Positions 1 through 64,000 of a stretch of DNA of 64,000 nucleotides are shown here, one piece after another. The notes beneath the pieces were generated by a model. That model saw only the letters and a program-made list of their open reading frames with translations, did not search any database and was not told the DNA's origin. Position numbers and translations under genes: made by a program. The stretch is from Eubacterium sp. (GTDB lineage: Bacteria > Bacillota > Clostridia > Lachnospirales > Lachnospiraceae). The stretch is from the NCBI GenBank assembly GCA_024681515.1, contig JAILAR010000026.1, forward strand, positions 8,799 through 72,798, read 5' to 3'. Position 1 is the stretch's first letter; every line of letters begins with the position of its first letter.

Positions 1-1
1 A

Positions 2-502
2 ACGATTGTTATTGCGGTTTTTGTACACTATGTATTCTCAATTCTTCAGATGACGGAGAAGGATCCCCTTACGGGACTTCTCAACCGGCAGGCATTTTAT
101 GCATCCATCGATGACGATGCAAAGAGTATAAATGCACTGGTATCGATCGATATGAACGGTCTTAAGGTGATCAATGATACCGAAGGACATGCTGCAGGTG
201 ATAAAGCATTGGAGACGATTTCTGCCTGTTTCCTTCAGGCTGTTTCATCGAAAGAGTCGGTTTACAGGATCGGTGGAGACGAATTCGTGATCATTTGCCG
301 ACGGATAACTGAGGATGATGTTAGAAAACTAATCGATCGCATCCGGAATAATATATCCAAAACCAAATATAGATGTGCAATCGGATATAGCTACTCCCCA
401 AACGGGGCGGATTCCCTTGACGATATGCTTTCCGTATCCGATGAAAAAATGTATGCGGATAAATCTTCCTTCTATGCAGCGAGCAGGAATGGTGAATTGT
501 AG
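2..502 (+). CDS. diguanylate cyclase (GGDEF domain); 5' end lies outside the window
   Basis: The frame is open from base 2 (TIVIAVFVHYVFSILQ, TM-helix-like) into ORF 50..502. Motifs: LTGLLNRQAF, INDTEGHAAGD, RIGGDEF. Confidence 0.85.
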   Translation, partial: TIVIAVFVHYVFSILQMTEKDPLTGLLNRQAFYASIDDDAKSINALVSIDMNGLKVINDTEGHAAGDKALETISACFLQAVSSKESVYRIGGDEFVIICRRITEDDVRKLIDRIRNNISKTKYRCAIGYSYSPNGADSLDDMLSVSDEKMYADKSSFYAASRNGEL

Positions 503-522
503 CCCTTCCGTCGCTGTCATTT

Positions 523-548
523 CGGTGGATTTATCCGCCGTTTTTTTT
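523..548 (+). terminator. rho-independent terminator
   Basis: Stem CGGTGGAT / ATCCGCCG (one G-U pair) with a 2-nt loop, followed by T8. Confidence 0.6.
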
Positions 549-735
549 GTCCAGGGATAAATATATTCCTTGGGTTTTTGGTGATAGTGTTTTATCCATT
601 GTTGGAAACGCTGATTTCTGAACAAATTGCTCTGTGCTTATGGATTGAGTATGTGGTCTGTGGTAGAATGAGGGCGTGGGAATATGGGCCATGATTATTA
701 TGATAAATTGGTATTTGTGCAGGAGAATGATCTAA

Positions 736-1011
736 ATGGAATTGAAAAGGATCAAGTATAAACCTACTGTCTGTAAAGTGGCAGATGCGTCGGATATAAA
801 CATGGAGTCTGATTTCTGTTTTATCGGAAAGACAGATGAAGAATTGTCGTTGGTGTGTAAAACGGAAGATACTCCGGCAAACACGGTCGAGCGTGATGAT
901 GGATGGAGAGGGTTCCGCATTCAGGGCATCCTCGATTTTTCATTGATTGGTATTCTGTCAAAGCTGTCAGGCATCCTTGCGGATCATAAAATAGGAATGG
1001 AATGTGGTTAA
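736..1011 (+). pseudogene. ACT-domain protein (ACT_7-like), 3'-truncated
   Basis: FCFIGKTDEELSLVC, DGWRGFRIQGILDFSLIGILSKLSGILA match the family as I remember it. The ORF stops at ADHKIG-MECG*, where homologues continue about 45 aa (IFAISTxxTDYILV...). No other frame continues the homology. Confidence 0.55.
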
Positions 1012-1101
1012 GGATTTCGCTTATGTACATTATGGAAGAAAAGTGATGAATAGAAATGTTTCAAGAATAAGACAGCTGGCAGGTTGAGATAGGACTCACT
1101 A

Positions 1102-1147
1102 AAGGATTCTTGGGGTAGGATATCACTACCTTCAAGAATCCTTTTTC
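1102..1147. terminator. bidirectional terminator between convergent genes
   Basis: 11-bp stem AAGGATTCTTG / CAAGAATCCTT with an inner GGTAG/CTACC helix. There is a T-run on the + strand and an A-run upstream, which reads as a T-run on the - strand. Confidence 0.7.
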
Positions 1148-1153
1148 ATGGGC

Positions 1154-1888
1154 TTAAGCTTTAAAACAATAAATCTGAATTGCCTGATCGACAAATTCTC
1201 CGGTTCCGGATCCACCGGCCTTGTCGATGTTCTCAGTCATTTCACCTCCGGCACTGTAAGCCTTTCCAAGGCCGGATAAGATTTCTTTCGTGCAGGTGTA
1301 ATAGTTTTCGGTGATGAAGTCCTGCAGTTTCTTTACCTGTTTTTGCACGGTGTCACATCCAGGATCCATATCCTTCATTCCACCAAACTCAGTGAAAAGC
1401 TTCATCATATCTTTTGCCATGTTCTGTTTATCCTCGGATGTTCTGCCGGAGGCTTTCTGTTCATATTCCATATAAGCTGCAGTGTTTCCCCATTCCTTCT
1501 TTGCCTGAGCAGCATATTCATCCATCTTTGTGCTGTCAAATGCTGTAAAATCCATAATGTTATTCACTCCTGTGTCTTTTATTCCACGGGCCAGACTGAT
1601 CAGATTCTCAATATGCTCCTTTTTCAACATAAGAAGCCGGATCTGTTGTTCCAGAGCTTTTCTTCTGTCAAAGCATGGACTTTCGATGATGGTCTGAATC
1701 TCTTTCAGAGGGAATTCCAGTTCTCTGAACAGCAGGATCATCTGCAACCTCTCCAATGCCGCACTGTCATACAGCCGGTATCCTGATTCAGTATAGTCCG
1801 ACGGTTTCAGTAACCCTATACTGTCATAATACTGCAGAGTGCGTATACTCACCCCGGAAAGCCTGCTTACTTCATGTACTGTCATCAT
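1154..1888 (-). CDS. MerR-family transcriptional regulator with a TipAS-like C-terminal domain
   Basis: N-terminal HTH MTVHEVSRLSGVSIRTLQYYDSIGLLKP and coiled-coil LFRELEFPLKEIQ. The ~140-aa C-terminal domain is typical of TipA/Mta-type regulators. Confidence 0.85.
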   Translation of the reverse strand: MMTVHEVSRLSGVSIRTLQYYDSIGLLKPSDYTESGYRLYDSAALERLQMILLFRELEFPLKEIQTIIESPCFDRRKALEQQIRLLMLKKEHIENLISLARGIKDTGVNNIMDFTAFDSTKMDEYAAQAKKEWGNTAAYMEYEQKASGRTSEDKQNMAKDMMKLFTEFGGMKDMDPGCDTVQKQVKKLQDFITENYYTCTKEILSGLGKAYSAGGEMTENIDKAGGSGTGEFVDQAIQIYCFKA

Positions 1889-1918
1889 TTCGGATCCCTC
1901 CTCGCCTGTGGTAATTGT

Positions 1919-1949
1919 ACTATAAACTATGACGTAACGTAAGAGTCAA
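1919..1949 (-). promoter_or_regulatory. MerR-type promoter with a 19-bp spacer
   Basis: On the - strand: TTGACT, a 19-nt spacer (cttacgttacgtcatagtt), then TATAGT. The spacer contains the pseudo-palindrome ACGTTACGT. An overlong spacer is the hallmark of MerR-activated promoters. Confidence 0.55.
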
Positions 1950-2119
1950 TGCTTTTTTTATGTTTTTTGTTTTTCCTAAATTTGTGCAAGGATTTTGCAA
2001 TAGTCCAGGTGATATCGGCGGATCATAGAGAGACGAGTGAAAAGTCAAAGTAAGATTATTCTGTTCAGAGTATATTGGATGTGATAATATGGTTGTGATG
2101 TTTTGGAGGTAAAATTGAC

Positions 2120-2293
2120 ATGGATACATGGTTTTACGAAGTTGTAAGTATAGACGGTGATTATGCCAATCTCAGGCGTACGGATATTGAATCAGATGAC
2201 CTGAAGCTTGTGGCAAGAGCATTGCTTCCGGCAGAGATCAAGGAAGGAAGTAAGCTGAGATATGAAATGCTGACATACTACATGGAGGACTGA
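2120..2293 (+). CDS. small DUF3006-like protein (57 aa, below the ORF-track cutoff)
   Basis: ATG at 2120 lies 10 nt after GGAGG. MDTWFYEVVSIDGDYANLRRTD...LLPAEIKEGSKLRY resembles the DUF3006 pattern (IEGDxAxLE...LLPxxxKEGD). Confidence 0.5.
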   Translation: MDTWFYEVVSIDGDYANLRRTDIESDDLKLVARALLPAEIKEGSKLRYEMLTYYMED

Positions 2294-2428
2294 GATGTAT
2301 TACATTCTGGACAGCATGAAGAGAGTCATGTTAGGAGACAGGCTGTTCGGGCGCGCTAAACAGACCGAATTCGTAGTTTTCGATAACACATCGAGAGAAA
2401 ATGAACTTAGAGAGAAAAACAGGGATAA

Positions 2429-2872
2429 ATGGCTATGAGAGAGATAACATCGGAAGAGGTAAGTAAACTGTATGATTGTATTCGGAAGTTATCAGAATAT
2501 CACAATACAAAATCTGTGAATTTCAAAGGCATTTATCCATTAAAGCCATATGAAAAGACTCTGGAATCTTTCGAAGAAGCATTACGAAATAAAGAATCAT
2601 ATATCGCAGTCACTGAAATTGAAAACCAGATTATCGGCTTCTGTAAAGTCGATATTAACGGAGAAAATGGTAAACTGGACTACTTGGTGGTAAAGGAAGA
2701 ATTCAGAGGAAAAGGGTTTGGAAAAGAACTCATGGACTGGGCAATGCTAATGTTTAACATGAATAATGTTCGACATATCGAAGTAAAAGTCATCGACGGT
2801 AACCCAACGATTCATTTATATGAAAAGTATGGTTTTAGAATGAAATCGCTCATATTAGGGATTGAACGTTAA
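2429..2872 (+). CDS. GNAT family N-acetyltransferase
   Basis: 147 aa. Acetyl-CoA-binding motif KEEFRGKGFGKELMDWAM and C-terminal YEKYGF. Confidence 0.85.
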   Translation: MAMREITSEEVSKLYDCIRKLSEYHNTKSVNFKGIYPLKPYEKTLESFEEALRNKESYIAVTEIENQIIGFCKVDINGENGKLDYLVVKEEFRGKGFGKELMDWAMLMFNMNNVRHIEVKVIDGNPTIHLYEKYGFRMKSLILGIER

Positions 2873-2888
2873 AAAGAAAGGAAAAGTG

Positions 2889-3392
2889 ATGTATTCGGTT
2901 ATGAATACATCATACAAGAGAATAATGCGTAGAAGTGATAGGGAAATAAAGGACGAGAGATTAATTGAAGCATTTATTGCAAAAGAACAGGTCATGAGAA
3001 TCGCATTCTATGACAATGGTGAGATTTATATCGTTCCAATAAACTATGGATATACAAATGAGTCGGGGAAGTATAGATTCTATTTCCATGGTGCAAAAGC
3101 CGGACGCAAGTATGAACTCTGCAAGAATTCACCGGAAATTGGATTTGAAATAGATGGGAACTATGAACTGTTGGAAGCTGATATCGCATGTGCTTTTTCG
3201 GCTAAATTTCAGAGTGTCATCGGTACGGGCAAGATATGTATCGTAGAAGATAAGCAGGAAAAGATCAGAGGGCTTAATATTCTGATGAAGCAGGTATCCG
3301 GTAGTCCTGAATGGCAGTATTCTGAGAAAATGATAAATGCTGTTGCTGTTTATAGGGTAGATGTTGATAAGCTTTCATGCAAAGCGAAATAG
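2889..3392 (+). CDS. pyridoxamine 5'-phosphate oxidase-family (FMN-binding split-barrel) protein
   Basis: MRRSDREIKDERLIEAFI...MRIAFYDNGEIYIVPINYGY is typical of this family. The start is ambiguous: ATG 2889 follows AAAGGAAAAG, and the family-typical MRRSDREI start is at 2925. Confidence 0.75.
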   Translation: MYSVMNTSYKRIMRRSDREIKDERLIEAFIAKEQVMRIAFYDNGEIYIVPINYGYTNESGKYRFYFHGAKAGRKYELCKNSPEIGFEIDGNYELLEADIACAFSAKFQSVIGTGKICIVEDKQEKIRGLNILMKQVSGSPEWQYSEKMINAVAVYRVDVDKLSCKAK

Positions 3393-3417
3393 TATTCAGC
3401 AAGGTGCTTCTTTTCTA

Positions 3418-3461
3418 TTGACAAAAGAGTCAGATCGAAATAAAATGACATCACGTCATTT
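3418..3461 (+). promoter_or_regulatory. sigma-A promoter plus palindromic operator for the TetR-hydrolase operon
   Basis: TTGACA (3418-3423), 17-nt spacer, TAAAAT (3441-3446). The inverted repeat AAATGAC-N5-GTCATTT (3443-3461) overlaps the -10 box and the start site. Confidence 0.65.
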
Positions 3462-3480
3462 ATATTTTCGAGGTGATGAA

Positions 3481-4146
3481 ATGCCTAAAGTGTCAGATGC
3501 ATATTTTGAACAGAAGCGAAAGGAAATCGTTGACGCGGCCTATCGGGTGTGTATGAAGAAGCCTATAACCTCCGTTGAGATGAAGGATATCATAGCGGAA
3601 ACGGGCTTTTCCCATGGAGTGATCTATCGCTATTACAGTGAACTGGATGAAGTCCTGCAGGATCTGGTGATTCGGATTAACAGGTCAAATCGGATCGATG
3701 AAAGACTTATGGAGATACTGGATCGCTACAAGACCGGAGAATGGAAGAGGACAGTGAAAGAGGTTTGCGGTCTGCTTGCATCATACCTGGAGGAGACTGA
3801 AATTGATATTCTGAAGCTTTCGATATATTCTGACGTTCTTGCCATCAATGATCCGGAACGTGTGATGCGGATCGCTTCCAGACTGGATAAAGATGATAGG
3901 AGTCCCCTTTTAATCCTGGAAGCTATGATGCGGAGGTTCCTTGAACGGGTTGTGGATGAGGCAAAACTGCACCCGATAAGATCCACGGACCAGATCCATC
4001 AGTTTATGATCGCGACGTTTCATGGGATTCAGACCGGGTATGTGCTGTCCAATTGCTATAAGACGGAGCATATATCTGAAAGATACAAGCCGGTACCGAT
4101 GTTTGACTGTCTGGCGGACTCAGTGATCTATATGATGGGAGGTTGA
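3481..4146 (+). CDS. TetR/AcrR family transcriptional regulator
   Basis: ATG 3481 lies 6 nt after GAGGTG. HTH: ITSVEMKDIIAETGFSHGVIYRYYSELDEV. The track ORF starts at 3361 but runs through the promoter. Confidence 0.85.
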   Translation: MPKVSDAYFEQKRKEIVDAAYRVCMKKPITSVEMKDIIAETGFSHGVIYRYYSELDEVLQDLVIRINRSNRIDERLMEILDRYKTGEWKRTVKEVCGLLASYLEETEIDILKLSIYSDVLAINDPERVMRIASRLDKDDRSPLLILEAMMRRFLERVVDEAKLHPIRSTDQIHQFMIATFHGIQTGYVLSNCYKTEHISERYKPVPMFDCLADSVIYMMGG

Positions 4147-4151
4147 TCAGA

Positions 4152-4916
4152 ATGATATTTCATACATTTGGTGATGCGTCTAAGAAACCTGTGCTCCTGA
4201 TTCACGGTATGCTTAATCCATGGCAGTTATGGGAAGAAGCAGCAGAGCATTTTTCGAAGGAATACTATGTTGTCGTTCCGGAGCTGGATGCCCATACGGA
4301 GGAAGAAACAAGCACTTTTGTATCCGTGGATGATGAGGCAAAGGCGATTCGTGAATATGTTATCCGCAAGTTTGGAGGAAAACTCTTCATGATCTGCGGC
4401 CTTTCCATGGGTGGGCGGATCGCTGCGACGCTTGCAGGTCTTCCGGCTATTTCCACCGAGCATCTGGTGTTGGATGGTGCTCCGCTGAAAGCTATGCCGA
4501 AATTTCTGATCCGATTCATGACCAATAGTTATATCAAAATTATTAAGAAATCAAAGGCCAGAGATCCGAAGACGCTGGCCAGTTGCAGAAGAGATTTCCT
4601 CCCTGAAAGGTATATCGATGATTTTCTGAAGATCGCAGACCATATCGAGGATGCATCCATACGAAATATCCTGAGCAGTGTGTTCAGTGCTTTCGATTAC
4701 AAAACCTATGATCCAAACAGCAGGATCCTTTTCATGCATGGTACAAAAGGAAATGAGTCTGTGTCCGGAAAGGCAGCACTTAAGATGAAGGAAGTGAATC
4801 CGCAGACAGAGATCCGTGTATATGATGGGTATGCCCATGCGCAGCTTATGAGTTTTGAGCAGTCCAAATGGATCCGGGAGGTGCAGGATTTTTTAAATAA
4901 GGGAGGATTCACTTAA
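4152..4916 (+). CDS. alpha/beta hydrolase
   Basis: PVLLIHGMLNP (oxyanion region) and nucleophile elbow GLSMGG. ATG 4152 lies 9 nt after GGGAGG and the gene overlaps the tetR stop. Confidence 0.8.
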   Translation: MIFHTFGDASKKPVLLIHGMLNPWQLWEEAAEHFSKEYYVVVPELDAHTEEETSTFVSVDDEAKAIREYVIRKFGGKLFMICGLSMGGRIAATLAGLPAISTEHLVLDGAPLKAMPKFLIRFMTNSYIKIIKKSKARDPKTLASCRRDFLPERYIDDFLKIADHIEDASIRNILSSVFSAFDYKTYDPNSRILFMHGTKGNESVSGKAALKMKEVNPQTEIRVYDGYAHAQLMSFEQSKWIREVQDFLNKGGFT

Positions 4917-4941
4917 CGTAAACATATTATGGAGATAAATT

Positions 4942-4969
4942 CGGTGGGGTGTGTCCACCGGATTTTTTT
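4942..4969 (+). terminator. rho-independent terminator
   Basis: CGGTGG-ggtgtgt-CCACCG followed by gaTTTTTTT. Confidence 0.7.
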
Positions 4970-4993
4970 GTCTTGAATTTTCAAGTTTTTTTG

Positions 4994-5041
4994 TTGACAG
5001 GCTAATAACTGTTAGCCATAATAAAGCTAATAAACATTAGC
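4994..5041 (+). promoter_or_regulatory. consensus-like promoter with two 16-bp palindromic operators
   Basis: TTGACA (4994-4999), 17-nt spacer, CATAAT (5017-5022). The spacer itself is the palindrome GCTAATAACTGTTAGC (5001-5016). A second copy, GCTAATAAACATTAGC, sits at 5026-5041. Confidence 0.6.
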
Positions 5042-5054
5042 GTGAAAAGGGGGA

Positions 5055-5246
5055 GTGCATTCGGCTATGAACAAGGTGACAGGTGGGTTGCTTTTCATAC
5101 TTCCGCTGATATTATCAATAATTCCGATCATATACACGGGAATCACAATATGTTCTGTGGCGACATTTGCAGCTATTCAAGAAGGGCATTTCATAAGGAC
5201 AGGAAAGGGGATGGAAACAGTCATCCCTGTGGGATCCGGGGGATAA
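5055..5246 (+). pseudogene. C-terminal remnant of a CDP-alcohol phosphatidyltransferase-like membrane protein
   Basis: Only 63 aa. NKVTGGLLFILPLIL...AAIQEGHFIR resembles the last TM segments of this family from memory. It lies directly behind the promoter with no N-terminal part. Confidence 0.35.
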
Positions 5247-5252
5247 AGTACA

Positions 5253-5480
5253 ATGGATAGAGTAAGCGGCAGACTGACAGTGTTTTTTGAAGACCCATTC
5301 TGGGTGGGCATTTTCGAGAGGACTTGCTCACGTCTATGGATTGAGCGGATGGTCTATGGTAGAATAAGGCCATGGGCTGGAATCGACAATTTGGAAGTGA
5401 TGGCGCTCGAGTCGCAATTTGTATTTCTGTGGGAATCAGTTTGGGGACAGGGGTTGGTATATTATGGAAATAGAGTATAG
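5253..5480 (+). pseudogene. degenerate DUF2992 (YjdF-like) remnant
   Basis: RLTVFFEDPFWVGIFER matches the conserved DUF2992 N-terminus. The rest diverges and overlaps the next GNAT gene. Confidence 0.4.
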
Positions 5481-5919
5481 ACAAGCGGTTATAGAAGACG
5501 CTGAGTTATTGGTAAATATCTATAATGCTTCATTTTATGACGATTATGTGCGATATGGTTCGTGTCCTGGATATGGACAAACAAAAGAAATGATGGAAGA
5601 GTCAATCAGCAAATATCTGAAACACATCATACTATGCGATAATGAACCTGTTGGTTGTGTATCGTGCATTAAACTGGAAAATGGATTGTATGAGGTCGGT
5701 TGTTTGTGCGTTATACCTGAGTATCAAGGCAAAGGAATTGGGACACAGGCAATTCGATTTGTAAAGACATTTTATGAAGATTGGGAGAGGCTCACTTTAG
5801 TAACACCGATAGACAAGAAAGAAAATGTGAAGTTTTATACTGAAAAATGTGGTTTTCGCGTAGAAGCTACCGAAAGAGACGGCAATGTGGATCTTTTTCG
5901 GTTTGTTGCGGAAAGATAA
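5464..5919 (+). CDS. GNAT family N-acetyltransferase
   Basis: MEIEYRQAVIEDAELL start and the motif VIPEYQGKGIGTQAIRFV. Confidence 0.85.
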   Translation: MEIEYRQAVIEDAELLVNIYNASFYDDYVRYGSCPGYGQTKEMMEESISKYLKHIILCDNEPVGCVSCIKLENGLYEVGCLCVIPEYQGKGIGTQAIRFVKTFYEDWERLTLVTPIDKKENVKFYTEKCGFRVEATERDGNVDLFRFVAER

Positions 5920-6043
5920 TGGTGAAATGTATTTGGAATAAAGGAGAAGAGACCGCTTCTGGTTACGGGCGATAAAGTACTTACAGGATTTAAGGAAGAG
6001 GACTGGAGGAAAGCGTTACGAACCTTTACGCATGACTCATAAA

Positions 6044-6068
6044 GTGTACCAATATGGAACGTTCTTTT
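6044..6068 (+). promoter_or_regulatory. conserved upstream motif, copy A (no -10 box downstream)
   Basis: GTGTACCAATATGGAACGTTCTTTT. See copies at 11122, 13504 and 14956. Confidence 0.5.
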
Positions 6069-6109
6069 ACTTTGATGTTTCCGGCAGAGATCAGGGAAGG
6101 AAGCGTAAG

Positions 6110-6412
6110 ATGAATATATATGTGGATTATGACGATTGTCTTTGTGAGACTGCTCGGGCATTTACCGTGATAGCAGAGAGGCTCTTTGGTAAGACGGTTC
6201 CTTATGAGACGGTTCGTTTTTTTAATCTTCAGGATTCCTTTGAGCTTACAGATGAAGAATATGAACTTCTGATGCTCGAAGGCCATCGCCCTGAAGTACT
6301 GCTTTCTTATGAAGAAACTCCGGGTGCTTCCAGGGTATTAAATGAATGGATTGACCTGGGGCAATTACATGTCACGGAATGCGTAAATAACATCTTGTTC
6401 GTAAAGAGATAG
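6110..6412 (+). pseudogene. HAD-superfamily 5'(3')-nucleotidase-like protein, 3'-truncated
   Basis: The MNIYVDYDDCLCE start carries a DxD-type motif, after GGGAAGGAAG. The ORF ends after ~100 aa, where the family is usually about 180 aa. No other frame continues it. Confidence 0.45.
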
Positions 6413-6428
6413 TGGGGGATACAGAAAC

Positions 6429-6872
6429 GTGATAAGAAAAGCAGAACCAAAGGATTCATCCAGGATTGCCGAGATCCTGGTGTTTACAAAAAGAATGAAG
6501 TACAGAACGATCTTTCATAACGATGAATACTCTTTTAACGAGTTGCAGGTAGTTAAGGTTGCCGATGAATTCAAGGATCCGGAGCTCCTCGATAAAGTGT
6601 GGGTATACGATGATGGCATTGTTAAGGGAATGCTCCATCTGGATGGAAAGGAGATCTCAGAATTATATGTAGATTACTTCTTTTGGAAAGAGGGCATCGG
6701 ATCTAAGCTGGTAGAATTTGCAAAAGAAAAGTTTAATGTTAAGTTCGTATGGACTCTGGAGAAGAACGAAGACGCTATTCGTTTTTACGAGGAGCATGGT
6801 TTTATGCTTAACGGGAAAAGACAATTAGAAGAAGGTACACCTGAATATATCGTGATGTTAGAGCAAGATTGA
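6429..6872 (+). CDS. GNAT family N-acetyltransferase
   Basis: GTG start. MIRKAEPKDSSRIAEI, WKEGIGSKLVEFA, YEEHGF. Confidence 0.8.
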   Translation: MIRKAEPKDSSRIAEILVFTKRMKYRTIFHNDEYSFNELQVVKVADEFKDPELLDKVWVYDDGIVKGMLHLDGKEISELYVDYFFWKEGIGSKLVEFAKEKFNVKFVWTLEKNEDAIRFYEEHGFMLNGKRQLEEGTPEYIVMLEQD

Positions 6873-6975
6873 AACTATGAAAATGAGTGGAACATTATAT
6901 TCCGAAATGACTGACTAAGAAAAATCGGAATTTGTGTTGATACTACAAAGTGAGCAGAAAGGAGTGCGAGCGTGG

Positions 6976-7362
6976 ATGAAAATAAAACGGCTTGTTACGC
7001 TGTCACTGATGGCGGTTATGAGTATGTGCATCTGTACTTCCTGTGTGAAACATGCAGAAGTGGATGGAAGTGAGTTCGAAGACAATGCTGAGCTGACAAC
7101 GGAGATCGTAGGTGCGGAAGTATCGGTTGACGGATCTCATGGAAGTATCACACTAAATATCCCGGAAACATGGAATTGGGAAACAACTAATAACGGTGGA
7201 AAGCTTCAGACCGGAACAATCGGGAGTTACGGGATCATATTAAAACCAAATGAAACTAAGCAAGGGCAGATTGAAGTGTTTTATACGAACGCTTTCGGCC
7301 TTTGCGGGACAGGCCTTTTTAGTAACAAGACAACGCTGGCCGATAATCCTGTATGGGTCTAA
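6976..7362 (+). CDS. putative secreted protein or lipoprotein
   Basis: MKIKRLVTLSLMAVMSMCICTSC is a signal peptide with a Cys-rich end. No recognisable domain. Confidence 0.55.
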   Translation: MKIKRLVTLSLMAVMSMCICTSCVKHAEVDGSEFEDNAELTTEIVGAEVSVDGSHGSITLNIPETWNWETTNNGGKLQTGTIGSYGIILKPNETKQGQIEVFYTNAFGLCGTGLFSNKTTLADNPVWV

Positions 7363-7591
7363 GACGGAAAAATATATGAGGAACACGAGATGGAGGAGCC
7401 TATGTTTAGGCCATCGGGTTTTTCGGAGGCTTTTCTGTTGACACCTCACCAGGGGAACGACCGAATACGATTGTATGGAGCGTAACTGTTTGATATAATT
7501 GTATCGTTCATCGGCGCATTACCCGGAACGGAATCCGCCGGTAATCCGGAAACGGGAAACATTGATCAAAGTGACAGGGAGAAGGAACGCC

Positions 7592-8131
7592 ATGCAGGAT
7601 AAGGGGGATTTTTTCCGGGATGCGGAGGATCAGGAGAAGGCGTGGATCGCTGCGAATGAAGCGATCCTTTATAAAAGGCATTGTAAAAGCTTTATCATGC
7701 TTATTATCCTGTTCGCATTTTGTCTGACGATGGGAATCCTCGGTTTATTCTTTCCCATCGGTCTGGGCCGAATCTTTTGTATAGTTATGATCCCAATCAG
7801 CATCTTCCTGGTGGTCATTGCAGCTATCGGTATATGGACGACGAAACGTCAGCTTGTGAAGGTCAGGAACGGTGACTACGGTGTTCAGAATGTAACTATT
7901 ACAGATGTTCATAACGAGGTTCATGGACTTAAGTCCGATCAGCATGTTACCTTTACGGCAGAGAACGGTGAAACATATGAAATGAACACACATACCACCG
8001 GAGATGCAGGCCTGATCCGCGGGGGCGCAGGACTACTTGTGATCCTTCGCGGAGAATCCAATATTCTTCTCACATGTAAATATCGTTTTTTTCCGGAATA
8101 CGGAGCAGAAAGCTCGCGAGACGGATTATAG
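7592..8131 (+). CDS. membrane protein (two TM helices), function unknown
   Basis: ATG 7592 follows GGGAGAAGGA. Hydrophobic stretches FIMLIILFAFCLTMGILGLFF and IFCIVMIPISIFLVVIAAIGIW. Confidence 0.6.
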   Translation: MQDKGDFFRDAEDQEKAWIAANEAILYKRHCKSFIMLIILFAFCLTMGILGLFFPIGLGRIFCIVMIPISIFLVVIAAIGIWTTKRQLVKVRNGDYGVQNVTITDVHNEVHGLKSDQHVTFTAENGETYEMNTHTTGDAGLIRGGAGLLVILRGESNILLTCKYRFFPEYGAESSRDGL

Positions 8132-8156
8132 AAACTGATGGACAAAGGATAAAACT

Positions 8157-8918
8157 ATGATAGGTATATATTTTAGCGGTACAGGAAATTCAAAATATGC
8201 AGTGAAGTTATTCTGCCGGGAATATGATAAAGAAGCAAAGGCATACTCAATTGAGGATTCGAGGGTTCTATCCGCTATAACCAATGCGGACCTGATCGTA
8301 TTTGCTTATCCCGTTCAGTTTAGTACGGTTCCTAAAATACTGAGAGATTTTGTTACCGACAACAAAGAACTATGGAGGGGAAAGAAAGTCTTTGTGATTG
8401 CGACCATGGGTCTTTTCAGCGGCGATGGATCCGGTATGCTGGGCCGCATTTTACAAAGCTGTGGTGCAGAAGTGAAAGGCGGACTTCATTTGAAAATGCC
8501 GGACAGTATCGCTGACGAGAAGGCATTGAAAAGACCGTTGGATAAGAACAAAGAACTAATTAAAATAGCTAAACAAAAGATTCGGAAATCCGTAAAGCAA
8601 TTGAAAGAAGGGCATCCAACACAGGAAGGAATCGGTTTTTTGTATAGAATGGCCGGTTTCTTCGGGCAGAGATTATACTTCGGACATAAGACAAAGGAAT
8701 ACTCTTCAAAACTTAAAATCGATAATGAAAAATGTATCGGATGCGGAAAATGTGAGAAGCTATGTCCCATGAGAAATATAACCATAGTTGAGAATAATGC
8801 GGTTTCAGGTGACCGGTGTACCATGTGTTATCGGTGTATCAACAAATGTCCCAGGCAGGCAATGACTCTTCTTGGGAAAAGCGTTATTGAACAATGTGAG
8901 GTTGAAAAATACTTGTAG
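8157..8918 (+). CDS. EFR1-family ferredoxin (flavodoxin-like domain plus 4Fe-4S dicluster domain)
   Basis: The N-terminus IGIYFSGTGNSKY is flavodoxin-like. Cluster motifs: CIGCGKCEKLCP and CTMCYRCINKCP. Confidence 0.8.
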   Translation: MIGIYFSGTGNSKYAVKLFCREYDKEAKAYSIEDSRVLSAITNADLIVFAYPVQFSTVPKILRDFVTDNKELWRGKKVFVIATMGLFSGDGSGMLGRILQSCGAEVKGGLHLKMPDSIADEKALKRPLDKNKELIKIAKQKIRKSVKQLKEGHPTQEGIGFLYRMAGFFGQRLYFGHKTKEYSSKLKIDNEKCIGCGKCEKLCPMRNITIVENNAVSGDRCTMCYRCINKCPRQAMTLLGKSVIEQCEVEKYL

Positions 8919-8929
8919 GGAGTAATCGT

Positions 8930-9526
8930 TTGAGAATAGTAGTTATCAGGCATGTTGAAGTGGATTTTTGCTGGAGTAAGAAGTGTTCGTCAGACAGATT
9001 TGATTCAGAATGCAGCGAATATGACAAGGCTCCCATTAAAAAAGAAATGTACAAAATTCCGAGGATCAAATATCAGAGAGTATATATCAGCAGGTTATCC
9101 AGAAGCCGTGATACGGCGGAGAAATTGTTTCCTGATGATAAATATACTGAATCCAGACTGATAAGCGAGGTTCCTCTCAGATCGAGTTTTGATACGGAAA
9201 AAAAGATGCCGTTATGGTTCTGGAATGCAACGGGACGATTTCAGTGGTTTATCAACAGCACAAGGCAGATTGAGGGGCGCAGGCAAACAAAAAAACGAGC
9301 AAGACGGTTTGTTACAGTAATCAGTAATGAAAATAAGAATTGTGCTATTGTTACACATGGATTCTTTATGCATACATTATTGCAGGAGTTGAAAAAGGCA
9401 GGGTTCAGGATTAATAATTATTCGTTTAAATATAAGAATGGGGAAGCTATTATAGCGGAGAAGCGGAAGACAGATAAAATAACGAGGAGAATTCACTGTG
9501 AAGGAAAAAAACATTACATCCTATGA
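8930..9526 (+). CDS. histidine phosphatase family protein
   Basis: TTG start after GGGAG. RH motif VVIRHVE and distal His motif VTHGFFM. Confidence 0.7.
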   Translation: MRIVVIRHVEVDFCWSKKCSSDRFDSECSEYDKAPIKKEMYKIPRIKYQRVYISRLSRSRDTAEKLFPDDKYTESRLISEVPLRSSFDTEKKMPLWFWNATGRFQWFINSTRQIEGRRQTKKRARRFVTVISNENKNCAIVTHGFFMHTLLQELKKAGFRINNYSFKYKNGEAIIAEKRKTDKITRRIHCEGKKHYIL

Positions 9527-9920
9527 AAGCGTGTTTATGCGGATCAGCGGAATGCGGCTTACACAGGAATATGAGATTATGCCGAAAGATTCTGGCACTG
9601 AGATTTCAGATTATTGGATGCGATGCGTAAGTGGTGGCGGAATGGAAAGAGAGCTGCAGCGGAGAGCTTTCTGTCCGGACAGTCAGATGCTGGAAATACT
9701 GAATCAGTGTAACATTCTGAAATGGGACGGCTTTCATGGGAAGCATCCTCGCGGAGTTTTGGATGGAGAAATGTTTTCCTTTCGGGCTATCGTCAATGGC
9801 GGAGAAATCATTCAGGCAGATGGATCGGCGAACTTCCCCAAGAACTTCAGGGAGTTCCGAAGGGCTGTAGACCAGATGTTATCAGAAGCGGATAATAAAA
9901 CAGTCATCCATCGGAAGTAG
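9498..9920 (+). CDS. hypothetical protein
   Basis: GTG 9498 lies 6 nt after GAGGAGAA. 140 aa with no motif I recognise. Confidence 0.5.
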   Translation: MKEKNITSYESVFMRISGMRLTQEYEIMPKDSGTEISDYWMRCVSGGGMERELQRRAFCPDSQMLEILNQCNILKWDGFHGKHPRGVLDGEMFSFRAIVNGGEIIQADGSANFPKNFREFRRAVDQMLSEADNKTVIHRK

Positions 9921-9929
9921 ATTGGATTA

Positions 9930-9978
9930 TTCTCTCGACGGGCCCCAATGCCATGTCGGGAGAATTTTTGTTTTTTTC
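9930..9978 (+). terminator. rho-independent terminator
   Basis: 10-bp stem TTCTCTCGAC / GTCGGGAGAA (one G-U pair) followed by a long T-run. Confidence 0.75.
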
Positions 9979-10071
9979 CGATTTGTGATGAGAAGACGCC
10001 AAAATTTTATAGGCTGCTGAGTTACGCACGATCCATATGTCCTTTGGGAAATCCCATATACTTTTGATGAG

Positions 10072-11084
10072 GTGCGTGTCAGAGACTGGATTGAACGGAA
10101 CAGGAACCGTTACCGGGAAACAGGATATGGATTATGGGCCGTCTGTCTCAAGAAAACCGGTGAAATGATAGGTGACTCAGGATTGACGATTCAGAATATC
10201 AACGGAGAATTATTGCCGGAAATCGGCTATCATATTCGCCGTGACTGCCAACGGAAGGGTTATGCCGGGGAAGCCGCAAGGGCAGTTCGGAACTGGGCTT
10301 TTCAGAATACGGATTATCCTGCTTTGTATTCCTACTGCAAATACACAAACGAGGCTTCGATCCGGACGGCAGAATCAATAGGTATGCATTTCGATAGAGA
10401 GTATCCGGATGAGGTTAACGGAATCACACATGTGTCTGTGATTTCAAGGGATGATCTGATTCATAACATGATTATCTGGGCAAAGAACAAACTTGGCAGT
10501 ACAGAATATGCAGGATGGTGCCTTTCGTTTGTTGAGTATGCGCTGGAAATCAGCAACGGGATCGAGATATTTGGCGGAGATTCCGCAAAAGAGTCCTGCG
10601 AACTGTACAGCGATGCGTTGCAAAATGGAATACCGGAAGAAGGTTCTTTTGTATTCTACGATTGTCTGTGTCCCGGCAACGATGGGCTTGTGAACTGGGG
10701 ACATTGTGGTTACTTCTGATCGGTGTGGGACACGAACGCAATACTTACCTTCATTCGGTGGATGAAAGACTCGGTATACCGGACCGTCTGAACCCGGATC
10801 CATTTGTAATAACCATAACGGATCAGGAAGGAAATACTCTTAAGTCTCCGCCTTTTCATACGCATTTCACGGCTGCGGCAGATCAGTGTGTGTCGGAGTA
10901 TTATTCGAATTACAAGGAAGCGTTTGAATATACAGGTGCGGTAAGTTATTCAAAGCTCGGAGATGCACTTGTATATGTTTGTGATGCAAGGCGCATGACT
11001 GATGCGCTCAAACTTATCTGGCAGAGAACGGACCACGATCTTTGTATAAAGCAAGAAGACATTGCGCACGAATACTATAGTTAA
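10072..11084 (+). pseudogene. GNAT (RimJ/RimL-like) fused to an NlpC/P60- or CHAP-like Cys/His domain, disrupted by frameshifts
   Basis: The GNAT core runs 10072 to about 10450 (GLWAVCLKKTGEMIGDSGL, QRKGYAGEAARAV). Its N-terminus lies in another frame upstream (DEKTPKFYRLLS, stop at 10018). A Cys motif YAGWCLSFVEYAL and His motif NWGHCG are followed by a stop at 10717. Frame 0 then continues with LLIGVGHERNTYLHSVD, which resembles the family pattern GxGxxxxIHS. Confidence 0.5.
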
Positions 11085-11121
11085 AATACAAAAATTATGT
11101 TTTTTCTGATTGGAGCAAGTA

Positions 11122-11165
11122 GTGTGTCAATATGGAACGTTCTATTTTTAAATTTATGATATAAT
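11122..11165 (+). promoter_or_regulatory. conserved upstream motif, copy B, with extended -10 box
   Basis: GTGTGTCAATATGGAACGTTCT, then TGaTATAAT (TATAAT at 11160-11165) 21 nt after GGAAC. Confidence 0.6.
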
Positions 11166-11172
11166 GCAAAAG

Positions 11173-11817
11173 ATGGAAAAACAGCGTTTAATGCATGAAA
11201 ATAACCATGGAGTTGCCGCGGGTCTTTTCTCGGATAGGGGAGCGATAACAGTGGGATCATTATTACAATCAACACGAAATACAAGAAATTTGCCTATCGG
11301 GGAATTTCGGTATATCCGAAGCGATTTTCCCGGGAAACTTACTGACGCAGAAATTGTGTGGCTGCGGGAACATGGCATTACAGCGATTATAGACCTCAGG
11401 GATGAAAGTGAATACAAAGAGCATCCCTGCAGGCTTGAGGATGAAGGCGGATTCATATATTTTCATATGCCTGTAACGGGCGGCGGTGGCGTTCCGGAGT
11501 CGCCGGATGCGGTCGCTGCATCCTATCTTGCCATGCTTGACGGACAGATGGATCGAATCGTTGATACCATATTGAATGCAAAGAGTAATGTGCTCTACTT
11601 CTGTCACGCAGGGAAGGACAGGACGGGAGTAGTGTCTGCGGTTATTCTGAAGAGATTGGGAGTTGATGATCAGACGATCATAGATGACTATATGAAAACA
11701 AAGGATAATCTGATGGATGTACTTACACAATATGTGATGGAACATCCGGAAGTAGATATCAATACCATTATTCCAAGGGAAGAGAACATAATAAAGGTTT
11801 TGGAGAATCTGACATAA
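11173..11817 (+). CDS. protein-tyrosine phosphatase (Y_phosphatase3-like)
   Basis: CX5R P-loop FCHAGKDRTG. NTRNLPIGEFRYIRSD and IIDLRDESE are typical. The track start 11164 overlaps the -10 box, so ATG 11173 (possibly leaderless) or 11191 is more likely. Confidence 0.8.
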   Translation: MEKQRLMHENNHGVAAGLFSDRGAITVGSLLQSTRNTRNLPIGEFRYIRSDFPGKLTDAEIVWLREHGITAIIDLRDESEYKEHPCRLEDEGGFIYFHMPVTGGGGVPESPDAVAASYLAMLDGQMDRIVDTILNAKSNVLYFCHAGKDRTGVVSAVILKRLGVDDQTIIDDYMKTKDNLMDVLTQYVMEHPEVDINTIIPREENIIKVLENLT

Positions 11818-11844
11818 TAGAGAAGAAGAAAGAATTTGATTCAA

Positions 11845-11982
11845 CTTGTGAACCGGGCTTTTCATCTCATCCTGCTGGATATCAATCTGCCGGATGCGGA
11901 GGGATTCGATGTCTGCAGGGAATTGTGGAGAGTGTCCGAGGTGCCGGTGATCTTCGCCAGCGCAAGGACCAGCGAAATATAA
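11845..11982 (+). pseudogene. fragment of a response-regulator receiver domain
   Basis: HLILLDINLPDAEGFDVCRELWRVSEVPVIFASARTSEI* is the central part of an OmpR/PhoB-type receiver. It has no N-terminal Asp pocket, no output domain, and stops TAA TAG just upstream. Confidence 0.6.
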
Positions 11983-11989
11983 AGAAAAA

Positions 11990-12455
11990 GGTAGGGCGGT
12001 CCGTGAAGGGCCGCCCGACCTTTGGATTCATGATCATTATCTGTGTCTTGCTGCATTCCATATCCGAGAGCCGGGAGGTATCGGCACGGTATTCCTTTCC
12101 GTCTGCGGTTTTTCCTGCCATGATATTGTCGTAGGCAGAAAGAAAGGCATTCAGCGACTTCTCCATTTTTTTGAACTCCGGGGTGTTCCATGCCTTGAAC
12201 AGTGTGTGATCTGCCATGGAATGCCATTGCCTGCGCATGCTGTCGACGTAGGACGAGACTCTCCGCATGTCATCCATATGGGCCTTCCCTGTGGGATCGG
12301 TGGGACGTTCTGCAACGGTGGCAGGATCCAGGATCCGGTACTTGTCCTCTGAATAGGAAGCATTGGGATATTTACGCTCTTCAGTTTTTTTGCGGCCTCC
12401 GGATCGGTGTCAGCTTCTCTCTGCAGTTCGCTGTATCCGATATCAAAAAAAGTGC
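11990..12455 (-). pseudogene. frameshifted internal fragment of an unknown larger gene
   Basis: Two - strand frames read like coding sequence: ...DIGYSELQREADTDPEAAKK, then after an A7 run ...EERKYPNASYSEDKYRILDPATVAERPTDPTGKAHMDDMRRVSSYVDSMRRQWHSMADHTLFKAWNTPEFKKMEKSLNAFLSAYDNIMAGK. There is no start codon or SD sequence, and the fragment abuts the receiver fragment. Confidence 0.35.
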
Positions 12456-12573
12456 AACACGGCACTATTGTCAATCTTATTGTCAGTTCACAGACGGGAT
12501 GTGGGATGGTATAATCATAGAGTACTATGAGGTTTGGGAAAAAGGACGGAAGAACGAGGGAGATGCATACCAT

Positions 12574-13443
12574 ATGAATGAAGTAAATTATTTCATCAAA
12601 AGAATTGAAAAAGCGGATATTCCGGATTGCGTCAGTGTGATACGACGCAGTTTCCGGACCGTAGCGGATGAATTTGGCTTTACTGAAGAAAATGCGCCCG
12701 CATTTACAGCATTTGCCACGACTGAAGAAAAGGCAGAGAAGTGGATGACCGAGCAGGGCCGGCCAATGTACGGATGCTTTGAGAATGATCGACTGGTCGG
12801 ATACTATAATCTGCTTTCCGGAGAGGCTGGATATGAACTGGGCAGTCTCTCGGTTCTTCCGGAATACAGGCATGAGGGAATAGGACGAAATCTTCTTACG
12901 GATGCATTGATCCGTGCTGCAGCAGCGAATGCCGATAAAATGGAGCTTAGTATCGTGGAGGAAAATGCCACCCTTCGGAAATGGTACGAGGATATGGGTT
13001 TCACTCACACCGGAACCAGGAAGTTTGATTTCTTTCCGTTTACCTGCGGCTATCTGGAAAGAGATTTAAGAGAATCTCCGATCAGAATTGAGAACCTGAT
13101 GCTTAGCAGAGGTCATATCATACTCTGGTTGGTAAAGAAAATGTTGGAGGAGAAAACGGAAGTATCCTTCCCGAGATTTGTCTATATTTCGGGAGAACTG
13201 GCTTTAAACGGTAAATTTTATGCGGATATGGATCGTGAACGGTATTGGGTCGAAAAACCGGCTGAGTCGGTGTATTTTCCGGAAGATCTTTCTATTTTGG
13301 GCACGGTCACGGATGAAGAGATACTTCAGATCATCATTGCAGCGAATGAAAGAAATAAATCGGATCAGAAAAATGTACAGATCATTTTTGATCCGATCAG
13401 TTCCGTTCGTGTGATTCGGATTTACGAACAGAACTCACAATAA
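12574..13443 (+). CDS. GNAT N-acetyltransferase with an extra ~125-aa C-terminal domain
   Basis: ATG 12574 lies downstream of an extended -10 box (TGgTATAAT at ~12508-12516). GNAT motif LPEYRHEGIGRNLLTDAL...YEDMGF. The C-terminal region has no recognisable motif. The track ORF start at 12202 is an artefactual extension. Confidence 0.75.
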   Translation: MNEVNYFIKRIEKADIPDCVSVIRRSFRTVADEFGFTEENAPAFTAFATTEEKAEKWMTEQGRPMYGCFENDRLVGYYNLLSGEAGYELGSLSVLPEYRHEGIGRNLLTDALIRAAAANADKMELSIVEENATLRKWYEDMGFTHTGTRKFDFFPFTCGYLERDLRESPIRIENLMLSRGHIILWLVKKMLEEKTEVSFPRFVYISGELALNGKFYADMDRERYWVEKPAESVYFPEDLSILGTVTDEEILQIIIAANERNKSDQKNVQIIFDPISSVRVIRIYEQNSQ

Positions 13444-13503
13444 TAAAGAGACTTGTTGCCGGATAATTGTGAAACACCGGAAACTGTGATGGTTCTTACT
13501 GAT

Positions 13504-13548
13504 GTGTGCCAATATGGAACATTTTTTCTCCTTGATGTATGCTATAAT
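13504..13548 (+). promoter_or_regulatory. conserved upstream motif, copy C, with extended -10 box
   Basis: GTGTGCCAATATGGAACATTTTTT, then TGcTATAAT (TATAAT at 13543-13548) 22 nt after GGAAC. Confidence 0.6.
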
Positions 13549-13611
13549 ACAAGTGATTTCAATAAATCTAATATAACATCAGATTGAAGATTTTTCCGGG
13601 AGGTTATCTAT

Positions 13612-14946
13612 ATGAACATTGATCATGTGGCATTTAGTCAGGTGGCAACAACGCTTGCAAAGCATTTTGACAGCCTGTATTACGTGGATATTGAATCTGA
13701 CAGTTTTATAGAGTTTTTCCATTCACAGATGCTGGATGAATTAAACCTTCCTGAACAGGGAGCGGACTTTTTTGCTTTTCTTAGGGAACAGGCCGGAAGG
13801 ATCGTACATCCGGACGACATCGACTATGTGCTGCGGCTGATCGATAAGGAATCAATCATAAAGAAAATAACAGAGAATAATTCCAGTCTGATGGTATGCC
13901 GGTTCGTGCTGGGGGGAAAGATCATTCATATCTGCCATATCAGTATTCTGTGTGAGGATAATAAGCATATTTTGGGCTGTATCAAGAATATTGAGGCTGA
14001 GTATCGTACGCAGGAGGAGCAGGAAATGCTCCTGAAATCCGCTGAGCGCCTGGCCAGACTTGATGAACTGACGGGAGCCAAGAATAAAAATGCTTATACG
14101 GAACATGTTCGGCTGATCGATGATATGATCGGATCCGGTGTGAAGATAGCGCCCTTCGCCGTTGTCATGTGTGATATCAATGATCTGAAATTGATCAATG
14201 ATTCCAGAGGACACAGCTTCGGTGATGAATCCATACAGAAAGCAGGTCGTTTGATCTGCAATATTTACGAAAAAAGTGCGGTATACAGGGTCGGAGGCGA
14301 TGAATTTGTCGCTATTCTTACAGATGACGATTTCGAAAAGCGTGATGATCTGCTGAGCCTGCTCTGTATAGAATCCAGAACAAATGGCAAATGGCGTTCC
14401 GGCCCGGTGGTTGCCTGCGGTATGTCGGTTTATGATCCCGAAGAGGACAGTTGCTTTAACGATGTATTTGAACGTGCAGATGCCGATATGTACAGGAATA
14501 AAAAGGAGCTGAAGAACGAAGCCGCTGCAGAGAAAATTAAAAAAGCGGCAACGATCGATCAGGATATTCCGGATGAGCGAAAGAGGCAGCTGGATAGTTT
14601 CTTTGGTGCTTTATACACCACGGCCGGGGACGGATATGTCTTTCTGACAGACCTGAAATACAGCTTCTCCCGGTGGTCACTTACCCTGGTCAATGATTTC
14701 GGTCTTCCCTCTGAATATATGTACCATGTGGAAAAAACCTGGGAAAAATGCATCCATCCGGAGGATCTGAATCGATATCAGGAAGTGGTGGAAGCCGTTT
14801 TAACAGGAAATTCCGTACTGTACTCCATCAGTTATCGAGCACAAAAGGCGGATGGAACCTATGTGTTCCTTAAACCGAGAGGTTTCGTAATATGCGACAG
14901 CAACGGAGAACCTGAGTATTTCGGTGGGATCATCATCCCTCAGTAA
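13612..14946 (+). CDS. diguanylate cyclase with N-terminal sensor region and C-terminal PAS-like domain
   Basis: SD GGGAGG. LDELTGAKNKNAY, INDSRGHSFGD, RVGGDEFVAIL. The C-terminal IHPEDLNRYQEVV...YRAQKADGTYVFLKPRG is PAS-like. Confidence 0.9.
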   Translation: MNIDHVAFSQVATTLAKHFDSLYYVDIESDSFIEFFHSQMLDELNLPEQGADFFAFLREQAGRIVHPDDIDYVLRLIDKESIIKKITENNSSLMVCRFVLGGKIIHICHISILCEDNKHILGCIKNIEAEYRTQEEQEMLLKSAERLARLDELTGAKNKNAYTEHVRLIDDMIGSGVKIAPFAVVMCDINDLKLINDSRGHSFGDESIQKAGRLICNIYEKSAVYRVGGDEFVAILTDDDFEKRDDLLSLLCIESRTNGKWRSGPVVACGMSVYDPEEDSCFNDVFERADADMYRNKKELKNEAAAEKIKKAATIDQDIPDERKRQLDSFFGALYTTAGDGYVFLTDLKYSFSRWSLTLVNDFGLPSEYMYHVEKTWEKCIHPEDLNRYQEVVEAVLTGNSVLYSISYRAQKADGTYVFLKPRGFVICDSNGEPEYFGGIIIPQ

Positions 14947-14955
14947 ACTATCTTT

Positions 14956-15000
14956 GTGTGCCAAGATGGAACGTTCTTTTGTCTTGGTTTATGATTTAAT
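14956..15000 (+). promoter_or_regulatory. conserved upstream motif, copy D, with extended -10 box
   Basis: GTGTGCCAAGATGGAACGTTCTTTT, then TGaTTTAAT (14995-15000) 22 nt after GGAAC. Confidence 0.6.
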
Positions 15001-15054
15001 ACGAGTGTATTCTGTCAGACGCAGAATACGAAACAATCCATAGGGAGAGATATA

Positions 15055-18000
15055 ATGGATAACGAAAAAACTGAAAACAAAAATAAATGGAAGAAATTAT
15101 ATGACGAGGACGGAAACCTCGCTTATGAAGGCTTTGCAAATTACAACACTCCCTGGGGAGCCGGTAAGGTGTATTTTCCGGATGGAACCGTGTACCAGGA
15201 GGGAATCTTTGGAAACAAGGGGCTTCTCTGTGGGAGGATGGCGTTTATGATAAGAATGATCAAAGGAAGACGCTTTAGATTGAGAAGCAGGCTGGCAGCA
15301 ACTGCACTCTGCTTCGGATTGGCCCTAAGTCAGCTGCCGGCGTATGCCGCACCGGATGAACAGGAAACGAAAAAATCGGCCGATCTGTCCGGTCAGCAAT
15401 ATATGGCGAGCACCGAGAATGGTATCGCCGATGAGAGTTGGAATACCTATGATACTGAGGGGCATCCGACACCCAGGGTGGACACCAACGGTACAGTGGT
15501 GGCGGTCTTTGACTGCGGCGTGGACTATGAGCATGAAGACCTAAGGAACGTCATGTGGAATGAAGGTCTAAATTATAAATCATTGGTGGACATGGGCGGC
15601 GGCAGCTATGGGATCTGTGTGAGTCCCATGAATTCCATGAGTGAAACATATGACAGCTCAGATCCCATGGATGATGAGAAGGAAGGACACGGAACCCACG
15701 TGGCCGGTATCATCGCGGCTGAATGGAATAACATCGGTATCAGTGGGATCACAAGCGGTGCGAAGATCATGGCTGTTAAGGTGTCAAATGACCGCGGTAT
15801 CACCTCCACTGCGGAACTCATCAACGGATATCGTTATGTGATCGAGGCGAAGAAGGCCGGCGTTAATGTGGTGGCAGTGAACATGTCTCTCGGTTTCCAG
15901 AGTGACGGAAATGCGTTAAATGAAATCATCACAGAGGCCGGGGAACTGGGTATCGTTACCTGCGTCGCAGCCAGCAATTCCATGAGAAATCTGGATCCGG
16001 AAAATGGGATCGCTGCGGCCCTTGCAGACAATCCGTATGTATTGGTCGTCGGTGCATCCAATGAAGAGGGCAATCCCTGGACGGATGAGGGCGACAGCGG
16101 CTCAAATTACGGACGTCGTACCGTGGATATTTTTGCACCCGGAGCAGGTATCATTTCCACATTCCCTGAACGTCTCGGTGAGCTGGACTCCACCAGTGAT
16201 ATCGTTGAAGAAGGAGGAAAGCGCTATTCCTTTGATTACAGCACGGATGAATATGATGTGACTGACGGAAAGGACAGTTCCGTCTTCGGCTATACAGGAG
16301 AGGAAACCGTACTTTCCAAGGGAACGGAAGGACTGACCTTATCCACGCCGAATGGCGGTGAGAGCGGTTCGTTTACGCTCGCTGTCCCTGTGCTTGAGAC
16401 CCTGAAAACCTGCAAGGGCGGCGTGATCACTGCTAAGGCTCCCGTTGGTACAACGGTGACTCTGACATTTAACTGTGATGGCAGAGACTATGGATCTGTG
16501 GACCGGGTTGCTGCCGGTGACGGCAGGATGGAACTCCCCTTTGTGATTCCGGATGATGACGGCATGGATCTTTCCGCGGCCATGCTTGAATTTGAAGTGT
16601 TTCCTCCTAACGGATCGGAAGAGGAAACCTCCGAGATTAAGGAGATCACTGTTCAAAAATCCGTATTCCATACCGGTAAAACCAAGTATCATACGGAATC
16701 CGGAACCTCCATGGCCACGCCCGTGATGGCGGGTGTTGCGGCCATGCTTTCCAGAGCATTTAAAAATGACACGGCAGACAAGATCGTTGCAAGAATGCAG
16801 GGCAGCGTAAAGCGTGTGGATTCACTGAAGGATAAATGTATTGCAGAGGGTATCTTTTCTCTGGACAGGGCACTGGATGAAAAGACCTTCCCCGTGATCA
16901 ACGGTCTGACCAGACAGGGAGATCAGGCAGTCATAACCGGTTACTTCTTCGGCAGTCTGATGCCAACCGTAAAAATCGACGGAAAGGAAGTGACATCCAT
17001 AAGCGGTAACAGTACAACGCTGACCGTGACGATCCCTGAGGGGGTAAAGGATGGTGAAGTGCTTGTAGAGGTTACCTCCGAGAAAGGTACCGGTCACCGG
17101 TTGATGCAGCTGGGAACGGCGGATAATCTCTATCCCCGACTGTCGCTGCCTGACGAGAGTGAAGAGGGCTTCTACGCAGCTGATATCATGTCCATGACAG
17201 CCATCGGAGATTCTCTGTATGTGGTTTTGGGAGCCGGAGATACACGGATCTACAGCTACAATACCGTGACAAAGACGTGGAAGAAGGAATATCAGGGTGA
17301 GTACCCTGCAACGGAAGGCGCCTGCGAGGTGAACGGAAAGCTTCTGTTCCTTACCTCCGATGTCATTAAGGGGCAGGATCACATCGGCTGCTTTGATCCC
17401 GCGTCCGAAAATGTTACATATAAACTTTATCAGGAAGATTTCTTTATCACACATGCGGCCCTTGTAAATGCCGGAACCGGTGTGTATATCGTCGGAGGCC
17501 GGGAGGGCGTCTATGGAAATATCAAAAACCAGGGAACAAACAGAAATATCATTTATGTGAATACGTCGGATCTTTCAGATATCAGAACCGAGACGATCGA
17601 GGATGCCAGAGTAAATGCTGAGAATCCGATCATTGCATCCGACGGACAGGGGACCATTTATATTTATGGATCCCAAAGCGGGGACAGTGAGATCTCCTTC
17701 ACAAAACCCATAACCATTAAGGCCACCGGTAATACCGCGACGGTATCGGAGGTCGCGGCAAAGGATATCTATCCGAAGACGAACCGGAATCAGATGGCAG
17801 TCGGTACCGCTGCGGTCACGGCAGCCGGAAATATCATGACGACGGGTCCTGTTGTGACGGACGATACAGGGAAGGTGATCGAGGATACCTATGTTGTTGG
17901 TCCCGGAAAGAAGAATATTCAATCTACAGGAAAAATCGTGAGCCTGACACCGGTATATCATCCGGTTTCCGCGGTGATCGGTGATACCTATTATGTGCTT

Positions 18001-20316
18001 GGAACCACGGCTTCCGAGAAAGACCATTTCGTCTTCGCCGGTGCGGATGCCGCGACTCCCTCTGCATTTGAAGAACTTCCGTTATATAAACTCACGACGG
18101 ATGAGCCGGAGACGGTTGTGGTCCGGACCTTTGATGCACATCCGGATGTGGTATACATGGATGTTACGGAATTCTTTGATCGTTTCTATGAGAGAAAGTT
18201 ATCCGTAGAGAAAAAAGAAGGAACCTATACACTTTCCGAAGAAAACATCGGAGAGAGAGCGGAGATCGATGTTGATAAGGATACCCTTACCACCGGAAAC
18301 TACCACGGCCTGTTTCAGCCTCTGATCAAAGGGAGGGAGGATGATTCCCTGCGCTTCGTGGAGCGGGCGGCATTCCTTCAGCATACAGAGAATACCGCAA
18401 CGAAACAGGAAGAGGATACCGTGCTGGATTTCGGAGCATACGGCATTGATCTGATCGAGGCAGACGGCAATATCTATATGCCTCTTTCGGTTCTTGGTAT
18501 GCTGTTCAATACGGGAGAGGATGCGTATGTGATCACAAACGGGGAATCCGTTTATTTGAACTATACATCCATGGATACGAATGATACAGATCAGTCCGAG
18601 AAGGATGAACATCGTCTTGACGGACTTGCAGAGGGAAACCGCCCGGAGGAACTGATTCGGGAATCTTATGCGGAGCTTTGCTTCGAACTGGATCTTCTGT
18701 ACGGACTGGAAGGCACCCACAGTGAATTTATACAGAGTCTTCAGAAGGATGGTCTGGATAAGACACTTGATACATTTGATCCGGCGCTGAAGACCATGCT
18801 GCTGTCCGAAAACAGTGCGGATTATGCACTGGGTATGAATCGGCTTCTGGACTTCTGGCTGAATGATTCCGGCCATACACAGTATGATCTGATGCAGTTC
18901 ATGACGCATGACGAACTGTATGGTCAGATCGAGGAGAAGTCGGAGGAGGCTTCGGATCTTCCGGATTCCTTCATTTACTGGTATAAGGACCGTGATAAGG
19001 CAGGCTTGCGAGATGCAAGAAGATTTGCCGCTGACGGCGATGATATTTATTCTGATTATTATGCCGTAAAGGGTGATACCGCATTTGTAAAACTTGAAGA
19101 ATTTGATGTGGATTATGGCGGATGGGTAAAGTATTATCAGAAGAAGGGCGAAATGCCTGACGATGCATTTGCAAGGATACACAACGCACTGGAAAAGGCA
19201 AATTCGGATAAGAAGGTTGAGAATTTCGTCATCGATCTCACATTCAACGGGGGCGGTGATACGGAAGCTCTGCTTGGGATCATCGGACTCGTTACAGGCA
19301 AGGCGCACGTGAAGATACGTTCCGAGGTCACCGGTCAGACCTATGATTCGATGCCTAAGGTCGACAGAAATCTGGACGGTGTATTCGACGCAAAGGATGA
19401 CGCTGTGGATTACAGCCGTTTGAATATGGCGGTTCTCTGCAGTGGGTATACTTTCTCCTGTGCAAATACCTTCACCGCTGTTATGCAGGATGAAGGTATC
19501 GCCGTTATCGGAACCCGGTCCGGCGGCGGAACCTGCTGTGTAACGGATATGGCTACGGAAGAGGCCGTGATCTATCGAATTTCAGGTCCGATCAAGCTGG
19601 TCAATGCAAAAGGGGAGTCCATCGATGAAGGCATCAAGGCCGACATCGATCTCAGTGCGAAGATTGACGAAGATACCTATGATTATTCCGCATTCTATGA
19701 TGATGTGAAGGTGTCCGATGCACTGTTTAAGTTCTACGGCAAGGTAAAGAAGAGGAATGAATGGGTGGATGGCCGCTGGTACGACAGGAACGGCCGGCAA
19801 AACTACAAGCCTGTTGGTTCCTGGCATGAGAATAAGAAGGGCAAATGGTACGGGGATACTTCCGGCTGGTATGCGCAGAATCAGTGGCAGAAGATCGACG
19901 GAAAATGGTACTACTTCAATCAGGACGGCTATATGGAGATGGATGCATACCGCTATGGCTATTATCTGACGGAGAGCGGAGCCTGGGACGGCAAGTCAAA
20001 GGTTGCCGGCTGGAAAAAGAATAACACCGGCTGGTGGTTTGAAATCGGGGAGAAGACTTATCTCAAAGACGGTTGGAAGATGATCAACGGCAGATGGTAT
20101 TATTTCAGGAAGAGCGGCTACGCTGCCCAAAATGAATTTGTAAAAGGTTGGTGGATCGGATCAAACTGTGCCTGGGGAGATCCGGTGAAATACAGCTGGC
20201 ATAAGACCGCGCAAGGCTGGTGGTACGGCGCATCCGGCGAATGGTATGCAAAAAATAAAACCTATGTCATCGACGGCAAGTCATATTCCTTTGATAAACT
20301 TGGATATATGAAGTAG
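15055..20316 (+). CDS. multidomain surface protease: S8 subtilisin-like domain, central region of unknown (possibly beta-rich) fold, S41-like peptidase domain and C-terminal cell-wall-binding repeats
   Basis: S8 triad motifs: VAVFDCGVD, GHGTHVAGI, SGTSMATP (~16699). S41-like motifs: IDLTFNGGGD and GYTFSCANTF. The last ~185 aa are Trp/Tyr/Gly repeats (GWYAQNQWQKIDGKWYYFNQDGYM, GWKMINGRWYYFRKSGYA). The signal peptide MIRMIKGRRFRLRSRLAATALCFGLALSQLPAYA begins only at in-frame ATG 15247, which has its own GGGAGGA SD sequence. Confidence 0.9.
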   Translation: MDNEKTENKNKWKKLYDEDGNLAYEGFANYNTPWGAGKVYFPDGTVYQEGIFGNKGLLCGRMAFMIRMIKGRRFRLRSRLAATALCFGLALSQLPAYAAPDEQETKKSADLSGQQYMASTENGIADESWNTYDTEGHPTPRVDTNGTVVAVFDCGVDYEHEDLRNVMWNEGLNYKSLVDMGGGSYGICVSPMNSMSETYDSSDPMDDEKEGHGTHVAGIIAAEWNNIGISGITSGAKIMAVKVSNDRGITSTAELINGYRYVIEAKKAGVNVVAVNMSLGFQSDGNALNEIITEAGELGIVTCVAASNSMRNLDPENGIAAALADNPYVLVVGASNEEGNPWTDEGDSGSNYGRRTVDIFAPGAGIISTFPERLGELDSTSDIVEEGGKRYSFDYSTDEYDVTDGKDSSVFGYTGEETVLSKGTEGLTLSTPNGGESGSFTLAVPVLETLKTCKGGVITAKAPVGTTVTLTFNCDGRDYGSVDRVAAGDGRMELPFVIPDDDGMDLSAAMLEFEVFPPNGSEEETSEIKEITVQKSVFHTGKTKYHTESGTSMATPVMAGVAAMLSRAFKNDTADKIVARMQGSVKRVDSLKDKCIAEGIFSLDRALDEKTFPVINGLTRQGDQAVITGYFFGSLMPTVKIDGKEVTSISGNSTTLTVTIPEGVKDGEVLVEVTSEKGTGHRLMQLGTADNLYPRLSLPDESEEGFYAADIMSMTAIGDSLYVVLGAGDTRIYSYNTVTKTWKKEYQGEYPATEGACEVNGKLLFLTSDVIKGQDHIGCFDPASENVTYKLYQEDFFITHAALVNAGTGVYIVGGREGVYGNIKNQGTNRNIIYVNTSDLSDIRTETIEDARVNAENPIIASDGQGTIYIYGSQSGDSEISFTKPITIKATGNTATVSEVAAKDIYPKTNRNQMAVGTAAVTAAGNIMTTGPVVTDDTGKVIEDTYVVGPGKKNIQSTGKIVSLTPVYHPVSAVIGDTYYVLGTTASEKDHFVFAGADAATPSAFEELPLYKLTTDEPETVVVRTFDAHPDVVYMDVTEFFDRFYERKLSVEKKEGTYTLSEENIGERAEIDVDKDTLTTGNYHGLFQPLIKGREDDSLRFVERAAFLQHTENTATKQEEDTVLDFGAYGIDLIEADGNIYMPLSVLGMLFNTGEDAYVITNGESVYLNYTSMDTNDTDQSEKDEHRLDGLAEGNRPEELIRESYAELCFELDLLYGLEGTHSEFIQSLQKDGLDKTLDTFDPALKTMLLSENSADYALGMNRLLDFWLNDSGHTQYDLMQFMTHDELYGQIEEKSEEASDLPDSFIYWYKDRDKAGLRDARRFAADGDDIYSDYYAVKGDTAFVKLEEFDVDYGGWVKYYQKKGEMPDDAFARIHNALEKANSDKKVENFVIDLTFNGGGDTEALLGIIGLVTGKAHVKIRSEVTGQTYDSMPKVDRNLDGVFDAKDDAVDYSRLNMAVLCSGYTFSCANTFTAVMQDEGIAVIGTRSGGGTCCVTDMATEEAVIYRISGPIKLVNAKGESIDEGIKADIDLSAKIDEDTYDYSAFYDDVKVSDALFKFYGKVKKRNEWVDGRWYDRNGRQNYKPVGSWHENKKGKWYGDTSGWYAQNQWQKIDGKWYYFNQDGYMEMDAYRYGYYLTESGAWDGKSKVAGWKKNNTGWWFEIGEKTYLKDGWKMINGRWYYFRKSGYAAQNEFVKGWWIGSNCAWGDPVKYSWHKTAQGWWYGASGEWYAKNKTYVIDGKSYSFDKLGYMK

Positions 20317-20324
20317 AGCACGGA

Positions 20325-20412
20325 CTAAAACGGAAGTGTAAAGCAAACAGACGCCAAATACGTGCGAAGCGATGATCTACGGAGCGCATAAGCGCGAAGT
20401 ATGGAATGGAGG
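20325..20412 (+). repeat. intergenic repeat, copy E1
   Basis: CTAAAACGGAAGTGTAAAGC...ACGGAGCGCATAAGCGCGAAGTATGGAATGGAGG. It aligns with 47580-47669, and the final 21 nt are identical and provide the SD sequence. Confidence 0.75.
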
Positions 20413-20417
20413 ATAAC

Positions 20418-21545
20418 ATGGAGAAGTCTGCGGTTTATTTTACGGATTTCAGAACAAGGATCGGTGTCAGTCAGTGTACGAAGCTGCAGAAGCTGATCCG
20501 CGCAGCAGGGATCGGGGATATAGACTTTAAGGGCAAATTCACCGCGATCAAGATGCATTTCGGAGAACTGGGGAACTGCGCATATATCCGCCCGAATTAT
20601 GTTCATGCAGTTGCGGATGTGATCCGTAAGCTTGGAGGGATCCCTTTCCTGACGGATTGCAATACGCTTTATCCCGGCAGCCGCAGTAATGCGGTGGATC
20701 ATTTGAAATGTGCCGAGATCAACGGATTTAATTCGGTAACCACCGGCTGTCAGGTCATTATCGGGGACGGACTCAGAGGCAACGATGATGTGGAGGTTCC
20801 CGTACATAACGGCGAATACTGCAAGACGGCGCTGATCGGTCGGACCATTATGGATGCGGATATCCTGATCTCACTTTCACATTTTAAGGGGCATGAGGAT
20901 GTGGGCTTCGGCGGTGCACTGAAGAATATCGGTATGGGCTGCGGCAGCCGTCCCGGGAAAATGAAAATGCACGCAGAGGGTACTCCTGAGGTGGACCAAA
21001 AGGTGTGCCGCAGCTGCAGGCAGTGCGCAAAGGTCTGCGGAAGCAATGCCATATCCTATGGTGAGGACGGTAAGGCCTATATCGATCCGGATCTATGTAA
21101 GGGATGCGGCCGCTGCATCGGCGCCTGCAATTTTGAAGCCATTGAAAGCCTGTATGACTCCGCAAATGAGATCCTCTGCTGTAAGATCGCCGAGTATACT
21201 CAGGCGGTCTGCTACGGCCGGCCCTGCTTCCATATCAGCCTGATCATGGATGTGTCTCCGAACTGCGACTGTCATGATGAAAATGATGCGCCGATCCTGC
21301 CGAATATCGGTATGCTGGCGTCCTTTGATCCTGTGGCGCTGGATCAGGCCTGTGCGGATCTGTGTCAGAAGGCGGAGCCGATCCGCAACAGTCAGCTGGG
21401 TGATCATCTGGCCAGACCGAACTGGAAGCTTCACCATGATCATTTCATGGATAACAACCCCAATGTCCGTTGGAAAGAAGCTCTGGAACACGGAGAAAAG
21501 ATAGGACTCGGTACTCGGGAGTACGAGCTTAAGGTGATCCGTTGA
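20418..21545 (+). CDS. DUF362 domain protein with 4Fe-4S dicluster domain
   Basis: MEKSAVYFTDFR...IKMHFGELGN...FLTDCNTLY is DUF362-like. Cluster motifs: CRSCRQCAKVC and CKGCGRCIGAC. ATG 20418 lies 5 nt after GGAGG. Confidence 0.8.
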   Translation: MEKSAVYFTDFRTRIGVSQCTKLQKLIRAAGIGDIDFKGKFTAIKMHFGELGNCAYIRPNYVHAVADVIRKLGGIPFLTDCNTLYPGSRSNAVDHLKCAEINGFNSVTTGCQVIIGDGLRGNDDVEVPVHNGEYCKTALIGRTIMDADILISLSHFKGHEDVGFGGALKNIGMGCGSRPGKMKMHAEGTPEVDQKVCRSCRQCAKVCGSNAISYGEDGKAYIDPDLCKGCGRCIGACNFEAIESLYDSANEILCCKIAEYTQAVCYGRPCFHISLIMDVSPNCDCHDENDAPILPNIGMLASFDPVALDQACADLCQKAEPIRNSQLGDHLARPNWKLHHDHFMDNNPNVRWKEALEHGEKIGLGTREYELKVIR

Positions 21546-21651
21546 TCTGTTATATTGTGTTAGAAATGGAATGAAAAAATGGGAAATTTAGATTTTCAGT
21601 CTGAAAACCGATTGATCAGACGCAGAAGGCTATAAATATATCTTTCCTCCG

Positions 21652-23298
21652 ATGATCGGAATGATCTTTGCACAGATGGCACCGGTGGTTGACGGTATCG
21701 TCGCTTCCGGAGGCATGGGTGAGGAAGCGCTTTCCGCCATCGGCATCGTAGGACCGATGGATTATATATTCAACCTTATCTGCGCGCTGTTCGGAATCGG
21801 CTGCGGTGTTGTTATTTCCCGCTGCTCGGGTGCAGGGGAGAAAGCAAAGGCTTCGAGAGTCTTCAGCCGTACGCTTATCATTATGATCTCAGTGACACTG
21901 GGGCTTATGGCGTTGGCTTTTATATTTACGGATCCGCTGTTGAAGCTTTTCTGTGCTACGAAGGAGAATATCGGATATGCCAGAACCTATTTACAGGTGA
22001 TGCTGGCGGGCGGTGTATTCATGACACTGAATTTTGCGGGTGACTATATTCTTGCCAATGACAATAATGAAACGCTTGCCGTGGCGGGAGACATCGTAGG
22101 CGCCATCGTGAATTTCATCATTGATTTTCTGGGAGTATATGTATTCCATCAGGGAATCTGGATCGTGGCATTCGGAACCGTGGCGGGATCCTTCTGCTGC
22201 GTGCTTGTCTATCTGCTGCACTTCAAAAAGAAGGACAGGCTTTGCTGTCTCGTGAAACCGGTAAGGAAGGAAGGCGATCCGAGTCTGCTTGAGATTATTA
22301 AACCCGGTTCGGCAGAGGCATTGATGTATTTTCTTTTTACGGTTCAGCTGATCGTTCAGAATTTTGTTCTGCGAAATGACGGAGGAATCAGCGGTCTTGC
22401 CAATTCGGCGGTCATAGAAAATCTGTCGATCATATTTACCATCGTCATCGCGGGCAGTTCCGACGCCATATTTCCCATGGCATCCGCCTATCACGGGGAG
22501 CAGAACAAAAGCGGCATGCTCATGGTGAAACGTTCTCTGACAAAAACAGGCTTTTTCATGCTGCTCGTCCCGGTGCTTATTCTTATCATATTCCCGCAGC
22601 TGACGATCATGCCCTATAAGATCGACGATCCGGTGATGCTGGCATCACTTCCTTTTGCGGTGCGCCTGGTCAGCTTTAATCAGCTTTTCGTTTTTCTGGA
22701 TACGATCATGATCGATTATCTTTCCGCCACCGAACAGGAAAAAAAGGCGAATATAGCATTTATTATACAGTTCTTCGTTCAGGTTCCGCTGACACTGCTC
22801 CTGAATATCTGGTCGCATCTGAATTCGGCCTGGTATGCATCGATCATCGCACAGGTCGTTGTGCTGTTTTATCTTGCTTTCTTCTGCGGGGATCTGCCGA
22901 AAGGAATGAGGCACTTTCACCGGGAAAATCTGCTTATGCTGAGGGGCGGAAAGCTTGCCCCGGCATTTGTGTCCGGCTTTGAAGAAGAAGCCGGCAAATG
23001 TATCGGCAGAGGTCAGCTTGAAACGCTGAAACAGAAGATGATCTCTCCGCTACTGCAGGTTCTGACCGGGGAAAAGGAAATAAGCGGAACTTTCAGCATT
23101 TTGAAAAGAAATGATGATCGGATGGCGGCTGTGCTTCATTACGAGGCTAAGAAGGATCTGCTGGAAGACCTGCCTGAGATCGAGACGGATGATGAGGATG
23201 AGGAAGATGAAGAGGAAGTTCCTTTTGATACCTGTATCCGTTCCGAGTTTCTGGGTATGCGAAGGATCATGATCATTCTGAATGAGGAGAGTGAATAA
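21652..23298 (+). CDS. MATE-like efflux transporter with a ~110-aa acidic cytoplasmic tail; the N-terminus may be frameshifted
   Basis: Polytopic membrane protein; VVDGIVASGGMGEEALSAIGIVGP is MATE-like. There is no SD sequence before ATG 21652. The short ORF 21579-21635 (MGNLDFQSENRLIRRRRL*), in the neighbouring frame, could be the displaced N-terminus. The tail contains ETDDEDEEDEEE. Confidence 0.7.
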   Translation: MIGMIFAQMAPVVDGIVASGGMGEEALSAIGIVGPMDYIFNLICALFGIGCGVVISRCSGAGEKAKASRVFSRTLIIMISVTLGLMALAFIFTDPLLKLFCATKENIGYARTYLQVMLAGGVFMTLNFAGDYILANDNNETLAVAGDIVGAIVNFIIDFLGVYVFHQGIWIVAFGTVAGSFCCVLVYLLHFKKKDRLCCLVKPVRKEGDPSLLEIIKPGSAEALMYFLFTVQLIVQNFVLRNDGGISGLANSAVIENLSIIFTIVIAGSSDAIFPMASAYHGEQNKSGMLMVKRSLTKTGFFMLLVPVLILIIFPQLTIMPYKIDDPVMLASLPFAVRLVSFNQLFVFLDTIMIDYLSATEQEKKANIAFIIQFFVQVPLTLLLNIWSHLNSAWYASIIAQVVVLFYLAFFCGDLPKGMRHFHRENLLMLRGGKLAPAFVSGFEEEAGKCIGRGQLETLKQKMISPLLQVLTGEKEISGTFSILKRNDDRMAAVLHYEAKKDLLEDLPEIETDDEDEEDEEEVPFDTCIRSEFLGMRRIMIILNEESE

Positions 23299-23370
23299 AA
23301 AATGGAATAGAAGGCAGAAGAATAGACGGAAGAAATGACAGAAACAAAAGACGGATAAGGAGTGCGTTTT

Positions 23371-23480
23371 ATGGATAAATTTGATATAAGTAGTTTAAAA
23401 GATTCTTTTTATGATGAAGGTCAGGAGAGCACAGGCCGGATTGCCACCGAAGAGGAACAGCAGGCAATCCTTGCCAGCAT
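23371..23480 (+). other. probable true 5' end of the NRPS gene, out of frame with the main ORF
   Basis: ATG 23371 lies 8 nt after AAGGAG. MDKFDISSLKDSFYDEGQESTGRIATEEEQQAILAS aligns with the inter-module linkers (SEEDKEAIRKLHDT, SEEDEIKILSMHDT). The homology continues in the main frame as HDTAFPVAERPAY, which implies a 1-nt loss near 23477-23479. Confidence 0.55.
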
Positions 23481-23495
23481 GACACCGCATTTCCT

Positions 23496-26400
23496 GTGGC
23501 TGAGCGTCCGGCATACCGTCTTCTGCAGGACAGTGCGGAAAAATATCCCGATAAAACAGCGCTCATTGCCATCGACCGGACACTCACTTACAGAAAGCTG
23601 AATGCTGAGGCAAATGCCGCATCGCATGTGCTGCGACGCTTCGGAGCAGGACCGGAAACCATCGTTGCGGTCTTGGCTGACAGGGACAGCTACGCCTATG
23701 TGATGCGGGAAGGGGTTCTTAAGAGCGGCGGTGCTTTTATGCCGGTTGATCCGGAGTATCCGGAGGAACGGATCCGCTATATCCTGGACGATTCAAAGGC
23801 AAAGCTGCTGATTACCACAGGTAATGTCATTGAACGCAGAAATGAGCTGATCACGGCGCTGCAGGCGGAAGGTATCGTTATCATTAACGTACAGGATGCC
23901 GTAAGCCTGACGGACACAGGAGCGCTCGATGAGAACGGGAAACCAAAGACCGGTTATGTACTTCCGGGTGAGAGAGAAAATCTCAACGTGGAAGTGCCCT
24001 ATGATGCGCTGGCCTATGTGATCTATACCTCAGGTTCCACAGGAAAACCGAAGGGTGTGATGATCACCAACAAGAATCTGGTGAACTTTGCCGACAGAAA
24101 TGAGAAGAATCTCGAGATTCTTGCATTCACGGAAAATGTTGAAGTCACCATATCCATAGCCGCGTTTACCTTCGATGTCTCCGTTATGGAGGAGTTTGTG
24201 CCTTTTGCTCATGGCATGACGAATGTGCTTGCAACATGGAAACAGATGATGGATCCGGCGGAAATGTGCGGGCTCATGGTGAACAACCATGTCGGGTCGA
24301 TCACATGTACCCCCAGCTATATCATGAATATGATCGAGATCCCGGCTTTTGTGCCTGCAATACAGGGATTAAAGTGCATTGATGTGGGATCGGAACCGTT
24401 CCCGCCGGTACTTTTCGACAAACTAAAGGCAATTAATCCGGATCTCCTTATCGTGAATTCCTACGGACCGACAGAGTGTACCGTCAGCTGTACGCTGAAG
24501 AAGGTTGTTGATCCGAGAGACGTAACCATTGGCGTTCCTCTGGCAAATGTGCACGTGGCCACCATGGATCCGGATGGACATCTGCAGCCCATCGGAGAAA
24601 AAGGTGAGTTGGTCATCATGGGGGACGGCGTCGGTCGGGGATATATCGGAAGAGAAGACCTGAATGAGAGGAATTTCATTCGGGTCCTTGGTATACCTGC
24701 TTATCGCAGCGGTGATCTGGTGCGGATCCGGGAGAACGGAGATATCGAATTCCACGGAAGAATGGACGATCAGGTGAAACTCCGAGGACTGCGTATCGAA
24801 CTCGGTGAAGTGGAGAGCGTGATCGGCAGTTATCCTTCCGTTCGGGCCGTTACTGTGATTGTCATCCATGGGGAGACGGATTATTTAGCTGCTTACTTTA
24901 CGGCGGGTGAAGAAGTAGACATATCCGCTTTGAAGGAGCATGCAGCAAAGTATCTTACGGAATATATGGTTCCTCAGGCCTTTATGCAGCTGGAAACCAT
25001 GCCCATGACAGCAAACGGCAAGGTGGATAAAAAGGCATTGCCTGTCATTGAGATCACGGAAGAGGAACTCGTGGCAGCGGAAAATGAAGTGCAGGAAAAG
25101 ATCCTGGCGATTGCGAAGGAAGTGATCGGTACCGACAGGATCGGTATCACCACGGATCTATATATGATGGGGCTTTCCTCCATCGGCTGTATCAGGCTGT
25201 GTTCCCTTTTGTCAGACAGCTTCGGTGTCAGCGTTCGGGTAGCGGAGATCTTCGAATGTCGTACGGCATTAAGCATCGAAGTACTGATCAATGAAAAATC
25301 CGGAGAAGAAAAGATCTCCCATGAACTGAGGGAGAGCTATCCTCTGACGCGGACACAGATGGGAATCTACATTGACAGCGAACTCTACGCCGGAACCACG
25401 GTCTATAATCTTCCGTATCTGTATAAACTGGATCAGAGAGTGGATATGGAGAAACTGCGCTCGGCCCTGCAGAGAACTTTGCTTGCACACCCGTATCTTT
25501 TTATGACCCTTCGGGAGGAAGGCGGAGAGATAAGGGCCGTCAGAGACCTCGGCCTCGGACAGGATGGGTATGCTCTGCCGGAGATCGTGATCTCGGATCG
25601 GGAGCCCATACCGGAAGAACTGGTAAGACCCTTTGATCTGACCTCCGGAGAGAGACTATTCCGGGCAGAGCTTTTTGACACGGAAAGCGGGAAATACCTC
25701 TTTGTTGACATGCATCATATCGTCAGCGACGGTAGTTCTCTGACCATATTCTATCAGGATCTGGATGCGGCTTATCGTGGGGAGTCTGTCCCTGCGGAAG
25801 AATATACAGGCTTTGAAGCGGCGCTGGATGAAGAATACGCGCTGACCACTGACCGTCCTGCAAAGGCTAAAGCCTGGTATGACGGTATCTTTGCCGGATG
25901 TGGCGGAGAGACCCTGCCGGTAAAGGACGGAAGTAAGTCAGACAAAAAGATCGAAAGGATAGAATGTTTCGGCAGCAGCAACGCAGACGCTGTTCGCTTG
26001 TTCTGTAACAGGAGCGGTCTGTCTCTCAATGCCGTCTTCACATCTGCATTTGGCATGGCTTTGCAGGCCTATACCGCATCAGAGCAGGCAATCTTTTCTA
26101 CGATTTATAACGGCAGAAACGATTCCAGAGTGGCCCGCAGTGTCTCCATGTTTGTAAAGACGTTGCCGGTCCGCTTTGCTGCGGATCAGCAGACCTCGGT
26201 TTCGGAAACCATTCGAAACTGCCAGAGTTATCCCCTTTCGGCCATGGCAAATGATATCTACAGCTTTGCGGAGATCAAGAAGGCTTACGGGATCGGTGCT
26301 GATATCCTTTTTGCTTTTCAGGGGGAGTTGGAGGAGTACGAAGAACAGGAACTCTGCGGTTTTCCTGTGATCACAAAGGATCTGTCTCTGTCCCAGGCAA

Positions 26401-29400
26401 AGTCTATGCTTGGGATGGATATCATTCTAAACGGTGATAAGGTGGAATTCAGATGTGAATACATGCCTTCCGTATACTCGGAATACACGATGAAAGGTCT
26501 GATCCGTCTTGTGGATCAGATCATCGGTGAGTTTATCCAAAAGGATAAGATCTCGGAGATCAGTCTTGTTTCCGAGGAAGATAAAGAGGCAATTCGAAAG
26601 CTTCATGATACGGCAGCCGCAGTGGAGGAGCGCCCCGCGTATCGTCTGCTGCAGGACAGTGCGGAAAAAAATCCCGATAAAACAGCGCTCATCGCTATCG
26701 ACCGTACACTTACCTACCGGGAACTGAATGAAGAGGCCAATGCCGTCGGATATGTTCTTCGGGAACATGGATCAGGACCGGAGACCATCGTAGCAGTGAT
26801 GGCAGATCGGGACAGTTACGCGTATGTGATGCGTCAGGGTGTTCTTAAGAGCGGCGGTGCATTTATGCCTGTCGATCCGGAGTATCCGGAGAAACGGATC
26901 CGGTATATTCTGGAGGATTCCGGAGCAAAGCTGCTGATCACCATAGGGCATGTTATTGAACGAAGAAGTAAGCTGTTCGAGGCATTACAATCGGATGGAA
27001 TCACAGTCATTAACGTGGCGGAGGTCATACTTTCCGGAGAACGGGAGAATCTTAACATAGATGTACCCTACGATGCCCTGGCTTACGTGATCTACACTTC
27101 CGGTTCCACGGGTAAGCCCAAGGGCGTGATGCTGACGAATAAAAACCTGGTGAACTTTGCAACTGCCAATGAAAAGAACCGGGAGATCCTGGGATATACG
27201 GAGCGGGGAAGCGTAAGTCTGGCCGTTGCGGCTCTGACCTTCGACTTTGCCATCATGGAGGAATTTGTGCCTCTTGCAAACGGAATGACTGTGGTGCTGG
27301 CAACGAAGGAGCAGATCCTGAACCCGGATCAGCTGACCAATCTTATGGTCGGAAATAAGGTCGATGTCATGAGCTGTACACCTGGATATCTGGCAAATCT
27401 TATGGCTATTGAAAGCTTCCTGCCGGCAGTCAGAGGGCTAAGAAGCGTGGACTTTGGTGCGGAGGCCTTTCCGCCGACACTGTACGGAAAATTGAAGGCA
27501 GTGAATCCGGAGCTTTATATCATGAACGGCTATGGTCCGACAGAGGCTACCATCAGCTGTACCATGGAGGTGATCGATAACGCGGAGGATATCACCATTG
27601 GTATCCCCAACGCCAATGTTCATGTGGCAACGGTAGACCGCAGCGGTCGTTTGCAGCCGCCCGGAGCCATGGGTGAACTGGTGATCATGGGTGACGGTGT
27701 CGGCCGGGGATATATCGGAAGAGAGGATCTGAATGAAAAGAACTTCATTCGGCTGCTTGATATGCCTGCATATCGCAGTGGGGATCTGGTTCGGATTCGT
27801 GAGGACGGAGACATCGAATTCCATGGAAGAATCGACGATCAGGTAAAACTTCGGGGACTTCGGATAGAATTAGGTGAAGTGGAGAGTGTCATCGGATCCT
27901 ATCCGTCGATCCGTACAGCCGTTGTAATTGTCGCTCATGGAGAGACGGATTATCTGGCGGCTTATTTCACCGCGGATGAGAAGGTGGATCTTTCTTCTTT
28001 GAAGGAGCATGCCGCAAAGTATCTTACCGCCTATATGGTGCCTCAGGCCTTTATGCAGCTGGAGGCCATGCCCATGACAGCCAACGGCAAAGTGGATAAA
28101 AAGGCGCTTCCGGCCATGGAATATGAGGAGGAAGAGATATCCCTGCCCGAGAACGAGACACAGGAAAAGCTGCTTCAGATTGCAAAGGAAGTGATCGGCG
28201 CAGACAGGATCGGTGTGGATACAGACCTTTTTGCTGCCGGGCTTTCCTCCCTCAGCTGTATCCGGCTGATCTCGATGGTGAAGGACAGACTCAGGGCTAA
28301 TCTGAATATTGCAGATGTATTTGAAAGCAGAACAGTGCGTCGTATGGAGTCGTTGCTTCCGGACAGAAATGAGGAGGAGATATTTGGACTTCGGAAAGAG
28401 TATCCGTTATCCATGACACAGATCGGTATCTTTGTTGAAAGTATTCGCTACTCAGGCTCAACGGTTTATAATATCCCGTATCTGTACCGGCTGGATCCCG
28501 AAGTGGATATGGAGAAGCTGCAGGCTGCGCTTGTGCAGGCAATTAAGGTTCATCCATATATCAGTATGACTCTTCAGCGGAATGATGCCGGAGATGTCAT
28601 GGCGATGCGTGACGGTGAGAACGATCCGGTGATTTCTGTATCGAATACCATGCCAAAGCAGGATTCACTTGTTCAGCCCTTTGATCTTATGGAGGGCGCA
28701 CCGCTGTACCATATCCGTCTGTTTGATACAACCGACGGAAAGTATATGTTCCTTGATTTCCACCACATCATCATGGATGGAGAATCCTTTGATATCTTCC
28801 TTGAAGATGTAAACAGGTCATATCTCGGAGAAACTTTGGAACCGGAGCGTTACTCAGGCTTCGAGTATGCACTGCATGAAGAGAAAATGCGAGGCTCCAA
28901 AGCGTATGATGCAGCAAGGGATTTCTATGACCGTATATTCTCGGGCTGTGCACCCTGCACACTTCCGGAGAAGGACAGTCGGGGGACAAAGGAGCATAAT
29001 GCGTCCGGAGAAAGAATCGGAAGGGCTGAGGGGGACCGGGTTCGCAGATTCTGCGCTGAACACCACATCTCCGAAAATGCCTTCTTTACCGTGGCATTCG
29101 GACTGGCGCTGAAATCCTATACGGCATCCGAGGAGGCGGTATTTACCACAATCTATAACGGAAGAAATGATGCTCGTCTGGCGGAAAGCGTCGGAATGTA
29201 TGTGAAAACGCTGCCGGTGATGATTCGGGCAGAAGAGGACGAGAAGATATCCGATGTGCTCACCCGCTGCAACGAGTATCTGCTGGGTGCCATGAGTCAT
29301 GATATTTACAGCTTTTCGGAGATCAGTAGCCGCTTCGGGATCCGTTCGGATGTGATCTTTGCATATCAGGGTGACGGTAAAGAAGATAAATCGCCTGAGA

Positions 29401-32400
29401 TTGGCGGACATGCAGCGCAGCAGCTGCAGGAGACGGAGCTCTCTCAGGCAAAAGCTGCCATCGATATGAATGTGTCGCTGAGCGGTGACAAAATTGAATA
29501 TGAATATGAGTATGATCCGGGACTGTTCAGAAGCTATACCGTGGACGGACTGGTGGGAATGATGGACAGCATCGTTTCCGAACTTTTGGTAAGAGAGGAT
29601 CTCAGTGAGTTAAAGCTGGTATCTGAGGAAGATGAGATTAAAATTCTTTCGATGCATGATACCACGGTTCCTGTTGCGGAAAGACCGGCTTACCGTCTGC
29701 TGCAGGACAGCGCAGGAAAGTGTCCGGAAAGGGTGGCGCTGATCGCCGCTGACCGTACCCTGACTTATCGGGAATTGAACGAAGAGGCAAATGCAGTCGG
29801 ATATCTTCTTCGTGAGCATGGAGCAGGACCGGAGACCATAGTTGCGGTGCTTGCCGACCGTGACAGCTATGCCTATGTAATGCGTCAGGGCGTACTGAAG
29901 AGCGGCGGTGCATTTTTGCCTGTCGATCCGGACTATCCGGAGGACCGTATCCGGTTTATCCTGGAGGATTCCGGAGCAAAGCTTCTGATCACCGAGGGAA
30001 ATATCATCGAACGCAGAAGTGAGCTGTTTGAGGCGTTACAGTCGGAAGGTGTTACGGTCATCAATGTGTCCGGGGCTTCCGGAAAGATCGAGGATCTTAA
30101 TGTGGAGGTTCCCTGCGATGCGCTGGCTTACGTGATCTACACCTCAGGTTCCACCGGAAAACCCAAGGGCGTCATGCTGACGAATAAAAACCTGGTGAAT
30201 TTTGCAACCGCAAATGAGAAGAATCGGGAGATCCTGGGATATACGGAGAGGGGAAGTGTGAGTCTTGCCATAGCGGCACTGACCTTTGATTTCGCCATCA
30301 TGGAGGAATTTGTGCCGCTTGCAAACGGTATGACGGTGGTGCTGGCAACGAAAGATCAGATCTTAAACCCGGATCAGCTGACAGATCTTATGATAAAGAA
30401 TAAGGTCGATGTCATGAGCTGTACCCCCGGATATCTGGCCAACCTTATCTCCATGAATTGCTTTATGCCTGCTTTGAAAGGACTGCGAAGTGTGGACTTC
30501 GGAGCCGAGGCATTCCCGCCGACCCTGTACTGGAAGCTGAAGGCTGTGAACAGGGATTTGTATATCATGAACGGTTACGGCCCTACCGAAGCTACCATCA
30601 GCTGTACCATGCAGGTGATCGACAATACGGAGGATATCACTATCGGTATCCCCAACGCCAATGTTCATGTGGCTACGGTAGACAGAGGCGGCAGGCTTCA
30701 GCCTCTCGGAGCCGTGGGTGAGCTGGTGATCCTGGGAGACGGTGTCGGCCGGGGTTATATCGGAAGAGATGATCTGAATGCGAAGAATTTCATTCGTTTA
30801 CTGGATATGCCTGCTTACCGAAGCGGTGACCTGGTTCGGATCCGTGAAGACGGACAGATCGAGTTCCACGGACGGATGGACGATCAGGTGAAGCTGAGGG
30901 GACTTCGTGTGGAACTGGGCGAGGTTGAAAATGCAATCGGAACCTATCCTACGGTCAAATCCGCGGTGGTGATCGTTGTCCATGGTGAGACAGACTATCT
31001 GGCGGCATATTTCACTGCAAATGAGAAGGTGGAGACCGAAGCACTTAGAGCACACATTTCCGAATTCCTTACCGCATATATGGTGCCGCAGGCCTTTATG
31101 CAACTGGATGTCATGCCTATGACAGCCAACGGAAAGATCGATAAAAGGGCGCTGCCGGAGATCCGGAAGGCAGCCGGTTCCGTAAACGTTAAAAAACCGG
31201 AAAATGAGCTTCAGAGAATACTCTGCGAGCTTTATTCCAAGGCACTGGGTATGGAAGTCGGGATCGATGATGATTTCTTTGCCATGGGAGGAACGTCCCT
31301 TACTGCCGCAAAAGTTCTTATGGGAGCAAAGGTGAAGGATCTGCCCATGGAGTACCAGGATATATTCGATGCGAAGACCGTGGAGAACCTGGAAATGATC
31401 CTGCGGGGCAGAATGAAGGAGGATCTGACGGAAACGTCTGAGCAGCAGGAGGACAGTACCGGTGAAGATCCTGAGATCAGAAGGGTGCTTTCCCATAATT
31501 CACGTGAGTATGCAGATGAGATCCGGCAGGAAGGTATAGGAAATGTACTGCTGACCGGAGCTACGGGATTTCTTGGGATCCATGTTCTGAGGGAACTGAT
31601 CGAACATAGCTCCTGCAGGATCACCTGCCTTGTAAACCGAAGGAAGACTGCAAGATCCGAATTTTCACCGGAAAGAAGACTGCATCTCCAGTTATTCTAT
31701 TATTTCAATAATGCATATGATGAACTGTTCGGTGACAGGATCGTGGTGATCGAAAGGAATGTTACGGATGCAGACGGGATCGCAGAGCTTGAAACGGAAG
31801 ATTTTGATACAGTCATTAACTGTGCTGCCATTGTGAAGCATTTTGCGGACTTTAATGAGCTGAAACAGGTAAATGTGGATGCAGTGGAAAACCTGATCCG
31901 GCTTTGTCTCAGGAAGAAAGCCCGGCTTATTCACCTTTCAACCGCATCTGTCAGCGGTGAAGCGATGGATGGCAGAGCGGCGGGAAATGTGCTGACGGAA
32001 GATCGTCTGAACATCGGTCAGGATGTCAGCTCCAACGCTTATGTACACACCAAATATCTTGCGGAAGAAAAAGTGCTGCAGGCCATAGCTACACAGGGGC
32101 TGGATGCAAAGATCATGCGGCTTGGCAATCTGATGAGTCGTGAAGAGGACGGAGAATTCCAGATCAATTTCCGGACGAACAATTTCCTGAATTCGCTCAG
32201 GGCATACGCGGTTCTTGGCTGTTTCCCATATTCAGATATGGATGAACAGGCGGATTTCTCACCGATTGACGAGACCGCCAGGTTTATTGTCGGACTGGCG
32301 GGGACACCCTCCGAATTTACGGTATTCCATGTATATAATTCGCATATGGTGGATATGGGAGATATCCTTACAACGATGGTCTCCTGCGGGATCCACATGA

Positions 32401-32660
32401 AGGCTTTGCCAGACAGAGAATTCACGGAAAGACTGAACAGGGGACTTGCCGATGATGAGATCAATGCACTGCTGTCTCCTTTGATCAATTACGATCTGAC
32501 GGACGATAGCCGTAGAGAAGAGATTCCATGTGACAACCGGTTTACGGATCAGGCGCTTTACAGATTGGGGCTTCACTGGTCAATCACGGACATGAGATAT
32601 CTTAAAAATCTGATCGAAATGCTACAGACATTGGGATTCTTTGATGGCTGGAAGAACTGA
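23496..32660 (+). CDS. non-ribosomal peptide synthetase, A-T-C-A-T-C-A-T-R (three modules, terminal thioester reductase)
   Basis: Three copies each of YVIYTSGSTGKPKGV, NxYGPTE, YRSGDL, GRxDDQVKLRGxRxELGEVE and NGKxDKxAL. Condensation His motifs: MHHIVSDG (~25710) and FHHIIMDG (~28758). Carrier sites: MMGLSSI, AAGLSSL, AMGGTSL (~31281). R domain: LLTGATGFLG (~31551) and YVHTK. Confidence 0.95.
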   Translation: MAERPAYRLLQDSAEKYPDKTALIAIDRTLTYRKLNAEANAASHVLRRFGAGPETIVAVLADRDSYAYVMREGVLKSGGAFMPVDPEYPEERIRYILDDSKAKLLITTGNVIERRNELITALQAEGIVIINVQDAVSLTDTGALDENGKPKTGYVLPGERENLNVEVPYDALAYVIYTSGSTGKPKGVMITNKNLVNFADRNEKNLEILAFTENVEVTISIAAFTFDVSVMEEFVPFAHGMTNVLATWKQMMDPAEMCGLMVNNHVGSITCTPSYIMNMIEIPAFVPAIQGLKCIDVGSEPFPPVLFDKLKAINPDLLIVNSYGPTECTVSCTLKKVVDPRDVTIGVPLANVHVATMDPDGHLQPIGEKGELVIMGDGVGRGYIGREDLNERNFIRVLGIPAYRSGDLVRIRENGDIEFHGRMDDQVKLRGLRIELGEVESVIGSYPSVRAVTVIVIHGETDYLAAYFTAGEEVDISALKEHAAKYLTEYMVPQAFMQLETMPMTANGKVDKKALPVIEITEEELVAAENEVQEKILAIAKEVIGTDRIGITTDLYMMGLSSIGCIRLCSLLSDSFGVSVRVAEIFECRTALSIEVLINEKSGEEKISHELRESYPLTRTQMGIYIDSELYAGTTVYNLPYLYKLDQRVDMEKLRSALQRTLLAHPYLFMTLREEGGEIRAVRDLGLGQDGYALPEIVISDREPIPEELVRPFDLTSGERLFRAELFDTESGKYLFVDMHHIVSDGSSLTIFYQDLDAAYRGESVPAEEYTGFEAALDEEYALTTDRPAKAKAWYDGIFAGCGGETLPVKDGSKSDKKIERIECFGSSNADAVRLFCNRSGLSLNAVFTSAFGMALQAYTASEQAIFSTIYNGRNDSRVARSVSMFVKTLPVRFAADQQTSVSETIRNCQSYPLSAMANDIYSFAEIKKAYGIGADILFAFQGELEEYEEQELCGFPVITKDLSLSQAKSMLGMDIILNGDKVEFRCEYMPSVYSEYTMKGLIRLVDQIIGEFIQKDKISEISLVSEEDKEAIRKLHDTAAAVEERPAYRLLQDSAEKNPDKTALIAIDRTLTYRELNEEANAVGYVLREHGSGPETIVAVMADRDSYAYVMRQGVLKSGGAFMPVDPEYPEKRIRYILEDSGAKLLITIGHVIERRSKLFEALQSDGITVINVAEVILSGERENLNIDVPYDALAYVIYTSGSTGKPKGVMLTNKNLVNFATANEKNREILGYTERGSVSLAVAALTFDFAIMEEFVPLANGMTVVLATKEQILNPDQLTNLMVGNKVDVMSCTPGYLANLMAIESFLPAVRGLRSVDFGAEAFPPTLYGKLKAVNPELYIMNGYGPTEATISCTMEVIDNAEDITIGIPNANVHVATVDRSGRLQPPGAMGELVIMGDGVGRGYIGREDLNEKNFIRLLDMPAYRSGDLVRIREDGDIEFHGRIDDQVKLRGLRIELGEVESVIGSYPSIRTAVVIVAHGETDYLAAYFTADEKVDLSSLKEHAAKYLTAYMVPQAFMQLEAMPMTANGKVDKKALPAMEYEEEEISLPENETQEKLLQIAKEVIGADRIGVDTDLFAAGLSSLSCIRLISMVKDRLRANLNIADVFESRTVRRMESLLPDRNEEEIFGLRKEYPLSMTQIGIFVESIRYSGSTVYNIPYLYRLDPEVDMEKLQAALVQAIKVHPYISMTLQRNDAGDVMAMRDGENDPVISVSNTMPKQDSLVQPFDLMEGAPLYHIRLFDTTDGKYMFLDFHHIIMDGESFDIFLEDVNRSYLGETLEPERYSGFEYALHEEKMRGSKAYDAARDFYDRIFSGCAPCTLPEKDSRGTKEHNASGERIGRAEGDRVRRFCAEHHISENAFFTVAFGLALKSYTASEEAVFTTIYNGRNDARLAESVGMYVKTLPVMIRAEEDEKISDVLTRCNEYLLGAMSHDIYSFSEISSRFGIRSDVIFAYQGDGKEDKSPEIGGHAAQQLQETELSQAKAAIDMNVSLSGDKIEYEYEYDPGLFRSYTVDGLVGMMDSIVSELLVREDLSELKLVSEEDEIKILSMHDTTVPVAERPAYRLLQDSAGKCPERVALIAADRTLTYRELNEEANAVGYLLREHGAGPETIVAVLADRDSYAYVMRQGVLKSGGAFLPVDPDYPEDRIRFILEDSGAKLLITEGNIIERRSELFEALQSEGVTVINVSGASGKIEDLNVEVPCDALAYVIYTSGSTGKPKGVMLTNKNLVNFATANEKNREILGYTERGSVSLAIAALTFDFAIMEEFVPLANGMTVVLATKDQILNPDQLTDLMIKNKVDVMSCTPGYLANLISMNCFMPALKGLRSVDFGAEAFPPTLYWKLKAVNRDLYIMNGYGPTEATISCTMQVIDNTEDITIGIPNANVHVATVDRGGRLQPLGAVGELVILGDGVGRGYIGRDDLNAKNFIRLLDMPAYRSGDLVRIREDGQIEFHGRMDDQVKLRGLRVELGEVENAIGTYPTVKSAVVIVVHGETDYLAAYFTANEKVETEALRAHISEFLTAYMVPQAFMQLDVMPMTANGKIDKRALPEIRKAAGSVNVKKPENELQRILCELYSKALGMEVGIDDDFFAMGGTSLTAAKVLMGAKVKDLPMEYQDIFDAKTVENLEMILRGRMKEDLTETSEQQEDSTGEDPEIRRVLSHNSREYADEIRQEGIGNVLLTGATGFLGIHVLRELIEHSSCRITCLVNRRKTARSEFSPERRLHLQLFYYFNNAYDELFGDRIVVIERNVTDADGIAELETEDFDTVINCAAIVKHFADFNELKQVNVDAVENLIRLCLRKKARLIHLSTASVSGEAMDGRAAGNVLTEDRLNIGQDVSSNAYVHTKYLAEEKVLQAIATQGLDAKIMRLGNLMSREEDGEFQINFRTNNFLNSLRAYAVLGCFPYSDMDEQADFSPIDETARFIVGLAGTPSEFTVFHVYNSHMVDMGDILTTMVSCGIHMKALPDREFTERLNRGLADDEINALLSPLINYDLTDDSRREEIPCDNRFTDQALYRLGLHWSITDMRYLKNLIEMLQTLGFFDGWKN

Positions 32661-32737
32661 CTTTCCTGTTGTTTTTTATGTTCGAGCAACATATAGCAGA
32701 TAAAGTGCAGCAGCGCAAAAGCGATGCCGATGGGGAT

Positions 32738-32759
32738 TGTGTGACATTTGTGTGACATT
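32738..32759 (+). repeat. perfect tandem 11-mer (TGTGTGACATT x2) overlapping a weak promoter
   Basis: Copies at 32738-32748 and 32749-32759. A possible -35 TTGTGT (32748-32753), 17-nt spacer and TATAAG (32771-32776). Confidence 0.5.
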
Positions 32760-32827
32760 ACATATGGTAGTATAAGGGTAGAAAGAAACGAAAACTCTTG
32801 AACGGGATATTCAAAGGAGGAAATGCT

Positions 32828-33284
32828 ATGAAGAAGATCATGAAAAAGGTTATCACATTCATTACACCATTTTGAAGAATTAAAAACAAAGCAGGTTAAT
32901 ATCGAATTCTCCCACAGAGGACTGTATGTTGCCAATGATTCCATATTATATGCAAGAAAAATAGTCGGAGTAAATGAGGATGGAACCTATCAGATTGGCC
33001 CCTGGGAGTGCATATCCCATCGTTCTAACGTATGCTACTGTGAGGATAAGCAGATCACACTTCCGGCAACCTATGTGATCTTTGGATACAGCTTTGATAT
33101 AGCCTGGGGAACGGACTGGCCCTTCGGTCAGGAGTTTTGGAATAACGTAAATACACCGGTGGAAAATATCATGATACTGATCACCGGCGGAAACAGAACA
33201 CCGGATGTCCTGATCATGGTAAACGGTAATGAAGTATACAGAAATGAAAACTGCGCGGCGCATGAGCAGTGGATCCCGCGGTAA
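32828..33284 (+). pseudogene. hypothetical ~150-aa protein with an apparent frameshift in a T-run
   Basis: ATG 32828 lies 6 nt after AAAGGAGGA and gives MKKIMKKVITFITPF*. The next frame is stop-free from 32844 to 33284 and reads as coding (EELKTKQVNIEFSHRGLYVANDS...GTDWPFGQEFWNNV...), but has no start codon before GTG 33075. Confidence 0.45.
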
Positions 33285-33309
33285 ATACAATTGAACATAG
33301 ATATAAAAC

Positions 33310-33353
33310 GGATTCCTGATGGAAATCATCACTTTCATCAGGAATCCTTTTTG
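33310..33353 (+). terminator. rho-independent terminator
   Basis: 12-bp stem GGATTCCTGATG / CATCAGGAATCC followed by TTTTTG. Confidence 0.8.
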
Positions 33354-33495
33354 TGGAAGTGAAAGTTTTTTTTGTAAAAAACAGCAAAATTTCAATAATA
33401 AAAAAAACAAAATATGATATGCTTGATATGGATGTTCGTCGTGTATCGGATGTGAAAAGATACACAGAATGATGAATGCGTGAAAGGCGACAGCT

Positions 33496-36282
33496 ATGAT
33501 ACTGGATTGGAAAGAATATGAAGACCTGGCGAGACAGACGGTCAGTGAAGGGATCGTTCTTCTGAAAAATGACGGTCCTATATTACCGCTGGCCGAAAAC
33601 TGCAGACTGGCTGTATTCGGCCGTATGCAGAACAATTACTACAAGAGCGGAACGGGTTCCGGCGGAATGGTAAATGTTCCGGTGGTTCGGAGCATTATCG
33701 ATGTTTTAAAGGATGAGAAGATCATACTAAACAGGGAGCTTTTGTCCGTGTACGAGGAGTTTGAGACGGAGCACCCTTTTGATCCGGGGATCGGATTCGG
33801 AAATGAACCATGGTCCCAGGAGGAGATGGAGATCCCGGAGGAACTTGTCGAAAAAGCAGGTGCAGAGTCCGATACGGCACTTGTTATCATCGGCCGTACT
33901 GCTGGAGAAGAGCAGGACTATATCAATGAGAGGGGAGCATACAGGCTTTCGGAAAAAGAGGCGGATCTTCTGCTTAAAACAAGAAAGGCCTTTGACAAAT
34001 TAGTGCTTGTCATGAATGTGAGCGCGATCCTTGATATGCAGGAAATAGAGGAGATCTCTCCGGACGCGATCCTGTATATATGGCAGGGCGGTGAGATCGG
34101 TGCGCTGGGATGCTGTGATGTGCTCTTTGGGAGAGCTAATCCCGGCGGACGTCTGACGGATTCCGTCGTTCGCAGGATCGAGGACGCTTCTGCCTATGGA
34201 TATTTCGGTGACAGGGTCAGGAATTTCTATACGGAAGATATCTATGTCGGATATCGTTACTATGAAACGTTTCACAAAGCAGCGGTGATGTATCCCTTTG
34301 GGTTCGGGCTTTCCTATACGGAATTTGATGTGACGCCCGGAGAATTCAGGATCGAGTCCAAAACAGGAGCGAAAAAAGATAAGATCGAAGATGTATCGGA
34401 TAAAGTGATCCTGTCCGCAAATGTGAAGAATACGGGAAAGACCGCAGGCAAAGAAGTTGTTCAGTTTTATGGATCAATGCCCCAGGGAAAACTGGGAAAA
34501 CCGGCGATGAGTCTTGTGGGCTTTGTGAAGACGGAACTTCTGGGACCCGGGGAAGAATGTACGGTCTCCGTCGAAGTGACGCCATATACATTTTCATCTT
34601 ATGATGAAACGGGGATCACCGGTCATGAGAGCAGTTATGTTCTTGAAGAAGGAGAATATCTTTTCCATGTGGGGAAAAATGTACGGGATGTGAAGAGCAT
34701 CGGCGGTTTTACGATGGACGAAACGCTTTCAGTGGAGAAGCTGAGCCGTCAGATGGCACCGACCGAAAGCTTTCAAAGGATACGGCCGATTGAAAAGGAC
34801 GGAGAATATGTGATCGGAATGGAACCTGTCCCGTCGGCTCAGCTTACGGATCTTGAAGAAGCCGTGGCTGACAGACCTGAGTCAATTCCATATATCGGGG
34901 ATCAGGGGATCAAACTGAAAGATGCAAGAGACGGAAAGGCAAAGATGGAGGATTTTCTGGCGCAGCTTTCGGATGAGGACCTTTCCGTGATCATCCGCGC
35001 CGAGGGGATGGGCAGCCAGAAGGTGACTCCGGGTACAGCCGCGGCATTCGGGGGGATGAGTGCGTATCTTCGGAGTCTCGGGATTCCTGCCGGATGCTGC
35101 TCGGACGGACCCAGCGGTATGCGGCTTGACTCCGGGGCCAGAGCCTTCAGCCTTCCCAGCGGGACGCTTCTGGCATGCACCTGGAATACGGAACTGGTCA
35201 CACGGCTTTACGGCATGCTTGGCCTGGAAATGAATAAAAACGATGTGGATTTTCTGCTGGGACCGGGAATGAACATTCATCGTTATCCCCTGAACGGAAG
35301 AAATTTTGAGTATTTCAGTGAGGATCCGCTGGTGACCGGGAAGATGGCCGCCGCTGAGATCAGAGGTCTGAGAAAAAGCGGTGGTTCGGGAACACTGAAG
35401 CATTTCTGTGCCAATAATCAGGAAACCTGCCGGCATACGGAAGAAAATGTGGTTTCAGAAAGAGCACTCAGAGAAATCTATCTCAAAGGTTTTGAGATCG
35501 CGGTAAAGGAAGCCGGTGCGGATGCGGTAATGACGACCTACGGACCTGTGAACGGGATCTGGACAGGTTCCAGGCACGATCTGAATACGAACATCCTGCG
35601 GAAGGAATGGGGCTTTCAGGGTATCGTCATGACCGACTGGTGGGCAAATATCGGAGACGTGGGCGGCAAGGTGGATAAAAAATCATTTTCAAGGATCGTT
35701 CTGGCACAGAATGATCTGTATGCCGTCTGTGCCGATTCCGAAAACAATTCGCATGGGGATGATACCATTGATGCATTAAGGAACGGCAGGATCACACGGG
35801 GACAGCTGGTCAGGGTGGCCGGAAATATCTGCCGCGTGCTGATGAATACCAATGCAATGAAGCGTCTCTGCGGCGAAGACTATAAGGTGGAAGTTACGAA
35901 CTATGTTTCGGAGGAGGAGAACACGGATCCGGCGGATATCCGGTATTATGAGCTGCAGGACGGAACTGAGATCGATCTTACCGATGTGAAAACCGGGAAA
36001 GGGGAATCCGTGTTCTTCGGTTTCACCATCCCATGCCCCGGGGCTTATAGGATGGATATGGTGGGAAGTTCGGATCTGTCGGAGCTATCCCAGATGCCTG
36101 TGGGAGTTTTCTATCAAAGCGTTCCAAAAGGAACCTTCACGTTCCACGGAGGGGGAGAGGAGCTTACGATCCGGAGAATGATCCGTCTGGATTCCACCAG
36201 CGGGATCATGAGGCTGAAATTCATGAATGGCGGATTAAAACTGAAAAAGATGGTATTTACCTATATTCCATCCGCAGAATAA
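33496..36282 (+). CDS. glycoside hydrolase family 3 (beta-glucosidase-like) with permuted domain order
   Basis: The catalytic-domain motifs lie in the C-terminal half: SDGPSGMR, KHFCANNQE and GIVMTDWW (nucleophile Asp). The N-terminal half looks like the GH3 alpha/beta-sandwich domain (IVLLKNDGPILPL). Confidence 0.85.
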   Translation: MILDWKEYEDLARQTVSEGIVLLKNDGPILPLAENCRLAVFGRMQNNYYKSGTGSGGMVNVPVVRSIIDVLKDEKIILNRELLSVYEEFETEHPFDPGIGFGNEPWSQEEMEIPEELVEKAGAESDTALVIIGRTAGEEQDYINERGAYRLSEKEADLLLKTRKAFDKLVLVMNVSAILDMQEIEEISPDAILYIWQGGEIGALGCCDVLFGRANPGGRLTDSVVRRIEDASAYGYFGDRVRNFYTEDIYVGYRYYETFHKAAVMYPFGFGLSYTEFDVTPGEFRIESKTGAKKDKIEDVSDKVILSANVKNTGKTAGKEVVQFYGSMPQGKLGKPAMSLVGFVKTELLGPGEECTVSVEVTPYTFSSYDETGITGHESSYVLEEGEYLFHVGKNVRDVKSIGGFTMDETLSVEKLSRQMAPTESFQRIRPIEKDGEYVIGMEPVPSAQLTDLEEAVADRPESIPYIGDQGIKLKDARDGKAKMEDFLAQLSDEDLSVIIRAEGMGSQKVTPGTAAAFGGMSAYLRSLGIPAGCCSDGPSGMRLDSGARAFSLPSGTLLACTWNTELVTRLYGMLGLEMNKNDVDFLLGPGMNIHRYPLNGRNFEYFSEDPLVTGKMAAAEIRGLRKSGGSGTLKHFCANNQETCRHTEENVVSERALREIYLKGFEIAVKEAGADAVMTTYGPVNGIWTGSRHDLNTNILRKEWGFQGIVMTDWWANIGDVGGKVDKKSFSRIVLAQNDLYAVCADSENNSHGDDTIDALRNGRITRGQLVRVAGNICRVLMNTNAMKRLCGEDYKVEVTNYVSEEENTDPADIRYYELQDGTEIDLTDVKTGKGESVFFGFTIPCPGAYRMDMVGSSDLSELSQMPVGVFYQSVPKGTFTFHGGGEELTIRRMIRLDSTSGIMRLKFMNGGLKLKKMVFTYIPSAE

Positions 36283-36310
36283 ACAGAATCACAGGTTTCA
36301 TATATTCTCA

Positions 36311-36338
36311 AAGAGCGAGTTTTTCTCGCTCTTTTTTT
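36311..36338 (+). terminator. rho-independent terminator
   Basis: AAGAGCGAG-ttttt-CTCGCTCTT followed by a T-run. Confidence 0.8.
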
Positions 36339-36437
36339 GATGAAACCAGGCGCTTTGTTGCACTTTTGTTATGCCCCATGTTTTATCATAGAAGGCAAGA
36401 ATCGAGGTGACAGGCCTTTTAAAAGGAGGTAAGCAAA

Positions 36438-39400
36438 ATGGGAGAAGATGAAAAAAAGGCTGCGGAAGCGAACAACGAAAAGAAGGATGTGATGCCGCTT
36501 GATAACTTTTTTTTCAATCCGAGAAATATTTTCGGACAGAATACGGACTTCAGGGAGTTCAAAAAAAACGGTCCGATTCCGAATGACAAAAGTTTTAACG
36601 GTAACATGCTGCAATTCTTTGCCGTTTATCTTCTTGCGGAAAAGGATGTCACCATGGTACAGCTGCGTGATATGTATACGAAGGGCGACAAGCAGGGAAT
36701 TAAACGTCTGACGGATGATTTTATAAAGGATGTTACGGGCAGGCCGGTGAGGAATATGGATGATCTGTTTGAAGAGGAGCGGATCATGAATTATCGCTGG
36801 TACGGAAGACTGTATCATAAAGCCATGGAAAAGGCCACGGCTATGGGATATACCTTTGCGGATAAGGAGACCTTCAACAATGTGGAGGCTCTGAAGGATC
36901 CGGTGGAATCTCAGAAGCAGGTGTATCGGTATTTTTATGCGTTCCAGACGAGACCGAGTATATTTAAAAACAGCAATAATAATGCGTATAAAGAAGGATA
37001 TAAACATTTCGTCGAAGGCTTCGGAGGAAGACAGACCTATGACGATGACCGACATGAGGCTTATATGATCAGCGCTAAAGCGGATATTTATTTAAGAAGA
37101 ACAAACGGAAAGAAGGATTTTTCCAATTCACTGCTGAATCTGCTGGTGGAATATGATGATCATCTGACCGGTATCAATTCCCGGAGTATAAGCAGGGAGG
37201 ATTATCAGGCGCATTATTTATATTATGATGGATTCATGCGTCCCAATAAAGAGACTTTAAAATCGATTCAGCAAAGCTTTACCGAGGAAGAGAAAAATCA
37301 GATCATTAATAATTCCGGCAGTGTCAGTACGCTCCCGGAGGATCTGCGTAAGAAGTTTATCCTGGCAGGTGCCAAGCTTTTTCCTTTTGTAACGAATCTG
37401 GTAAAAGAGGCCAGGGAGTATGGTTATAAAGACAAGGAAGAGACGGCCAGACAGAAGACAATAAGAGAGGCCTTCGAGAATTCCGGCAAGGATAAAGCGG
37501 AGCAGGAACAGAAACTGGCAGAGGAAGCAAAGCTACGGGAAAAGTTCGAGGCTGAGGAAGCGGTATGGAAGAAGGAACTCCCGGCAAGACGGGCAGAGCA
37601 GGAATATCAGAAGAGGGTTGCGGCATATCAAAATGATCAGAAATTCAGGACCGGCTTTACAGGCAGATATGAAAACCTGACAGTTTCCCAGGTTCAGAGA
37701 ATATTTGATCAGCAGACAAAGGAATTTAAAAAAGCCACCGGCAGTGAAAGGGCTGAGGCGGAGCTTTCCATCCTCGGGCAGTATATAAAGGACAGAATCG
37801 ATGGTTTAGAGAATAGAAGGAAGGAGTATGAAGCCGCTTATCGTGAAGCGGAAAATAAAGAAGAACTCAGCGTAAAGCTGTTCCTGAAGGACTTTATCGG
37901 GGAAGAGGAACAGCGTGGATTTTTGCATGCGATAAAAGACGCGTATCCGGATGCGGATATTGATGCGGATGAAATGAAGCATGACTGGGAGAATATAACA
38001 AAAGATCCCATGACCCGTGACGAAAAAGCGCGGAATTATTTAGTGGAGCTGGCAGCCCGGTATCCGAAGGCGTGGGAATATAATAAAGAATCGAGAGAAA
38101 CACTGCCGGCCGAGATCAGGAACAGTGGAAATCATGATACACTGGTCAGATATTTCAATAAGAATCAGGGGAATATGCATATCTGTGAGAAGGCACGGAT
38201 GCTTCACAGAATACGGACCATAGAAAAAGCCCGGAATATATATAATGGGGACAGGGATAAGGAAGAGGGCAGCTTTATTGAAAGGCCTCAGGTGGTCATA
38301 TCATATAACCCCGGTTATCGTAAGGAAGATCTGGAACTCGACAACCGCCAGAGCAGCAACAACGGATGCTGGTCATGTGCTTTGGAGCTGCAGCTGAAAG
38401 CACAGGGGATTTCGGTGACTCAGGAAGAGATCCGGAACTTCAGAGTGGATTTTGGCGATAAGAAGCTGCATTCCCGTTCCTTTACGAAAAAACTGGATCG
38501 GGTTTATATGTATGACAACATGAACGATATTACCGAGAAGTCCAGTGCGGTTCTTGCATTTAAGCCGAACCTGATGATGAGGACCTTTGATATCCTTACT
38601 CCGGCTCAGGCACAGGAAGCACTGGGCACAAACGGTCTTATTGACACGGAGAAATATATAAAGGACGCTGCCAATGCAGCAGTAGAAAAGATCAAATATA
38701 TATTACTGAATGATGAGTCACCCGTTTCCTTTACCGATGGAAATCATTATTACACGATCACCGGAGTCGACGGACCGGAGATTGAGTTTATTGACTCCAT
38801 GAGGAAAGGCGATGTAAATGAAAGAGAACATAAGAACTTTGAGGATTTCGTACGGGATATCATGATTCCGGATCCGCAAAGCGGCCGGCTGCCGAATAAA
38901 CTTCAGCTGGTATGGCTGACGGAGATGGAACTGTCTGAGGACGGAAAATCATTCTATAATGTTCCGAGCAACTATCTTGAACTGAAGCAGGATGGTTCTT
39001 TTAAGATGCCGCCGAAGGCGATACTGGACGATGCAACGGATAAGACGGCGACAGAGGATGACAGCTTCAGAGTATGTCTTGTGGGCGGGAAGGATGATAC
39101 CGTATTTGATAGACTGACCAGAAATCCGCTGGATGACAAGAATCTCCTTATCGTTGAACAGGCCATCATTCCGAAGAAGATCAATGCCGATCTGTTAAGG
39201 GAAAACATGAAGGCCAGATCGGAAGACCGGCGGAAGGAACTTGAACGGTACAAAAAGAATCTTCTGGGAAGTGAAAAAGCGGTATCCAGGGACGATTCTC
39301 TGATCGGTCAAAGAGGCGGCCTCCGTCTTCAGGATGAAGAAAAATCGGCGCCGATCCCGAGAAGGACCAGAGAGGCGGAGGACAGAAAAGAGCGCGATGA

Positions 39401-39620
39401 TAAGACGCTCCATGCAGTAAAGACTACCATTCGGGACAGGAAGCTTTCCCGTGACCAAAGGCTTACGGTTCTGACGGAATGCGGAGAAGGAGATAGAGGC
39501 CATAGCGCACTGTACGCAGTGTCTGGCGGAGTATCTGCCCAGGGTGGATTCACTGGTTTTATGATGGAGCACGGACTCGAATCAGAATGGAAAAGTGGGG
39601 GAAGACGGGGTATTATCTGA
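36438..39620 (+). CDS. large hypothetical protein (1060 aa) with a Lys/Glu-rich (probably helical) N-terminal part and a papain-like Cys/His module
   Basis: SD AAAGGAGG. No signal peptide. Candidate catalytic motifs: SSNNGCWSCALELQL (~38355) and TDGNHYYTITGVDG (~38740). A long K/E-rich, possibly coiled-coil segment spans about aa 340-480. Confidence 0.8.
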   Translation: MGEDEKKAAEANNEKKDVMPLDNFFFNPRNIFGQNTDFREFKKNGPIPNDKSFNGNMLQFFAVYLLAEKDVTMVQLRDMYTKGDKQGIKRLTDDFIKDVTGRPVRNMDDLFEEERIMNYRWYGRLYHKAMEKATAMGYTFADKETFNNVEALKDPVESQKQVYRYFYAFQTRPSIFKNSNNNAYKEGYKHFVEGFGGRQTYDDDRHEAYMISAKADIYLRRTNGKKDFSNSLLNLLVEYDDHLTGINSRSISREDYQAHYLYYDGFMRPNKETLKSIQQSFTEEEKNQIINNSGSVSTLPEDLRKKFILAGAKLFPFVTNLVKEAREYGYKDKEETARQKTIREAFENSGKDKAEQEQKLAEEAKLREKFEAEEAVWKKELPARRAEQEYQKRVAAYQNDQKFRTGFTGRYENLTVSQVQRIFDQQTKEFKKATGSERAEAELSILGQYIKDRIDGLENRRKEYEAAYREAENKEELSVKLFLKDFIGEEEQRGFLHAIKDAYPDADIDADEMKHDWENITKDPMTRDEKARNYLVELAARYPKAWEYNKESRETLPAEIRNSGNHDTLVRYFNKNQGNMHICEKARMLHRIRTIEKARNIYNGDRDKEEGSFIERPQVVISYNPGYRKEDLELDNRQSSNNGCWSCALELQLKAQGISVTQEEIRNFRVDFGDKKLHSRSFTKKLDRVYMYDNMNDITEKSSAVLAFKPNLMMRTFDILTPAQAQEALGTNGLIDTEKYIKDAANAAVEKIKYILLNDESPVSFTDGNHYYTITGVDGPEIEFIDSMRKGDVNEREHKNFEDFVRDIMIPDPQSGRLPNKLQLVWLTEMELSEDGKSFYNVPSNYLELKQDGSFKMPPKAILDDATDKTATEDDSFRVCLVGGKDDTVFDRLTRNPLDDKNLLIVEQAIIPKKINADLLRENMKARSEDRRKELERYKKNLLGSEKAVSRDDSLIGQRGGLRLQDEEKSAPIPRRTREAEDRKERDDKTLHAVKTTIRDRKLSRDQRLTVLTECGEGDRGHSALYAVSGGVSAQGGFTGFMMEHGLESEWKSGGRRGII

Positions 39621-40176
39621 GTTTGATCGATCCAAGGATGGCGGTTGCAAAGTCTGAATCATATGCGAAGCCTGCCATACGTACATTGATGACCTTGTCA
39701 TCGATCACTGCATACATCTGTGCGACCTCGGAACCCTGATATTTGTAGCTGACGCCCGTCCATTCATAAGTACCGGTTTTGAGAGTTGCTTCTTTCGGAT
39801 TATGGTTTGCGTTAATTTCGATGGTGGATGCGATGTCTTTCTGACTCTGCGCCTTTGTTGATAGTATAAAATAAAAAAAGTTTGCGCCATTGTCAGTTTT
39901 TTTCACCCATACCGCATTCTCATCCCGTGCGTTCGTCTTTGTACCGGTTGTCAGACTCATTCCATCCGGAACAAGGATCTTTGAGTAGATGCCCCAGGAT
40001 CCTGTAGTTCCCTTAATCTTTACGGCCTCCGATTCGGGTGCTTCTTTGGTGCTTGAATTGTCATTGTTTAATACCGTACGGTCGCTTCCTGCTGAGTCTC
40101 CGGTTTTGTTTCCGCAGGAGGTCAGGCAGGAGATCAGTAACAGGGCGCATATTATTACGGTTGCCTTTATTTTCAT
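39613..40176 (-). CDS. lipoprotein, function unknown
   Basis: MKIKATVIICALLLISCLTSC has a lipobox (LTSC). SD AGGAGAA lies 6 nt upstream. The 3' end overlaps the convergent 1060-aa gene by 8 nt. Confidence 0.75.
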   Translation of the reverse strand: MKIKATVIICALLLISCLTSCGNKTGDSAGSDRTVLNNDNSSTKEAPESEAVKIKGTTGSWGIYSKILVPDGMSLTTGTKTNARDENAVWVKKTDNGANFFYFILSTKAQSQKDIASTIEINANHNPKEATLKTGTYEWTGVSYKYQGSEVAQMYAVIDDKVINVRMAGFAYDSDFATAILGSIKLR

Positions 40177-40348
40177 TTTCCGTTCTCCTGTTTTTTCATT
40201 GCTATATGATGATTGGTCAAAAGGATACAATCATCGCATCGCGCATCGTCAGCCGGAGGGGCAAATACCTGTTGATTCCGGCATCATTTTATATGATAAG
40301 GGGAATATTCCTCATCCGCAAGAGTCTTTTTGGTGGGGATATGAGTTT

Positions 40349-41221
40349 ATGAGTATATATAAGCAGATCAAAAACAAGTTCATAATGAAGAATGCCCGGG
40401 AAGATTGGACGGCATATCGTGTACATTTTACGGATCTGGTTGTCCGTCTCCTGTCGGAAATGCAGTCTCAGATGTCCGGGGATCCTGCATCGGGCAGTGT
40501 GATGTTGATCGGAGCCGGCAGATGCAATGATATCGAACTTCGAACCCTGGCGATATCAGCAGAAAATGTGATTCTTCTGGATGTGGACAAAGATGCCATG
40601 CGGGAGGCGGCCTTCGGCCTTCCGGATGAGCTGAGGCAGAAGGTGGAATGCAGGGAGGCATCCGTCACGGGTATAACCGAGGCCGATCTGGATGCTTTTT
40701 GCAATGACTTGCTTTCCTTTGTCCGATCTGCCGGAAAAGGCCTGACTATGGAAAGGCTCCACAGTCAGCTGAATGCCGGGTTGGATGTCCTGGATGACAA
40801 ACTTTTCAGGAAAGAGGATGAGCTGTTTGGAATCCTGCCGGAAGCGTCTGCAGATATCCTGGTATGCAACGGAGTGTTCAGTCAGTTCTTCTCCATGCTT
40901 TCTTTCTTTATCCGGTCGTTGTTTTACAGTCTGCAGGAGATTCTGCCCGATGTGGGAAGCTTGGAGAATGAAGTGAATGAGCGGATCCGCGGGATGAATG
41001 ACCATATCATCCCGATCATCAACCGGGCGTTTTGCACCGCTGCGAGAAAAGGAATTGTTTTGGGAAATGAATATATGTCGGATCGGCCGGTGGAAGGAGC
41101 ATACCAGTGTATCGAGTATGTGAGGAATAATCTTCGGCCCGAGGAGTTGCATTTGGCATGGGATTTTAACTGCGAGGAAGGAATTACATATGATATGCTG
41201 ATCCAGATATGCAGATTCTGA
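40349..41221 (+). CDS. hypothetical protein, possibly Rossmann-like
   Basis: ATG 40349 follows GGTGGGGA. VMLIGAGRCNDIE...VILLDVDKDAM loosely resembles nucleotide or SAM-binding motifs. The track ORF start at 39989 runs antisense through the lipoprotein gene. Confidence 0.6.
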   Translation: MSIYKQIKNKFIMKNAREDWTAYRVHFTDLVVRLLSEMQSQMSGDPASGSVMLIGAGRCNDIELRTLAISAENVILLDVDKDAMREAAFGLPDELRQKVECREASVTGITEADLDAFCNDLLSFVRSAGKGLTMERLHSQLNAGLDVLDDKLFRKEDELFGILPEASADILVCNGVFSQFFSMLSFFIRSLFYSLQEILPDVGSLENEVNERIRGMNDHIIPIINRAFCTAARKGIVLGNEYMSDRPVEGAYQCIEYVRNNLRPEELHLAWDFNCEEGITYDMLIQICRF

Positions 41222-41352
41222 ATCTGCTTTGCGATGCCTGAAATGGTTGATCAACTGGATTTCCGGGCGAACCGAAGCGGCCGTTTTTATTGAAATGAGA
41301 CGGCTTTTGTGATAACATGATTCTATTACACAACAAGGGGGTATCGGGGACA

Positions 41353-42015
41353 ATGAACATAGCAATTGACGGACCGGCAGGGGCCGGAAAAAGCACCATC
41401 GCACGTCTGGCCGCACAGCGCCTTGGATTTCTGTATGTGGATACCGGGGCAATGTACCGGGCCATAGCGCTTTATCTGCTGGATGCAAAGACGGATATCA
41501 ATGATAAAGAGAAACTGACGAAGGCGCTGGATCATATCCGGATCAATATCGCTTATGAGAAGGACGTGCAGCATGTGTTTCTGAACCTTCAGGATGTATC
41601 TGCGGAGATCCGGAGTGAGAAGGTCGGGAATATGGCATCCAAAACGGCGGCGCTTCCGGAGGTTCGTGCCAAGCTTCTGGATCTGCAGAGGGATATTGCG
41701 GCAAAGAACGATGTCCTGATGGACGGACGGGATATCGGAACGAATATCCTGCCGGATGCAGAGCTGAAGATCTATCTTACCGCATCCGTGGAGGTTCGTG
41801 CAGAACGCCGGTTTAAAGAATTAAAGCAAATGGGCGGCAATCCGAAGCTGGACGTGATCAAAGAGGATATCGAGAAACGGGATTATCAGGACATGAACCG
41901 GGAGATCGCACCGCTTCGGCAGGCAGAGGATGCGGTTCTGGTGGATTCCTCATATATGACTATCGAAGAAGTTGTAAATGAGATCGTGCGTCTGGCCAAA
42001 GAGCGCATGCAGTAA
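41353..42015 (+). CDS. cmk: cytidylate kinase
   Basis: MNIAIDGPAGAGKSTIARLAAQRLGFLYVDTGAMYRA. Confidence 0.95.
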   Translation: MNIAIDGPAGAGKSTIARLAAQRLGFLYVDTGAMYRAIALYLLDAKTDINDKEKLTKALDHIRINIAYEKDVQHVFLNLQDVSAEIRSEKVGNMASKTAALPEVRAKLLDLQRDIAAKNDVLMDGRDIGTNILPDAELKIYLTASVEVRAERRFKELKQMGGNPKLDVIKEDIEKRDYQDMNREIAPLRQAEDAVLVDSSYMTIEEVVNEIVRLAKERMQ

Positions 42016-42105
42016 TGACGTGACAGACAATGTGACACCGGAAGAAAAAGCAAGCTGATCCGTGGATCAGTATAGTTACACAGGACAGAGTTCAGGAATT
42101 GATTT

Positions 42106-44154
42106 ATGGAAGTGATTCTTGCAAAAACAGCAGGTTTCTGCTTTGGTGTGAAACGTGCCGTGGATATGGCGTATGCAGAGGCGGAAAGTGCATCACAGGA
42201 AAAACGCAGGGTCTACACATACGGTCCGATCATCCACAATGAGGAAGTGACGAGGGAACTTGAGGAGAAAGGAGCGCGCTGCATTGAGGATCTGGCTCAG
42301 ATCCTGAAACTGCCGCCTTCAACGATCATCATTCGCTCCCATGGTATCGGACGTTCGGAGTATGAAGCGATAGAAGCGGCAGGACACCGGATCGTGGATG
42401 CCACGTGTCCTTTTGTCAATAATATCCATCGGATCGTGAAAGAGCGGTCGGAGGCAGGGGATACGATCGTGATCATCGGAGATCCCGCCCACGCTGAGGT
42501 TCAGGGGATCCGGGACTGGTGTGTCTCTACACCGTATATCATCTCATCGGCAGAGGAGGTAGAGGCTCTTCCTGAGGTAACCGATCATCAGGTGACCGTT
42601 GTCAGTCAGACAACATTTCATCTAAAAAAATTTGAAGAAATAGTTGTATTATTACAAAAAAAATATTATAATAATCGTGTTTGTCAGACTGTGTGTAATG
42701 CCACCGAAGAACGACAGAAAGAAGCCCGAGAACTTGCTTCAAAGGTTGATGTCATGATCGTGATCGGAGGAAAACACAGCTCCAACACACAAAAACTGGT
42801 GGAGATCAGCCGACAGGCGTGTGGAAATACTTACTACATACAGACACTCAGTGATTTGGATTTGATGGATTTGTTCGAAGTGACTCCTTTTGAATCCGTG
42901 CGTAGGGTAGGTATTACAGCTGGGGCATCTACCCCGAACAAAATCATTAAGGAGGTTCATGACAGAATGTCAGAAGAAAACTTTGAACAGATGTTACAGG
43001 ATGAGACTCCTGTATCCATCAGAACAGGACAGATCGTTGAGGGTAAGGTTATCACCGTAAAGCCGGATGAGCTTGTGGTTAATATCAACTACAAGTCAGA
43101 CGGAATCGTTACGGCAAGTGAGTATTCCAATTCTCAGGTAGACCTCACAAAGGAGGTTCAGGTTGGGGATACGATCAAGGCGAAGGTGCTGAAAGTGAAT
43201 GACGGTGAAGGCCAGGTTGTTCTCTCCGTTAAGAAAGTGAAAGCGGAACTTGCATATGATGCACTTGAGAAGGCATTTAACGAAGGCGCAGTTGTAAAGG
43301 GTGTTGTAACACAGGCTCTTTCCGGCGGACTCAGTGTTTCCGTGGATGAATGCAGAGTATTCATTCCGGCAAGCCTTGTATCTGACAATTTTGAGAAGAA
43401 TCTGGAGAAGTATGTCGGTCAGGAGATCGAGTTTGTGCTTACAGAGTTCAATCCCTCCAAGAGAAGGATCATCGGTAACCGCAAGAATCTGATCGTTGAG
43501 CGTAAGAAGAAAGTTGCTGATGAGCTTTTTGCACGCATCAAGGAAGGTGATGTGGTTGAAGGGTCTGTAAAGAATGTTACGGATTTCGGTGCATTTATCG
43601 ATCTCGGCGGAGCAGATGGTCTGCTTCACATCTCTGAAATGTCCTGGGGCCGCGTTGAGCATCCGAAGAAGGTCTTCAAGGTTGGCGATATCGTTAAGTG
43701 CTTCATCAAGGAGATCAACGGTGAGAAGATCGCACTGTCCCTGAAGTTTGAGGATCAGAATCCGTGGCTGACTGCAGCTGAGAAGTATGCGATTGGTACA
43801 GTCGTAACCGGACGTGTTGCACGTATGACGGATTTCGGTGCATTTATCGTACTGGAGCCGGGTATCGATGCACTGCTTCATGTATCCCAGATTTCCAACG
43901 AGCATGTTGATAAGCCGTCGGATGTACTGAAGACCGGTGAGACCATCACTGCCAAGGTTGTTGATTTCAAGGTTCCTGAGAAGAAGATCAGCCTGTCGAT
44001 CAAGGCGCTTCTGAAGGACTTTGAGGATACGGATGATCAGGAGAGTGCAAAGGATAAAGCTGCTGAACTGGTAGCTGATACTGAGGAAGCTCCTGCTGCA
44101 GAGGCAGAAACAGCAGAAACCTCAGAAGAGGAAGCACCGGCAACTGAAGAATAA
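42106..44154 (+). CDS. ispH: bifunctional 4-hydroxy-3-methylbut-2-enyl diphosphate reductase / ribosomal protein S1-like
   Basis: The N-terminal part is LytB-like: GFCFGVKRAV, SHGIG, DATCPFV. The C-terminal part has four S1 repeats (GQIVEGKVITV, VVKGVVTQA, VVEGSVKNVTDFGAFIDL, VVTGRVARMTDFGAFIVL). Confidence 0.95.
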   Translation: MEVILAKTAGFCFGVKRAVDMAYAEAESASQEKRRVYTYGPIIHNEEVTRELEEKGARCIEDLAQILKLPPSTIIIRSHGIGRSEYEAIEAAGHRIVDATCPFVNNIHRIVKERSEAGDTIVIIGDPAHAEVQGIRDWCVSTPYIISSAEEVEALPEVTDHQVTVVSQTTFHLKKFEEIVVLLQKKYYNNRVCQTVCNATEERQKEARELASKVDVMIVIGGKHSSNTQKLVEISRQACGNTYYIQTLSDLDLMDLFEVTPFESVRRVGITAGASTPNKIIKEVHDRMSEENFEQMLQDETPVSIRTGQIVEGKVITVKPDELVVNINYKSDGIVTASEYSNSQVDLTKEVQVGDTIKAKVLKVNDGEGQVVLSVKKVKAELAYDALEKAFNEGAVVKGVVTQALSGGLSVSVDECRVFIPASLVSDNFEKNLEKYVGQEIEFVLTEFNPSKRRIIGNRKNLIVERKKKVADELFARIKEGDVVEGSVKNVTDFGAFIDLGGADGLLHISEMSWGRVEHPKKVFKVGDIVKCFIKEINGEKIALSLKFEDQNPWLTAAEKYAIGTVVTGRVARMTDFGAFIVLEPGIDALLHVSQISNEHVDKPSDVLKTGETITAKVVDFKVPEKKISLSIKALLKDFEDTDDQESAKDKAAELVADTEEAPAAEAETAETSEEEAPATEE

Positions 44155-44175
44155 GGGTATTATATTAAGAAGTAT

Positions 44176-44207
44176 AACGGGGCGGTTCTTCGGAATCGTC
44201 CCGTTTT
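44176..44207 (+). terminator. rho-independent terminator
   Basis: AACGGGGCG / CGTCCCGTT stem (one G-U pair) followed by TTTT. Confidence 0.6.
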
Positions 44208-44229
44208 CAGCTTACAAAATAAAAAAAAC

Positions 44230-44258
44230 TTGCATTCCGTGGATGGTTGTGCTATGAT
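44230..44258 (+). promoter_or_regulatory. rplS promoter
   Basis: TTGCAT, 17-nt spacer, TGcTATGAT (extended -10 box). Confidence 0.7.
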
Positions 44259-44311
44259 ATCAAGGCTGTGATCGTGGCGGTCCGCTGTATCGTGGGCTCT
44301 GGGAGCAGGAA

Positions 44312-44352
44312 ATGCGTAGTAATGCGTGGGATATACGCATGAAAATACGCAT
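44312..44352 (+). promoter_or_regulatory. structured element in the rplS 5' leader (candidate L19 autoregulatory leader)
   Basis: Nested helices ATGCGT(44312)-ATGCGT(44322)...ACGCAT(44335)-ACGCAT(44347) lie in a ~175-nt leader between the promoter and the rplS start. Confidence 0.4.
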
Positions 44353-44435
44353 AAAAGTATATCGATTCAGATATAGTTTACTATTTAGATAGAATGAACG
44401 CCTGATCAAATCATCTTATATTTGGAGGTAGTAAC

Positions 44436-44825
44436 ATGAGTGACAAGAACAACGAAGGTGCAAAGACAAGCATCGCAAACAGCGAGATCATCAGGAACAT
44501 TGAGGCTTCTCAGGCTCGTAAGGAAGAGCTGAAGTTCAATGTCGGCGATACCGTTCGCGTATCCGCTATGATTAAGGAGGGTAACCGCTCTCGTATTCAG
44601 GTATTTGAGGGTACCGTGATCAAGAAGCAGGGAACCGGAGCACGCAAGACATTTACCGTACGTAAGAATTCAAATGGTGTCGGTGTTGAGAAGACCTGGC
44701 CGATGAATTCTCCGCTGATCGAAAAGGTCGAAGTGGTTCGCCTTGGTAAGGCCAGAAGAGCAAAGCTTTACTATCTGCGTGACAGAGTCGGCAAGCGCGC
44801 AAAGGTAAAAGAGCTTGTAAAATAA
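44436..44825 (+). CDS. rplS: 50S ribosomal protein L19
   Basis: [41 protein letters not shown]...YYLRDRVGK, with a ~15-aa N-terminal extension. Confidence 0.95.
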
Positions 44826-44844
44826 TGATTATTTCGATTATAAT

Positions 44845-44877
44845 AACACCGGGGTTTTCAAAGCTCCGGTGTTTTTA
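44845..44877 (+). terminator. rho-independent terminator
   Basis: AACACCGG / CCGGTGTT stem followed by TTTT. Confidence 0.75.
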
Positions 44878-44911
44878 ACTTTTTTATCAATTCATGATAC
44901 AGGTGCTGTGT

Positions 44912-45574
44912 ATGAAACGGAAGCATATCAGCGGTCAGGATTTTACACTTCAGAAGAAGGAAACCGCAAATGAACTGAAAAAAAGGCGGAAGAAGCTTTT
45001 CGGTGAGATCCGTGCAACATTGCTCGTGATCTTTGCAGCGGCAGTATTGGGATATGCCCTGATCACTTTCGGATTTCAGAGTATGACCGTACAGGGACCG
45101 TCCATGGAACCGTCTTTATCCGCGGGGGATACGGTTCTGGTCAGCAAACTGTCCTATCTGTTCGGCTCTGTCAAACGTGGAGATGTTGTGGCGATCCGGG
45201 CCATGGGATCGGATGCGTACTTTGATATCAAACGGGTGATCGGAATACCCGGAGATAAGATCGCTATCATGGGCGGGAAGCTGATGGTAAATGATGAACC
45301 TCTGGATCCTTCGTTTGATCCGGGAACAGTGCAGTCCCCCGGACGGCTGGCAACGCCGGTTACGCTGGGAGAAAAAGAATACTTTGTAATCGGTGATAAT
45401 ATCGGCAGCAGTGAGGATTCCCGTTTCTCTACCTATGGAAATGTACAGCAGTCGGAAATACGCGGTAAGGTATTCTACCGGCTGACGAAAGGAAAAAGGG
45501 GAAGGATCACGAATCCGACTGAGGACCGGTCAGAAGAAACAGAAACGGAAACAGAATCAGAATCAGAAGAATAA
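44912..45574 (+). CDS. lepB: signal peptidase I
   Basis: GPSMEPSL (Ser box), KRVIGIPGD (Lys box), GDNIGSSEDSR. The start could be 44894 or 44912. Confidence 0.9.
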   Translation: MKRKHISGQDFTLQKKETANELKKRRKKLFGEIRATLLVIFAAAVLGYALITFGFQSMTVQGPSMEPSLSAGDTVLVSKLSYLFGSVKRGDVVAIRAMGSDAYFDIKRVIGIPGDKIAIMGGKLMVNDEPLDPSFDPGTVQSPGRLATPVTLGEKEYFVIGDNIGSSEDSRFSTYGNVQQSEIRGKVFYRLTKGKRGRITNPTEDRSEETETETESESEE

Positions 45575-45586
45575 ACGGGATAAGCT

Positions 45587-46435
45587 ATGGATATTCAATG
45601 GTATCCGGGGCATATGACAAGTGCCCGCCGGATGATGCAGGAAAATATAAAACTGATCGATATCGTGATCGAGCTTTTGGATGCACGTGTGCCTCGTGCA
45701 AGTAAGAACCCGGACATCGATTCACTGGCAAAAGGAAAGTACAGATTGCTGATCCTGAATAAGATGGATCTTGCGGATCCGACGGCGACCAGGCGCTGGA
45801 AGGCCTACTACGAAAAACAGGGTTTTGCCGTACTTCTCATGGATTCCCGAAACAAAAAAGATGTTTCATCGGTTGGAAAGACGGTACAGGAGGTGTGCCG
45901 GGAGAAGATCGAACGGGATCGGAGACGAGGCATCGTAGGACGTCCGGTCAAAGCAATGATCGTCGGGATCCCGAATGTGGGAAAATCTACATTTATCAAT
46001 TCTTTTGCCGGCAAAGCGGTGGCAAAGACAGGAAATAAGCCCGGTGTTACAAAAGGAAAGCAATGGATCCGGATCTCCAAAGATATGGATCTCCTCGATA
46101 CGCCAGGAATTCTCTGGCCTAAATTTGAGGATCCTCAGGTAGGAACGGCGCTTGCGTGGATCGGCTCGATTAATGATGATATTCTGGAGCATACAGAGCT
46201 TTCGGTAAAGCTGCTGGTTTTTATGCAAAAATACTATTGCAATCTACTGTCAGATAGGTATAAAATTACGGATAGTATGTCCGCGGCTGAAGGATTGGCA
46301 CAGATCGCGGATGTCCGAAAATGTGTTAAAAAAGGAAATGAACCGGATCTTGATAAGGCAGCGAAGTGCCTTTTGGATGATCTTCGGAGCGGAAAGCTGG
46401 GTAAGATCACATTAGAGGATCTGTCAGGGGATTAA
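45587..46435 (+). CDS. rbgA: ribosome biogenesis GTPase YlqF/RbgA
   Basis: IQWYPGHMTSA, circularly permuted GTPase motifs NKMDL...GIPNVGKST...DTPG. Confidence 0.95.
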   Translation: MDIQWYPGHMTSARRMMQENIKLIDIVIELLDARVPRASKNPDIDSLAKGKYRLLILNKMDLADPTATRRWKAYYEKQGFAVLLMDSRNKKDVSSVGKTVQEVCREKIERDRRRGIVGRPVKAMIVGIPNVGKSTFINSFAGKAVAKTGNKPGVTKGKQWIRISKDMDLLDTPGILWPKFEDPQVGTALAWIGSINDDILEHTELSVKLLVFMQKYYCNLLSDRYKITDSMSAAEGLAQIADVRKCVKKGNEPDLDKAAKCLLDDLRSGKLGKITLEDLSGD

Positions 46436-46438
46436 TAT

Positions 46439-47518
46439 ATGGGATACTTTGACGAAAACGAGAAAACAGAAGAGACACAGGAATCAGGAAGTAAGGCAGA
46501 AGAGATCCAGGCCCTGATCGAGGGTGCAGGTGCTCTGAGTAAAGAAGAAAAGCGTTTGGAAAAAGAACGCAAAAAAGAAGAAAAACGTCTGGAAAAGGAA
46601 CGCCGCAAACAGGAAAAAATGGAACGTCGGATGCAGAAGGAAGGAATCGATGAACTTCCGGATGTCAGCATCGCGGACCTGAAACGTGCTGCAAAGGAAG
46701 CGGCAGAAGAATCCAAGCGTGCGATGGATGAAGTAGAGGGCAAAACTGCCGGACATGGTGCTCCGGAGGAACAGAGTGATGAATCGCAGGCCTCTGATAA
46801 TAAGCATCAGAATATAATTACAGAATCTCAGATAAAAACGACGGATGAAGAAGCGGAGATAATGACAGAGGGATCCGCTTCTGAACAGGACTCAGATCAG
46901 GATCCGGATCAGAACTCAGATCAAAATGAAACCGGTTCTGAAAAAAAGAGCAGAAAGAAGAAAAAATCAAAACAAAAAGAGCGTCCGGAGGATGTGAATA
47001 TCGTTAAGGATCTGCTCAGTCTGATCATATACATCGGAATCGTTGTTTTGATCTGCTTTCTGATCGTAACCTTTGTCGGACGCCGGACCACCGTACACGG
47101 GGATTCCATGGAGCCGACGCTGCAGTCCGGAGATGGCCTGTGGATCAATATGCTGGCTTACAAATTCGGTGAGCCAAAACGATATGACATTATCGTATTC
47201 CCGTATGAGGATGATGTGAATTATATCAAACGGATCATCGGACTTCCCGGAGAGACGGTACAGATCACGGATAACGGTGATATCCTGATCAACGGAGAGG
47301 TTCTGGTAGAACCTAAGAGCTTTGACCGGATCCGAAATAACGGAATTGCTTCCAGTCCCATTACGCTCGGACCGGATGAGGTTTTTGTTCTCGGGGATAA
47401 CCGAAACAACAGCCGTGACAGCCGTTGGGCGGATGTGGGAAATATCAAGCTGGATAAGATCATCGGAAGAGCGGCGTTTCGGCTTTTGCCGCTTAAGAAG
47501 TTTGGCTCTATCGACTGA
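46439..47518 (+). CDS. signal peptidase I paralogue with a ~200-aa highly charged N-terminal extension
   Basis: The catalytic part has GDSMEPTL, KRIIGLPGE and GDNRNNSRDSR. The N-terminal part has KEEKRLEKERKKEEKRLEKERRKQEK and SDQDPDQNSDQN tracts. Confidence 0.9.
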   Translation: MGYFDENEKTEETQESGSKAEEIQALIEGAGALSKEEKRLEKERKKEEKRLEKERRKQEKMERRMQKEGIDELPDVSIADLKRAAKEAAEESKRAMDEVEGKTAGHGAPEEQSDESQASDNKHQNIITESQIKTTDEEAEIMTEGSASEQDSDQDPDQNSDQNETGSEKKSRKKKKSKQKERPEDVNIVKDLLSLIIYIGIVVLICFLIVTFVGRRTTVHGDSMEPTLQSGDGLWINMLAYKFGEPKRYDIIVFPYEDDVNYIKRIIGLPGETVQITDNGDILINGEVLVEPKSFDRIRNNGIASSPITLGPDEVFVLGDNRNNSRDSRWADVGNIKLDKIIGRAAFRLLPLKKFGSID

Positions 47519-47522
47519 AAGC

Positions 47523-47552
47523 AGAAGGATCGTGGTGTACCGCGATCCTTCT
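47523..47552 (+). terminator. hairpin after lepB2 (terminator-like, weak T-run)
   Basis: 10-bp stem AGAAGGATCG / CGATCCTTCT, but no clear U-tract. Confidence 0.4.
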
Positions 47553-47579
47553 TCCAATGATGAGCATATAAAGCGCAAA

Positions 47580-47669
47580 CTAAAACAGGAAAAGTAAAGC
47601 GAGAAATCGATATATACGCGCTATATGATCCTCACGGAGCGCCGGAAGGCGCGAAGTATGGAATGGAGG
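47580..47669 (+). repeat. intergenic repeat, copy E2
   Basis: CTAAAACAGGAAAAGTAAAGC...ACGGAGCGCCGGAAGGCGCGAAGTATGGAATGGAGG, aligning with E1. Confidence 0.75.
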
Positions 47670-47674
47670 TAGCA

Positions 47675-48469
47675 ATGAGCACAGGCAGAAATATATGTGA
47701 GATCCGGACGGCATATCAGGAGATCACGGAATATCCTCTTATGGATTATGAACGGATGCGGGCAGCTCTGGAACGGCTGATCCTGGAAAACTCCGCAGAT
47801 CCCCGGAAGGGTGTTTTGCAGATCCTGAATCAGGCACGGAAAAAGATCGACTGGCTGGACGGAGAACTGGAACGTGTCCGTATCATGAAACGGTTTGATG
47901 AGGCATATCCGAATGCAGAACTTGTCTGCGGGGTGGATGAAGTGGGACGTGGACCGCTCGCCGGCCCTGTGATGACTGCGGCGGTGATTCTTCCGAAGGG
48001 ATTTGTTGTGCCGCTTCTGAACGACTCCAAGCAGGTGTCCAAAAAGCATCGGGAAGAACTGTATGATGTGATCCTGAATCATGCGGTGGCTGTGGGTGTG
48101 GGCATGAATCCTCCCTCCGTGATCGATTCAAAGGGAATTGAATTTGCAAATAAAGATGCCATGCGTCAGGCTGTCCGGAACCTTTCCGTAAAACCGGATC
48201 TGGTACTGGTAGATGCGGTACACATTCCGGATCTGGGCATTCCGCAGGATTCCATGAACAAAGGCGACACCAAATCCGCTGCCATAGCTGCTGCGAGTAT
48301 CGTGGCAAAGGTGACCCGGGATCGGTTGATGCAGGAATACGATGCGATGTATCCTGAGTACGGATTCAGGGATAATGTGGGGTATGGCAGTCCGGCGCAT
48401 ATTGCTGCCCTGAAACAGTACGGCCCCTGCGAGATCCATCGGAGAGGGTATATTAAAAATATTGTTTAA
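47675..48469 (+). CDS. rnhB: ribonuclease HII
   Basis: VCGVDEVGRGPLAGPV and NDSKQVS. ATG 47675 lies 5 nt after GGAGG. The N-terminal extension is about 70 aa. Confidence 0.9.
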   Translation: MSTGRNICEIRTAYQEITEYPLMDYERMRAALERLILENSADPRKGVLQILNQARKKIDWLDGELERVRIMKRFDEAYPNAELVCGVDEVGRGPLAGPVMTAAVILPKGFVVPLLNDSKQVSKKHREELYDVILNHAVAVGVGMNPPSVIDSKGIEFANKDAMRQAVRNLSVKPDLVLVDAVHIPDLGIPQDSMNKGDTKSAAIAAASIVAKVTRDRLMQEYDAMYPEYGFRDNVGYGSPAHIAALKQYGPCEIHRRGYIKNIV

Positions 48470-48493
48470 AATGCAGGCTTTGAGGATACTGCC

Positions 48494-48844
48494 ATGGGAA
48501 TGAATAAACGCTCTGTCGGGGGAGAGAAGGAACGGATCGCAGGAAGATATCTGGAACAGAAGGGCTTTCGGATCCTGGAATTCAATTACCGGACCAGAAT
48601 GGCGGAGATCGATATCGTAGCAAGGGACGGAGATTCCCTTGTATTCGTGGAGGTAAAATACCGGAAAGATATTTCCGACGGGCATCCGCTGGAGGCTGTG
48701 AATGCCCGGAAGCAGCGGAGGATCCGGATGGCGGCGCTTTATTATCTGGAGGATCATGATCTTTCGCCGGATCTGACGGCCGTTCGGTTTGACGTGATCG
48801 GGATCCTGGGGGATGAGATCACTCACATTGTAAGCGCATTCTGA
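48494..48844 (+). CDS. yraN: YraN family (UPF0102) protein
   Basis: GEKERIAGRYLEQKGFRILEFNYR...EIDIVARDGDSLVFVEVKYR. Confidence 0.9.
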   Translation: MGMNKRSVGGEKERIAGRYLEQKGFRILEFNYRTRMAEIDIVARDGDSLVFVEVKYRKDISDGHPLEAVNARKQRRIRMAALYYLEDHDLSPDLTAVRFDVIGILGDEITHIVSAF

Positions 48845-48921
48845 ACCTGTTGATATCGACGGCCGGATCATCGCACTTTGATCTTTGTGATGGACGGCAA
48901 TCGACATATGAGGGTATGTCC

Positions 48922-50307
48922 ATGCATGAACATCGGATCGTAAATGTGATACCGGACAGTCCGGCCGCAGAGGCGGGACTGTGTGTGGGAGATCTTCTGA
49001 TCTCCCTGAACGGCATGCCCGTAGAAGATGTATTTGATTATCATTATCTGGCAGAAGAGATATCCGTTACGATCACGGTGAAAACGGCGGACGGTCAGGA
49101 GAAGACGGTATCCATTGAAAAAGAAGAAGATGAGGATCTGGGACTGGTCTTCGCGGAATCCCTGATGGATGATTATAAATCCTGTTATAACAAATGTATC
49201 TTCTGTTTTATCGATCAGAATCCCAAAGGGATGCGGGAAACCATTTATTTTAAGGATGATGATTCCCGCCTGTCCTTTCTTCAGGGGAATTATATCACCA
49301 TGACGAATATGAAGGAGTCGGAGATCGACCGGATCATCCGGTACAAACTGGCTCCCATTAATATCTCCGTGCATACCACGAATCCGGAACTTCGGGTGTC
49401 GATGCTGCACAACCGGTTTGCAGGAAATATTCTGGAGCACATCCGAAAACTGCATGCAGCAGAGATCCCCATGAACGGACAGATCGTGCTTTGCAAGGGT
49501 GTGAACGACGGAGAGGAACTGTACCGAACCATACGTGACCTGTCGGAGTTTGCACCGGTAATGGAAAGCGTATCCGTGGTTCCGGTGGGGCTGACAAAAT
49601 ACCGGGACGGTCTCTGCCAGCTGAATCCTTTTACGCCGGAGGACGCCGAAGAGGTGATCGACATGGTGGAAGGGTTCCAGGCGGAGATCATGGAACGCTG
49701 CGGTACGCATTTTATCCATGCCAGTGATGAATGGTATATTCTTGCCGGGCGCGAAGTGCCTGAGGAGGAAACCTATGACGGCTATCCGCAGATCGAGAAC
49801 GGTGTGGGTATGACACGGCTTCTGTATGAAGAATTCCGACATGCGGTGGATGAGGCATGTGCGGCCGCAGCAGTCCACGGACTCAGACGTCTGAAGATGG
49901 GACGAGAGGAACGTCTGCTGGCTGCGCTTTCGAAGAAAAATCCGGGAAGAAAGGTATCGACTATCACCGGGGTACTGGCTGCGGGGAATACTTCCTTTAT
50001 TCAGGAGCAGCTGGCAAGGATCCGGCCGGATATCACATTTCAGGTTTTTCCCATACGAAATGATTTCTTCGGACCGCAGATCACTGTGACGGGGCTTCTC
50101 ACGGGACAGGATATTGCTGCACAGCTGGCGGATAAGGACCTGGGAGATGCACTTCTGATTCCGCAGGCATGTCTGAAAGCGGATGAGGATATCTTCCTGG
50201 ATGACATGCATCTGACGGAGCTTGAAAAGGCTTTACAAGTAAAAACGGTTATTGTAAAATCATACGGTATGGATTATCTGAAGGCAATTATAGGAGTGGA
50301 AATATGA
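48922..50307 (+). CDS. DUF512 protein (PDZ plus radical-SAM-like region)
   Basis: [23 protein letters not shown] is PDZ-like. [12 protein letters not shown] and [13 protein letters not shown] follow. ATG 48922 lies 7 nt after GAGGG. Confidence 0.85.
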
Positions 50308-51632
50308 GTAAACCCATCGTAGCCGTAGTCGGGCGTCCCAATGTAGGAAAGTCTACGTTGTTCAATGCGCTGGCCGGCGAGAGGATTTCCATCGTAAAGG
50401 ATATACCGGGCGTGACACGCGACCGGATCTATGCAGACGTCACCTGGCTGGATTATCAGTTTACGCTGGTGGATACCGGCGGAATCGAGCCGGAGTCCGA
50501 CGATCTGCTTCTTCGTCGTATGCGGGAACAGGCTGAGATCGCCATCGAGACAGCGGACGTGATCCTCTTCCTGACGGATGTCCGGGAGGGACTGACCGCA
50601 TCGGACACAGCCTGTGCGGATCTTCTGCGCAGGTCGAAGAAACCGATCCTTCTGGTGGTAAATAAAGTAGATAATTTTGATAAATTCATGGGCGATGTCT
50701 ATGAATTCTATAATTTGGGACTGGGAGATCCTCATCCGGTGTCGGCGGCATCGCTGCTGGGCTTCGGAGATCTGCTGGATGAAGTGGTGAAGCATTTCCC
50801 GGATGCGAAGGTGCAGGATGAGGAGGAAGATACCCGTCCGAAGATCGCCATCATCGGAAAGCCGAATGTGGGAAAATCCTCCATGATCAACCGCCTGCTG
50901 GGAGAGGAGCGACTGATCGTTTCCGATATTGCGGGCACCACCCGGGATGCGGTGGATACGGTGGTCCGTCATAACAAGACGGATTATGTTTTTATTGATA
51001 CGGCAGGTCTTCGCCGGAAGAGTAAGGTGAAAGACGAGATCGAACGCTACAGTATCATCCGGACGGTGGCAGCCGTGGAACGCTGCGATGTGGCAGTGCT
51101 GGTGATCGACGCTTCGGAAGGGATCACGGATCAGGATACAAAGATCGCCGGGATCGCGCATGAGAGCGGCAAGGGTATGATCATTGTTGTGAATAAATGG
51201 GATCTGATCGAGAAGGATGACCGGACCATGAATACCTTCCGGAAGGATATCCGGACCAAGCTGGCATTTATGCCCTATGCGGAGCTGATGTTTGTATCAG
51301 CGCTCACGGGACAGCGTCTTCCGAAATTATTTGATGAGATCGACATGGTTGTGAATTATCATGCCATGCGGATCCAAACGGGTGTGATTAATGAGATCCT
51401 TGCGTCTGCTACAGCGGAAGTGGAACCGCCGCAGGATAAAGGCAGGCGGCTCCGTCTGTATTATATGACGCAGGTGGCAGTGAAGCCGCCGACCTTTGTG
51501 ATCTTTGTCAATGATAAGGAGCTGGCACATTTCTCTTATATCCGATATATCGAGAATAAGGTGCGTGAGGCATTTCTGTTCAAGGGAACGCCGATACGGT
51601 TTATCATACGGGAAAGGAAGGAAGACCGTTGA
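50304..51632 (+). CDS. der: ribosome-associated GTPase Der/EngA
   Basis: Two G-domains, [12 protein letters not shown] and [12 protein letters not shown], plus a KH-like C-terminus. Confidence 0.95.
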
Positions 51633-52300
51633 ATATACTGATTCGAGTGCTCTGTCTCCTGGCCGGCTATTGCTTTGGCCTGATCGAGACAGGGGTTTTG
51701 TACGGAAAACTGAAAGGAGTCGATATCCGGAAATACGGGAGCGGAAATCTCGGCATGACCAATGCTCTCCGGGTGTTGGGTCCGAAAGCCGGCTTGGTGG
51801 TCTTCATCGGGGATCTGCTGAAGGCGTTTATTCCGAGCCTGATCGCGAATATCGTCTTTCGGAATATTTATCCGGATACGTATATGCTCTATGTGCTTTA
51901 CACCGGTTTCGGTGCAGTGCTCGGACATAATTTCCCGTTTTATCTGGGCTTTAAGGGAGGAAAGGGGATCTCTTCTTCGGCCGGTGCGATCATCGGGCTT
52001 CTGAATCCCTGGATGTGTCTGATCCTTCTCACGATCTTTATCGTTACCGTTCTGATCACAAAGTATGTTTCGGTGGGATCCATCGTTTTGCTGCTTTCTT
52101 TTGCGATCACATACGTGATATTTGCGCTGAATGATCTATTGTGCTTTAACAGGGAGATCCCGGATTCGAAAGCGGCCATGATTGAAAGTATCATTCTGGC
52201 GTGTATCATGGCTTTGCTTGCCATTATCCGTCATAAGGCCAATATCGGCCGGCTGATCCGGCATGAAGAAAACAAGCTGTCATTCCACAAATCCAAATAA
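51629..52300 (+). CDS. plsY: glycerol-3-phosphate acyltransferase PlsY
   Basis: TTG start after [24 protein letters not shown] and [14 protein letters not shown]. Confidence 0.9.
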
Positions 52301-52333
52301 TTCGTCTGTATTATTGAATACAAGGAGAAATCT

Positions 52334-53344
52334 ATGAAAATAACGATATTAGGTGCAGGAAGCTGGGGCGTGGCTCTGGCAAAACTGCTGACCTGTAACC
52401 GGCATGAGATCACCATGTGGTCCATCGATCCGGAAGAGGTTGCGATGCTGACGGAATACTGTGAGCATAAAACAAAGCTTCCCGGAGTGATCCTTCCGGG
52501 GACGGTGCATTATACGGGGGACATAGCTACGGCCCTTGCTGAGCCGGAGCTGGTTGTGATGGCGGTTCCGTCGCCCTTTGTCCGCAGTACGGCAAAGCTG
52601 GCGGCACCTCTTGTAAAGGATGATACGGTCATCGTCAGTGTGTCCAAAGGAATCGAGGAGGAATCTCTGAAAAGACTCTCCGTGGTGATCAAGGAAGAAA
52701 TTCCGGGAGCAAAGGTGGCGGTCCTTTCCGGACCGAGTCATGCGGAGGAAGTCGGCAAATGTCTTGGAACCACTGTTGTTGTGGGTTCGGAGAGCGAGGA
52801 TATCGCTCATATGATCCAGGACACCTTTATGACGGATTTCTTCCGTGTTTATACAAGCCCGGATATGGTCGGCATCGAGCTTGGGGGAGCGCTTAAAAAT
52901 GTCATTGCGCTGGCTGCCGGTATTGCAGACGGTCTGGGATGCGGAGATAACACGAAAGCGGCGCTCATCACACGGGGAATCGTGGAGATCACGAATCTGG
53001 GCACGAAAATGGGCGGCCATATCGAGACCTTTACCGGTCTTTCCGGAATCGGTGATCTGATCGTGACCTGTGCCTCCAGACACAGCCGGAACCGCAGAGC
53101 CGGATTCCTGATCGGTCAGGGCATGAGTTATCATGAAGCCATGAACGAAGTAAAGATGGTGGTTGAGGGTGTATATTCCGCCAAGGCTGCGCTGACACTT
53201 GCAAAACAGTACGGTGTGACCATGCCGATCGTAGAAACCGTAAATCAGATCCTTTTTGAGGGCCTTACGGCGCAGGAGGCACTGACCTCCCTGATGACCA
53301 GAGACAAGAAGGCTGAGGTGTTCGGCCTGTCCTGGAACGCGTGA
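52334..53344 (+). CDS. gpsA: NAD(P)H-dependent glycerol-3-phosphate dehydrogenase
   Basis: MKITILGAGSWGVALA and GALKNVIALAAG. Confidence 0.95.
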   Translation: MKITILGAGSWGVALAKLLTCNRHEITMWSIDPEEVAMLTEYCEHKTKLPGVILPGTVHYTGDIATALAEPELVVMAVPSPFVRSTAKLAAPLVKDDTVIVSVSKGIEEESLKRLSVVIKEEIPGAKVAVLSGPSHAEEVGKCLGTTVVVGSESEDIAHMIQDTFMTDFFRVYTSPDMVGIELGGALKNVIALAAGIADGLGCGDNTKAALITRGIVEITNLGTKMGGHIETFTGLSGIGDLIVTCASRHSRNRRAGFLIGQGMSYHEAMNEVKMVVEGVYSAKAALTLAKQYGVTMPIVETVNQILFEGLTAQEALTSLMTRDKKAEVFGLSWNA

Positions 53345-53357
53345 AAAGGATGATTTT

Positions 53358-54104
53358 ATGAGCAGTCTGAATCTGAAGATCAATGACTTTGAGGGGCCTT
53401 TGGACCTGCTTCTTCATTTGATCGAAAAGAATAAATATAATATTTTTGATATTCCGATCGTGGAGATCACGGATCAGTATATCGCATATCTGGATCAGCT
53501 GGATGAGACGGACATGGATACCATGAGCGAATTCCTGGTGATGGCCGCACAGCTGATCAGCATCAAGGCAAGGATGCTCCTTCCGAAGGAGGAAGAACCG
53601 GAAGAAGAGGAAGAAGATCCGAGAGCAGAGCTGGTACGGAGTCTTCTGGAATATAAAATGTACAAGTATGCGTCTTATGAGCTGAAGGATATGGAACTGG
53701 ATGCGGATAAGACCTTTTATAAAGAAGCATCGATCCCGAAGGAAGTAAAGGACTATCGGGAAGAAGTGGATCCGGCTGAGGTGATCGGAGATACGACTCT
53801 GGCACAGCTGAATGAGATCTTCCAACAACTGATCCGAAGGGAAGTCTTCCGCATGGATCCGGTCCGGAGTAAATTCGGGACCATCAGTCGGGACGAAATC
53901 AAGCTGGAAGACAAAATGGTCGAGATCCGTAAGGAGATCCAGGGACTCAGGAGCATTAATTTCCGGACCTTGCTGGGAAGGAAACGCGGACGCATGAATC
54001 TGATCGTGTCATTTCTGGCGATCCTGGAACTGATGAAGACAGGTGTGATCACGATCCGGCAGGATGGGCTTTTCGGAGAGATTCTGATCGATTCGCTGGA
54101 GTAA
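53358..54104 (+). CDS. scpA: segregation and condensation protein A
   Basis: FEGPLDLLLHLIEKNKYNIFDIPIVEITDQY. Confidence 0.9.
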   Translation: MSSLNLKINDFEGPLDLLLHLIEKNKYNIFDIPIVEITDQYIAYLDQLDETDMDTMSEFLVMAAQLISIKARMLLPKEEEPEEEEEDPRAELVRSLLEYKMYKYASYELKDMELDADKTFYKEASIPKEVKDYREEVDPAEVIGDTTLAQLNEIFQQLIRREVFRMDPVRSKFGTISRDEIKLEDKMVEIRKEIQGLRSINFRTLLGRKRGRMNLIVSFLAILELMKTGVITIRQDGLFGEILIDSLE

Positions 54105-54197
54105 GCCACCTGCCTCTTTTGGCGTGTCATGGCGAAGAATTTCAGAGATCCCATGACCGGAATCAAATCGTAACATTATCGAAAGGATAACACATAC

Positions 54198-54773
54198 GTG
54201 GACGAACAGAAGAATCATTGTGCCGCGCTGGAAGCGGTTCTTTTTGCGGTCGGAGGCGCTGTGGCTTTCTCCGATCTGAAGGCCGCCCTTATGGTAGAGG
54301 ATGCAGAGCTGAAACAGGCCATCGCGGAATTGACGGAACGATACGCAGCGGAAGACCGGGGAATCCGGATGATCGAGCTGGACGGAAAATTCCAACTTTG
54401 TACAAAGAATGAATATTACGAGGAACTGGTGCGGCTGGTAAATACGCCGAAAAAGCATGTCCTGACGGATGTGCTGCTGGAGACACTCTCCATTGTGGCT
54501 TACAAACAGCCGGTTACACGGCAGGAGATCGAGAAGATCCGAGGTGTCTCCTGTTCTCATGCGGTGAATCGTCTTGTGGAATACAATCTGATCCAGGAGG
54601 TCGGAAGACTGGATGCGCCGGGACATCCGATCCTGTTTGGAACAACGGATGATTTTCTCCGCAGCTTCGGGATCTCTTCCATGGATGAACTGCCGGTGAT
54701 CTCGGCGGACCGGGTGGCAGATTTCCAAAGGCAGGCAGAAGAAGAAGCCGGCGTTATAAATGTGGAGACGTAA
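54198..54773 (+). CDS. scpB: segregation and condensation protein B
   Basis: GTG start. LEAVLFAVGG...LETLSIVAYKQPVTRQEIEKIRGV. Confidence 0.9.
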   Translation: MDEQKNHCAALEAVLFAVGGAVAFSDLKAALMVEDAELKQAIAELTERYAAEDRGIRMIELDGKFQLCTKNEYYEELVRLVNTPKKHVLTDVLLETLSIVAYKQPVTRQEIEKIRGVSCSHAVNRLVEYNLIQEVGRLDAPGHPILFGTTDDFLRSFGISSMDELPVISADRVADFQRQAEEEAGVINVET

Positions 54774-54776
54774 TAT

Positions 54777-55649
54777 ATGAAAAATCACCTGTTTCGAAAT
54801 GTGTTTCTGGGAACGATCGGTATATCCGCTGCCGGACTTGCTGTTCTTTTTCTGGAATCTCACAGGGAACTGCATACCTTTCGAGTGAAGAAGTATCAGC
54901 TTTCGCTTCCCGGCAGGCCAAAGGGAAGGATCCTTTTTGTAACGGATTATCATGAGGCAGTGAAAGGAAAAAATAACGACGGACTGCTCCGGACTGCAAG
55001 AAAGCTTGTTCCGGATGCAATTCTGGTCGGCGGCGATATGGTCAACGGAAAGGACGCGGATGAGGATTACAGCCCCGCGGCTTCTTTGATCAACGGTCTT
55101 TGTGAGATCGCTCCTGTGTACTATGCATACGGGAATCATGAGAAACGGATGATCGAATGGTCCGTGGAGGACGGATATCATTGGGAAGATTATATAAACA
55201 GTCTGGATCCGAGAGTACATTTCCTGATAAATAACAGTACGGTCGTTTCTTTGAAAGACGGGAGTGTCCGTCTGTATGGTTTCGATATGGAACGGACCTA
55301 TTTTCGGCGCGGCGGAGAAGCGCTGAATGTGGATGTGATCCGCAGCAAGCTCGGAGAACCGAAGAAGGATCTTCCAACCCTGCTTCTGGCACATGATCCC
55401 AGTTGGGGGCCGGTGTACGGTGAATGGGGCGCGGATCTGACACTTTCCGGGCATTATCATGGCGGAGTGATCCGATTGCCGCTGATTGGTGGATTCGTTT
55501 CCCCCAAATTATATCTTTTTCCGCATTTTGACAGAGGATATTTTGAAGAGAATACCACGAAGATGCTTGTAAGTTCAGGCTTGGGACAACATACAATTCC
55601 CGTGCGGTTTTATAATCTGCCTGAGCTTGTGGCTGTGGATTTCGTATGA
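54777..55649 (+). CDS. metallophosphoesterase
   Basis: N-terminal TM helix, then VTDYHE, GGDMVNG, GNHE, GHYHGG. Confidence 0.85.
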   Translation: MKNHLFRNVFLGTIGISAAGLAVLFLESHRELHTFRVKKYQLSLPGRPKGRILFVTDYHEAVKGKNNDGLLRTARKLVPDAILVGGDMVNGKDADEDYSPAASLINGLCEIAPVYYAYGNHEKRMIEWSVEDGYHWEDYINSLDPRVHFLINNSTVVSLKDGSVRLYGFDMERTYFRRGGEALNVDVIRSKLGEPKKDLPTLLLAHDPSWGPVYGEWGADLTLSGHYHGGVIRLPLIGGFVSPKLYLFPHFDRGYFEENTTKMLVSSGLGQHTIPVRFYNLPELVAVDFV

Positions 55650-55690
55650 TTAAAGCCGAAACGGATGATCATGCAGTATATACCGATATA

Positions 55691-55735
55691 AATTGAAACA
55701 GATTGAAACAGATTGAGACAGATTGAAACAGAACA
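55691..55735 (+). repeat. 10-nt tandem direct repeat (GATTGAAACA x4 plus a partial unit)
   Basis: aATTGAAACA GATTGAAACA GATTGAGACA GATTGAAACA GAACA, ending about 80 nt upstream of the L,D-transpeptidase start. Confidence 0.85.
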
Positions 55736-55813
55736 GATATAAAGGCCGATAGAAATGACTTGAGATAGAGATCAGTGTTTGATCAAAGAGTGTGATTTGA
55801 GAAGAGGGATTTC

Positions 55814-57682
55814 ATGAGTGAAGAACATAAGGATCCGGAAGTATTGGATCTGATCATTGATGAAGAGGATGAACTTCAGAGGGAATCGAAGAGTGAAGCG
55901 GAAACTCCTTCGGATACCGAATCGTCGGTGGATGACGTTAAATCGACCGTAGATGAACCGTCGGTGAATGATACGGTAACGAAGGACAATGCGGCGCAGA
56001 CGAGTGATGTGGCTATGTCTGACGACGTTAAGCAGACGAGTGATGCGGCACAGACGGATGATTCGACGCAGACGGGTGATGTGGCAATGTCGGAAGAAGA
56101 AGCGCAGAAGAGTGCTTCGGTATCATCAGACGACGCAGAGAAGACGGTAGATACGAATCATTCAGAAACCGCGGAACCGATTCAGGATGCCGGATCATCG
56201 GACGCTGCGAATGAACACGACCTCTCCGGAATCGGGCATCAGGAAGCTTTCGTGGATCAGAAGGCGTTCCGTCAGAAGAAAAAGGTGCGCCGCGCTCTGG
56301 TTGCAACGCTGATCACGCTGGGTGTTATCCTGATCACAGGATATACGGCGATGGTGATCCTGTGTACGTCCCATTTCCAGCCGAATACCGTGATCAACGG
56401 AGTGGATTATTCCTTCCGTTCGCCGGAGTCTGTTCAGCAGGAGATCGATGCAAGACGTGCGGATTATCAGATCCATGTAACCCTGCGGAACGGTGAATTT
56501 ACGATCCGTCCGTCGGATATCGGACTGGTGATCACAACAGCGGCGGATGTGCAGCGGATCAAGGAGCGCCAGAATCCGTTCCTTTGGTTCATGGCTTATT
56601 TTGACCAGCCAAATGATGCCGCATATGTGATCATGTATGATGAGAATAAACTGGATGCATTTTTGGATTCGGTTTCCTATCTGAAGCCGGATAACATGGA
56701 AGCGCCCACGAATCCTATGATCGTTCTGAATGACGGCGTGCCGGAGATTCGGAAGGGAAATGCAGGTACCACCATCGACCGTGATAAGCTGAAACTTCTG
56801 ATCGAGGACCGGATCCGGAATCTGAATCGGGAGATCTCTGCCGATTTTGAAGGCTGTTATAAGAAGGCACTTTATGATGAGAATTCCGAGAAGGTTAAAA
56901 ACTGCCGGGATCTGATCGCTTCCTATACGTCTCTTAAGATTACATATCTGTACGGGGAAGACATTCGGTTCATGCTCCGGGCGGAGGATATCTACAATAT
57001 GCTTGATATCGATCTGGAAAAGTACTATTGTGCTGTTTCAGCTCGAAAAGTGGAGTATTTTGTAGATCAGTTTGCAGATGAGCATGATACCTTCGGTAAG
57101 GATCGGATATTTAAGACCCATTATGGGAAGAAACTTCGCCTGAACAGTAGTTATCTCGGATGGGAGATCGACCGGGAAGCGGAAGTGAAAACCCTGATCA
57201 TGAACATTTCCAGAAGAGAAAATATCGAACGGGAACCGGTGTTTACCCATAAGGGGAAGATCTACACTGGAGACTGCTCCGATATCGGGGATACCTACGT
57301 AGAACTGGATCTTTCCGTGCAGAAGATCTATTATTACGTGGATGGCCGTCTTCTGATCGAGGACGATGTAATCTCCGGAAATCCGAACAAATACCAGAAT
57401 ACGCCCAGCGGTCTGTATGAGATCTACGGAATGCGGCAGAATGTGGTGCTGACCGGCCCCGGATATGCGTCCCATGTGGATTACTGGATGCCGTTCAACG
57501 GGGAAATCGGTCTGCATGACGCTTACTGGCAGTCAAAGTTCGGCGGAAATCTGTACCTGACCAGAGGTTCTCACGGATGTGTGAATCTGACGCACAGTAC
57601 CGCACAGACGTTGTATGAAACAGGGTTCCGGGGTCTGCCGGTGATCTGTTACTGGAGAACAGATGACAATTTTATCAACTGA
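55814..57682 (+). CDS. L,D-transpeptidase (YkuD domain) with an acidic repeat-rich N-terminus and a TM anchor
   Basis: The C-terminal IGLHDAYW...TRGSHGCVNL is the YkuD active site. The TM helix is LVATLITLGVILITGYTAMVIL. Confidence 0.85.
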   Translation: MSEEHKDPEVLDLIIDEEDELQRESKSEAETPSDTESSVDDVKSTVDEPSVNDTVTKDNAAQTSDVAMSDDVKQTSDAAQTDDSTQTGDVAMSEEEAQKSASVSSDDAEKTVDTNHSETAEPIQDAGSSDAANEHDLSGIGHQEAFVDQKAFRQKKKVRRALVATLITLGVILITGYTAMVILCTSHFQPNTVINGVDYSFRSPESVQQEIDARRADYQIHVTLRNGEFTIRPSDIGLVITTAADVQRIKERQNPFLWFMAYFDQPNDAAYVIMYDENKLDAFLDSVSYLKPDNMEAPTNPMIVLNDGVPEIRKGNAGTTIDRDKLKLLIEDRIRNLNREISADFEGCYKKALYDENSEKVKNCRDLIASYTSLKITYLYGEDIRFMLRAEDIYNMLDIDLEKYYCAVSARKVEYFVDQFADEHDTFGKDRIFKTHYGKKLRLNSSYLGWEIDREAEVKTLIMNISRRENIEREPVFTHKGKIYTGDCSDIGDTYVELDLSVQKIYYYVDGRLLIEDDVISGNPNKYQNTPSGLYEIYGMRQNVVLTGPGYASHVDYWMPFNGEIGLHDAYWQSKFGGNLYLTRGSHGCVNLTHSTAQTLYETGFRGLPVICYWRTDDNFIN

Positions 57683-57709
57683 TGTTGCGTGATATATGAG
57701 GAAATCGTA

Positions 57710-58192
57710 ATGGAGCATGTTACACTCTACACAGACGGCTCTGCGCGGGCAAATCCGGACGGACCGGGAGGTTACGGCGCAGTACTATCGGTGACGGATG
57801 CAAAAGGAGAAGAGCATAAGCTTGAGCTTTCCCAGGGCTATGAACGCACCACCAACAACCGTATGGAGCTGATGGCGGTGATTGTGGGACTGGAGCATCT
57901 GGTCCGTCCCTGTCAGGTGACTGTATGGTCTGATTCCCAGTATGTGGTAAAGGCCTTCAATGAGCATTGGATCGACAACTGGATCAAGAAAAACTGGAAA
58001 CGCGGAAAGGATCCCGTAAAGAACGTGGACCTCTGGAAACGTTTGTTAAAGGCAAAGGAACCTCACATCGTGGAATTCCGATGGGTGAAGGGGCATGACG
58101 GAAATCCGGGAAATGAGCGCTGCGACCAGCTGGCAACAGCCGCTGCCGATAACGGCCCCTGGATCCGGGATGAGGTGTATGAAAAGATATGA
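57710..58192 (+). CDS. rnhA: ribonuclease HI
   Basis: LYTDGSARANPDGPGGYG, TNNRMELMAV, SDSQYV, KGHDGNPGNERCDQLA. ATG 57710 lies 7 nt after GAGGAA. Confidence 0.9.
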   Translation: MEHVTLYTDGSARANPDGPGGYGAVLSVTDAKGEEHKLELSQGYERTTNNRMELMAVIVGLEHLVRPCQVTVWSDSQYVVKAFNEHWIDNWIKKNWKRGKDPVKNVDLWKRLLKAKEPHIVEFRWVKGHDGNPGNERCDQLATAAADNGPWIRDEVYEKI

Positions 58193-60657
58193 ACAGAGCA
58201 GATTTTCAGAAACTTTTGGAAAATCGTATCTTATGTCTCGACGGAGCGACAGGTACGAATCTGATGGCCGCTGGCATGCCTCTCGGGGTGTGCCCGGAGC
58301 AGTGGATCCTGGAGCATCCGGAGATGCTTATCGAATTACAGGTTAACTTCTTGGAGGCGGGTACCAATATTGTGTACGCGCCTACATTTACGTGTAACCG
58401 GATCAAACTCCGTGAATATCATCTGGAGGACAGAACGATTCAGATGAATCAGGAACTGGTGGCACTGTCGAAGGAAGCGGTCCGTCGCTGCAACGGGCGC
58501 GGATATGTGGCCGGTGATATGACCATGACCGGGCGGCAGCTTTTCCCCATCGGGGATCTGCAGTTTGAAGAACTGGTGGAGGTCTATAAGGAACAGGCCC
58601 AGGCGCTTTTGGATGCAGGTGTGGATCTTTTTGTGGTTGAGACCATGATGAGTCTGCAGGAAAGCCGCGCGGCTCTGATCGCCATACGGGAGCTGTCACA
58701 GGATATTCCTGTTATGGTCAGTCTGACCTTCCGGGAGGACGGAAAGACGCTCTTCGGATCCACACCTGCAGTCACGGTTATCGTTTTGCAGGGACTGGGT
58801 GCCGATGCCGTGGGGCTGAACTGTTCCACAGGGCCGGAGGAGATGACCGGGCTTTTGGAAGAGATGAAGAAATATGCAACGATTCCGGTATTTGCAAAAC
58901 CGAATGCCGGTATGCCGGAGCTGGAAAACGGAAAATCCGTTTATAAAATGACGCCGAAGCATTTTGCGGATTGTATTAACGATCTGGTGGATGCCGGTGC
59001 GAATCTTGTGGGCGGCTGCTGCGGAAGCTCGGTAAGCCATATCAAAGCGGTAAAACAGAGAGTGCGTGGGCTGCGGCCCATGCCTCCGCTGGAAAAGAAG
59101 GTTCGGGTGCTGACTTCGGAGCGTACCCTGCAGGAGATCCGCTTAGGCGGTCCTTTCCTGGTTGTGGGTGAGCGTATCAATCCCACCGGCAAGAAAAAAC
59201 TGCAGGCATCTCTCCGGGAGGACAGTTTGGATCTTGTAAGTGAGATGGCAGTCTCCCAGGAAGAAAACCATGCGCATGTGCTGGACATTAACATGGGGCT
59301 GAACGGCATCGATGAGAAGGAAATGATGCTGAAGGTCATAAATGAGGTAACGCAGCTGGTATCCCTGCCGCTTTGCATCGATTCCAGTCATGTGGATATT
59401 ATTGAAGCAGCGCTCCGGATCTATCCCGGCCGTGCACTGATTAATTCGGTTTCTTTGGAGAGCGCAAAGACACGCCCTCTGTTTAAGATCGCCAAAAAAT
59501 ACGGAGCCATGTGCATCCTGCTTCCGGTATCGGACGAGGGGCTTCCGGCTACGGCAGAGGAACGGCGTGCAAATGTGGACCGGCTGGTTCAGATCGCACT
59601 GGAGGAAGGGCTTACCATGGAGGATCTCTGCGTGGATGCCCTGATCTCCACGGTGGGTGCGGATCCCATGGCGGCAAGAAACGCACTGGATACCATCCGG
59701 TACAGTCATGATGTTCTCGGACTGCCTACCATTTGCGGCCTGTCCAATATCTCTTTCGGACTTCCGGAGCGGATCAATGTAAATTCCGCGTTCCTGACGA
59801 TGGCGATTTCTGCCGGCCTCACCATGGCCATCGCCAATCCGGGACAGGAACAGCTGATGAATGCAGCCTATGCGTCGGATCTTCTTCTGGCAAAAGAGGG
59901 TGCGGATAAGACCTATGTAGAGTATGTACGCCCGATCACCGGTTCGGCAGGTAATCCCGGAGGAGGTAATGCCGGCAAGGCCGGTACGGACGGCACCGGC
60001 GCGGCAAAATCGGGAGCCGGTAAAGAGACTTCCGGAGGACCGATATATGACTGTGTGATAAACGGCAGTAAAGCCAGGATCGTTGATGAAGTAAAGAAAC
60101 AGATGGAATCGGGCCGGACCGCAAAGAGTATCATCGATGAGGATCTGATCCCGGCGATCACTCGGGTGGGGGAGTTGTTTGAGGAAAAGAGATTCTTTCT
60201 GCCGCAGCTGATCCAGGGCGCAAATGCCATGGATACGGCGATCCAGTATCTGGCGCCGATGCTGCCGTCTTCCGAAGGGAAGGAACCCAAAGGGACCGTG
60301 GTTTTTGCTTCCGTGGAAGGAGACGTGCATGAGATCGGCAAAAATCTCTGCATCCTGATGCTCCGGAATTACGGATATACCGTGACGGACCTTGGAAAAG
60401 ACGTTCCTGCCGAGGTGATAGTGGCGGAAGCAAAAAAGCAGAATGCTGACATCATCGGCCTTTCGGCTCTGATGACCACCACGATGATGAAGATGAAAGA
60501 GGTTGTGGAGCTGGCACATATTGAGAAATGCTCCTCGAAGATCATCATCGGCGGAGCCGTGATCTCCCAGAGCTTTGCGGACGAGATCCATGCGGACGGA
60601 TATTCCAGGGATGCAAATGAGTGCGTCAAACTTGTAGACCGGCTGTTGGGCATATGA
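58189..60657 (+). CDS. metH: cobalamin-dependent methionine synthase lacking the C-terminal reactivation domain
   Basis: Hcy-binding LDGATGTNL and GGCCGS, pterin-binding GERINPTGKKK, B12-binding GDVHEIGKN. The protein ends after the B12 domain. Confidence 0.9.
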   Translation: MNRADFQKLLENRILCLDGATGTNLMAAGMPLGVCPEQWILEHPEMLIELQVNFLEAGTNIVYAPTFTCNRIKLREYHLEDRTIQMNQELVALSKEAVRRCNGRGYVAGDMTMTGRQLFPIGDLQFEELVEVYKEQAQALLDAGVDLFVVETMMSLQESRAALIAIRELSQDIPVMVSLTFREDGKTLFGSTPAVTVIVLQGLGADAVGLNCSTGPEEMTGLLEEMKKYATIPVFAKPNAGMPELENGKSVYKMTPKHFADCINDLVDAGANLVGGCCGSSVSHIKAVKQRVRGLRPMPPLEKKVRVLTSERTLQEIRLGGPFLVVGERINPTGKKKLQASLREDSLDLVSEMAVSQEENHAHVLDINMGLNGIDEKEMMLKVINEVTQLVSLPLCIDSSHVDIIEAALRIYPGRALINSVSLESAKTRPLFKIAKKYGAMCILLPVSDEGLPATAEERRANVDRLVQIALEEGLTMEDLCVDALISTVGADPMAARNALDTIRYSHDVLGLPTICGLSNISFGLPERINVNSAFLTMAISAGLTMAIANPGQEQLMNAAYASDLLLAKEGADKTYVEYVRPITGSAGNPGGGNAGKAGTDGTGAAKSGAGKETSGGPIYDCVINGSKARIVDEVKKQMESGRTAKSIIDEDLIPAITRVGELFEEKRFFLPQLIQGANAMDTAIQYLAPMLPSSEGKEPKGTVVFASVEGDVHEIGKNLCILMLRNYGYTVTDLGKDVPAEVIVAEAKKQNADIIGLSALMTTTMMKMKEVVELAHIEKCSSKIIIGGAVISQSFADEIHADGYSRDANECVKLVDRLLGI

Positions 60658-60698
60658 TCTGAATACCATTTTGATCTGCCGTGAATCTCGGATATTTG

Positions 60699-60727
60699 TT
60701 GACATTAGATGGAACAGTTGTTAAAAT
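60699..60727 (+). promoter_or_regulatory. ilvN-ilvC promoter
   Basis: TTGACA, 17-nt spacer, TAAAAT. Confidence 0.7.
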
Positions 60728-60760
60728 ATTTGTTATGAATTTTGAAAGGTGGGTGATCCC

Positions 60761-62339
<1,579 letters not shown>

Positions 62340-62351
62340 CGTAACAAAGTC

Positions 62352-62655
62352 TACGATTCACGATAGAAATAAAGCAAGGCAGTGACGCATGCTTGCATGC
62401 AAGTCCCTGCCTTGCTTTATTTCGTTACGGCGAAGCCGTAGCTGCCCCGATCATTCCGAACGTAAAGCCGCGAAGCGGCGATACATGTCGTGTTCCGACG
62501 TAGTCGGAACACGATCCGAACGAAGTGAGGATGCGCGATGCGTAGCAGCGCCATCTGCGAAGCAGATGCAGGACGTTCGAAGAACGGACTGGCACGGGAC
62601 GTGCCGAAGGCACGGACGGTTCGGAATCGACGAGGGGCAGCTATCGTGAATCGTA
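62352..62655 (+). other. ~300-nt structured intergenic element closed by 15-bp perfect inverted repeats and filled with GAA-triloop hairpins
   Basis: TACGATTCACGATAG (62352-62366) pairs with CTATCGTGAATCGTA (62641-62655). A second closing helix pairs 62442-62461 with 62619-62640. Hairpins lie at 62426-62440, 62467-62479, 62488-62514, 62552-62568, 62574-62586 and 62591-62605, with an alternative at 62601-62613. Confidence 0.7.
62367..62422. terminator. bidirectional terminator hairpin after ilvC (inside the structured element)
   Basis: 16-bp stem AAATAAAGCAAGGCAG / CTGCCTTGCTTTATTT. The loop carries the palindrome CTTGCATGCAAG. Confidence 0.7.
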
Positions 62656-62688
62656 TACAGCGAATGCCTGACCAAATCTCTTTTCCGT

Positions 62689-62717
62689 TTGACATATATT
62701 CCCCGTAAAACTATAAT
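62689..62717 (+). promoter_or_regulatory. consensus sigma-A promoter for the AIM24-family gene
   Basis: TTGACA (62689-62694), exactly 17 nt, TATAAT (62712-62717). Confidence 0.8.
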
Positions 62718-62765
62718 AAAAACAGTCGGTTACAATACTCAAAATCAACACAGGAGGAGAAGGAA

Positions 62766-63578
62766 ATGATTCAGTACAATAACGTATTCAACAACCCGAA
62801 CATGAAGTGTATCGCACAGGGCGGACAGTATTTCATCTATGAGCATCAGGAAGATATGTCTGTACGTCCCTACGAAGCAGAGACGGCATATTTCATGAAG
62901 GAAATGAATGTAAAGAAACGTCAGGTCCTGGTTCAGCTTAACGGAACGGCAACCAAGATCCAGGCTGGTGCCATGCAGTGGACGGCAGGAAATGTTCAGA
63001 TGCAGACCGGTGTGAGTGGTGTCGGCAATTTCCTCGGAAAGATGGTAAAGGGTGCCGTGACTGGTGAATCCGCTGCCAAGCCCATTTATTCAGGAACCGG
63101 CTATCTGATGTTGGAGCCGACCTTCAATCATCTTCTGATCGAGGACATAGGAAGCTGGGGTCCGGGAGTAGTTCTGGATGATGGTCTGTTCCTTTGCTGC
63201 GATGCAAATATTCAGGAATCCATTACCAAGCGTTCCGGCGTTACCTCTGCCATGTTCGGCGGAGAAGGAATCTTCAATCTCTGCCTGTCCGGTCAGGGAT
63301 ATGCGGTACTGGAACTCCCTGTTCAGCGTGACGAGCTGTTTGAATTTATTCTGCAGGATGATGAACTGAAGATCGACGGAAATATGGCGGTGGCATGGTC
63401 TTCCTCACTGAACTTCACGGTTGAGAAGGCAGCCAAGTCCCTGATGGGTTCCGCTGTATCCGGTGAAGGTTTTGTCAATGTATACCGCGGAACCGGCAAG
63501 GTCCTGATGGCTCCGACACTTCCGGGCGCAGGCCTCAGCAATTTCCACGGACCGGAGCAGACCTCGGCAACAAAATAA
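62766..63578 (+). CDS. AIM24 family (DUF124) protein
   Basis: SD AGGAGGAGAAGG. KRQVLVQLNG...QAGAMQWTAGNVQMQTG...GTGYLMLEP...GEGFVNVYRGTGKVLMAP is typical of AIM24/DUF124. Confidence 0.8.
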   Translation: MIQYNNVFNNPNMKCIAQGGQYFIYEHQEDMSVRPYEAETAYFMKEMNVKKRQVLVQLNGTATKIQAGAMQWTAGNVQMQTGVSGVGNFLGKMVKGAVTGESAAKPIYSGTGYLMLEPTFNHLLIEDIGSWGPGVVLDDGLFLCCDANIQESITKRSGVTSAMFGGEGIFNLCLSGQGYAVLELPVQRDELFEFILQDDELKIDGNMAVAWSSSLNFTVEKAAKSLMGSAVSGEGFVNVYRGTGKVLMAPTLPGAGLSNFHGPEQTSATK

Positions 63579-63580
63579 AA

Positions 63581-63610
63581 CTAAAAGCGTTTCGGCGCGA
63601 AGTATGGAAT
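63581..63610 (+). repeat. intergenic repeat, short copy E3
   Basis: CTAAAAGCGTTTCGGCGCGAAGTATGGAAT shares both ends of E1/E2 but lacks the middle part and the GGAGG. Confidence 0.55.
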
Positions 63611-63620
63611 CAATTATTAT

Positions 63621-64000
63621 ATGAATCATTTAGAAGCGCAATCCTATATCATGCCCTTTATCGAGGGGAAGATGCCGGACTCCAAACGGCTGGAATTTGC
63701 CATGCACATGAAGAACTGCAAAGCCTGTCATGATGAGCTGGAGATCTATTATACGCTGATGACAGGTATGCAGATCCTTCAGGATCCTGAGGCAAGCAGC
63801 GGGAATTTCAGCAAAGATCTGGAAGCAAAGCTGGACAGAACCTTTCATAAGGCAAAAAACCGGCGGGGAATCCGTGTCTCCATGTTTACCATCATCACGA
63901 TCGGGATTGCGCTTATTATGGTATTCTTCTATGGGCGATGCCTGACACTGGTCTATGCCTACGAGCAGGAAACCAAGCAGGAAGCCCAGGGAGAATACTA
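63621..64000 (+). CDS. zf-HC2 (anti-sigma-factor-like) membrane protein; 3' end outside the window
   Basis: Not in the ORF track because there is no stop within the window. MNHLEAQSYIMPFIEGKMPDSKRLEFAMHMKNCKACHDELE carries H-x3-C-x2-C. A TM helix follows (VSMFTIITIGIALIMVFFY). Confidence 0.7.
   Translation, partial: MNHLEAQSYIMPFIEGKMPDSKRLEFAMHMKNCKACHDELEIYYTLMTGMQILQDPEASSGNFSKDLEAKLDRTFHKAKNRRGIRVSMFTIITIGIALIMVFFYGRCLTLVYAYEQETKQEAQGEY

Follow-up and report, generated by a model that had tools for sequence, protein, structure and literature searches.

At class II activator promoters of the CRP/FNR/PrfA type, the site of the dimeric activator is centred at -41.5. CiaR- and PhoP/PhoB-type promoters depend on response regulators and are -35-less; winged-helix domains bind their sites, which are direct repeats. 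The ComR-box, PlcR-box and Rgg-type promoters of the Firmicutes belong to quorum-sensing regulators which combine an XRE-HTH with TPR repeats. The parS site reads TGTTCCACGTGGAACA / TGTTNCACGTGAAACA and the NtrC site TGCACCA-N3-TGGTGCA. DigR of Myxococcus xanthus, a response regulator whose output domain is HTH_Xre, binds a palindrome as a presumed dimer; secreted proteins, among them a protease, are under its control, and c-di-GMP is bound by its partner kinase (PMC3509222).

A motif of 25 nt was analysed in the window, by which we mean the whole 64-kb stretch of DNA under study. Four copies are present, all on the plus strand and each at the position where an earlier note on this DNA had placed it, with one, two, three and one mismatches to the consensus in order of position (Table 1), and no match was obtained in 100 dinucleotide-preserving shuffles. 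A search with the 16-nt core (up to 4 mismatches) gave no weaker copies elsewhere in the 64 kb. A scan of the window with a 21-nt position weight matrix gave no further sites scoring 12-33 bits, so that the set is sharply bimodal. The four copies cluster in 9 kb of an accessory region which is GNAT-rich and low in GC (0.43 versus 0.49 elsewhere).

Table 1. Motif copies, extended -10 elements and downstream genes in the window.
Feature	Position	Strand	Details
Motif copy 1 (GTGTACCAATATGGAACGTTCTTTT)	6044..6068	+	Dyad 6045-6061; GGCAGA at 6083-6088, without -10
Truncated NT5C-like 5'-nucleotidase fragment, 100 aa	6110..6412	+	Pfam; profile positions 2-87 of 180; behind copy 1
Motif copy 2 (GTGTGTCAATATGGAACGTTCTATT)	11122..11146	+	Dyad 11123-11139
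TATGATATAAT, TRTG -16 element and -10 hexamer 11160-11165 (TATG.TATAAT)	11155..11165	+	21 nt after GGAAC; predicted start ~11171-11173
Y_phosphatase3 tyrosine-phosphatase-family gene, revised (most likely) start GTG 11251	11251..11817	+	Pfam; Shine-Dalgarno GGGGAG 11237-11242
Motif copy 3 (GTGTGCCAATATGGAACATTTTTTC)	13504..13528	+	Dyad 13505-13521
TATGCTATAAT, extended -10, hexamer 13543-13548 (TATG.TATAAT)	13538..13548	+	22 nt after GGAAC; predicted start ~13555
GGDEF + PAS_3 diguanylate-cyclase-type gene	13612..14946	+	Pfam
Motif copy 4 (GTGTGCCAAGATGGAACGTTCTTTT)	14956..14980	+	Dyad 14957-14973
TATGATTTAAT, extended -10, hexamer TTTAAT 14995-15000 (TATG.TTTAAT)	14990..15000	+	22 nt after GGAAC; predicted start ~15007
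Peptidase_S8 + Peptidase_S41 protein, 1753 aa, choline-binding (cell-wall-binding) repeats	15055..20316	+	Pfam

The conserved dyad is an imperfect 7-3-7 inverted repeat of 17 bp, TGTKCCA-N3-TGGAACR, which by motif position reads T2G3T4(G/T)5C6C7A8-N3-T12G13G14A15A16C17R18. The perfect palindrome GAACGTTC to which the earlier note had drawn attention is present in three copies (6044, 11122 and 14956), but it is not the conserved element, as position 18 is G, A or T among 16 sites. Position pairs 3/17, 4/16, 6/14, 7/13 and 8/12 (five of the seven arm positions) are complementary in 15 or 16 of the 16 promoter-type sites, and the dyad symmetry expected of an operator for a dimeric regulator was found across these 16 sites. 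The half-site TGGAAC is invariant and always promoter-proximal, the degenerate half is always distal, and all sites are co-oriented with the downstream gene. Mean pairwise identity over 13 instances was 0.92 at motif positions 1-20 and 0.43 in the spacer; upstream it was 0.27 and downstream 0.29. The conservation within the motif is partly circular, because the pattern by which most instances from outside the window were found had most motif positions fixed; only the window copies, loci L172, L179 and L201 and the second site of L039 are independent of that pattern.

Three of the copies are followed, 21-22 nt 3' of GGAAC, by an element which can be read directly as TRTGnTAnAAT, the canonical sigma-A extended -10 with the -16 region of Gram-positive promoters. 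This is the arrangement that had been described before, with one hexamer reading TTTAAT; this hexamer, at copy 14956, is weaker, having no A at its second position. TG at -15/-14 together with a TAnnnT-type hexamer was found in the three window promoters and not at copy 6044, and TG is in place at 11 of 15 related sites. No TTGACA-like hexamer stands 16-18 nt upstream of the -10: the hexamers where a -35 is expected read CRTTYT, and a T-rich tract (TTYTTTY) at about -33 to -27 replaces it. Because the -35 is absent, a scan with the sigma-70 consensus called none of the three window promoters. In 12 of the 15 sites with a -10, its hexamer begins at motif index 40; index 39 and index 41 occur once each, and index 42 in the two sites of a single contig. 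This amounts to the fixed distance and helical phase (range 39-42) of a class II promoter, a constancy that may in part be owed to the sites' shared descent from a duplicated promoter module, since identity in the spacer (0.43) exceeds the background (0.27). The dyad centre lies ~42 bp upstream of the predicted start, which is placed about 7 nt after the -10 hexamer, and the site spans -51 to -34; the earlier proposal that the motif occupies the -35 region was thus borne out, at a near-fixed distance from the extended -10 of -35-less promoters. Over the whole window, a search of Rfam at the gathering threshold gave 0 matches, so that no riboswitch or other RNA element was recognised in the 5' regions.

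The downstream genes named before (nucleotidase fragment, phosphatase, GGDEF-PAS cyclase and S8/S41 protease) agree with the Pfam assignments. Copy 6044 is a decayed promoter, since GGCAGA stands where the -10 is expected, and the NT5C fragment behind it is truncated, in line with the earlier view of a decayed promoter before a decayed gene. As listed, the phosphatase ORF (217 aa) begins at ATG 11164, which falls inside the -10. Close homologues mostly start at residue 30-31 of this ORF, and GGGGAG is found 8 nt before GTG 11251. The GTG, behind this Shine-Dalgarno sequence, is most likely the start, which makes the leaderless phosphatase mRNA suggested earlier unlikely.

Conservation of the motif at orthologues, which the earlier note had raised, was found at the promoters of two GGDEF-PAS orthologues of 84% (L201) and 82% (L172) identity. 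At an unchanged promoter index, L201 has a perfect 10-3-10 palindrome, GAGTGTTCCA-TTA-TGGAACACTC, which is followed by the homologous GTATGCTATAAT. Orthologues of 86%, 71% (P0017) and 67% identity are without the site, and in another of 71% (P0014) it is interrupted by an insertion. Orthologous promoters without the site (L200, L176-178) carry the extended -10 TRTGnTATAAT and no -35. In related rumen Lachnospiraceae the module recurs ahead of mutually unrelated genes. It is found upstream of three paralogues of a small VOC protein in Lachnospiraceae bacterium AC2029 (GCA_000703065.1, apparently an isolate genome, with at least three motif copies) and likewise at L017 and L027, upstream of a choline-binding (cell-wall-binding) Peptidase_C39_2 protein (L047) and of a fused ABC transporter (L025), and a SpoIIE/PP2C phosphatase (L039) has two sites, one on each flank. 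These comparisons point to rapid gain and loss of the site at orthologous promoters. The motif ties the four window genes together as an apparent regulator site. The regulon of c-di-GMP signalling, phosphatase and protease proposed before is not supported as a fixed set; it is a snapshot, because membership turns over fast. Judged from the sequence, the motif is real and marks a small, lineage-specific regulon of an ordinary kind in rumen-type Lachnospiraceae.

CRP/FNR/PrfA class II promoters share with the motif a dyad-symmetric dimer site over the -35, strict phasing to the -10 and the lack of a usable -35, but their sites are 5-6-5 or 5-4-5, whereas the present site is an odd-centred 7-3-7 (TGT-N11-ACR). 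The CRP/FNR consensus was rejected at 3-5 mismatches of 10, and no Crp/Fnr-family gene is linked to the motif. ComR/PlcR/Rgg-type promoters are alike in their palindrome, T-rich tract, extended -10 and missing -35 and in serving a small, lineage-specific, fast-evolving regulon, but have a different half-site; beside the motif sites neither a TPR regulator nor a gene for a small peptide was found. In the CiaR/PhoP/PhoB type, too, the -35 gives way to a regulator site whose distance from a good -10 is fixed, but that site is a direct and not an inverted repeat. The half-site TGTTCCA/TGGAACA is shared with parS, which is a 16-bp 7-2-7 palindrome with a CG centre (7-8 mismatches of 15), and the 7-3-7 geometry and inner CCA-N3-TGG are shared with the NtrC site (4-6 mismatches of 14); unlike the motif, neither of these lies at a fixed distance from a sigma-A -10.

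Further operator classes were tested and rejected. The LexA/Cheo box (CGAAC-N4-GTTCG) had 3-5 mismatches of 10 at every copy, and GAACGTTC is without the 4-nt spacer; the CcpA cre (WTGNAANCGNWNNCW) had 3-4 mismatches of 10 with the central CG out of register, and the Spo0A box (TGTCGAA) 2-3 of 7. Only copies 6044 and 14956 in the window, and few relatives, match the SinR operator GTTCTYT exactly. TnrA/GlnR sites (TGTNA-N7-TNACA) have the same 17-bp geometry, but the symmetric A/T at 5 and 13 are replaced (2-3 mismatches of 8), and no nitrogen-metabolism genes were found downstream of the sites. A sigma-54 promoter (TGGCAC-N5-TTGCW, GG at -24 and GC at -12) had 3-4 mismatches on the plus strand with GC never present; a near-match on the minus strand occurs at copy 11122 only.

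On balance, we think it probable that the 25-nt motif, within a conserved promoter module, serves a dimeric helix-turn-helix factor as its operator, with the factor probably a class-II-type activator of sigma-A promoters of the extended -10 kind. The module, which may be read 5' to 3' as a 7-3-7 inverted repeat, a T-rich tract and a Gram-positive extended -10 (TRTGnTAnAAT), has a constant anatomy, dyad symmetry and fixed phasing and polarity, and is conserved across genomes. A bound dimer would sit at the class II activator position and help sigma-A RNA polymerase at promoters without a -35, and the four window genes, along with signalling and cell-surface genes that vary from one relative to another, would answer one signal.

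A repressor, such as a dimer of the XRE, TetR or MarR type, might instead bind the same operator and occlude the upstream half of otherwise constitutive extended -10 promoters, which we hold to be rather unlikely. Long perfect palindromes such as the 10-3-10 of L201 are typical of repressor operators, the -10 elements are near consensus, and the core promoter may function unaided, as repression requires, because site-less orthologues retain the extended -10 and have no -35. A repressor, however, needs neither polarity nor spacing, whereas the perfect half-site is always proximal here and the distance to the -10 is near-invariant over non-homologous genes and genomes, and the site lies clear of the -10 and the start site, where most repressors act. 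An activator of the class II type is probably what the operator serves. It is improbable that the copies stem from a promoter cassette which duplicated or recombined its way to new places (a 'mobile promoter') and are conserved by recent descent, with no dedicated regulator. Their clustering in the accessory region, the spacer similarity above background and the fast gain and loss would fit such spread, but conservation ends sharply at both motif edges, divergence has affected the spacer but neither the dyad nor the -10, the L201 site has moved toward greater symmetry, and the site persists across species before unrelated genes; duplication accounts for the origin of the copies and not for 17-20 invariant nt. 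It is highly improbable that an alternative (ECF-type) sigma factor uses TGGAAC as its -35 and TATG, 17 nt further downstream, as its -10: TGGAAC-N17-TATGnT is readable in most copies and GGAAC is similar to the 'AAC' -35 of ECF promoters, but no copy has a CGT-type -10 at 16-17 nt, the dyad-symmetric block of 17-23 bp extends far beyond the contact of sigma region 4, and the conserved TAnAAT would be left without explanation.

For the favoured dimeric activator, the most concrete candidate would be a response regulator of atypical build, in which an XRE-type HTH is N-terminal and the receiver C-terminal, partnered by a LytS-type (PF06580) kinase. In Ruminococcaceae/Oscillospiraceae, HTH_XRE+Response_reg / His_kinase operons are preceded by the palindrome in its perfect form, conserved as GTGTTCCA(A/G)AATGGAAC(A/G), and only there was it found beside the family's own operon of XRE-HTH/receiver and PF06580 kinase (L001/5/8, L016, L191-199, L205). 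Four palindrome-bearing response-regulator variants are 75-78% identical to the L016 reference and their other flanks are not conserved; they represent about three promoter-context groups, because the L205 flank resembles that of L191. The distance of the Ruminococcaceae palindrome to a -10 is not fixed, and no XRE-REC regulator gene was found in the window or in the Lachnospiraceae loci examined. The XRE-HTH/receiver family has more than 6000 relatives at E<=1e-10, and no characterised member was found. Similar palindromes adjoin sigma-54 activator genes in Desulfosporosinus and Sedimentibacter. DigR likewise joins a receiver to an XRE-HTH, but with the HTH C-terminal and thus in reverse domain order, and it binds TAATC-N14-GATTA at variable promoter positions in a different phylum (PMC3509222); the likeness is one of features. 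From the shared palindrome we infer only that XRE-HTH/receiver response regulators are a candidate family for binding the motif. It is doubtful, though conceivable, that the motif is the target of this large family with its LytS-type PF06580 kinases, acting as class-II activator of a fast-turnover c-di-GMP/phosphatase/cell-surface protease regulon in rumen Lachnospiraceae.

What is new here is the operator motif and not the mechanism. Regulation in rumen and gut Lachnospiraceae is nearly unmapped, and the motif provides a sharply defined cis-element of known anatomy and phasing. An initial set of putative targets comprises a diguanylate cyclase, phosphatases of the Tyr and PP2C types, proteases and peptidases anchored to the cell wall, and a small VOC protein. 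The orthologous promoters show fast gain, perfection, splitting and loss of such sites. If the link to the XRE-receiver proteins is true, a large orphan response-regulator family would obtain its first operator.

Four matches to the 25-nt consensus with one to three mismatches, named by their starts (6044, 11122, 13504 and 14956), are found in the window, all on the plus strand, and none was obtained in 100 dinucleotide-preserving shuffles, which bears out the four copies described in an earlier note on this DNA. With a 21-nt position weight matrix (PWM) the four copies score 33-36 bits and the window is empty between 12 and 33 bits; no further credible motif was detected in the 64 kb with this PWM or with the 16-nt core at up to four mismatches. 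Three of the four copies are followed by TATG-n-TAtAAT. The extended -10 boxes without a -35 that had been proposed at these copies stand: the hexamers can be read, and a sigma-70 consensus scan reports none of the three promoters because a -35 hexamer is absent. Copy 6044 has GGCAGA in place of a -10 and an NT5C fragment behind it, confirming that site and gene decayed together, and PFAM searches confirmed the four downstream genes as first assigned (Table). No Rfam match was obtained, and a riboswitch or RNA element reading is unsupported in the window. A terminator-like hairpin (GCCAAGA...TCTTGGT with a T-rich tail, 14960-14988) overlaps copy 14956 just past the stop codon of the GGDEF-PAS gene (14946); it is unique to this copy and probably incidental.

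Table. Promoter elements, downstream genes and instances of the motif in the window and in other loci (L-numbers).
Feature	Copy, genome or group	Position or locus	Strand	Details
-10 hexamer	copy 11122	11160-11165	+	21 nt after GGAAC
-10 hexamer	copy 13504	13543-13548	+	22 nt after GGAAC
-10 hexamer	copy 14956	14995-15000	+	TTTAAT, 22 nt after GGAAC
Downstream gene	copy 6044			NT5C fragment, profile positions 2-87 of 180 (Pfam)
Downstream gene	copy 11122			Y_phosphatase3 protein (Pfam)
Downstream gene	copy 13504			GGDEF + PAS_3 protein (Pfam)
Downstream gene	copy 14956			1753-aa S8 + S41 protein, choline-binding repeats (Pfam)
GGDEF-PAS orthologue	86% identity	L200		site absent, TRTG extended -10 kept
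GGDEF-PAS orthologue	84% identity	L201		perfect palindrome
GGDEF-PAS orthologue	82% identity	L172		site present: ATGTGCCAAGATGGAAC, 22 nt, TAGAAT
GGDEF-PAS orthologue	71% identity	L173-175		site split by hairpin-like insertion, ~38 nt
GGDEF-PAS orthologue	71% identity (another)	L202		site absent
GGDEF-PAS orthologue	67% identity	L176-178		site absent
Site instance	Lachnospiraceae bacterium AC2029	L013, L021		genome scan
Site instance	Lachnospiraceae bacterium AC2029, third locus	L179		found independently via paralogous gene
Site instance	RUG13730	L017		genome scan
Site instance	metagenome contigs	L027/L052, L039, L042, L047, L025/L036		L039: two sites around one gene
Perfect palindrome	XRE-receiver locus	L001 321-342
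Perfect palindrome	XRE-receiver locus	L016 3134-3155
Perfect palindrome	XRE-receiver locus	L191 ~3896-3913
Perfect palindrome	XRE-receiver locus	L205 175-192

None of the known sites considered (LexA, cre, sigma-54, ECF, Spo0A, SinR, parS, CRP/FNR, TnrA and NtrC) fits all copies, and a literature search on the half-sites returned only parS, KstR and unrelated primers and no bacterial regulator with this site. On the minus strand at ~11115-11130, TGACACACTACTTGCT differs from the sigma-54 consensus at one position; the near-match arises from the TGTGTCA variant of copy 11122, is found at that copy only, points into the preceding gene and is probably due to chance.

The module was sought by scans of one genome per species and of the JGI metagenomes, and was recovered in rumen-type Lachnospiraceae. 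A recurrent metagenome group inside coding sequence of an unrelated low-GC organism (L029/31/34/40/41/43/46) was left out, as were Pseudoalteromonas matches, which have unbroken flanking sequence common to several species and no -10. A phage or mobile-element origin was rejected: there are at least 119 viral-contig matches, and none of those retrieved has promoter-type context, a -10 at the expected distance or agreement at more than 20 of the 25 motif positions. The most persistent target outside the window is a VOC/glyoxalase-like protein of 126-134 amino acids (MKITTFNP...), which has the site at five loci in three or four genomes; its homologues in other contexts (78-83% identity) have no site. 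Other targets are a membrane SpoIIE/PP2C phosphatase, a choline-binding Peptidase_C39_2 protein and a fused amino-acid ABC transporter.

Among the 15 sites with a -10, this element starts at index 40 (counted from the first motif position) in 12; one site each has it at 39 and at 41, and both L039 sites have it at 42. On this 1871-nt contig, a single gene, for a membrane PP2C (SpoIIE) phosphatase, has an operator copy on either side (reverse-complement positions 24 and 1723). The distance to the -10 is 24 nt, not 22 nt, for both copies and is thus uniform in the contig. It is always the invariant half-site TGGAAC, with the T-tract, that is turned towards the promoter, and every site is co-oriented with its downstream gene. 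If the hexamer is placed at -12 to -7, the centre of the dyad falls near -42, which is the position of class II activators. The predicted transcription starts are at about 11172, 13555 and 15007. Mean pairwise identity among 13 instances is 0.92 over motif positions 1-20, a value partly circular for instances retrieved by pattern (non-circular are the window copies, L172, L179, L201 and the second L039 site). It is 0.43 in the spacer and 0.51 in the ungapped -10 region, against 0.27 just upstream of the motif and, beyond the promoter on its downstream side, 0.29, which makes the element an island with sharp boundaries.

The palindrome GAACGTTC, which the earlier note read in three copies, was ruled out as a functional palindrome, as position 18 is G, A or T among 16 sites. 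The symmetry resides in T2G3T4-x-C6C7A8 / T12G13G14-x-A16C17, positions that are complementary in 15-16 of the 16 sites, and the dyad is broken at position 5 (G) only, where a T would make it perfect. Decisive here is the 84%-identical GGDEF-PAS orthologue (L201), whose promoter has a perfect 10-3-10 palindrome, GAGTGTTCCA-TTA-TGGAACACTC, at the same index. The palindrome is followed by the homologue of window 13536-13554, GTATGCTATAATTCAAGTG, and here too the -10 occupies index 40-45. The motif of the window can thus be described as GTGTTCCA-N3-TGGAACAC in which the distal half is degenerate. As judged from sequence, this form is the signature of a putative DNA-binding dimer rather than of a sigma factor.

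Conservation at orthologous promoters, proposed earlier as a check, is partial: the 84% and 82% orthologues carry the site, whereas the 86%, one 71% (L202) and the 67% orthologues are without it and in L173-175 it is split. Regulon membership is therefore labile. The split operator (TGTGCCAAT[ATGATCCGG...CAGGATC]ATGGAAC) lies ~160 nt upstream of the orthologue (L173 gene start 10001), and the insertion, which has inverted ends, looks like a small hairpin or MITE-like element that inactivated the site. Adjoining the 82% orthologue (L172 10344-11181) are a MarR/HTH gene and then a gene for a 111-aa RNA polymerase alpha C-terminal domain protein (PF03118); such a stand-alone alpha-CTD gene is unusual.

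The element is a putative lineage-specific operator with a putative regulon, and very probably the operator of a dimeric regulator in general. For an activator the chances appear slightly better than even: a dimer would bind the dyad and, at about -42, would aid sigma-A RNA polymerase at a promoter with an extended -10 and without a -35, and the element would act in the manner of a class II activator site or of a ComR/PlcR-type box. Binding of a repressor to the same operator is a serious if rather doubtful rival; promoters of orthologues without the site likewise lack a -35, and the core promoter may therefore suffice on its own. An ECF-type sigma promoter is unlikely, since a CGT-type -10 is absent and both the length and the symmetry of the element are too great. 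Descent from a copied promoter as the sole reason for the conservation is likewise unlikely, as the conserved block ends too abruptly and an orthologous site evolved toward greater symmetry.

For the phosphatase behind copy 11122, a leaderless mRNA had been suggested. ATG 11164 does overlap the -10 and ATG 11173 does lie at the predicted start site, but most of the closest among 150 representative homologues (187-199 aa) begin at residue 30-31 of the 217-aa ORF, where GTG 11251 is preceded at 8 nt by a GGGGAG Shine-Dalgarno sequence (11237-11242). A 5' UTR of ~78 nt is therefore predicted as more likely than a leaderless mRNA. The 5' end of the ORF (11164-11817; start codons at 11164, 11173 and 11251) is thus probably set too far upstream.

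The surrounding 15 kb is low in GC (0.43 vs. 0.49) and GNAT-rich. Window 1-15000 is an array of small same-strand genes (many GNATs, Pyridox_ox_2, TetR with an alpha/beta hydrolase, flavodoxin-like) and fragments (an Antibiotic_NAT C-terminal piece, 10662-11084; an NT5C piece, 6110-6412), and AC2029 has a region of very similar content (L179, JNLK01000001.1 3505579-3525980). In a Eubacterium sp. MAG (L176-178) the GGDEF-PAS gene is directly upstream of cmk-ispH/rpsA-rplS, with ~26 kb between them in the window. The stretch 15055-41221, with the S8/S41 protease, a DUF362 gene, a 3054-aa ORF that resembles an NRPS-type adenylating enzyme by its N-terminal sequence, and other large ORFs, looks like an inserted accessory block. 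In the 413-aa ORF 12202-13443 the GNAT domain is limited to residues 161-273; the region's best sigma-70-like promoter (TTCACA-17-TATAAT with TG, 12487-12515) lies inside this ORF, and its real gene probably starts downstream of ~12515.

The perfect palindrome GTGTTCCA(A/G)AATGGAAC(A/G) is conserved in Ruminococcaceae/Oscillospiraceae upstream of operons encoding a 199-aa HTH_XRE + Response_reg protein and a PF06580 histidine kinase, which points to these XRE-receiver response regulators as candidate regulators of the motif. The palindrome lies in divergent intergenic regions adjoining secreted or membrane protein genes; its flanks are mostly unconserved and it has no fixed distance to a -10. 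Four variants of the response regulator (L001/5/8, L016, L191-199 and L205) are 75-78% identical to the L016 reference and form about three promoter-context groups, because the L205 flank resembles that of L191. A SpoIIE phosphatase encoded in the divergent operon at L191 and the motif-driven one of L039 are 49% identical over 319 residues. No XRE-receiver gene is encoded in the window, where the only regulator genes, MerR/TipAS (1154-1888, minus strand) and TetR (3361-4146), do not adjoin a site. A Lachnospiraceae orthologue was not found; the 120 matches listed are all at least 75% identical and of Ruminococcaceae type. TGTTCC half-site arrays and a full palindrome are also seen in Desulfosporosinus acididurans (L010 ~5997-6060) and Sedimentibacter (L019 ~620-722), adjoining genes that by eye resemble sigma-54-dependent activators (in Sedimentibacter an adjacent ORF also resembles aldehyde ferredoxin oxidoreductase); these arrays may belong to a different regulator with a similar half-site. 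The only characterised response regulator of the general receiver and XRE-HTH type that was found is DigR of Myxococcus xanthus, but its domain order is opposite and its palindrome different (PMC3509222). No characterised member of the HTH_XRE + receiver/PF06580 kinase two-component type was found. If the assignment is true, the motif would be the first operator for the large family of XRE-receiver response regulators.

Follow-up and report, generated by a model that had tools for sequence, protein, structure and literature searches.

A 310-bp hairpin array downstream of ilvC, probably a MITE or MITE relic related to the Clostridiales-1 motif

Small foldable MITEs that affect neighbouring genes are known from several bacteria, such as the Correia elements of Neisseria, the pneumococcal BOX, RUP and SPRITE repeats, and bcr1 of Bacillus cereus. 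A combination of inverted-repeat ends with 8-bp duplications is the usual signature of DDE transposases; these enzymes work on double-stranded ends and are not known to require internal hairpins. REP/BIME sequences and REPINs are mobilised by RAYT transposases and recognised as single-stranded DNA. The REPs are single imperfect palindromes of 20-40 nt with a conserved GTAG head, and they possess neither enclosing terminal inverted repeats nor a target-site duplication. For RNA hairpins, CUUG and GNRA-type loops are classic caps. In DNA, according to the portion of the Hirao review used here (PMC13037366), C-G-closed GNA triloops show marked stability, far above that in RNA; the mini-hairpins d(GCGNAGC) and d(GCGNNAGC) are described there as extraordinarily stable, nuclease-resistant and poorly bound by SSB, with much weaker RNA versions, and as occurring naturally as single hairpins at single-stranded priming sites of phages and plasmids and in the single-stranded DNA promoters of phage N4. 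The Clostridiales-1 motif, finally, was rated by Weinberg et al. in 2010 as a probable RNA with covariation (PMC2864571).

The stretch of DNA analysed here, referred to as the window, comprises 64 kb. The element under study lies within it and covers 310 nt (62349-62658), starting 9 nt past the ilvC stop codon. Sequences quoted in a first-pass annotation of this DNA were all found in place. It had proposed a 15-nt terminal repeat, and TACGATTCACGATAG (62352-62366) is indeed fully complementary, in inverted orientation, to 62641-62655; the inverted repeat reaches 3 nt further out on each side, resulting in 18 nt (62349-62366 and 62641-62658) with 17 of 18 positions complementary when GTCTACGATTCACGATAG is compared with the reverse complement of GTATACGATTCACGATAG. 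The second long-range helix described there does pair 62442-62461 with 62619-62640, and the local hairpins are all present, with one correction: GGCACG-GGA-CGTGCC is closed by a G-C and not by a C-G pair. The parts of the locus are as follows.

61318..62339, + strand: ilvC (ketol-acid reductoisomerase) coding sequence; ORF, Pfam KARI_N/KARI_C on orthologous genes
62349..62366, + strand: left terminal inverted repeat GTCTACGATTCACGATAG, 5' arm of closing helix P1; family motif ATTCACG, then TAG
62367..62422, + strand: long hairpin P2, AAATAAAGCAAGGCAG..CTGCCTTGCTTTATTT; fits the RF01699 P2 consensus
62387-62400, + strand: P2 apex GCATGCTTGCATGC, CTTG loop at 62392-62395
62426..62440, + strand: hairpin P3, TACGGC-GAA-GCCGTA; includes the heptamer GCGAAGC
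62442..62461, + strand: 5' arm of long-range helix P4, CTGCCCC..ATTCCGAAC; RNA and DNA folds
62467..62479, + strand: hairpin GCCGC-GAA-GCGGC; conserved context AAAGC..CGAAG..GCGATAC
62488..62514, + strand: hairpin TCGTGTTCCGAC-GTA-GTCGGAACACGA, 12 bp; MITE copies have a GTA- or GNA-capped hairpin in the same position
62533..62551, + strand: hairpin GCGC-GA-TGC-GTA-GCA-GCGC; RNA and DNA folds
62552..62568, + strand: hairpin CATCTGC-GAA-GCAGATG; triloop scan
62574..62586, + strand: hairpin CGTTC-GAA-GAACG; triloop scan
62591..62614, + strand: overlapping alternative hairpins GGCACG-GGA-CGTGCC and CGTGCC-GAA-GGCACG
62619..62640, + strand: 3' arm of P4, GTTCGGAAT..GGGGCAG; RNA and DNA folds
62641..62658, + strand: right terminal inverted repeat CTATCGTGAATCGTATAC, 3' arm of P1
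62689..62717, + strand: sigma-70-type consensus promoter of the AIM24-family gene (62766-63578), outside the element

Both strands were folded as RNA and as single-stranded DNA along with shuffled controls, as had been suggested before, and the element surpassed every shuffle. With RNA parameters, -170.6 kcal/mol (z -12.7) was obtained for the + strand and -163.0 kcal/mol (z -13.5) for the - strand; with DNA parameters, z values of the two strands were -14.6 and -13.4. The structure after ilvC is real and far beyond chance. In the minimum-energy fold of the + strand, 76% of the bases are paired, and the 118 pairs are all Watson-Crick with no G-U, as expected of DNA palindromes and not of old RNA genes. 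Perfect hairpins with a stem of at least 5 bp and a GNA triloop closed by C-G were detected six times on the + strand of the window and never on the - strand. All six fall inside the element; no C-GNA-G loop is found among the 81 other perfect triloop hairpins of the window, and shuffles of the element contain 0.006 on average. Three element hairpins include the exact heptamer GCGAAGC, and all GNA loops are located on one strand. The overlapping open reading frames had been regarded as non-coding, in agreement with a window-trained codon model (-10.2 for 62389-62649 on the + strand, -11.3 for 62417-62695 on the - strand, +108 for ilvC). The downstream promoter had also been recognised correctly; it matches the consensus at 12 of 12 positions and is kept in orthologous spacers. 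A second copy of the element was not detected in the 64-kb window by end motif, apex or repeat finder.

The loops could indicate that the cluster acts as single-stranded DNA, the RNA fold being a by-product, which we consider somewhat unlikely. On an exposed + strand, the C-GNA-G and G-CTTG-C mini-hairpins would form immediately and keep SSB off. Joined by the two closing helices, they could bring the element ends together, for transposition or excision or as a priming or protein-recognition site. By GC skew, the + strand is leading-strand sequence and hence the lagging-strand template, which favours this explanation. It is also in line with the perfect Watson-Crick stems, the three heptamers, the restriction of GNA loops to one strand and the stability of d(GCGNAGC) and d(GCGNNAGC) as DNA (PMC13037366), a property of GAA hairpins that the first-pass annotation had also pointed out. 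Nearest-neighbour folding, on the other hand, does not separate the strands.

No named RNA family had been recognised in the element before. This holds at the Rfam gathering threshold for the whole 64-kb window, and an E-value scan of the whole window yielded nothing either, because filters are stricter there. Only in a 1-kb scan did a match to Clostridiales-1 (RF01699) appear, at 62358-62493 (+) with 38.0 bits and E 1.4e-6, which is below the gathering cut-off of 48 bits; other Rfam families gave nothing better than E 0.05. The covariance model covers 62358-62493 over its full length. Motif and element both show a closing helix P1 followed by AG, a long P2 with an invariant UGCUUGCA apex and a bulge of 2-3 nt on its 3' side, then CG, and additional hairpins with GNA or GNRA caps; the window sequence to be set against the RF01699 seed is ..CGATAG / AAATAAAG..GCATGCTTGCATGC-AAG..CTTTATTT / CG. 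The taxa are also the same, Lachnospiraceae and other gut Clostridia, with several copies per genome. Differences concern length (about 310 nt for the element, about 165 nt for RF01699) and the conserved P3 (GAGCA..UGCGA) and P4 (GGAUUGCGGGAG..CGUAGCAAUCC) of the motif, in place of which the element has a small GAA hairpin and a long-range helix around six or seven hairpins. The P3 and P4 of the model are placed, at low posterior probability, on unrelated element hairpins, and the 3' arm of its P1 falls spuriously on GUCGUGU (62487-62493), the true partner being 62641-62658, 290 nt away. Unlike that of RF01699, P2 of the element carries A/U tracts and sits just past a stop codon. Canonical RF01699 matches were found twice on single contigs, and they have outer inverted repeats of about 25 nt beyond the Rfam model. 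No target-site duplications are seen at their Rfam boundaries, the true ends lying further out in AT-rich DNA.

From this match, a large variant of a Clostridiales-1 sRNA or an ilvC 3'-UTR domain could be deduced, with the resemblance to mobile repeats being secondary. Such an RNA may, for example, block 3' exonucleases, act as a protein-binding scaffold or insulate the AIM24 promoter. Correct P1, AG, P2 and CG features despite the sub-threshold score, the published rating of the motif as probable RNA, and the location of all loops on the ilvC sense strand favour this explanation, but 118 pairs without a G-U argue against it, and so does the loop chemistry of C-GNA-G triloops, which favours DNA according to the part of the review cited (PMC13037366). 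Overall, it appears quite unlikely.

We consider 62349-62658 to be probably a 310-bp MITE, or an immobilised relic of one, of a Lachnospiraceae superfamily that includes Clostridiales-1, with P2 serving as the ilvC terminator. A MITE-like element donating this terminator was one of the candidates of the first-pass annotation, and it is favoured by ends and modules that match a family with target-site duplications at unrelated sites. Terminal inverted repeats of 18 nt, a size of 310 nt and the lack of coding capacity are MITE features. In a scan of rumen-type metagenomes, a sister repeat of 189-191 nt was found in about 40 copies at different flanks, many cut by contig ends. It has terminal inverted repeats of 17 nt (GTTACTATTCACGGGTC), and among 15 complete copies an 8-bp target-site duplication is perfect in eight and retained at 7 of 8 bp in two. 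Therefore, the sister repeat is a bona fide MITE. Short forms of 93-95 nt consist of the ends and P2 only, and one bare pair of ends is present. A viral scan with a 14-nt end, in which the other matches were mostly chance, revealed one MITE copy with the same ends and an 8-bp duplication and an unrelated interior. The left repeat of the window copy aligns with the ends of the duplication-bearing MITE (GTTACTATTCACGG) and with three window-type homologs, L175, L165 and L035. Outside the search pattern, element and sister copies agree in the 3' end CGTGAAT, a C-GAA(A)-G hairpin directly past P2, the hairpin AAGC-NN-CGAAG-NN-GCG-ATAC and the next GNA hairpin.

These homologs are located past gdhA (L175, 4 nt after the stop codon), past an msmX/ugpC-like ABC-ATPase gene (L165) and in L035; the single copy of the 64-kb window is the one past ilvC. 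L035 and L111, the latter past groEL, show the same order of parts as the element. Matches of L175 and L165 to RF01699 are also sub-threshold (40.8 and 39.4 bits). The copies past gdhA and the ABC-ATPase gene, which are on other metagenome contigs, share with the element the ATTCACG end, the GCATGCTTGCATGC-apex hairpin and the C-GAA-G and AAGC..CGAAG..GCG hairpins. L175, L165, L035 and the MITE copies all have a C-GAA(A)-G hairpin homologous to P3 at the corresponding position. Six homologous elements keep the GCCGC-GAA-GCGGC or AAGC hairpin with 100% pairing; two of its positions show four and three different pair types, respectively, and compensatory changes are seen in it across the family. 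In a scan of species genomes, the apex hairpin was detected in at least about 59 Clostridia loci, about half of the at least 120 matches listed; among these matches, several genomes have two or three copies and many matches are at contig ends.

Searches beyond these genomes were less productive. No match to the element was obtained by blastn in phage and plasmid collections, and the seven matches of an apex 16-mer in viral contigs were all due to chance. An autonomous partner, defined by a pair of ends 0.4-5 kb apart with a duplication, was not detected in any locus examined, short end motifs giving only noise; longer ones retrieved additional MITE copies and a bare end pair and no transposase-carrying element. 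A DDE_Tnp_1 ORF in L184 was rejected as the partner transposase, as it belongs to a different IS. Readings as a retron, IS200/IS605 element, integron attC site or riboswitch were dismissed as well, in view of the absence of a reverse transcriptase or transposase nearby, the duplications of the family and the lack of a better Rfam family.

If the element is a MITE or its relic, the Clostridiales-1 RNA motif of Rfam would correspond to the compact members of the superfamily. Features common to its members would be terminal inverted repeats that pair as P1, a long P2 whose GCATGCTTGCATGC apex hardly varies, and short C-GNA-G or C-GNNA-G hairpins in variable number, with all loops on one strand. 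A transposase acting in trans would recognise the ends and insert the element with an 8-bp target duplication, as seen in the sister subfamily and presumed for the window copy. In the window-type subfamily, P2 would act as terminator of the upstream gene, judging from sequence features and the homologs past gdhA, the ABC-ATPase gene and groEL, and this role would explain the retention of the window copy. The remaining 230 nt or so may be regarded as family cargo, made up of P3, the long-range helix and six or seven GNA-capped hairpins, that would grow or shrink by whole hairpins. In the family, the loop-bearing strand is under selection for intramolecular folding, the relevant molecule being either single-stranded DNA or read-through RNA.

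P2 begins 27 nt past the ilvC stop codon. Its outer stem comprises 16 bp, its tail reads TTTATTT, and an A-tract and a U-tract border the hairpin (tail TTTATTTCGT); a terminator scanner reported the inner stem 62399-62415 with the tail. A stem-loop containing G+C, followed by a U-tract just past the stop codon on the strand of the gene, corresponds to terminator anatomy. Similar arrangements are present in L175, with a T8 tail, and in L015, and the closest homologs are likewise situated just past stop codons with their long hairpin between A- and U-tracts. With both tracts and only a few bases to the stop codon, P2 is therefore a probable intrinsic terminator of ilvC that would act in both directions. 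About 230 nt of structure, including both 3' closing arms, follow this terminator-like hairpin, and no promoter was predicted inside the element by a promoter scan, so that the rest of the structure would be transcribed only by read-through. This speaks against a dedicated RNA, and with a close strain lacking 184 nt of the element, it weakens the proposal of a novel structured ncRNA made in the first-pass annotation.

That strain (L144, 98% related) is without 62474-62657, and the deletion ends exactly at the right terminus, which is compatible with a cluster acting as single-stranded DNA. The first-pass annotation had called for a comparison of the spacer in relatives, and their spacers proved to be plain, partial or different. 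Relatives with 75-79% identity in AIM24 contain plain terminators and those with 80-91% degenerate left parts. In L015 and L145 only degenerate left parts remain, and in L017 a different module of about 95 nt is inserted that is absent from its sister L020. A clean empty site with a single target copy was not found among the relatives compared, and no target-site duplication was detected at the window copy in any register tried (GTAACAAA vs AGCGAATG). Relatives without the rest of the element also have the left-arm sequence AAAGTCTACGA..; therefore, either the insertion is old or part of the left end derives from ancestral spacer. In comparison with another lineage of the same species, 0-2 of 304 positions of the element differ, whereas the flanks diverge far more, AIM24 by 5.4% (synonymous changes only), the 3' spacer by 7.3% and ilvC by up to 5.2%. 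Near-invariance next to far more variable flanks indicates purifying selection or homogenisation of the whole element and not of P2 alone, and it would also suit an RNA.

Perfect stems with unrelated sequences, a left arm resembling the spacer of relatives without the element, and a spacer that changes rapidly by whole modules could all result from palindromes made locally, by template switching or quasi-palindrome correction around stable loop nuclei in the ilvC-AIM24 spacer; such a cluster would lack both mobility and function. Sequence-level homologs at unrelated loci and in other organisms, with their parts in the same order, the target-site duplications of the sister family and the strong conservation within the species make this highly improbable.

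Orientation and sequence evolution within the family bear on the remaining explanations. Of 37 elements of the apex superfamily, 26 point in the same direction as the upstream gene, as would be expected of an RNA, but family members occur in both orientations, one of them antisense in an rRNA-tRNA spacer, the orientation of young copies tends to follow the downstream and not the upstream gene, and spread of the family as DNA is evident from its target-site duplications. In 15 aligned copies of the sister family, nine G-U states were counted against three A-C states, and the rate of evolution is 2.7 times lower in paired than in unpaired columns. Taken together with the compensatory changes, the slower paired columns in the sister MITE indicate that the fold itself is selected, which a purely selfish cut-and-paste element would not need; this is a point against a MITE or relic. 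Both values are in accordance with an RNA. For single-stranded DNA, selection for folding that is specific to one strand in a family moving as DNA is favourable, but an excess of G-T over A-C is equally expected for RNA. The 8-bp duplications and inverted-repeat ends, which fit DDE transposases, also argue against single-stranded DNA, as does at least one member that is antisense to an rRNA operon and so on the other replication strand, provided that the operon is co-directional with replication. RNAfold-based wobble-pair statistics on apex hairpins, which are noisy, showed no strand bias (98 vs 90).

Like Correia, BOX, RUP, SPRITE and bcr1, the element family is small, non-coding, intergenic and modular, has terminal inverted repeats, many copies and target-site duplications (8 bp in the sister subfamily), shows strong transcript folding and occasionally provides terminators or promoters. 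It differs from them in having no known partner transposase, in a near-invariant apex common to subfamilies with unrelated stems, in GNA and CTTG loops on one strand only and in compensatory stem evolution among young copies; the window copy, in addition, has no visible duplication. With REP/BIME it shares mosaic clusters of palindromes just downstream of genes and strand-specific hairpins, which can stabilise upstream mRNA or terminate transcription, but both inverted-repeat ends and 8-bp duplications set the family apart from REPs. Mobilisation with no duplication, a single subterminal hairpin bearing a conserved 5' tetranucleotide and no terminal inverted repeats would be expected of REP/BIME or IS200/IS605, and the sister has 8-bp duplications and 17-nt inverted-repeat ends. 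As in the DNA mini-hairpins, GCGAAGC occurs exactly, three times, and the other loops are C-GNA-G; in the element these form an array inside a chromosomal repeat, and no such array is among the natural examples in the portion of the review used (PMC13037366).

It is possible, though doubtful, that Clostridiales-1 and its larger relatives form one MITE superfamily whose spread or retention depends on the mini-hairpin fold of one DNA strand, which would account for the compensatory changes in young copies, the confinement of loops to one strand, and an apex that is invariant despite stem turnover. Equally tentative is the host's repeated co-option of modules as terminators (ilvC, gdhA, groEL), as insertions behind a T-box leader and as an extension of P12 in RNase P RNA. 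An RNase P RNA accommodates hairpins of the same kinds at the tip of its P12, which would also be consistent with a function as RNA. A set of covarying mini-hairpins on one strand of a DNA transposon would be unusual for bacterial MITEs and is directly testable. With larger relatives behaving as transposable DNA with duplications, Clostridiales-1 annotations in gut genomes may mark mobile repeats and not sRNA genes, a likely identity for an Rfam motif without function since 2010, and in Lachnospiraceae such repeats would supply the terminators of genes of core metabolism. The AIM24 homologs of this locus carry the names Coprococcus, Eubacterium or Lachnospiraceae, and the contigs of the same species originate from rumen and gut metagenome assemblies, in which the family would explain contig breaks.

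The hairpin-rich element between ilvC and the AIM24-family gene (window 62349-62658, 310 nt) is real and lies far above chance expectation. All sequences quoted for it in the first-pass annotation were found in place. The terminal repeat described there as 15 bp is present, but its length was understated: the left repeat, GTCTACGATTCACGATAG (62349-62366), is complementary at 17 of 18 positions to 62641-62658. These repeats enclose the following features:

62367-62422: P2, a 56-nt hairpin directly 3' of ilvC
Inside the terminal repeats: TACGGC-GAA-GCCGTA hairpin
62442-62461 with 62619-62640: long-range helix enclosing six or seven short hairpins

Folded as RNA, the two strands reached -170.6 kcal/mol (+; z -12.7) and -163.0 kcal/mol (-; z -13.5); as single-stranded DNA with DNA parameters, z was -14.6 and -13.4, respectively. 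The + strand fold has 118 pairs, 100% Watson-Crick, with 76% of the bases paired. Perfect hairpins of at least 5 bp whose GNA triloop is closed by C-G number six in the window, all on the + strand and all within the element; the - strand has none. Of the remaining perfect triloop hairpins in the window, 81 in number, not one is of the C-GNA-G kind. The overlapping ORFs have non-coding scores, and the separate promoter proposed for the downstream gene (62689-62717) agrees with the consensus at 12 of 12 positions. No promoter-like site was found within the element.

Among the relatives compared, the gene order metH-ilvN-ilvC-AIM24-x-polA is kept. The ilvC-AIM24 spacer was compared among related strains, as had been suggested for a check: another lineage within the species keeps the element and locus L144 keeps part of it; elsewhere there are remnants, plain terminators or a different insert. 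The second lineage (loci L001 and L003-L007) has 44 synonymous AIM24 differences common to all its members. Its element shows 0-2 changes in 304 nt, while divergence is 7.3% in the 110-nt 3' spacer, 5.4% in AIM24 and up to 5.2% in ilvC, figures that represent effectively one pairwise comparison with the window. In L144 (AIM24 98% identical), window 62474-62657 is missing, from the loop of GCCGC-GAA-GCGGC to the right terminus; this loss of 184 nt shows the 3' two-thirds to be dispensable in at least one strain. L015/L016 (91% identity) retain only TAG, a terminator resembling P2 with GCATGCTTGCATG at its apex, a small hairpin and GCTGCCTCG. L145-L147 (80%) still have a left arm, though a degenerate one, and a terminator whose apex is TGCTTACA. 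Ordinary terminators occupy the spacer in L020 and L148 (79%) and in L021-L023 (75%). A different insert of about 95 nt, absent from the sister locus L020, is found in L017 (80%); it consists of a GCATGCTTGCATGC hairpin and a ATCGAGTAGGAGGG..CCTCCTACTCGAT hairpin, the second of which also occurs in L068. The spacer thus evolves as whole hairpin modules are gained or lost, and among these relatives the full element is restricted to one species-level lineage.

The first-pass annotation recognised no named RNA family, which has to be modified. A 1-kb Rfam scan matched Clostridiales-1 (RF01699) at 62358-62493 (+) with E 1.4e-6, but with only 38 bits against a cut-off of 48. The match is convincing for the 5' arm of the closing helix P1, for the AG junction, for the long GCUUGC-capped P2 and for the CG thereafter, whereas P3, P4 and the 3' P1 arm of the model are forced on unrelated hairpins. 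Weinberg et al. (PMC2864571) assigned no function to the motif and described weaker structural conservation in remote homologs; their alignment contains several copies per genome and shares the vocabulary of the element, the UGCUUGCA apex and GA.A, GU.A, GG.A and GNRA loops.

Searching one genome per species with the apex pattern GCATGCTTGCATGYA revealed at least 120 loci. About half of the matches listed are from Clostridia, nearly all Lachnospiraceae. At these clostridial loci a long hairpin carries the motif as its cap, and its stem is wholly different from locus to locus. Several genomes among the matches listed have two or three loci, and many loci are no more than about 170 nt away from a contig end, the signature of assembly-breaking repeats. 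When 18 apex loci were tested, Rfam recognised the canonical RF01699 subfamily in eight, two contigs having two matches each, and none of the other subfamilies. In four aligned canonical copies from different organisms similarity extends past the Rfam model, as far as an outer right end that repeats the left ~25 nt in inverted form; the model therefore covers only a portion of a larger element with inverted repeats at its borders. The sequence common to these copies (L079 7130-7400, L118, L138, L047) 3' of the model is about 50 nt long (..ATGAGGGGCAAAATACCTTTTGACCCTCATATCAT).

A metagenome scan with the pattern ATTCACS-N15-40-GCATGCTTGCATG yielded one element in about 40 copies, most of which come from one rumen-type metagenome. 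Their flanks all differ, and contig ends truncate at least 16 of them. Its parts are arranged in the same order as in the window element:

Part 1: left end GTTACTATTCACGGGTC
Part 2: P2
Part 3: ACTGC-GAAA-GCAGT hairpin
Part 4: long helix around GCACC-GAA-GGTGC and GCC-GTA-GGC
Part 5: right end GACCCGTGAATAGTAAC

Fifteen complete copies with distinct flanks were inspected for target-site duplications (TSDs): eight have perfect 8-bp duplications, two match at 7/8 positions and five at four or fewer. Short forms of 93-95 nt comprise the ends and P2 only, and one variant copy has the ends, an 8-bp duplication and an unrelated interior. Its inverted-repeat ends and TSDs make this sister subfamily a bona fide miniature inverted-repeat transposable element (MITE). 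A bare pair of its ends, GTTGCTATTCACGGGTC-GGC-GACCCGTGAAAGGCAAC with nothing between, adjoins an unrelated IS encoding a DDE_Tnp_1 transposase in L184 (590-640).

The part order of the window type was found in two loci of the metagenome scan, L175, starting 4 nt after the gdhA stop, and L165, downstream of an msmX/ugpC-like ABC-ATPase gene, and in two of the genome scan, L035 and L111, the latter overlapping the groEL stop. L175 and L165 score 40.8 and 39.4 bits with RF01699, sub-threshold like the window. When the window, L175, L165 and L035 were aligned with three MITE copies, the motifs used in the searches coincided, and so did features not used in them: a C-GAA(A)-G hairpin immediately 3' of P2, the block AAGC-NN-CGAAG-NN-GCG-(A/G)(C)ATAC, the following GNA hairpin and the complementary 3' end. 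Pairing of the AAGC..GCG stem holds in 6/6 elements, two of its five pairs occur with four and three Watson-Crick types, and its covariation score was reached by no shuffle. We conclude that the window element and the sister MITE are homologous.

Selection on the fold was assessed in 15 full-length MITE copies (80 consensus pairs, 1200 pair cells).

Pair states in full-length MITE copies (cells; distinct states)
Consensus pair: 1137 cells
Compensated Watson-Crick: 22 cells; 15 states
G-U: 15 cells; 9 states
A-C: 8 cells; 3 states
Other mismatch: 16 cells; 9 states
Gap: 2 cells; 1 state

Substitutions per column are 0.53 for paired and 1.4 for unpaired positions. Together with the pair states, the slower paired columns show that selection acts on how the loop-bearing strand folds, even though the element demonstrably moves as DNA. 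G-U (or G-T) exceeds A-C as a weak trend in 12 states, and the pattern cannot separate RNA from single-stranded DNA. CUUG and GNRA loops are classic RNA caps. Loop chemistry nevertheless leans towards DNA, since d(GCGNAGC) and d(GCGNNAGC) are extraordinarily stable, nuclease-resistant and SSB-excluding, with much weaker RNA counterparts (PMC13037366). By GC skew the + strand of the window is leading-strand sequence, so that co-transcription with ilvC and exposure on the lagging-strand template are confounded at the element.

Orientation of the family is non-random and differs between subfamilies, as judged by crude gene calls from a simple codon model. Among the matches listed, 26 of 37 Clostridia apex-hairpin loci are co-oriented with the upstream gene, and all five window-type copies examined one by one (L175, L165, L111, L035 and the window) lie just 3' of a co-oriented gene. 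Young MITE copies share the orientation of the downstream gene and mostly lie behind a divergent one: the upstream gene is opposite in 22 cases and the same in seven.

The most probable reading is that the element belongs to this MITE superfamily, either as one of its copies or as a relic. The earlier proposal of a MITE-like element that donated the ilvC terminator gains from homology to a TSD-bearing MITE, but no TSD flanks the window copy, and no partner transposase was found among the fetched loci. In the window-type subfamily P2, flanked by A- and U-tracts, lies a few bases after the stop codon. It probably terminates ilvC transcription; such use would make the insertion useful and account for its retention, the remaining hairpins being family cargo. 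A purely selfish relic does not fit the near-invariant element across two lineages, the zero G-U pairs and the compensatory pattern of the family; these could be due to a selected fold, to homogenisation by other copies or to a short recombination tract. This striking element is best accounted for as an enlarged form of something already known, namely a MITE akin to the Rfam Clostridiales-1 motif. In the literature searched, no paper tied this motif to transposition and none described MITEs in Lachnospiraceae. The parts worth following are the link between Clostridiales-1 and transposition and the reason for conservation of the fold.

In Butyrivibrio sp. WCD3002 (L119 4760-4960) a family member occupies the spacer from the 23S rRNA 3' end to a tRNA cluster. 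It is antisense there, the strand that carries its GNA/CTTG loops being opposite to that of the rRNA operon. The RNase P RNA gene of Butyrivibrio hungatei XBD2006 (L067 2393-2867) has 475 nt versus 367 nt in the model; the extra ~110 nt, at the tip of presumed helix P12 by model positions, comprise a long hairpin with the GGATGCATGCTTGCATGCAAGAC apex of the family, ACGGC-GAAT-GCCGT and a second GCUUGC-capped hairpin. A further subfamily (L064 2604-2868 (-), L070, L080, L086, L091, L120) reads GCGCRTAAGCAGAG - P2 - GACGAGCAACGCGAA - GNA hairpin - TCTGCTTATGC. It directly follows the U-tract of a hairpin resembling a terminator, clearly in the first four and less clearly in L091 and L120; in L064 this terminator belongs to a T-box leader, whose downstream gene we take, by eye, to be trpE.

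In the L017 module (2240-2420) absent from L020, a hairpin ATCGAGTAGG(A/G)GG..CC(C/T)CTACTCGAT adjoins the GCATGCTTGCATGC hairpin, and the ATCGAGTAGGGG hairpin recurs in the unrelated Lachnospiraceae contig L068 (3000-3200) as one full and one partial copy. Within the window, a ~38-nt motif (20383-20420, 47640-47677, 63586-63623), in which GCGCGAAGTATGGAAT(GGAGG) follows a small hairpin, is located directly 5' of three unrelated start codons: those of a 379-aa Cys-rich ORF and of two genes that, by eye, are a putative RNase HII and a putative zf-HC2-type anti-sigma factor. The Cys-rich ORF is, again by eye, a putative Fe-S protein. A similar string, GGCGAAGTAT, is present inside the L111 element. 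Three tandem ~3.05-kb modules with 63-87% mutual identity occupy ~23400-31200 and, by eye, presumably represent NRPS-type adenylation/condensation modules.
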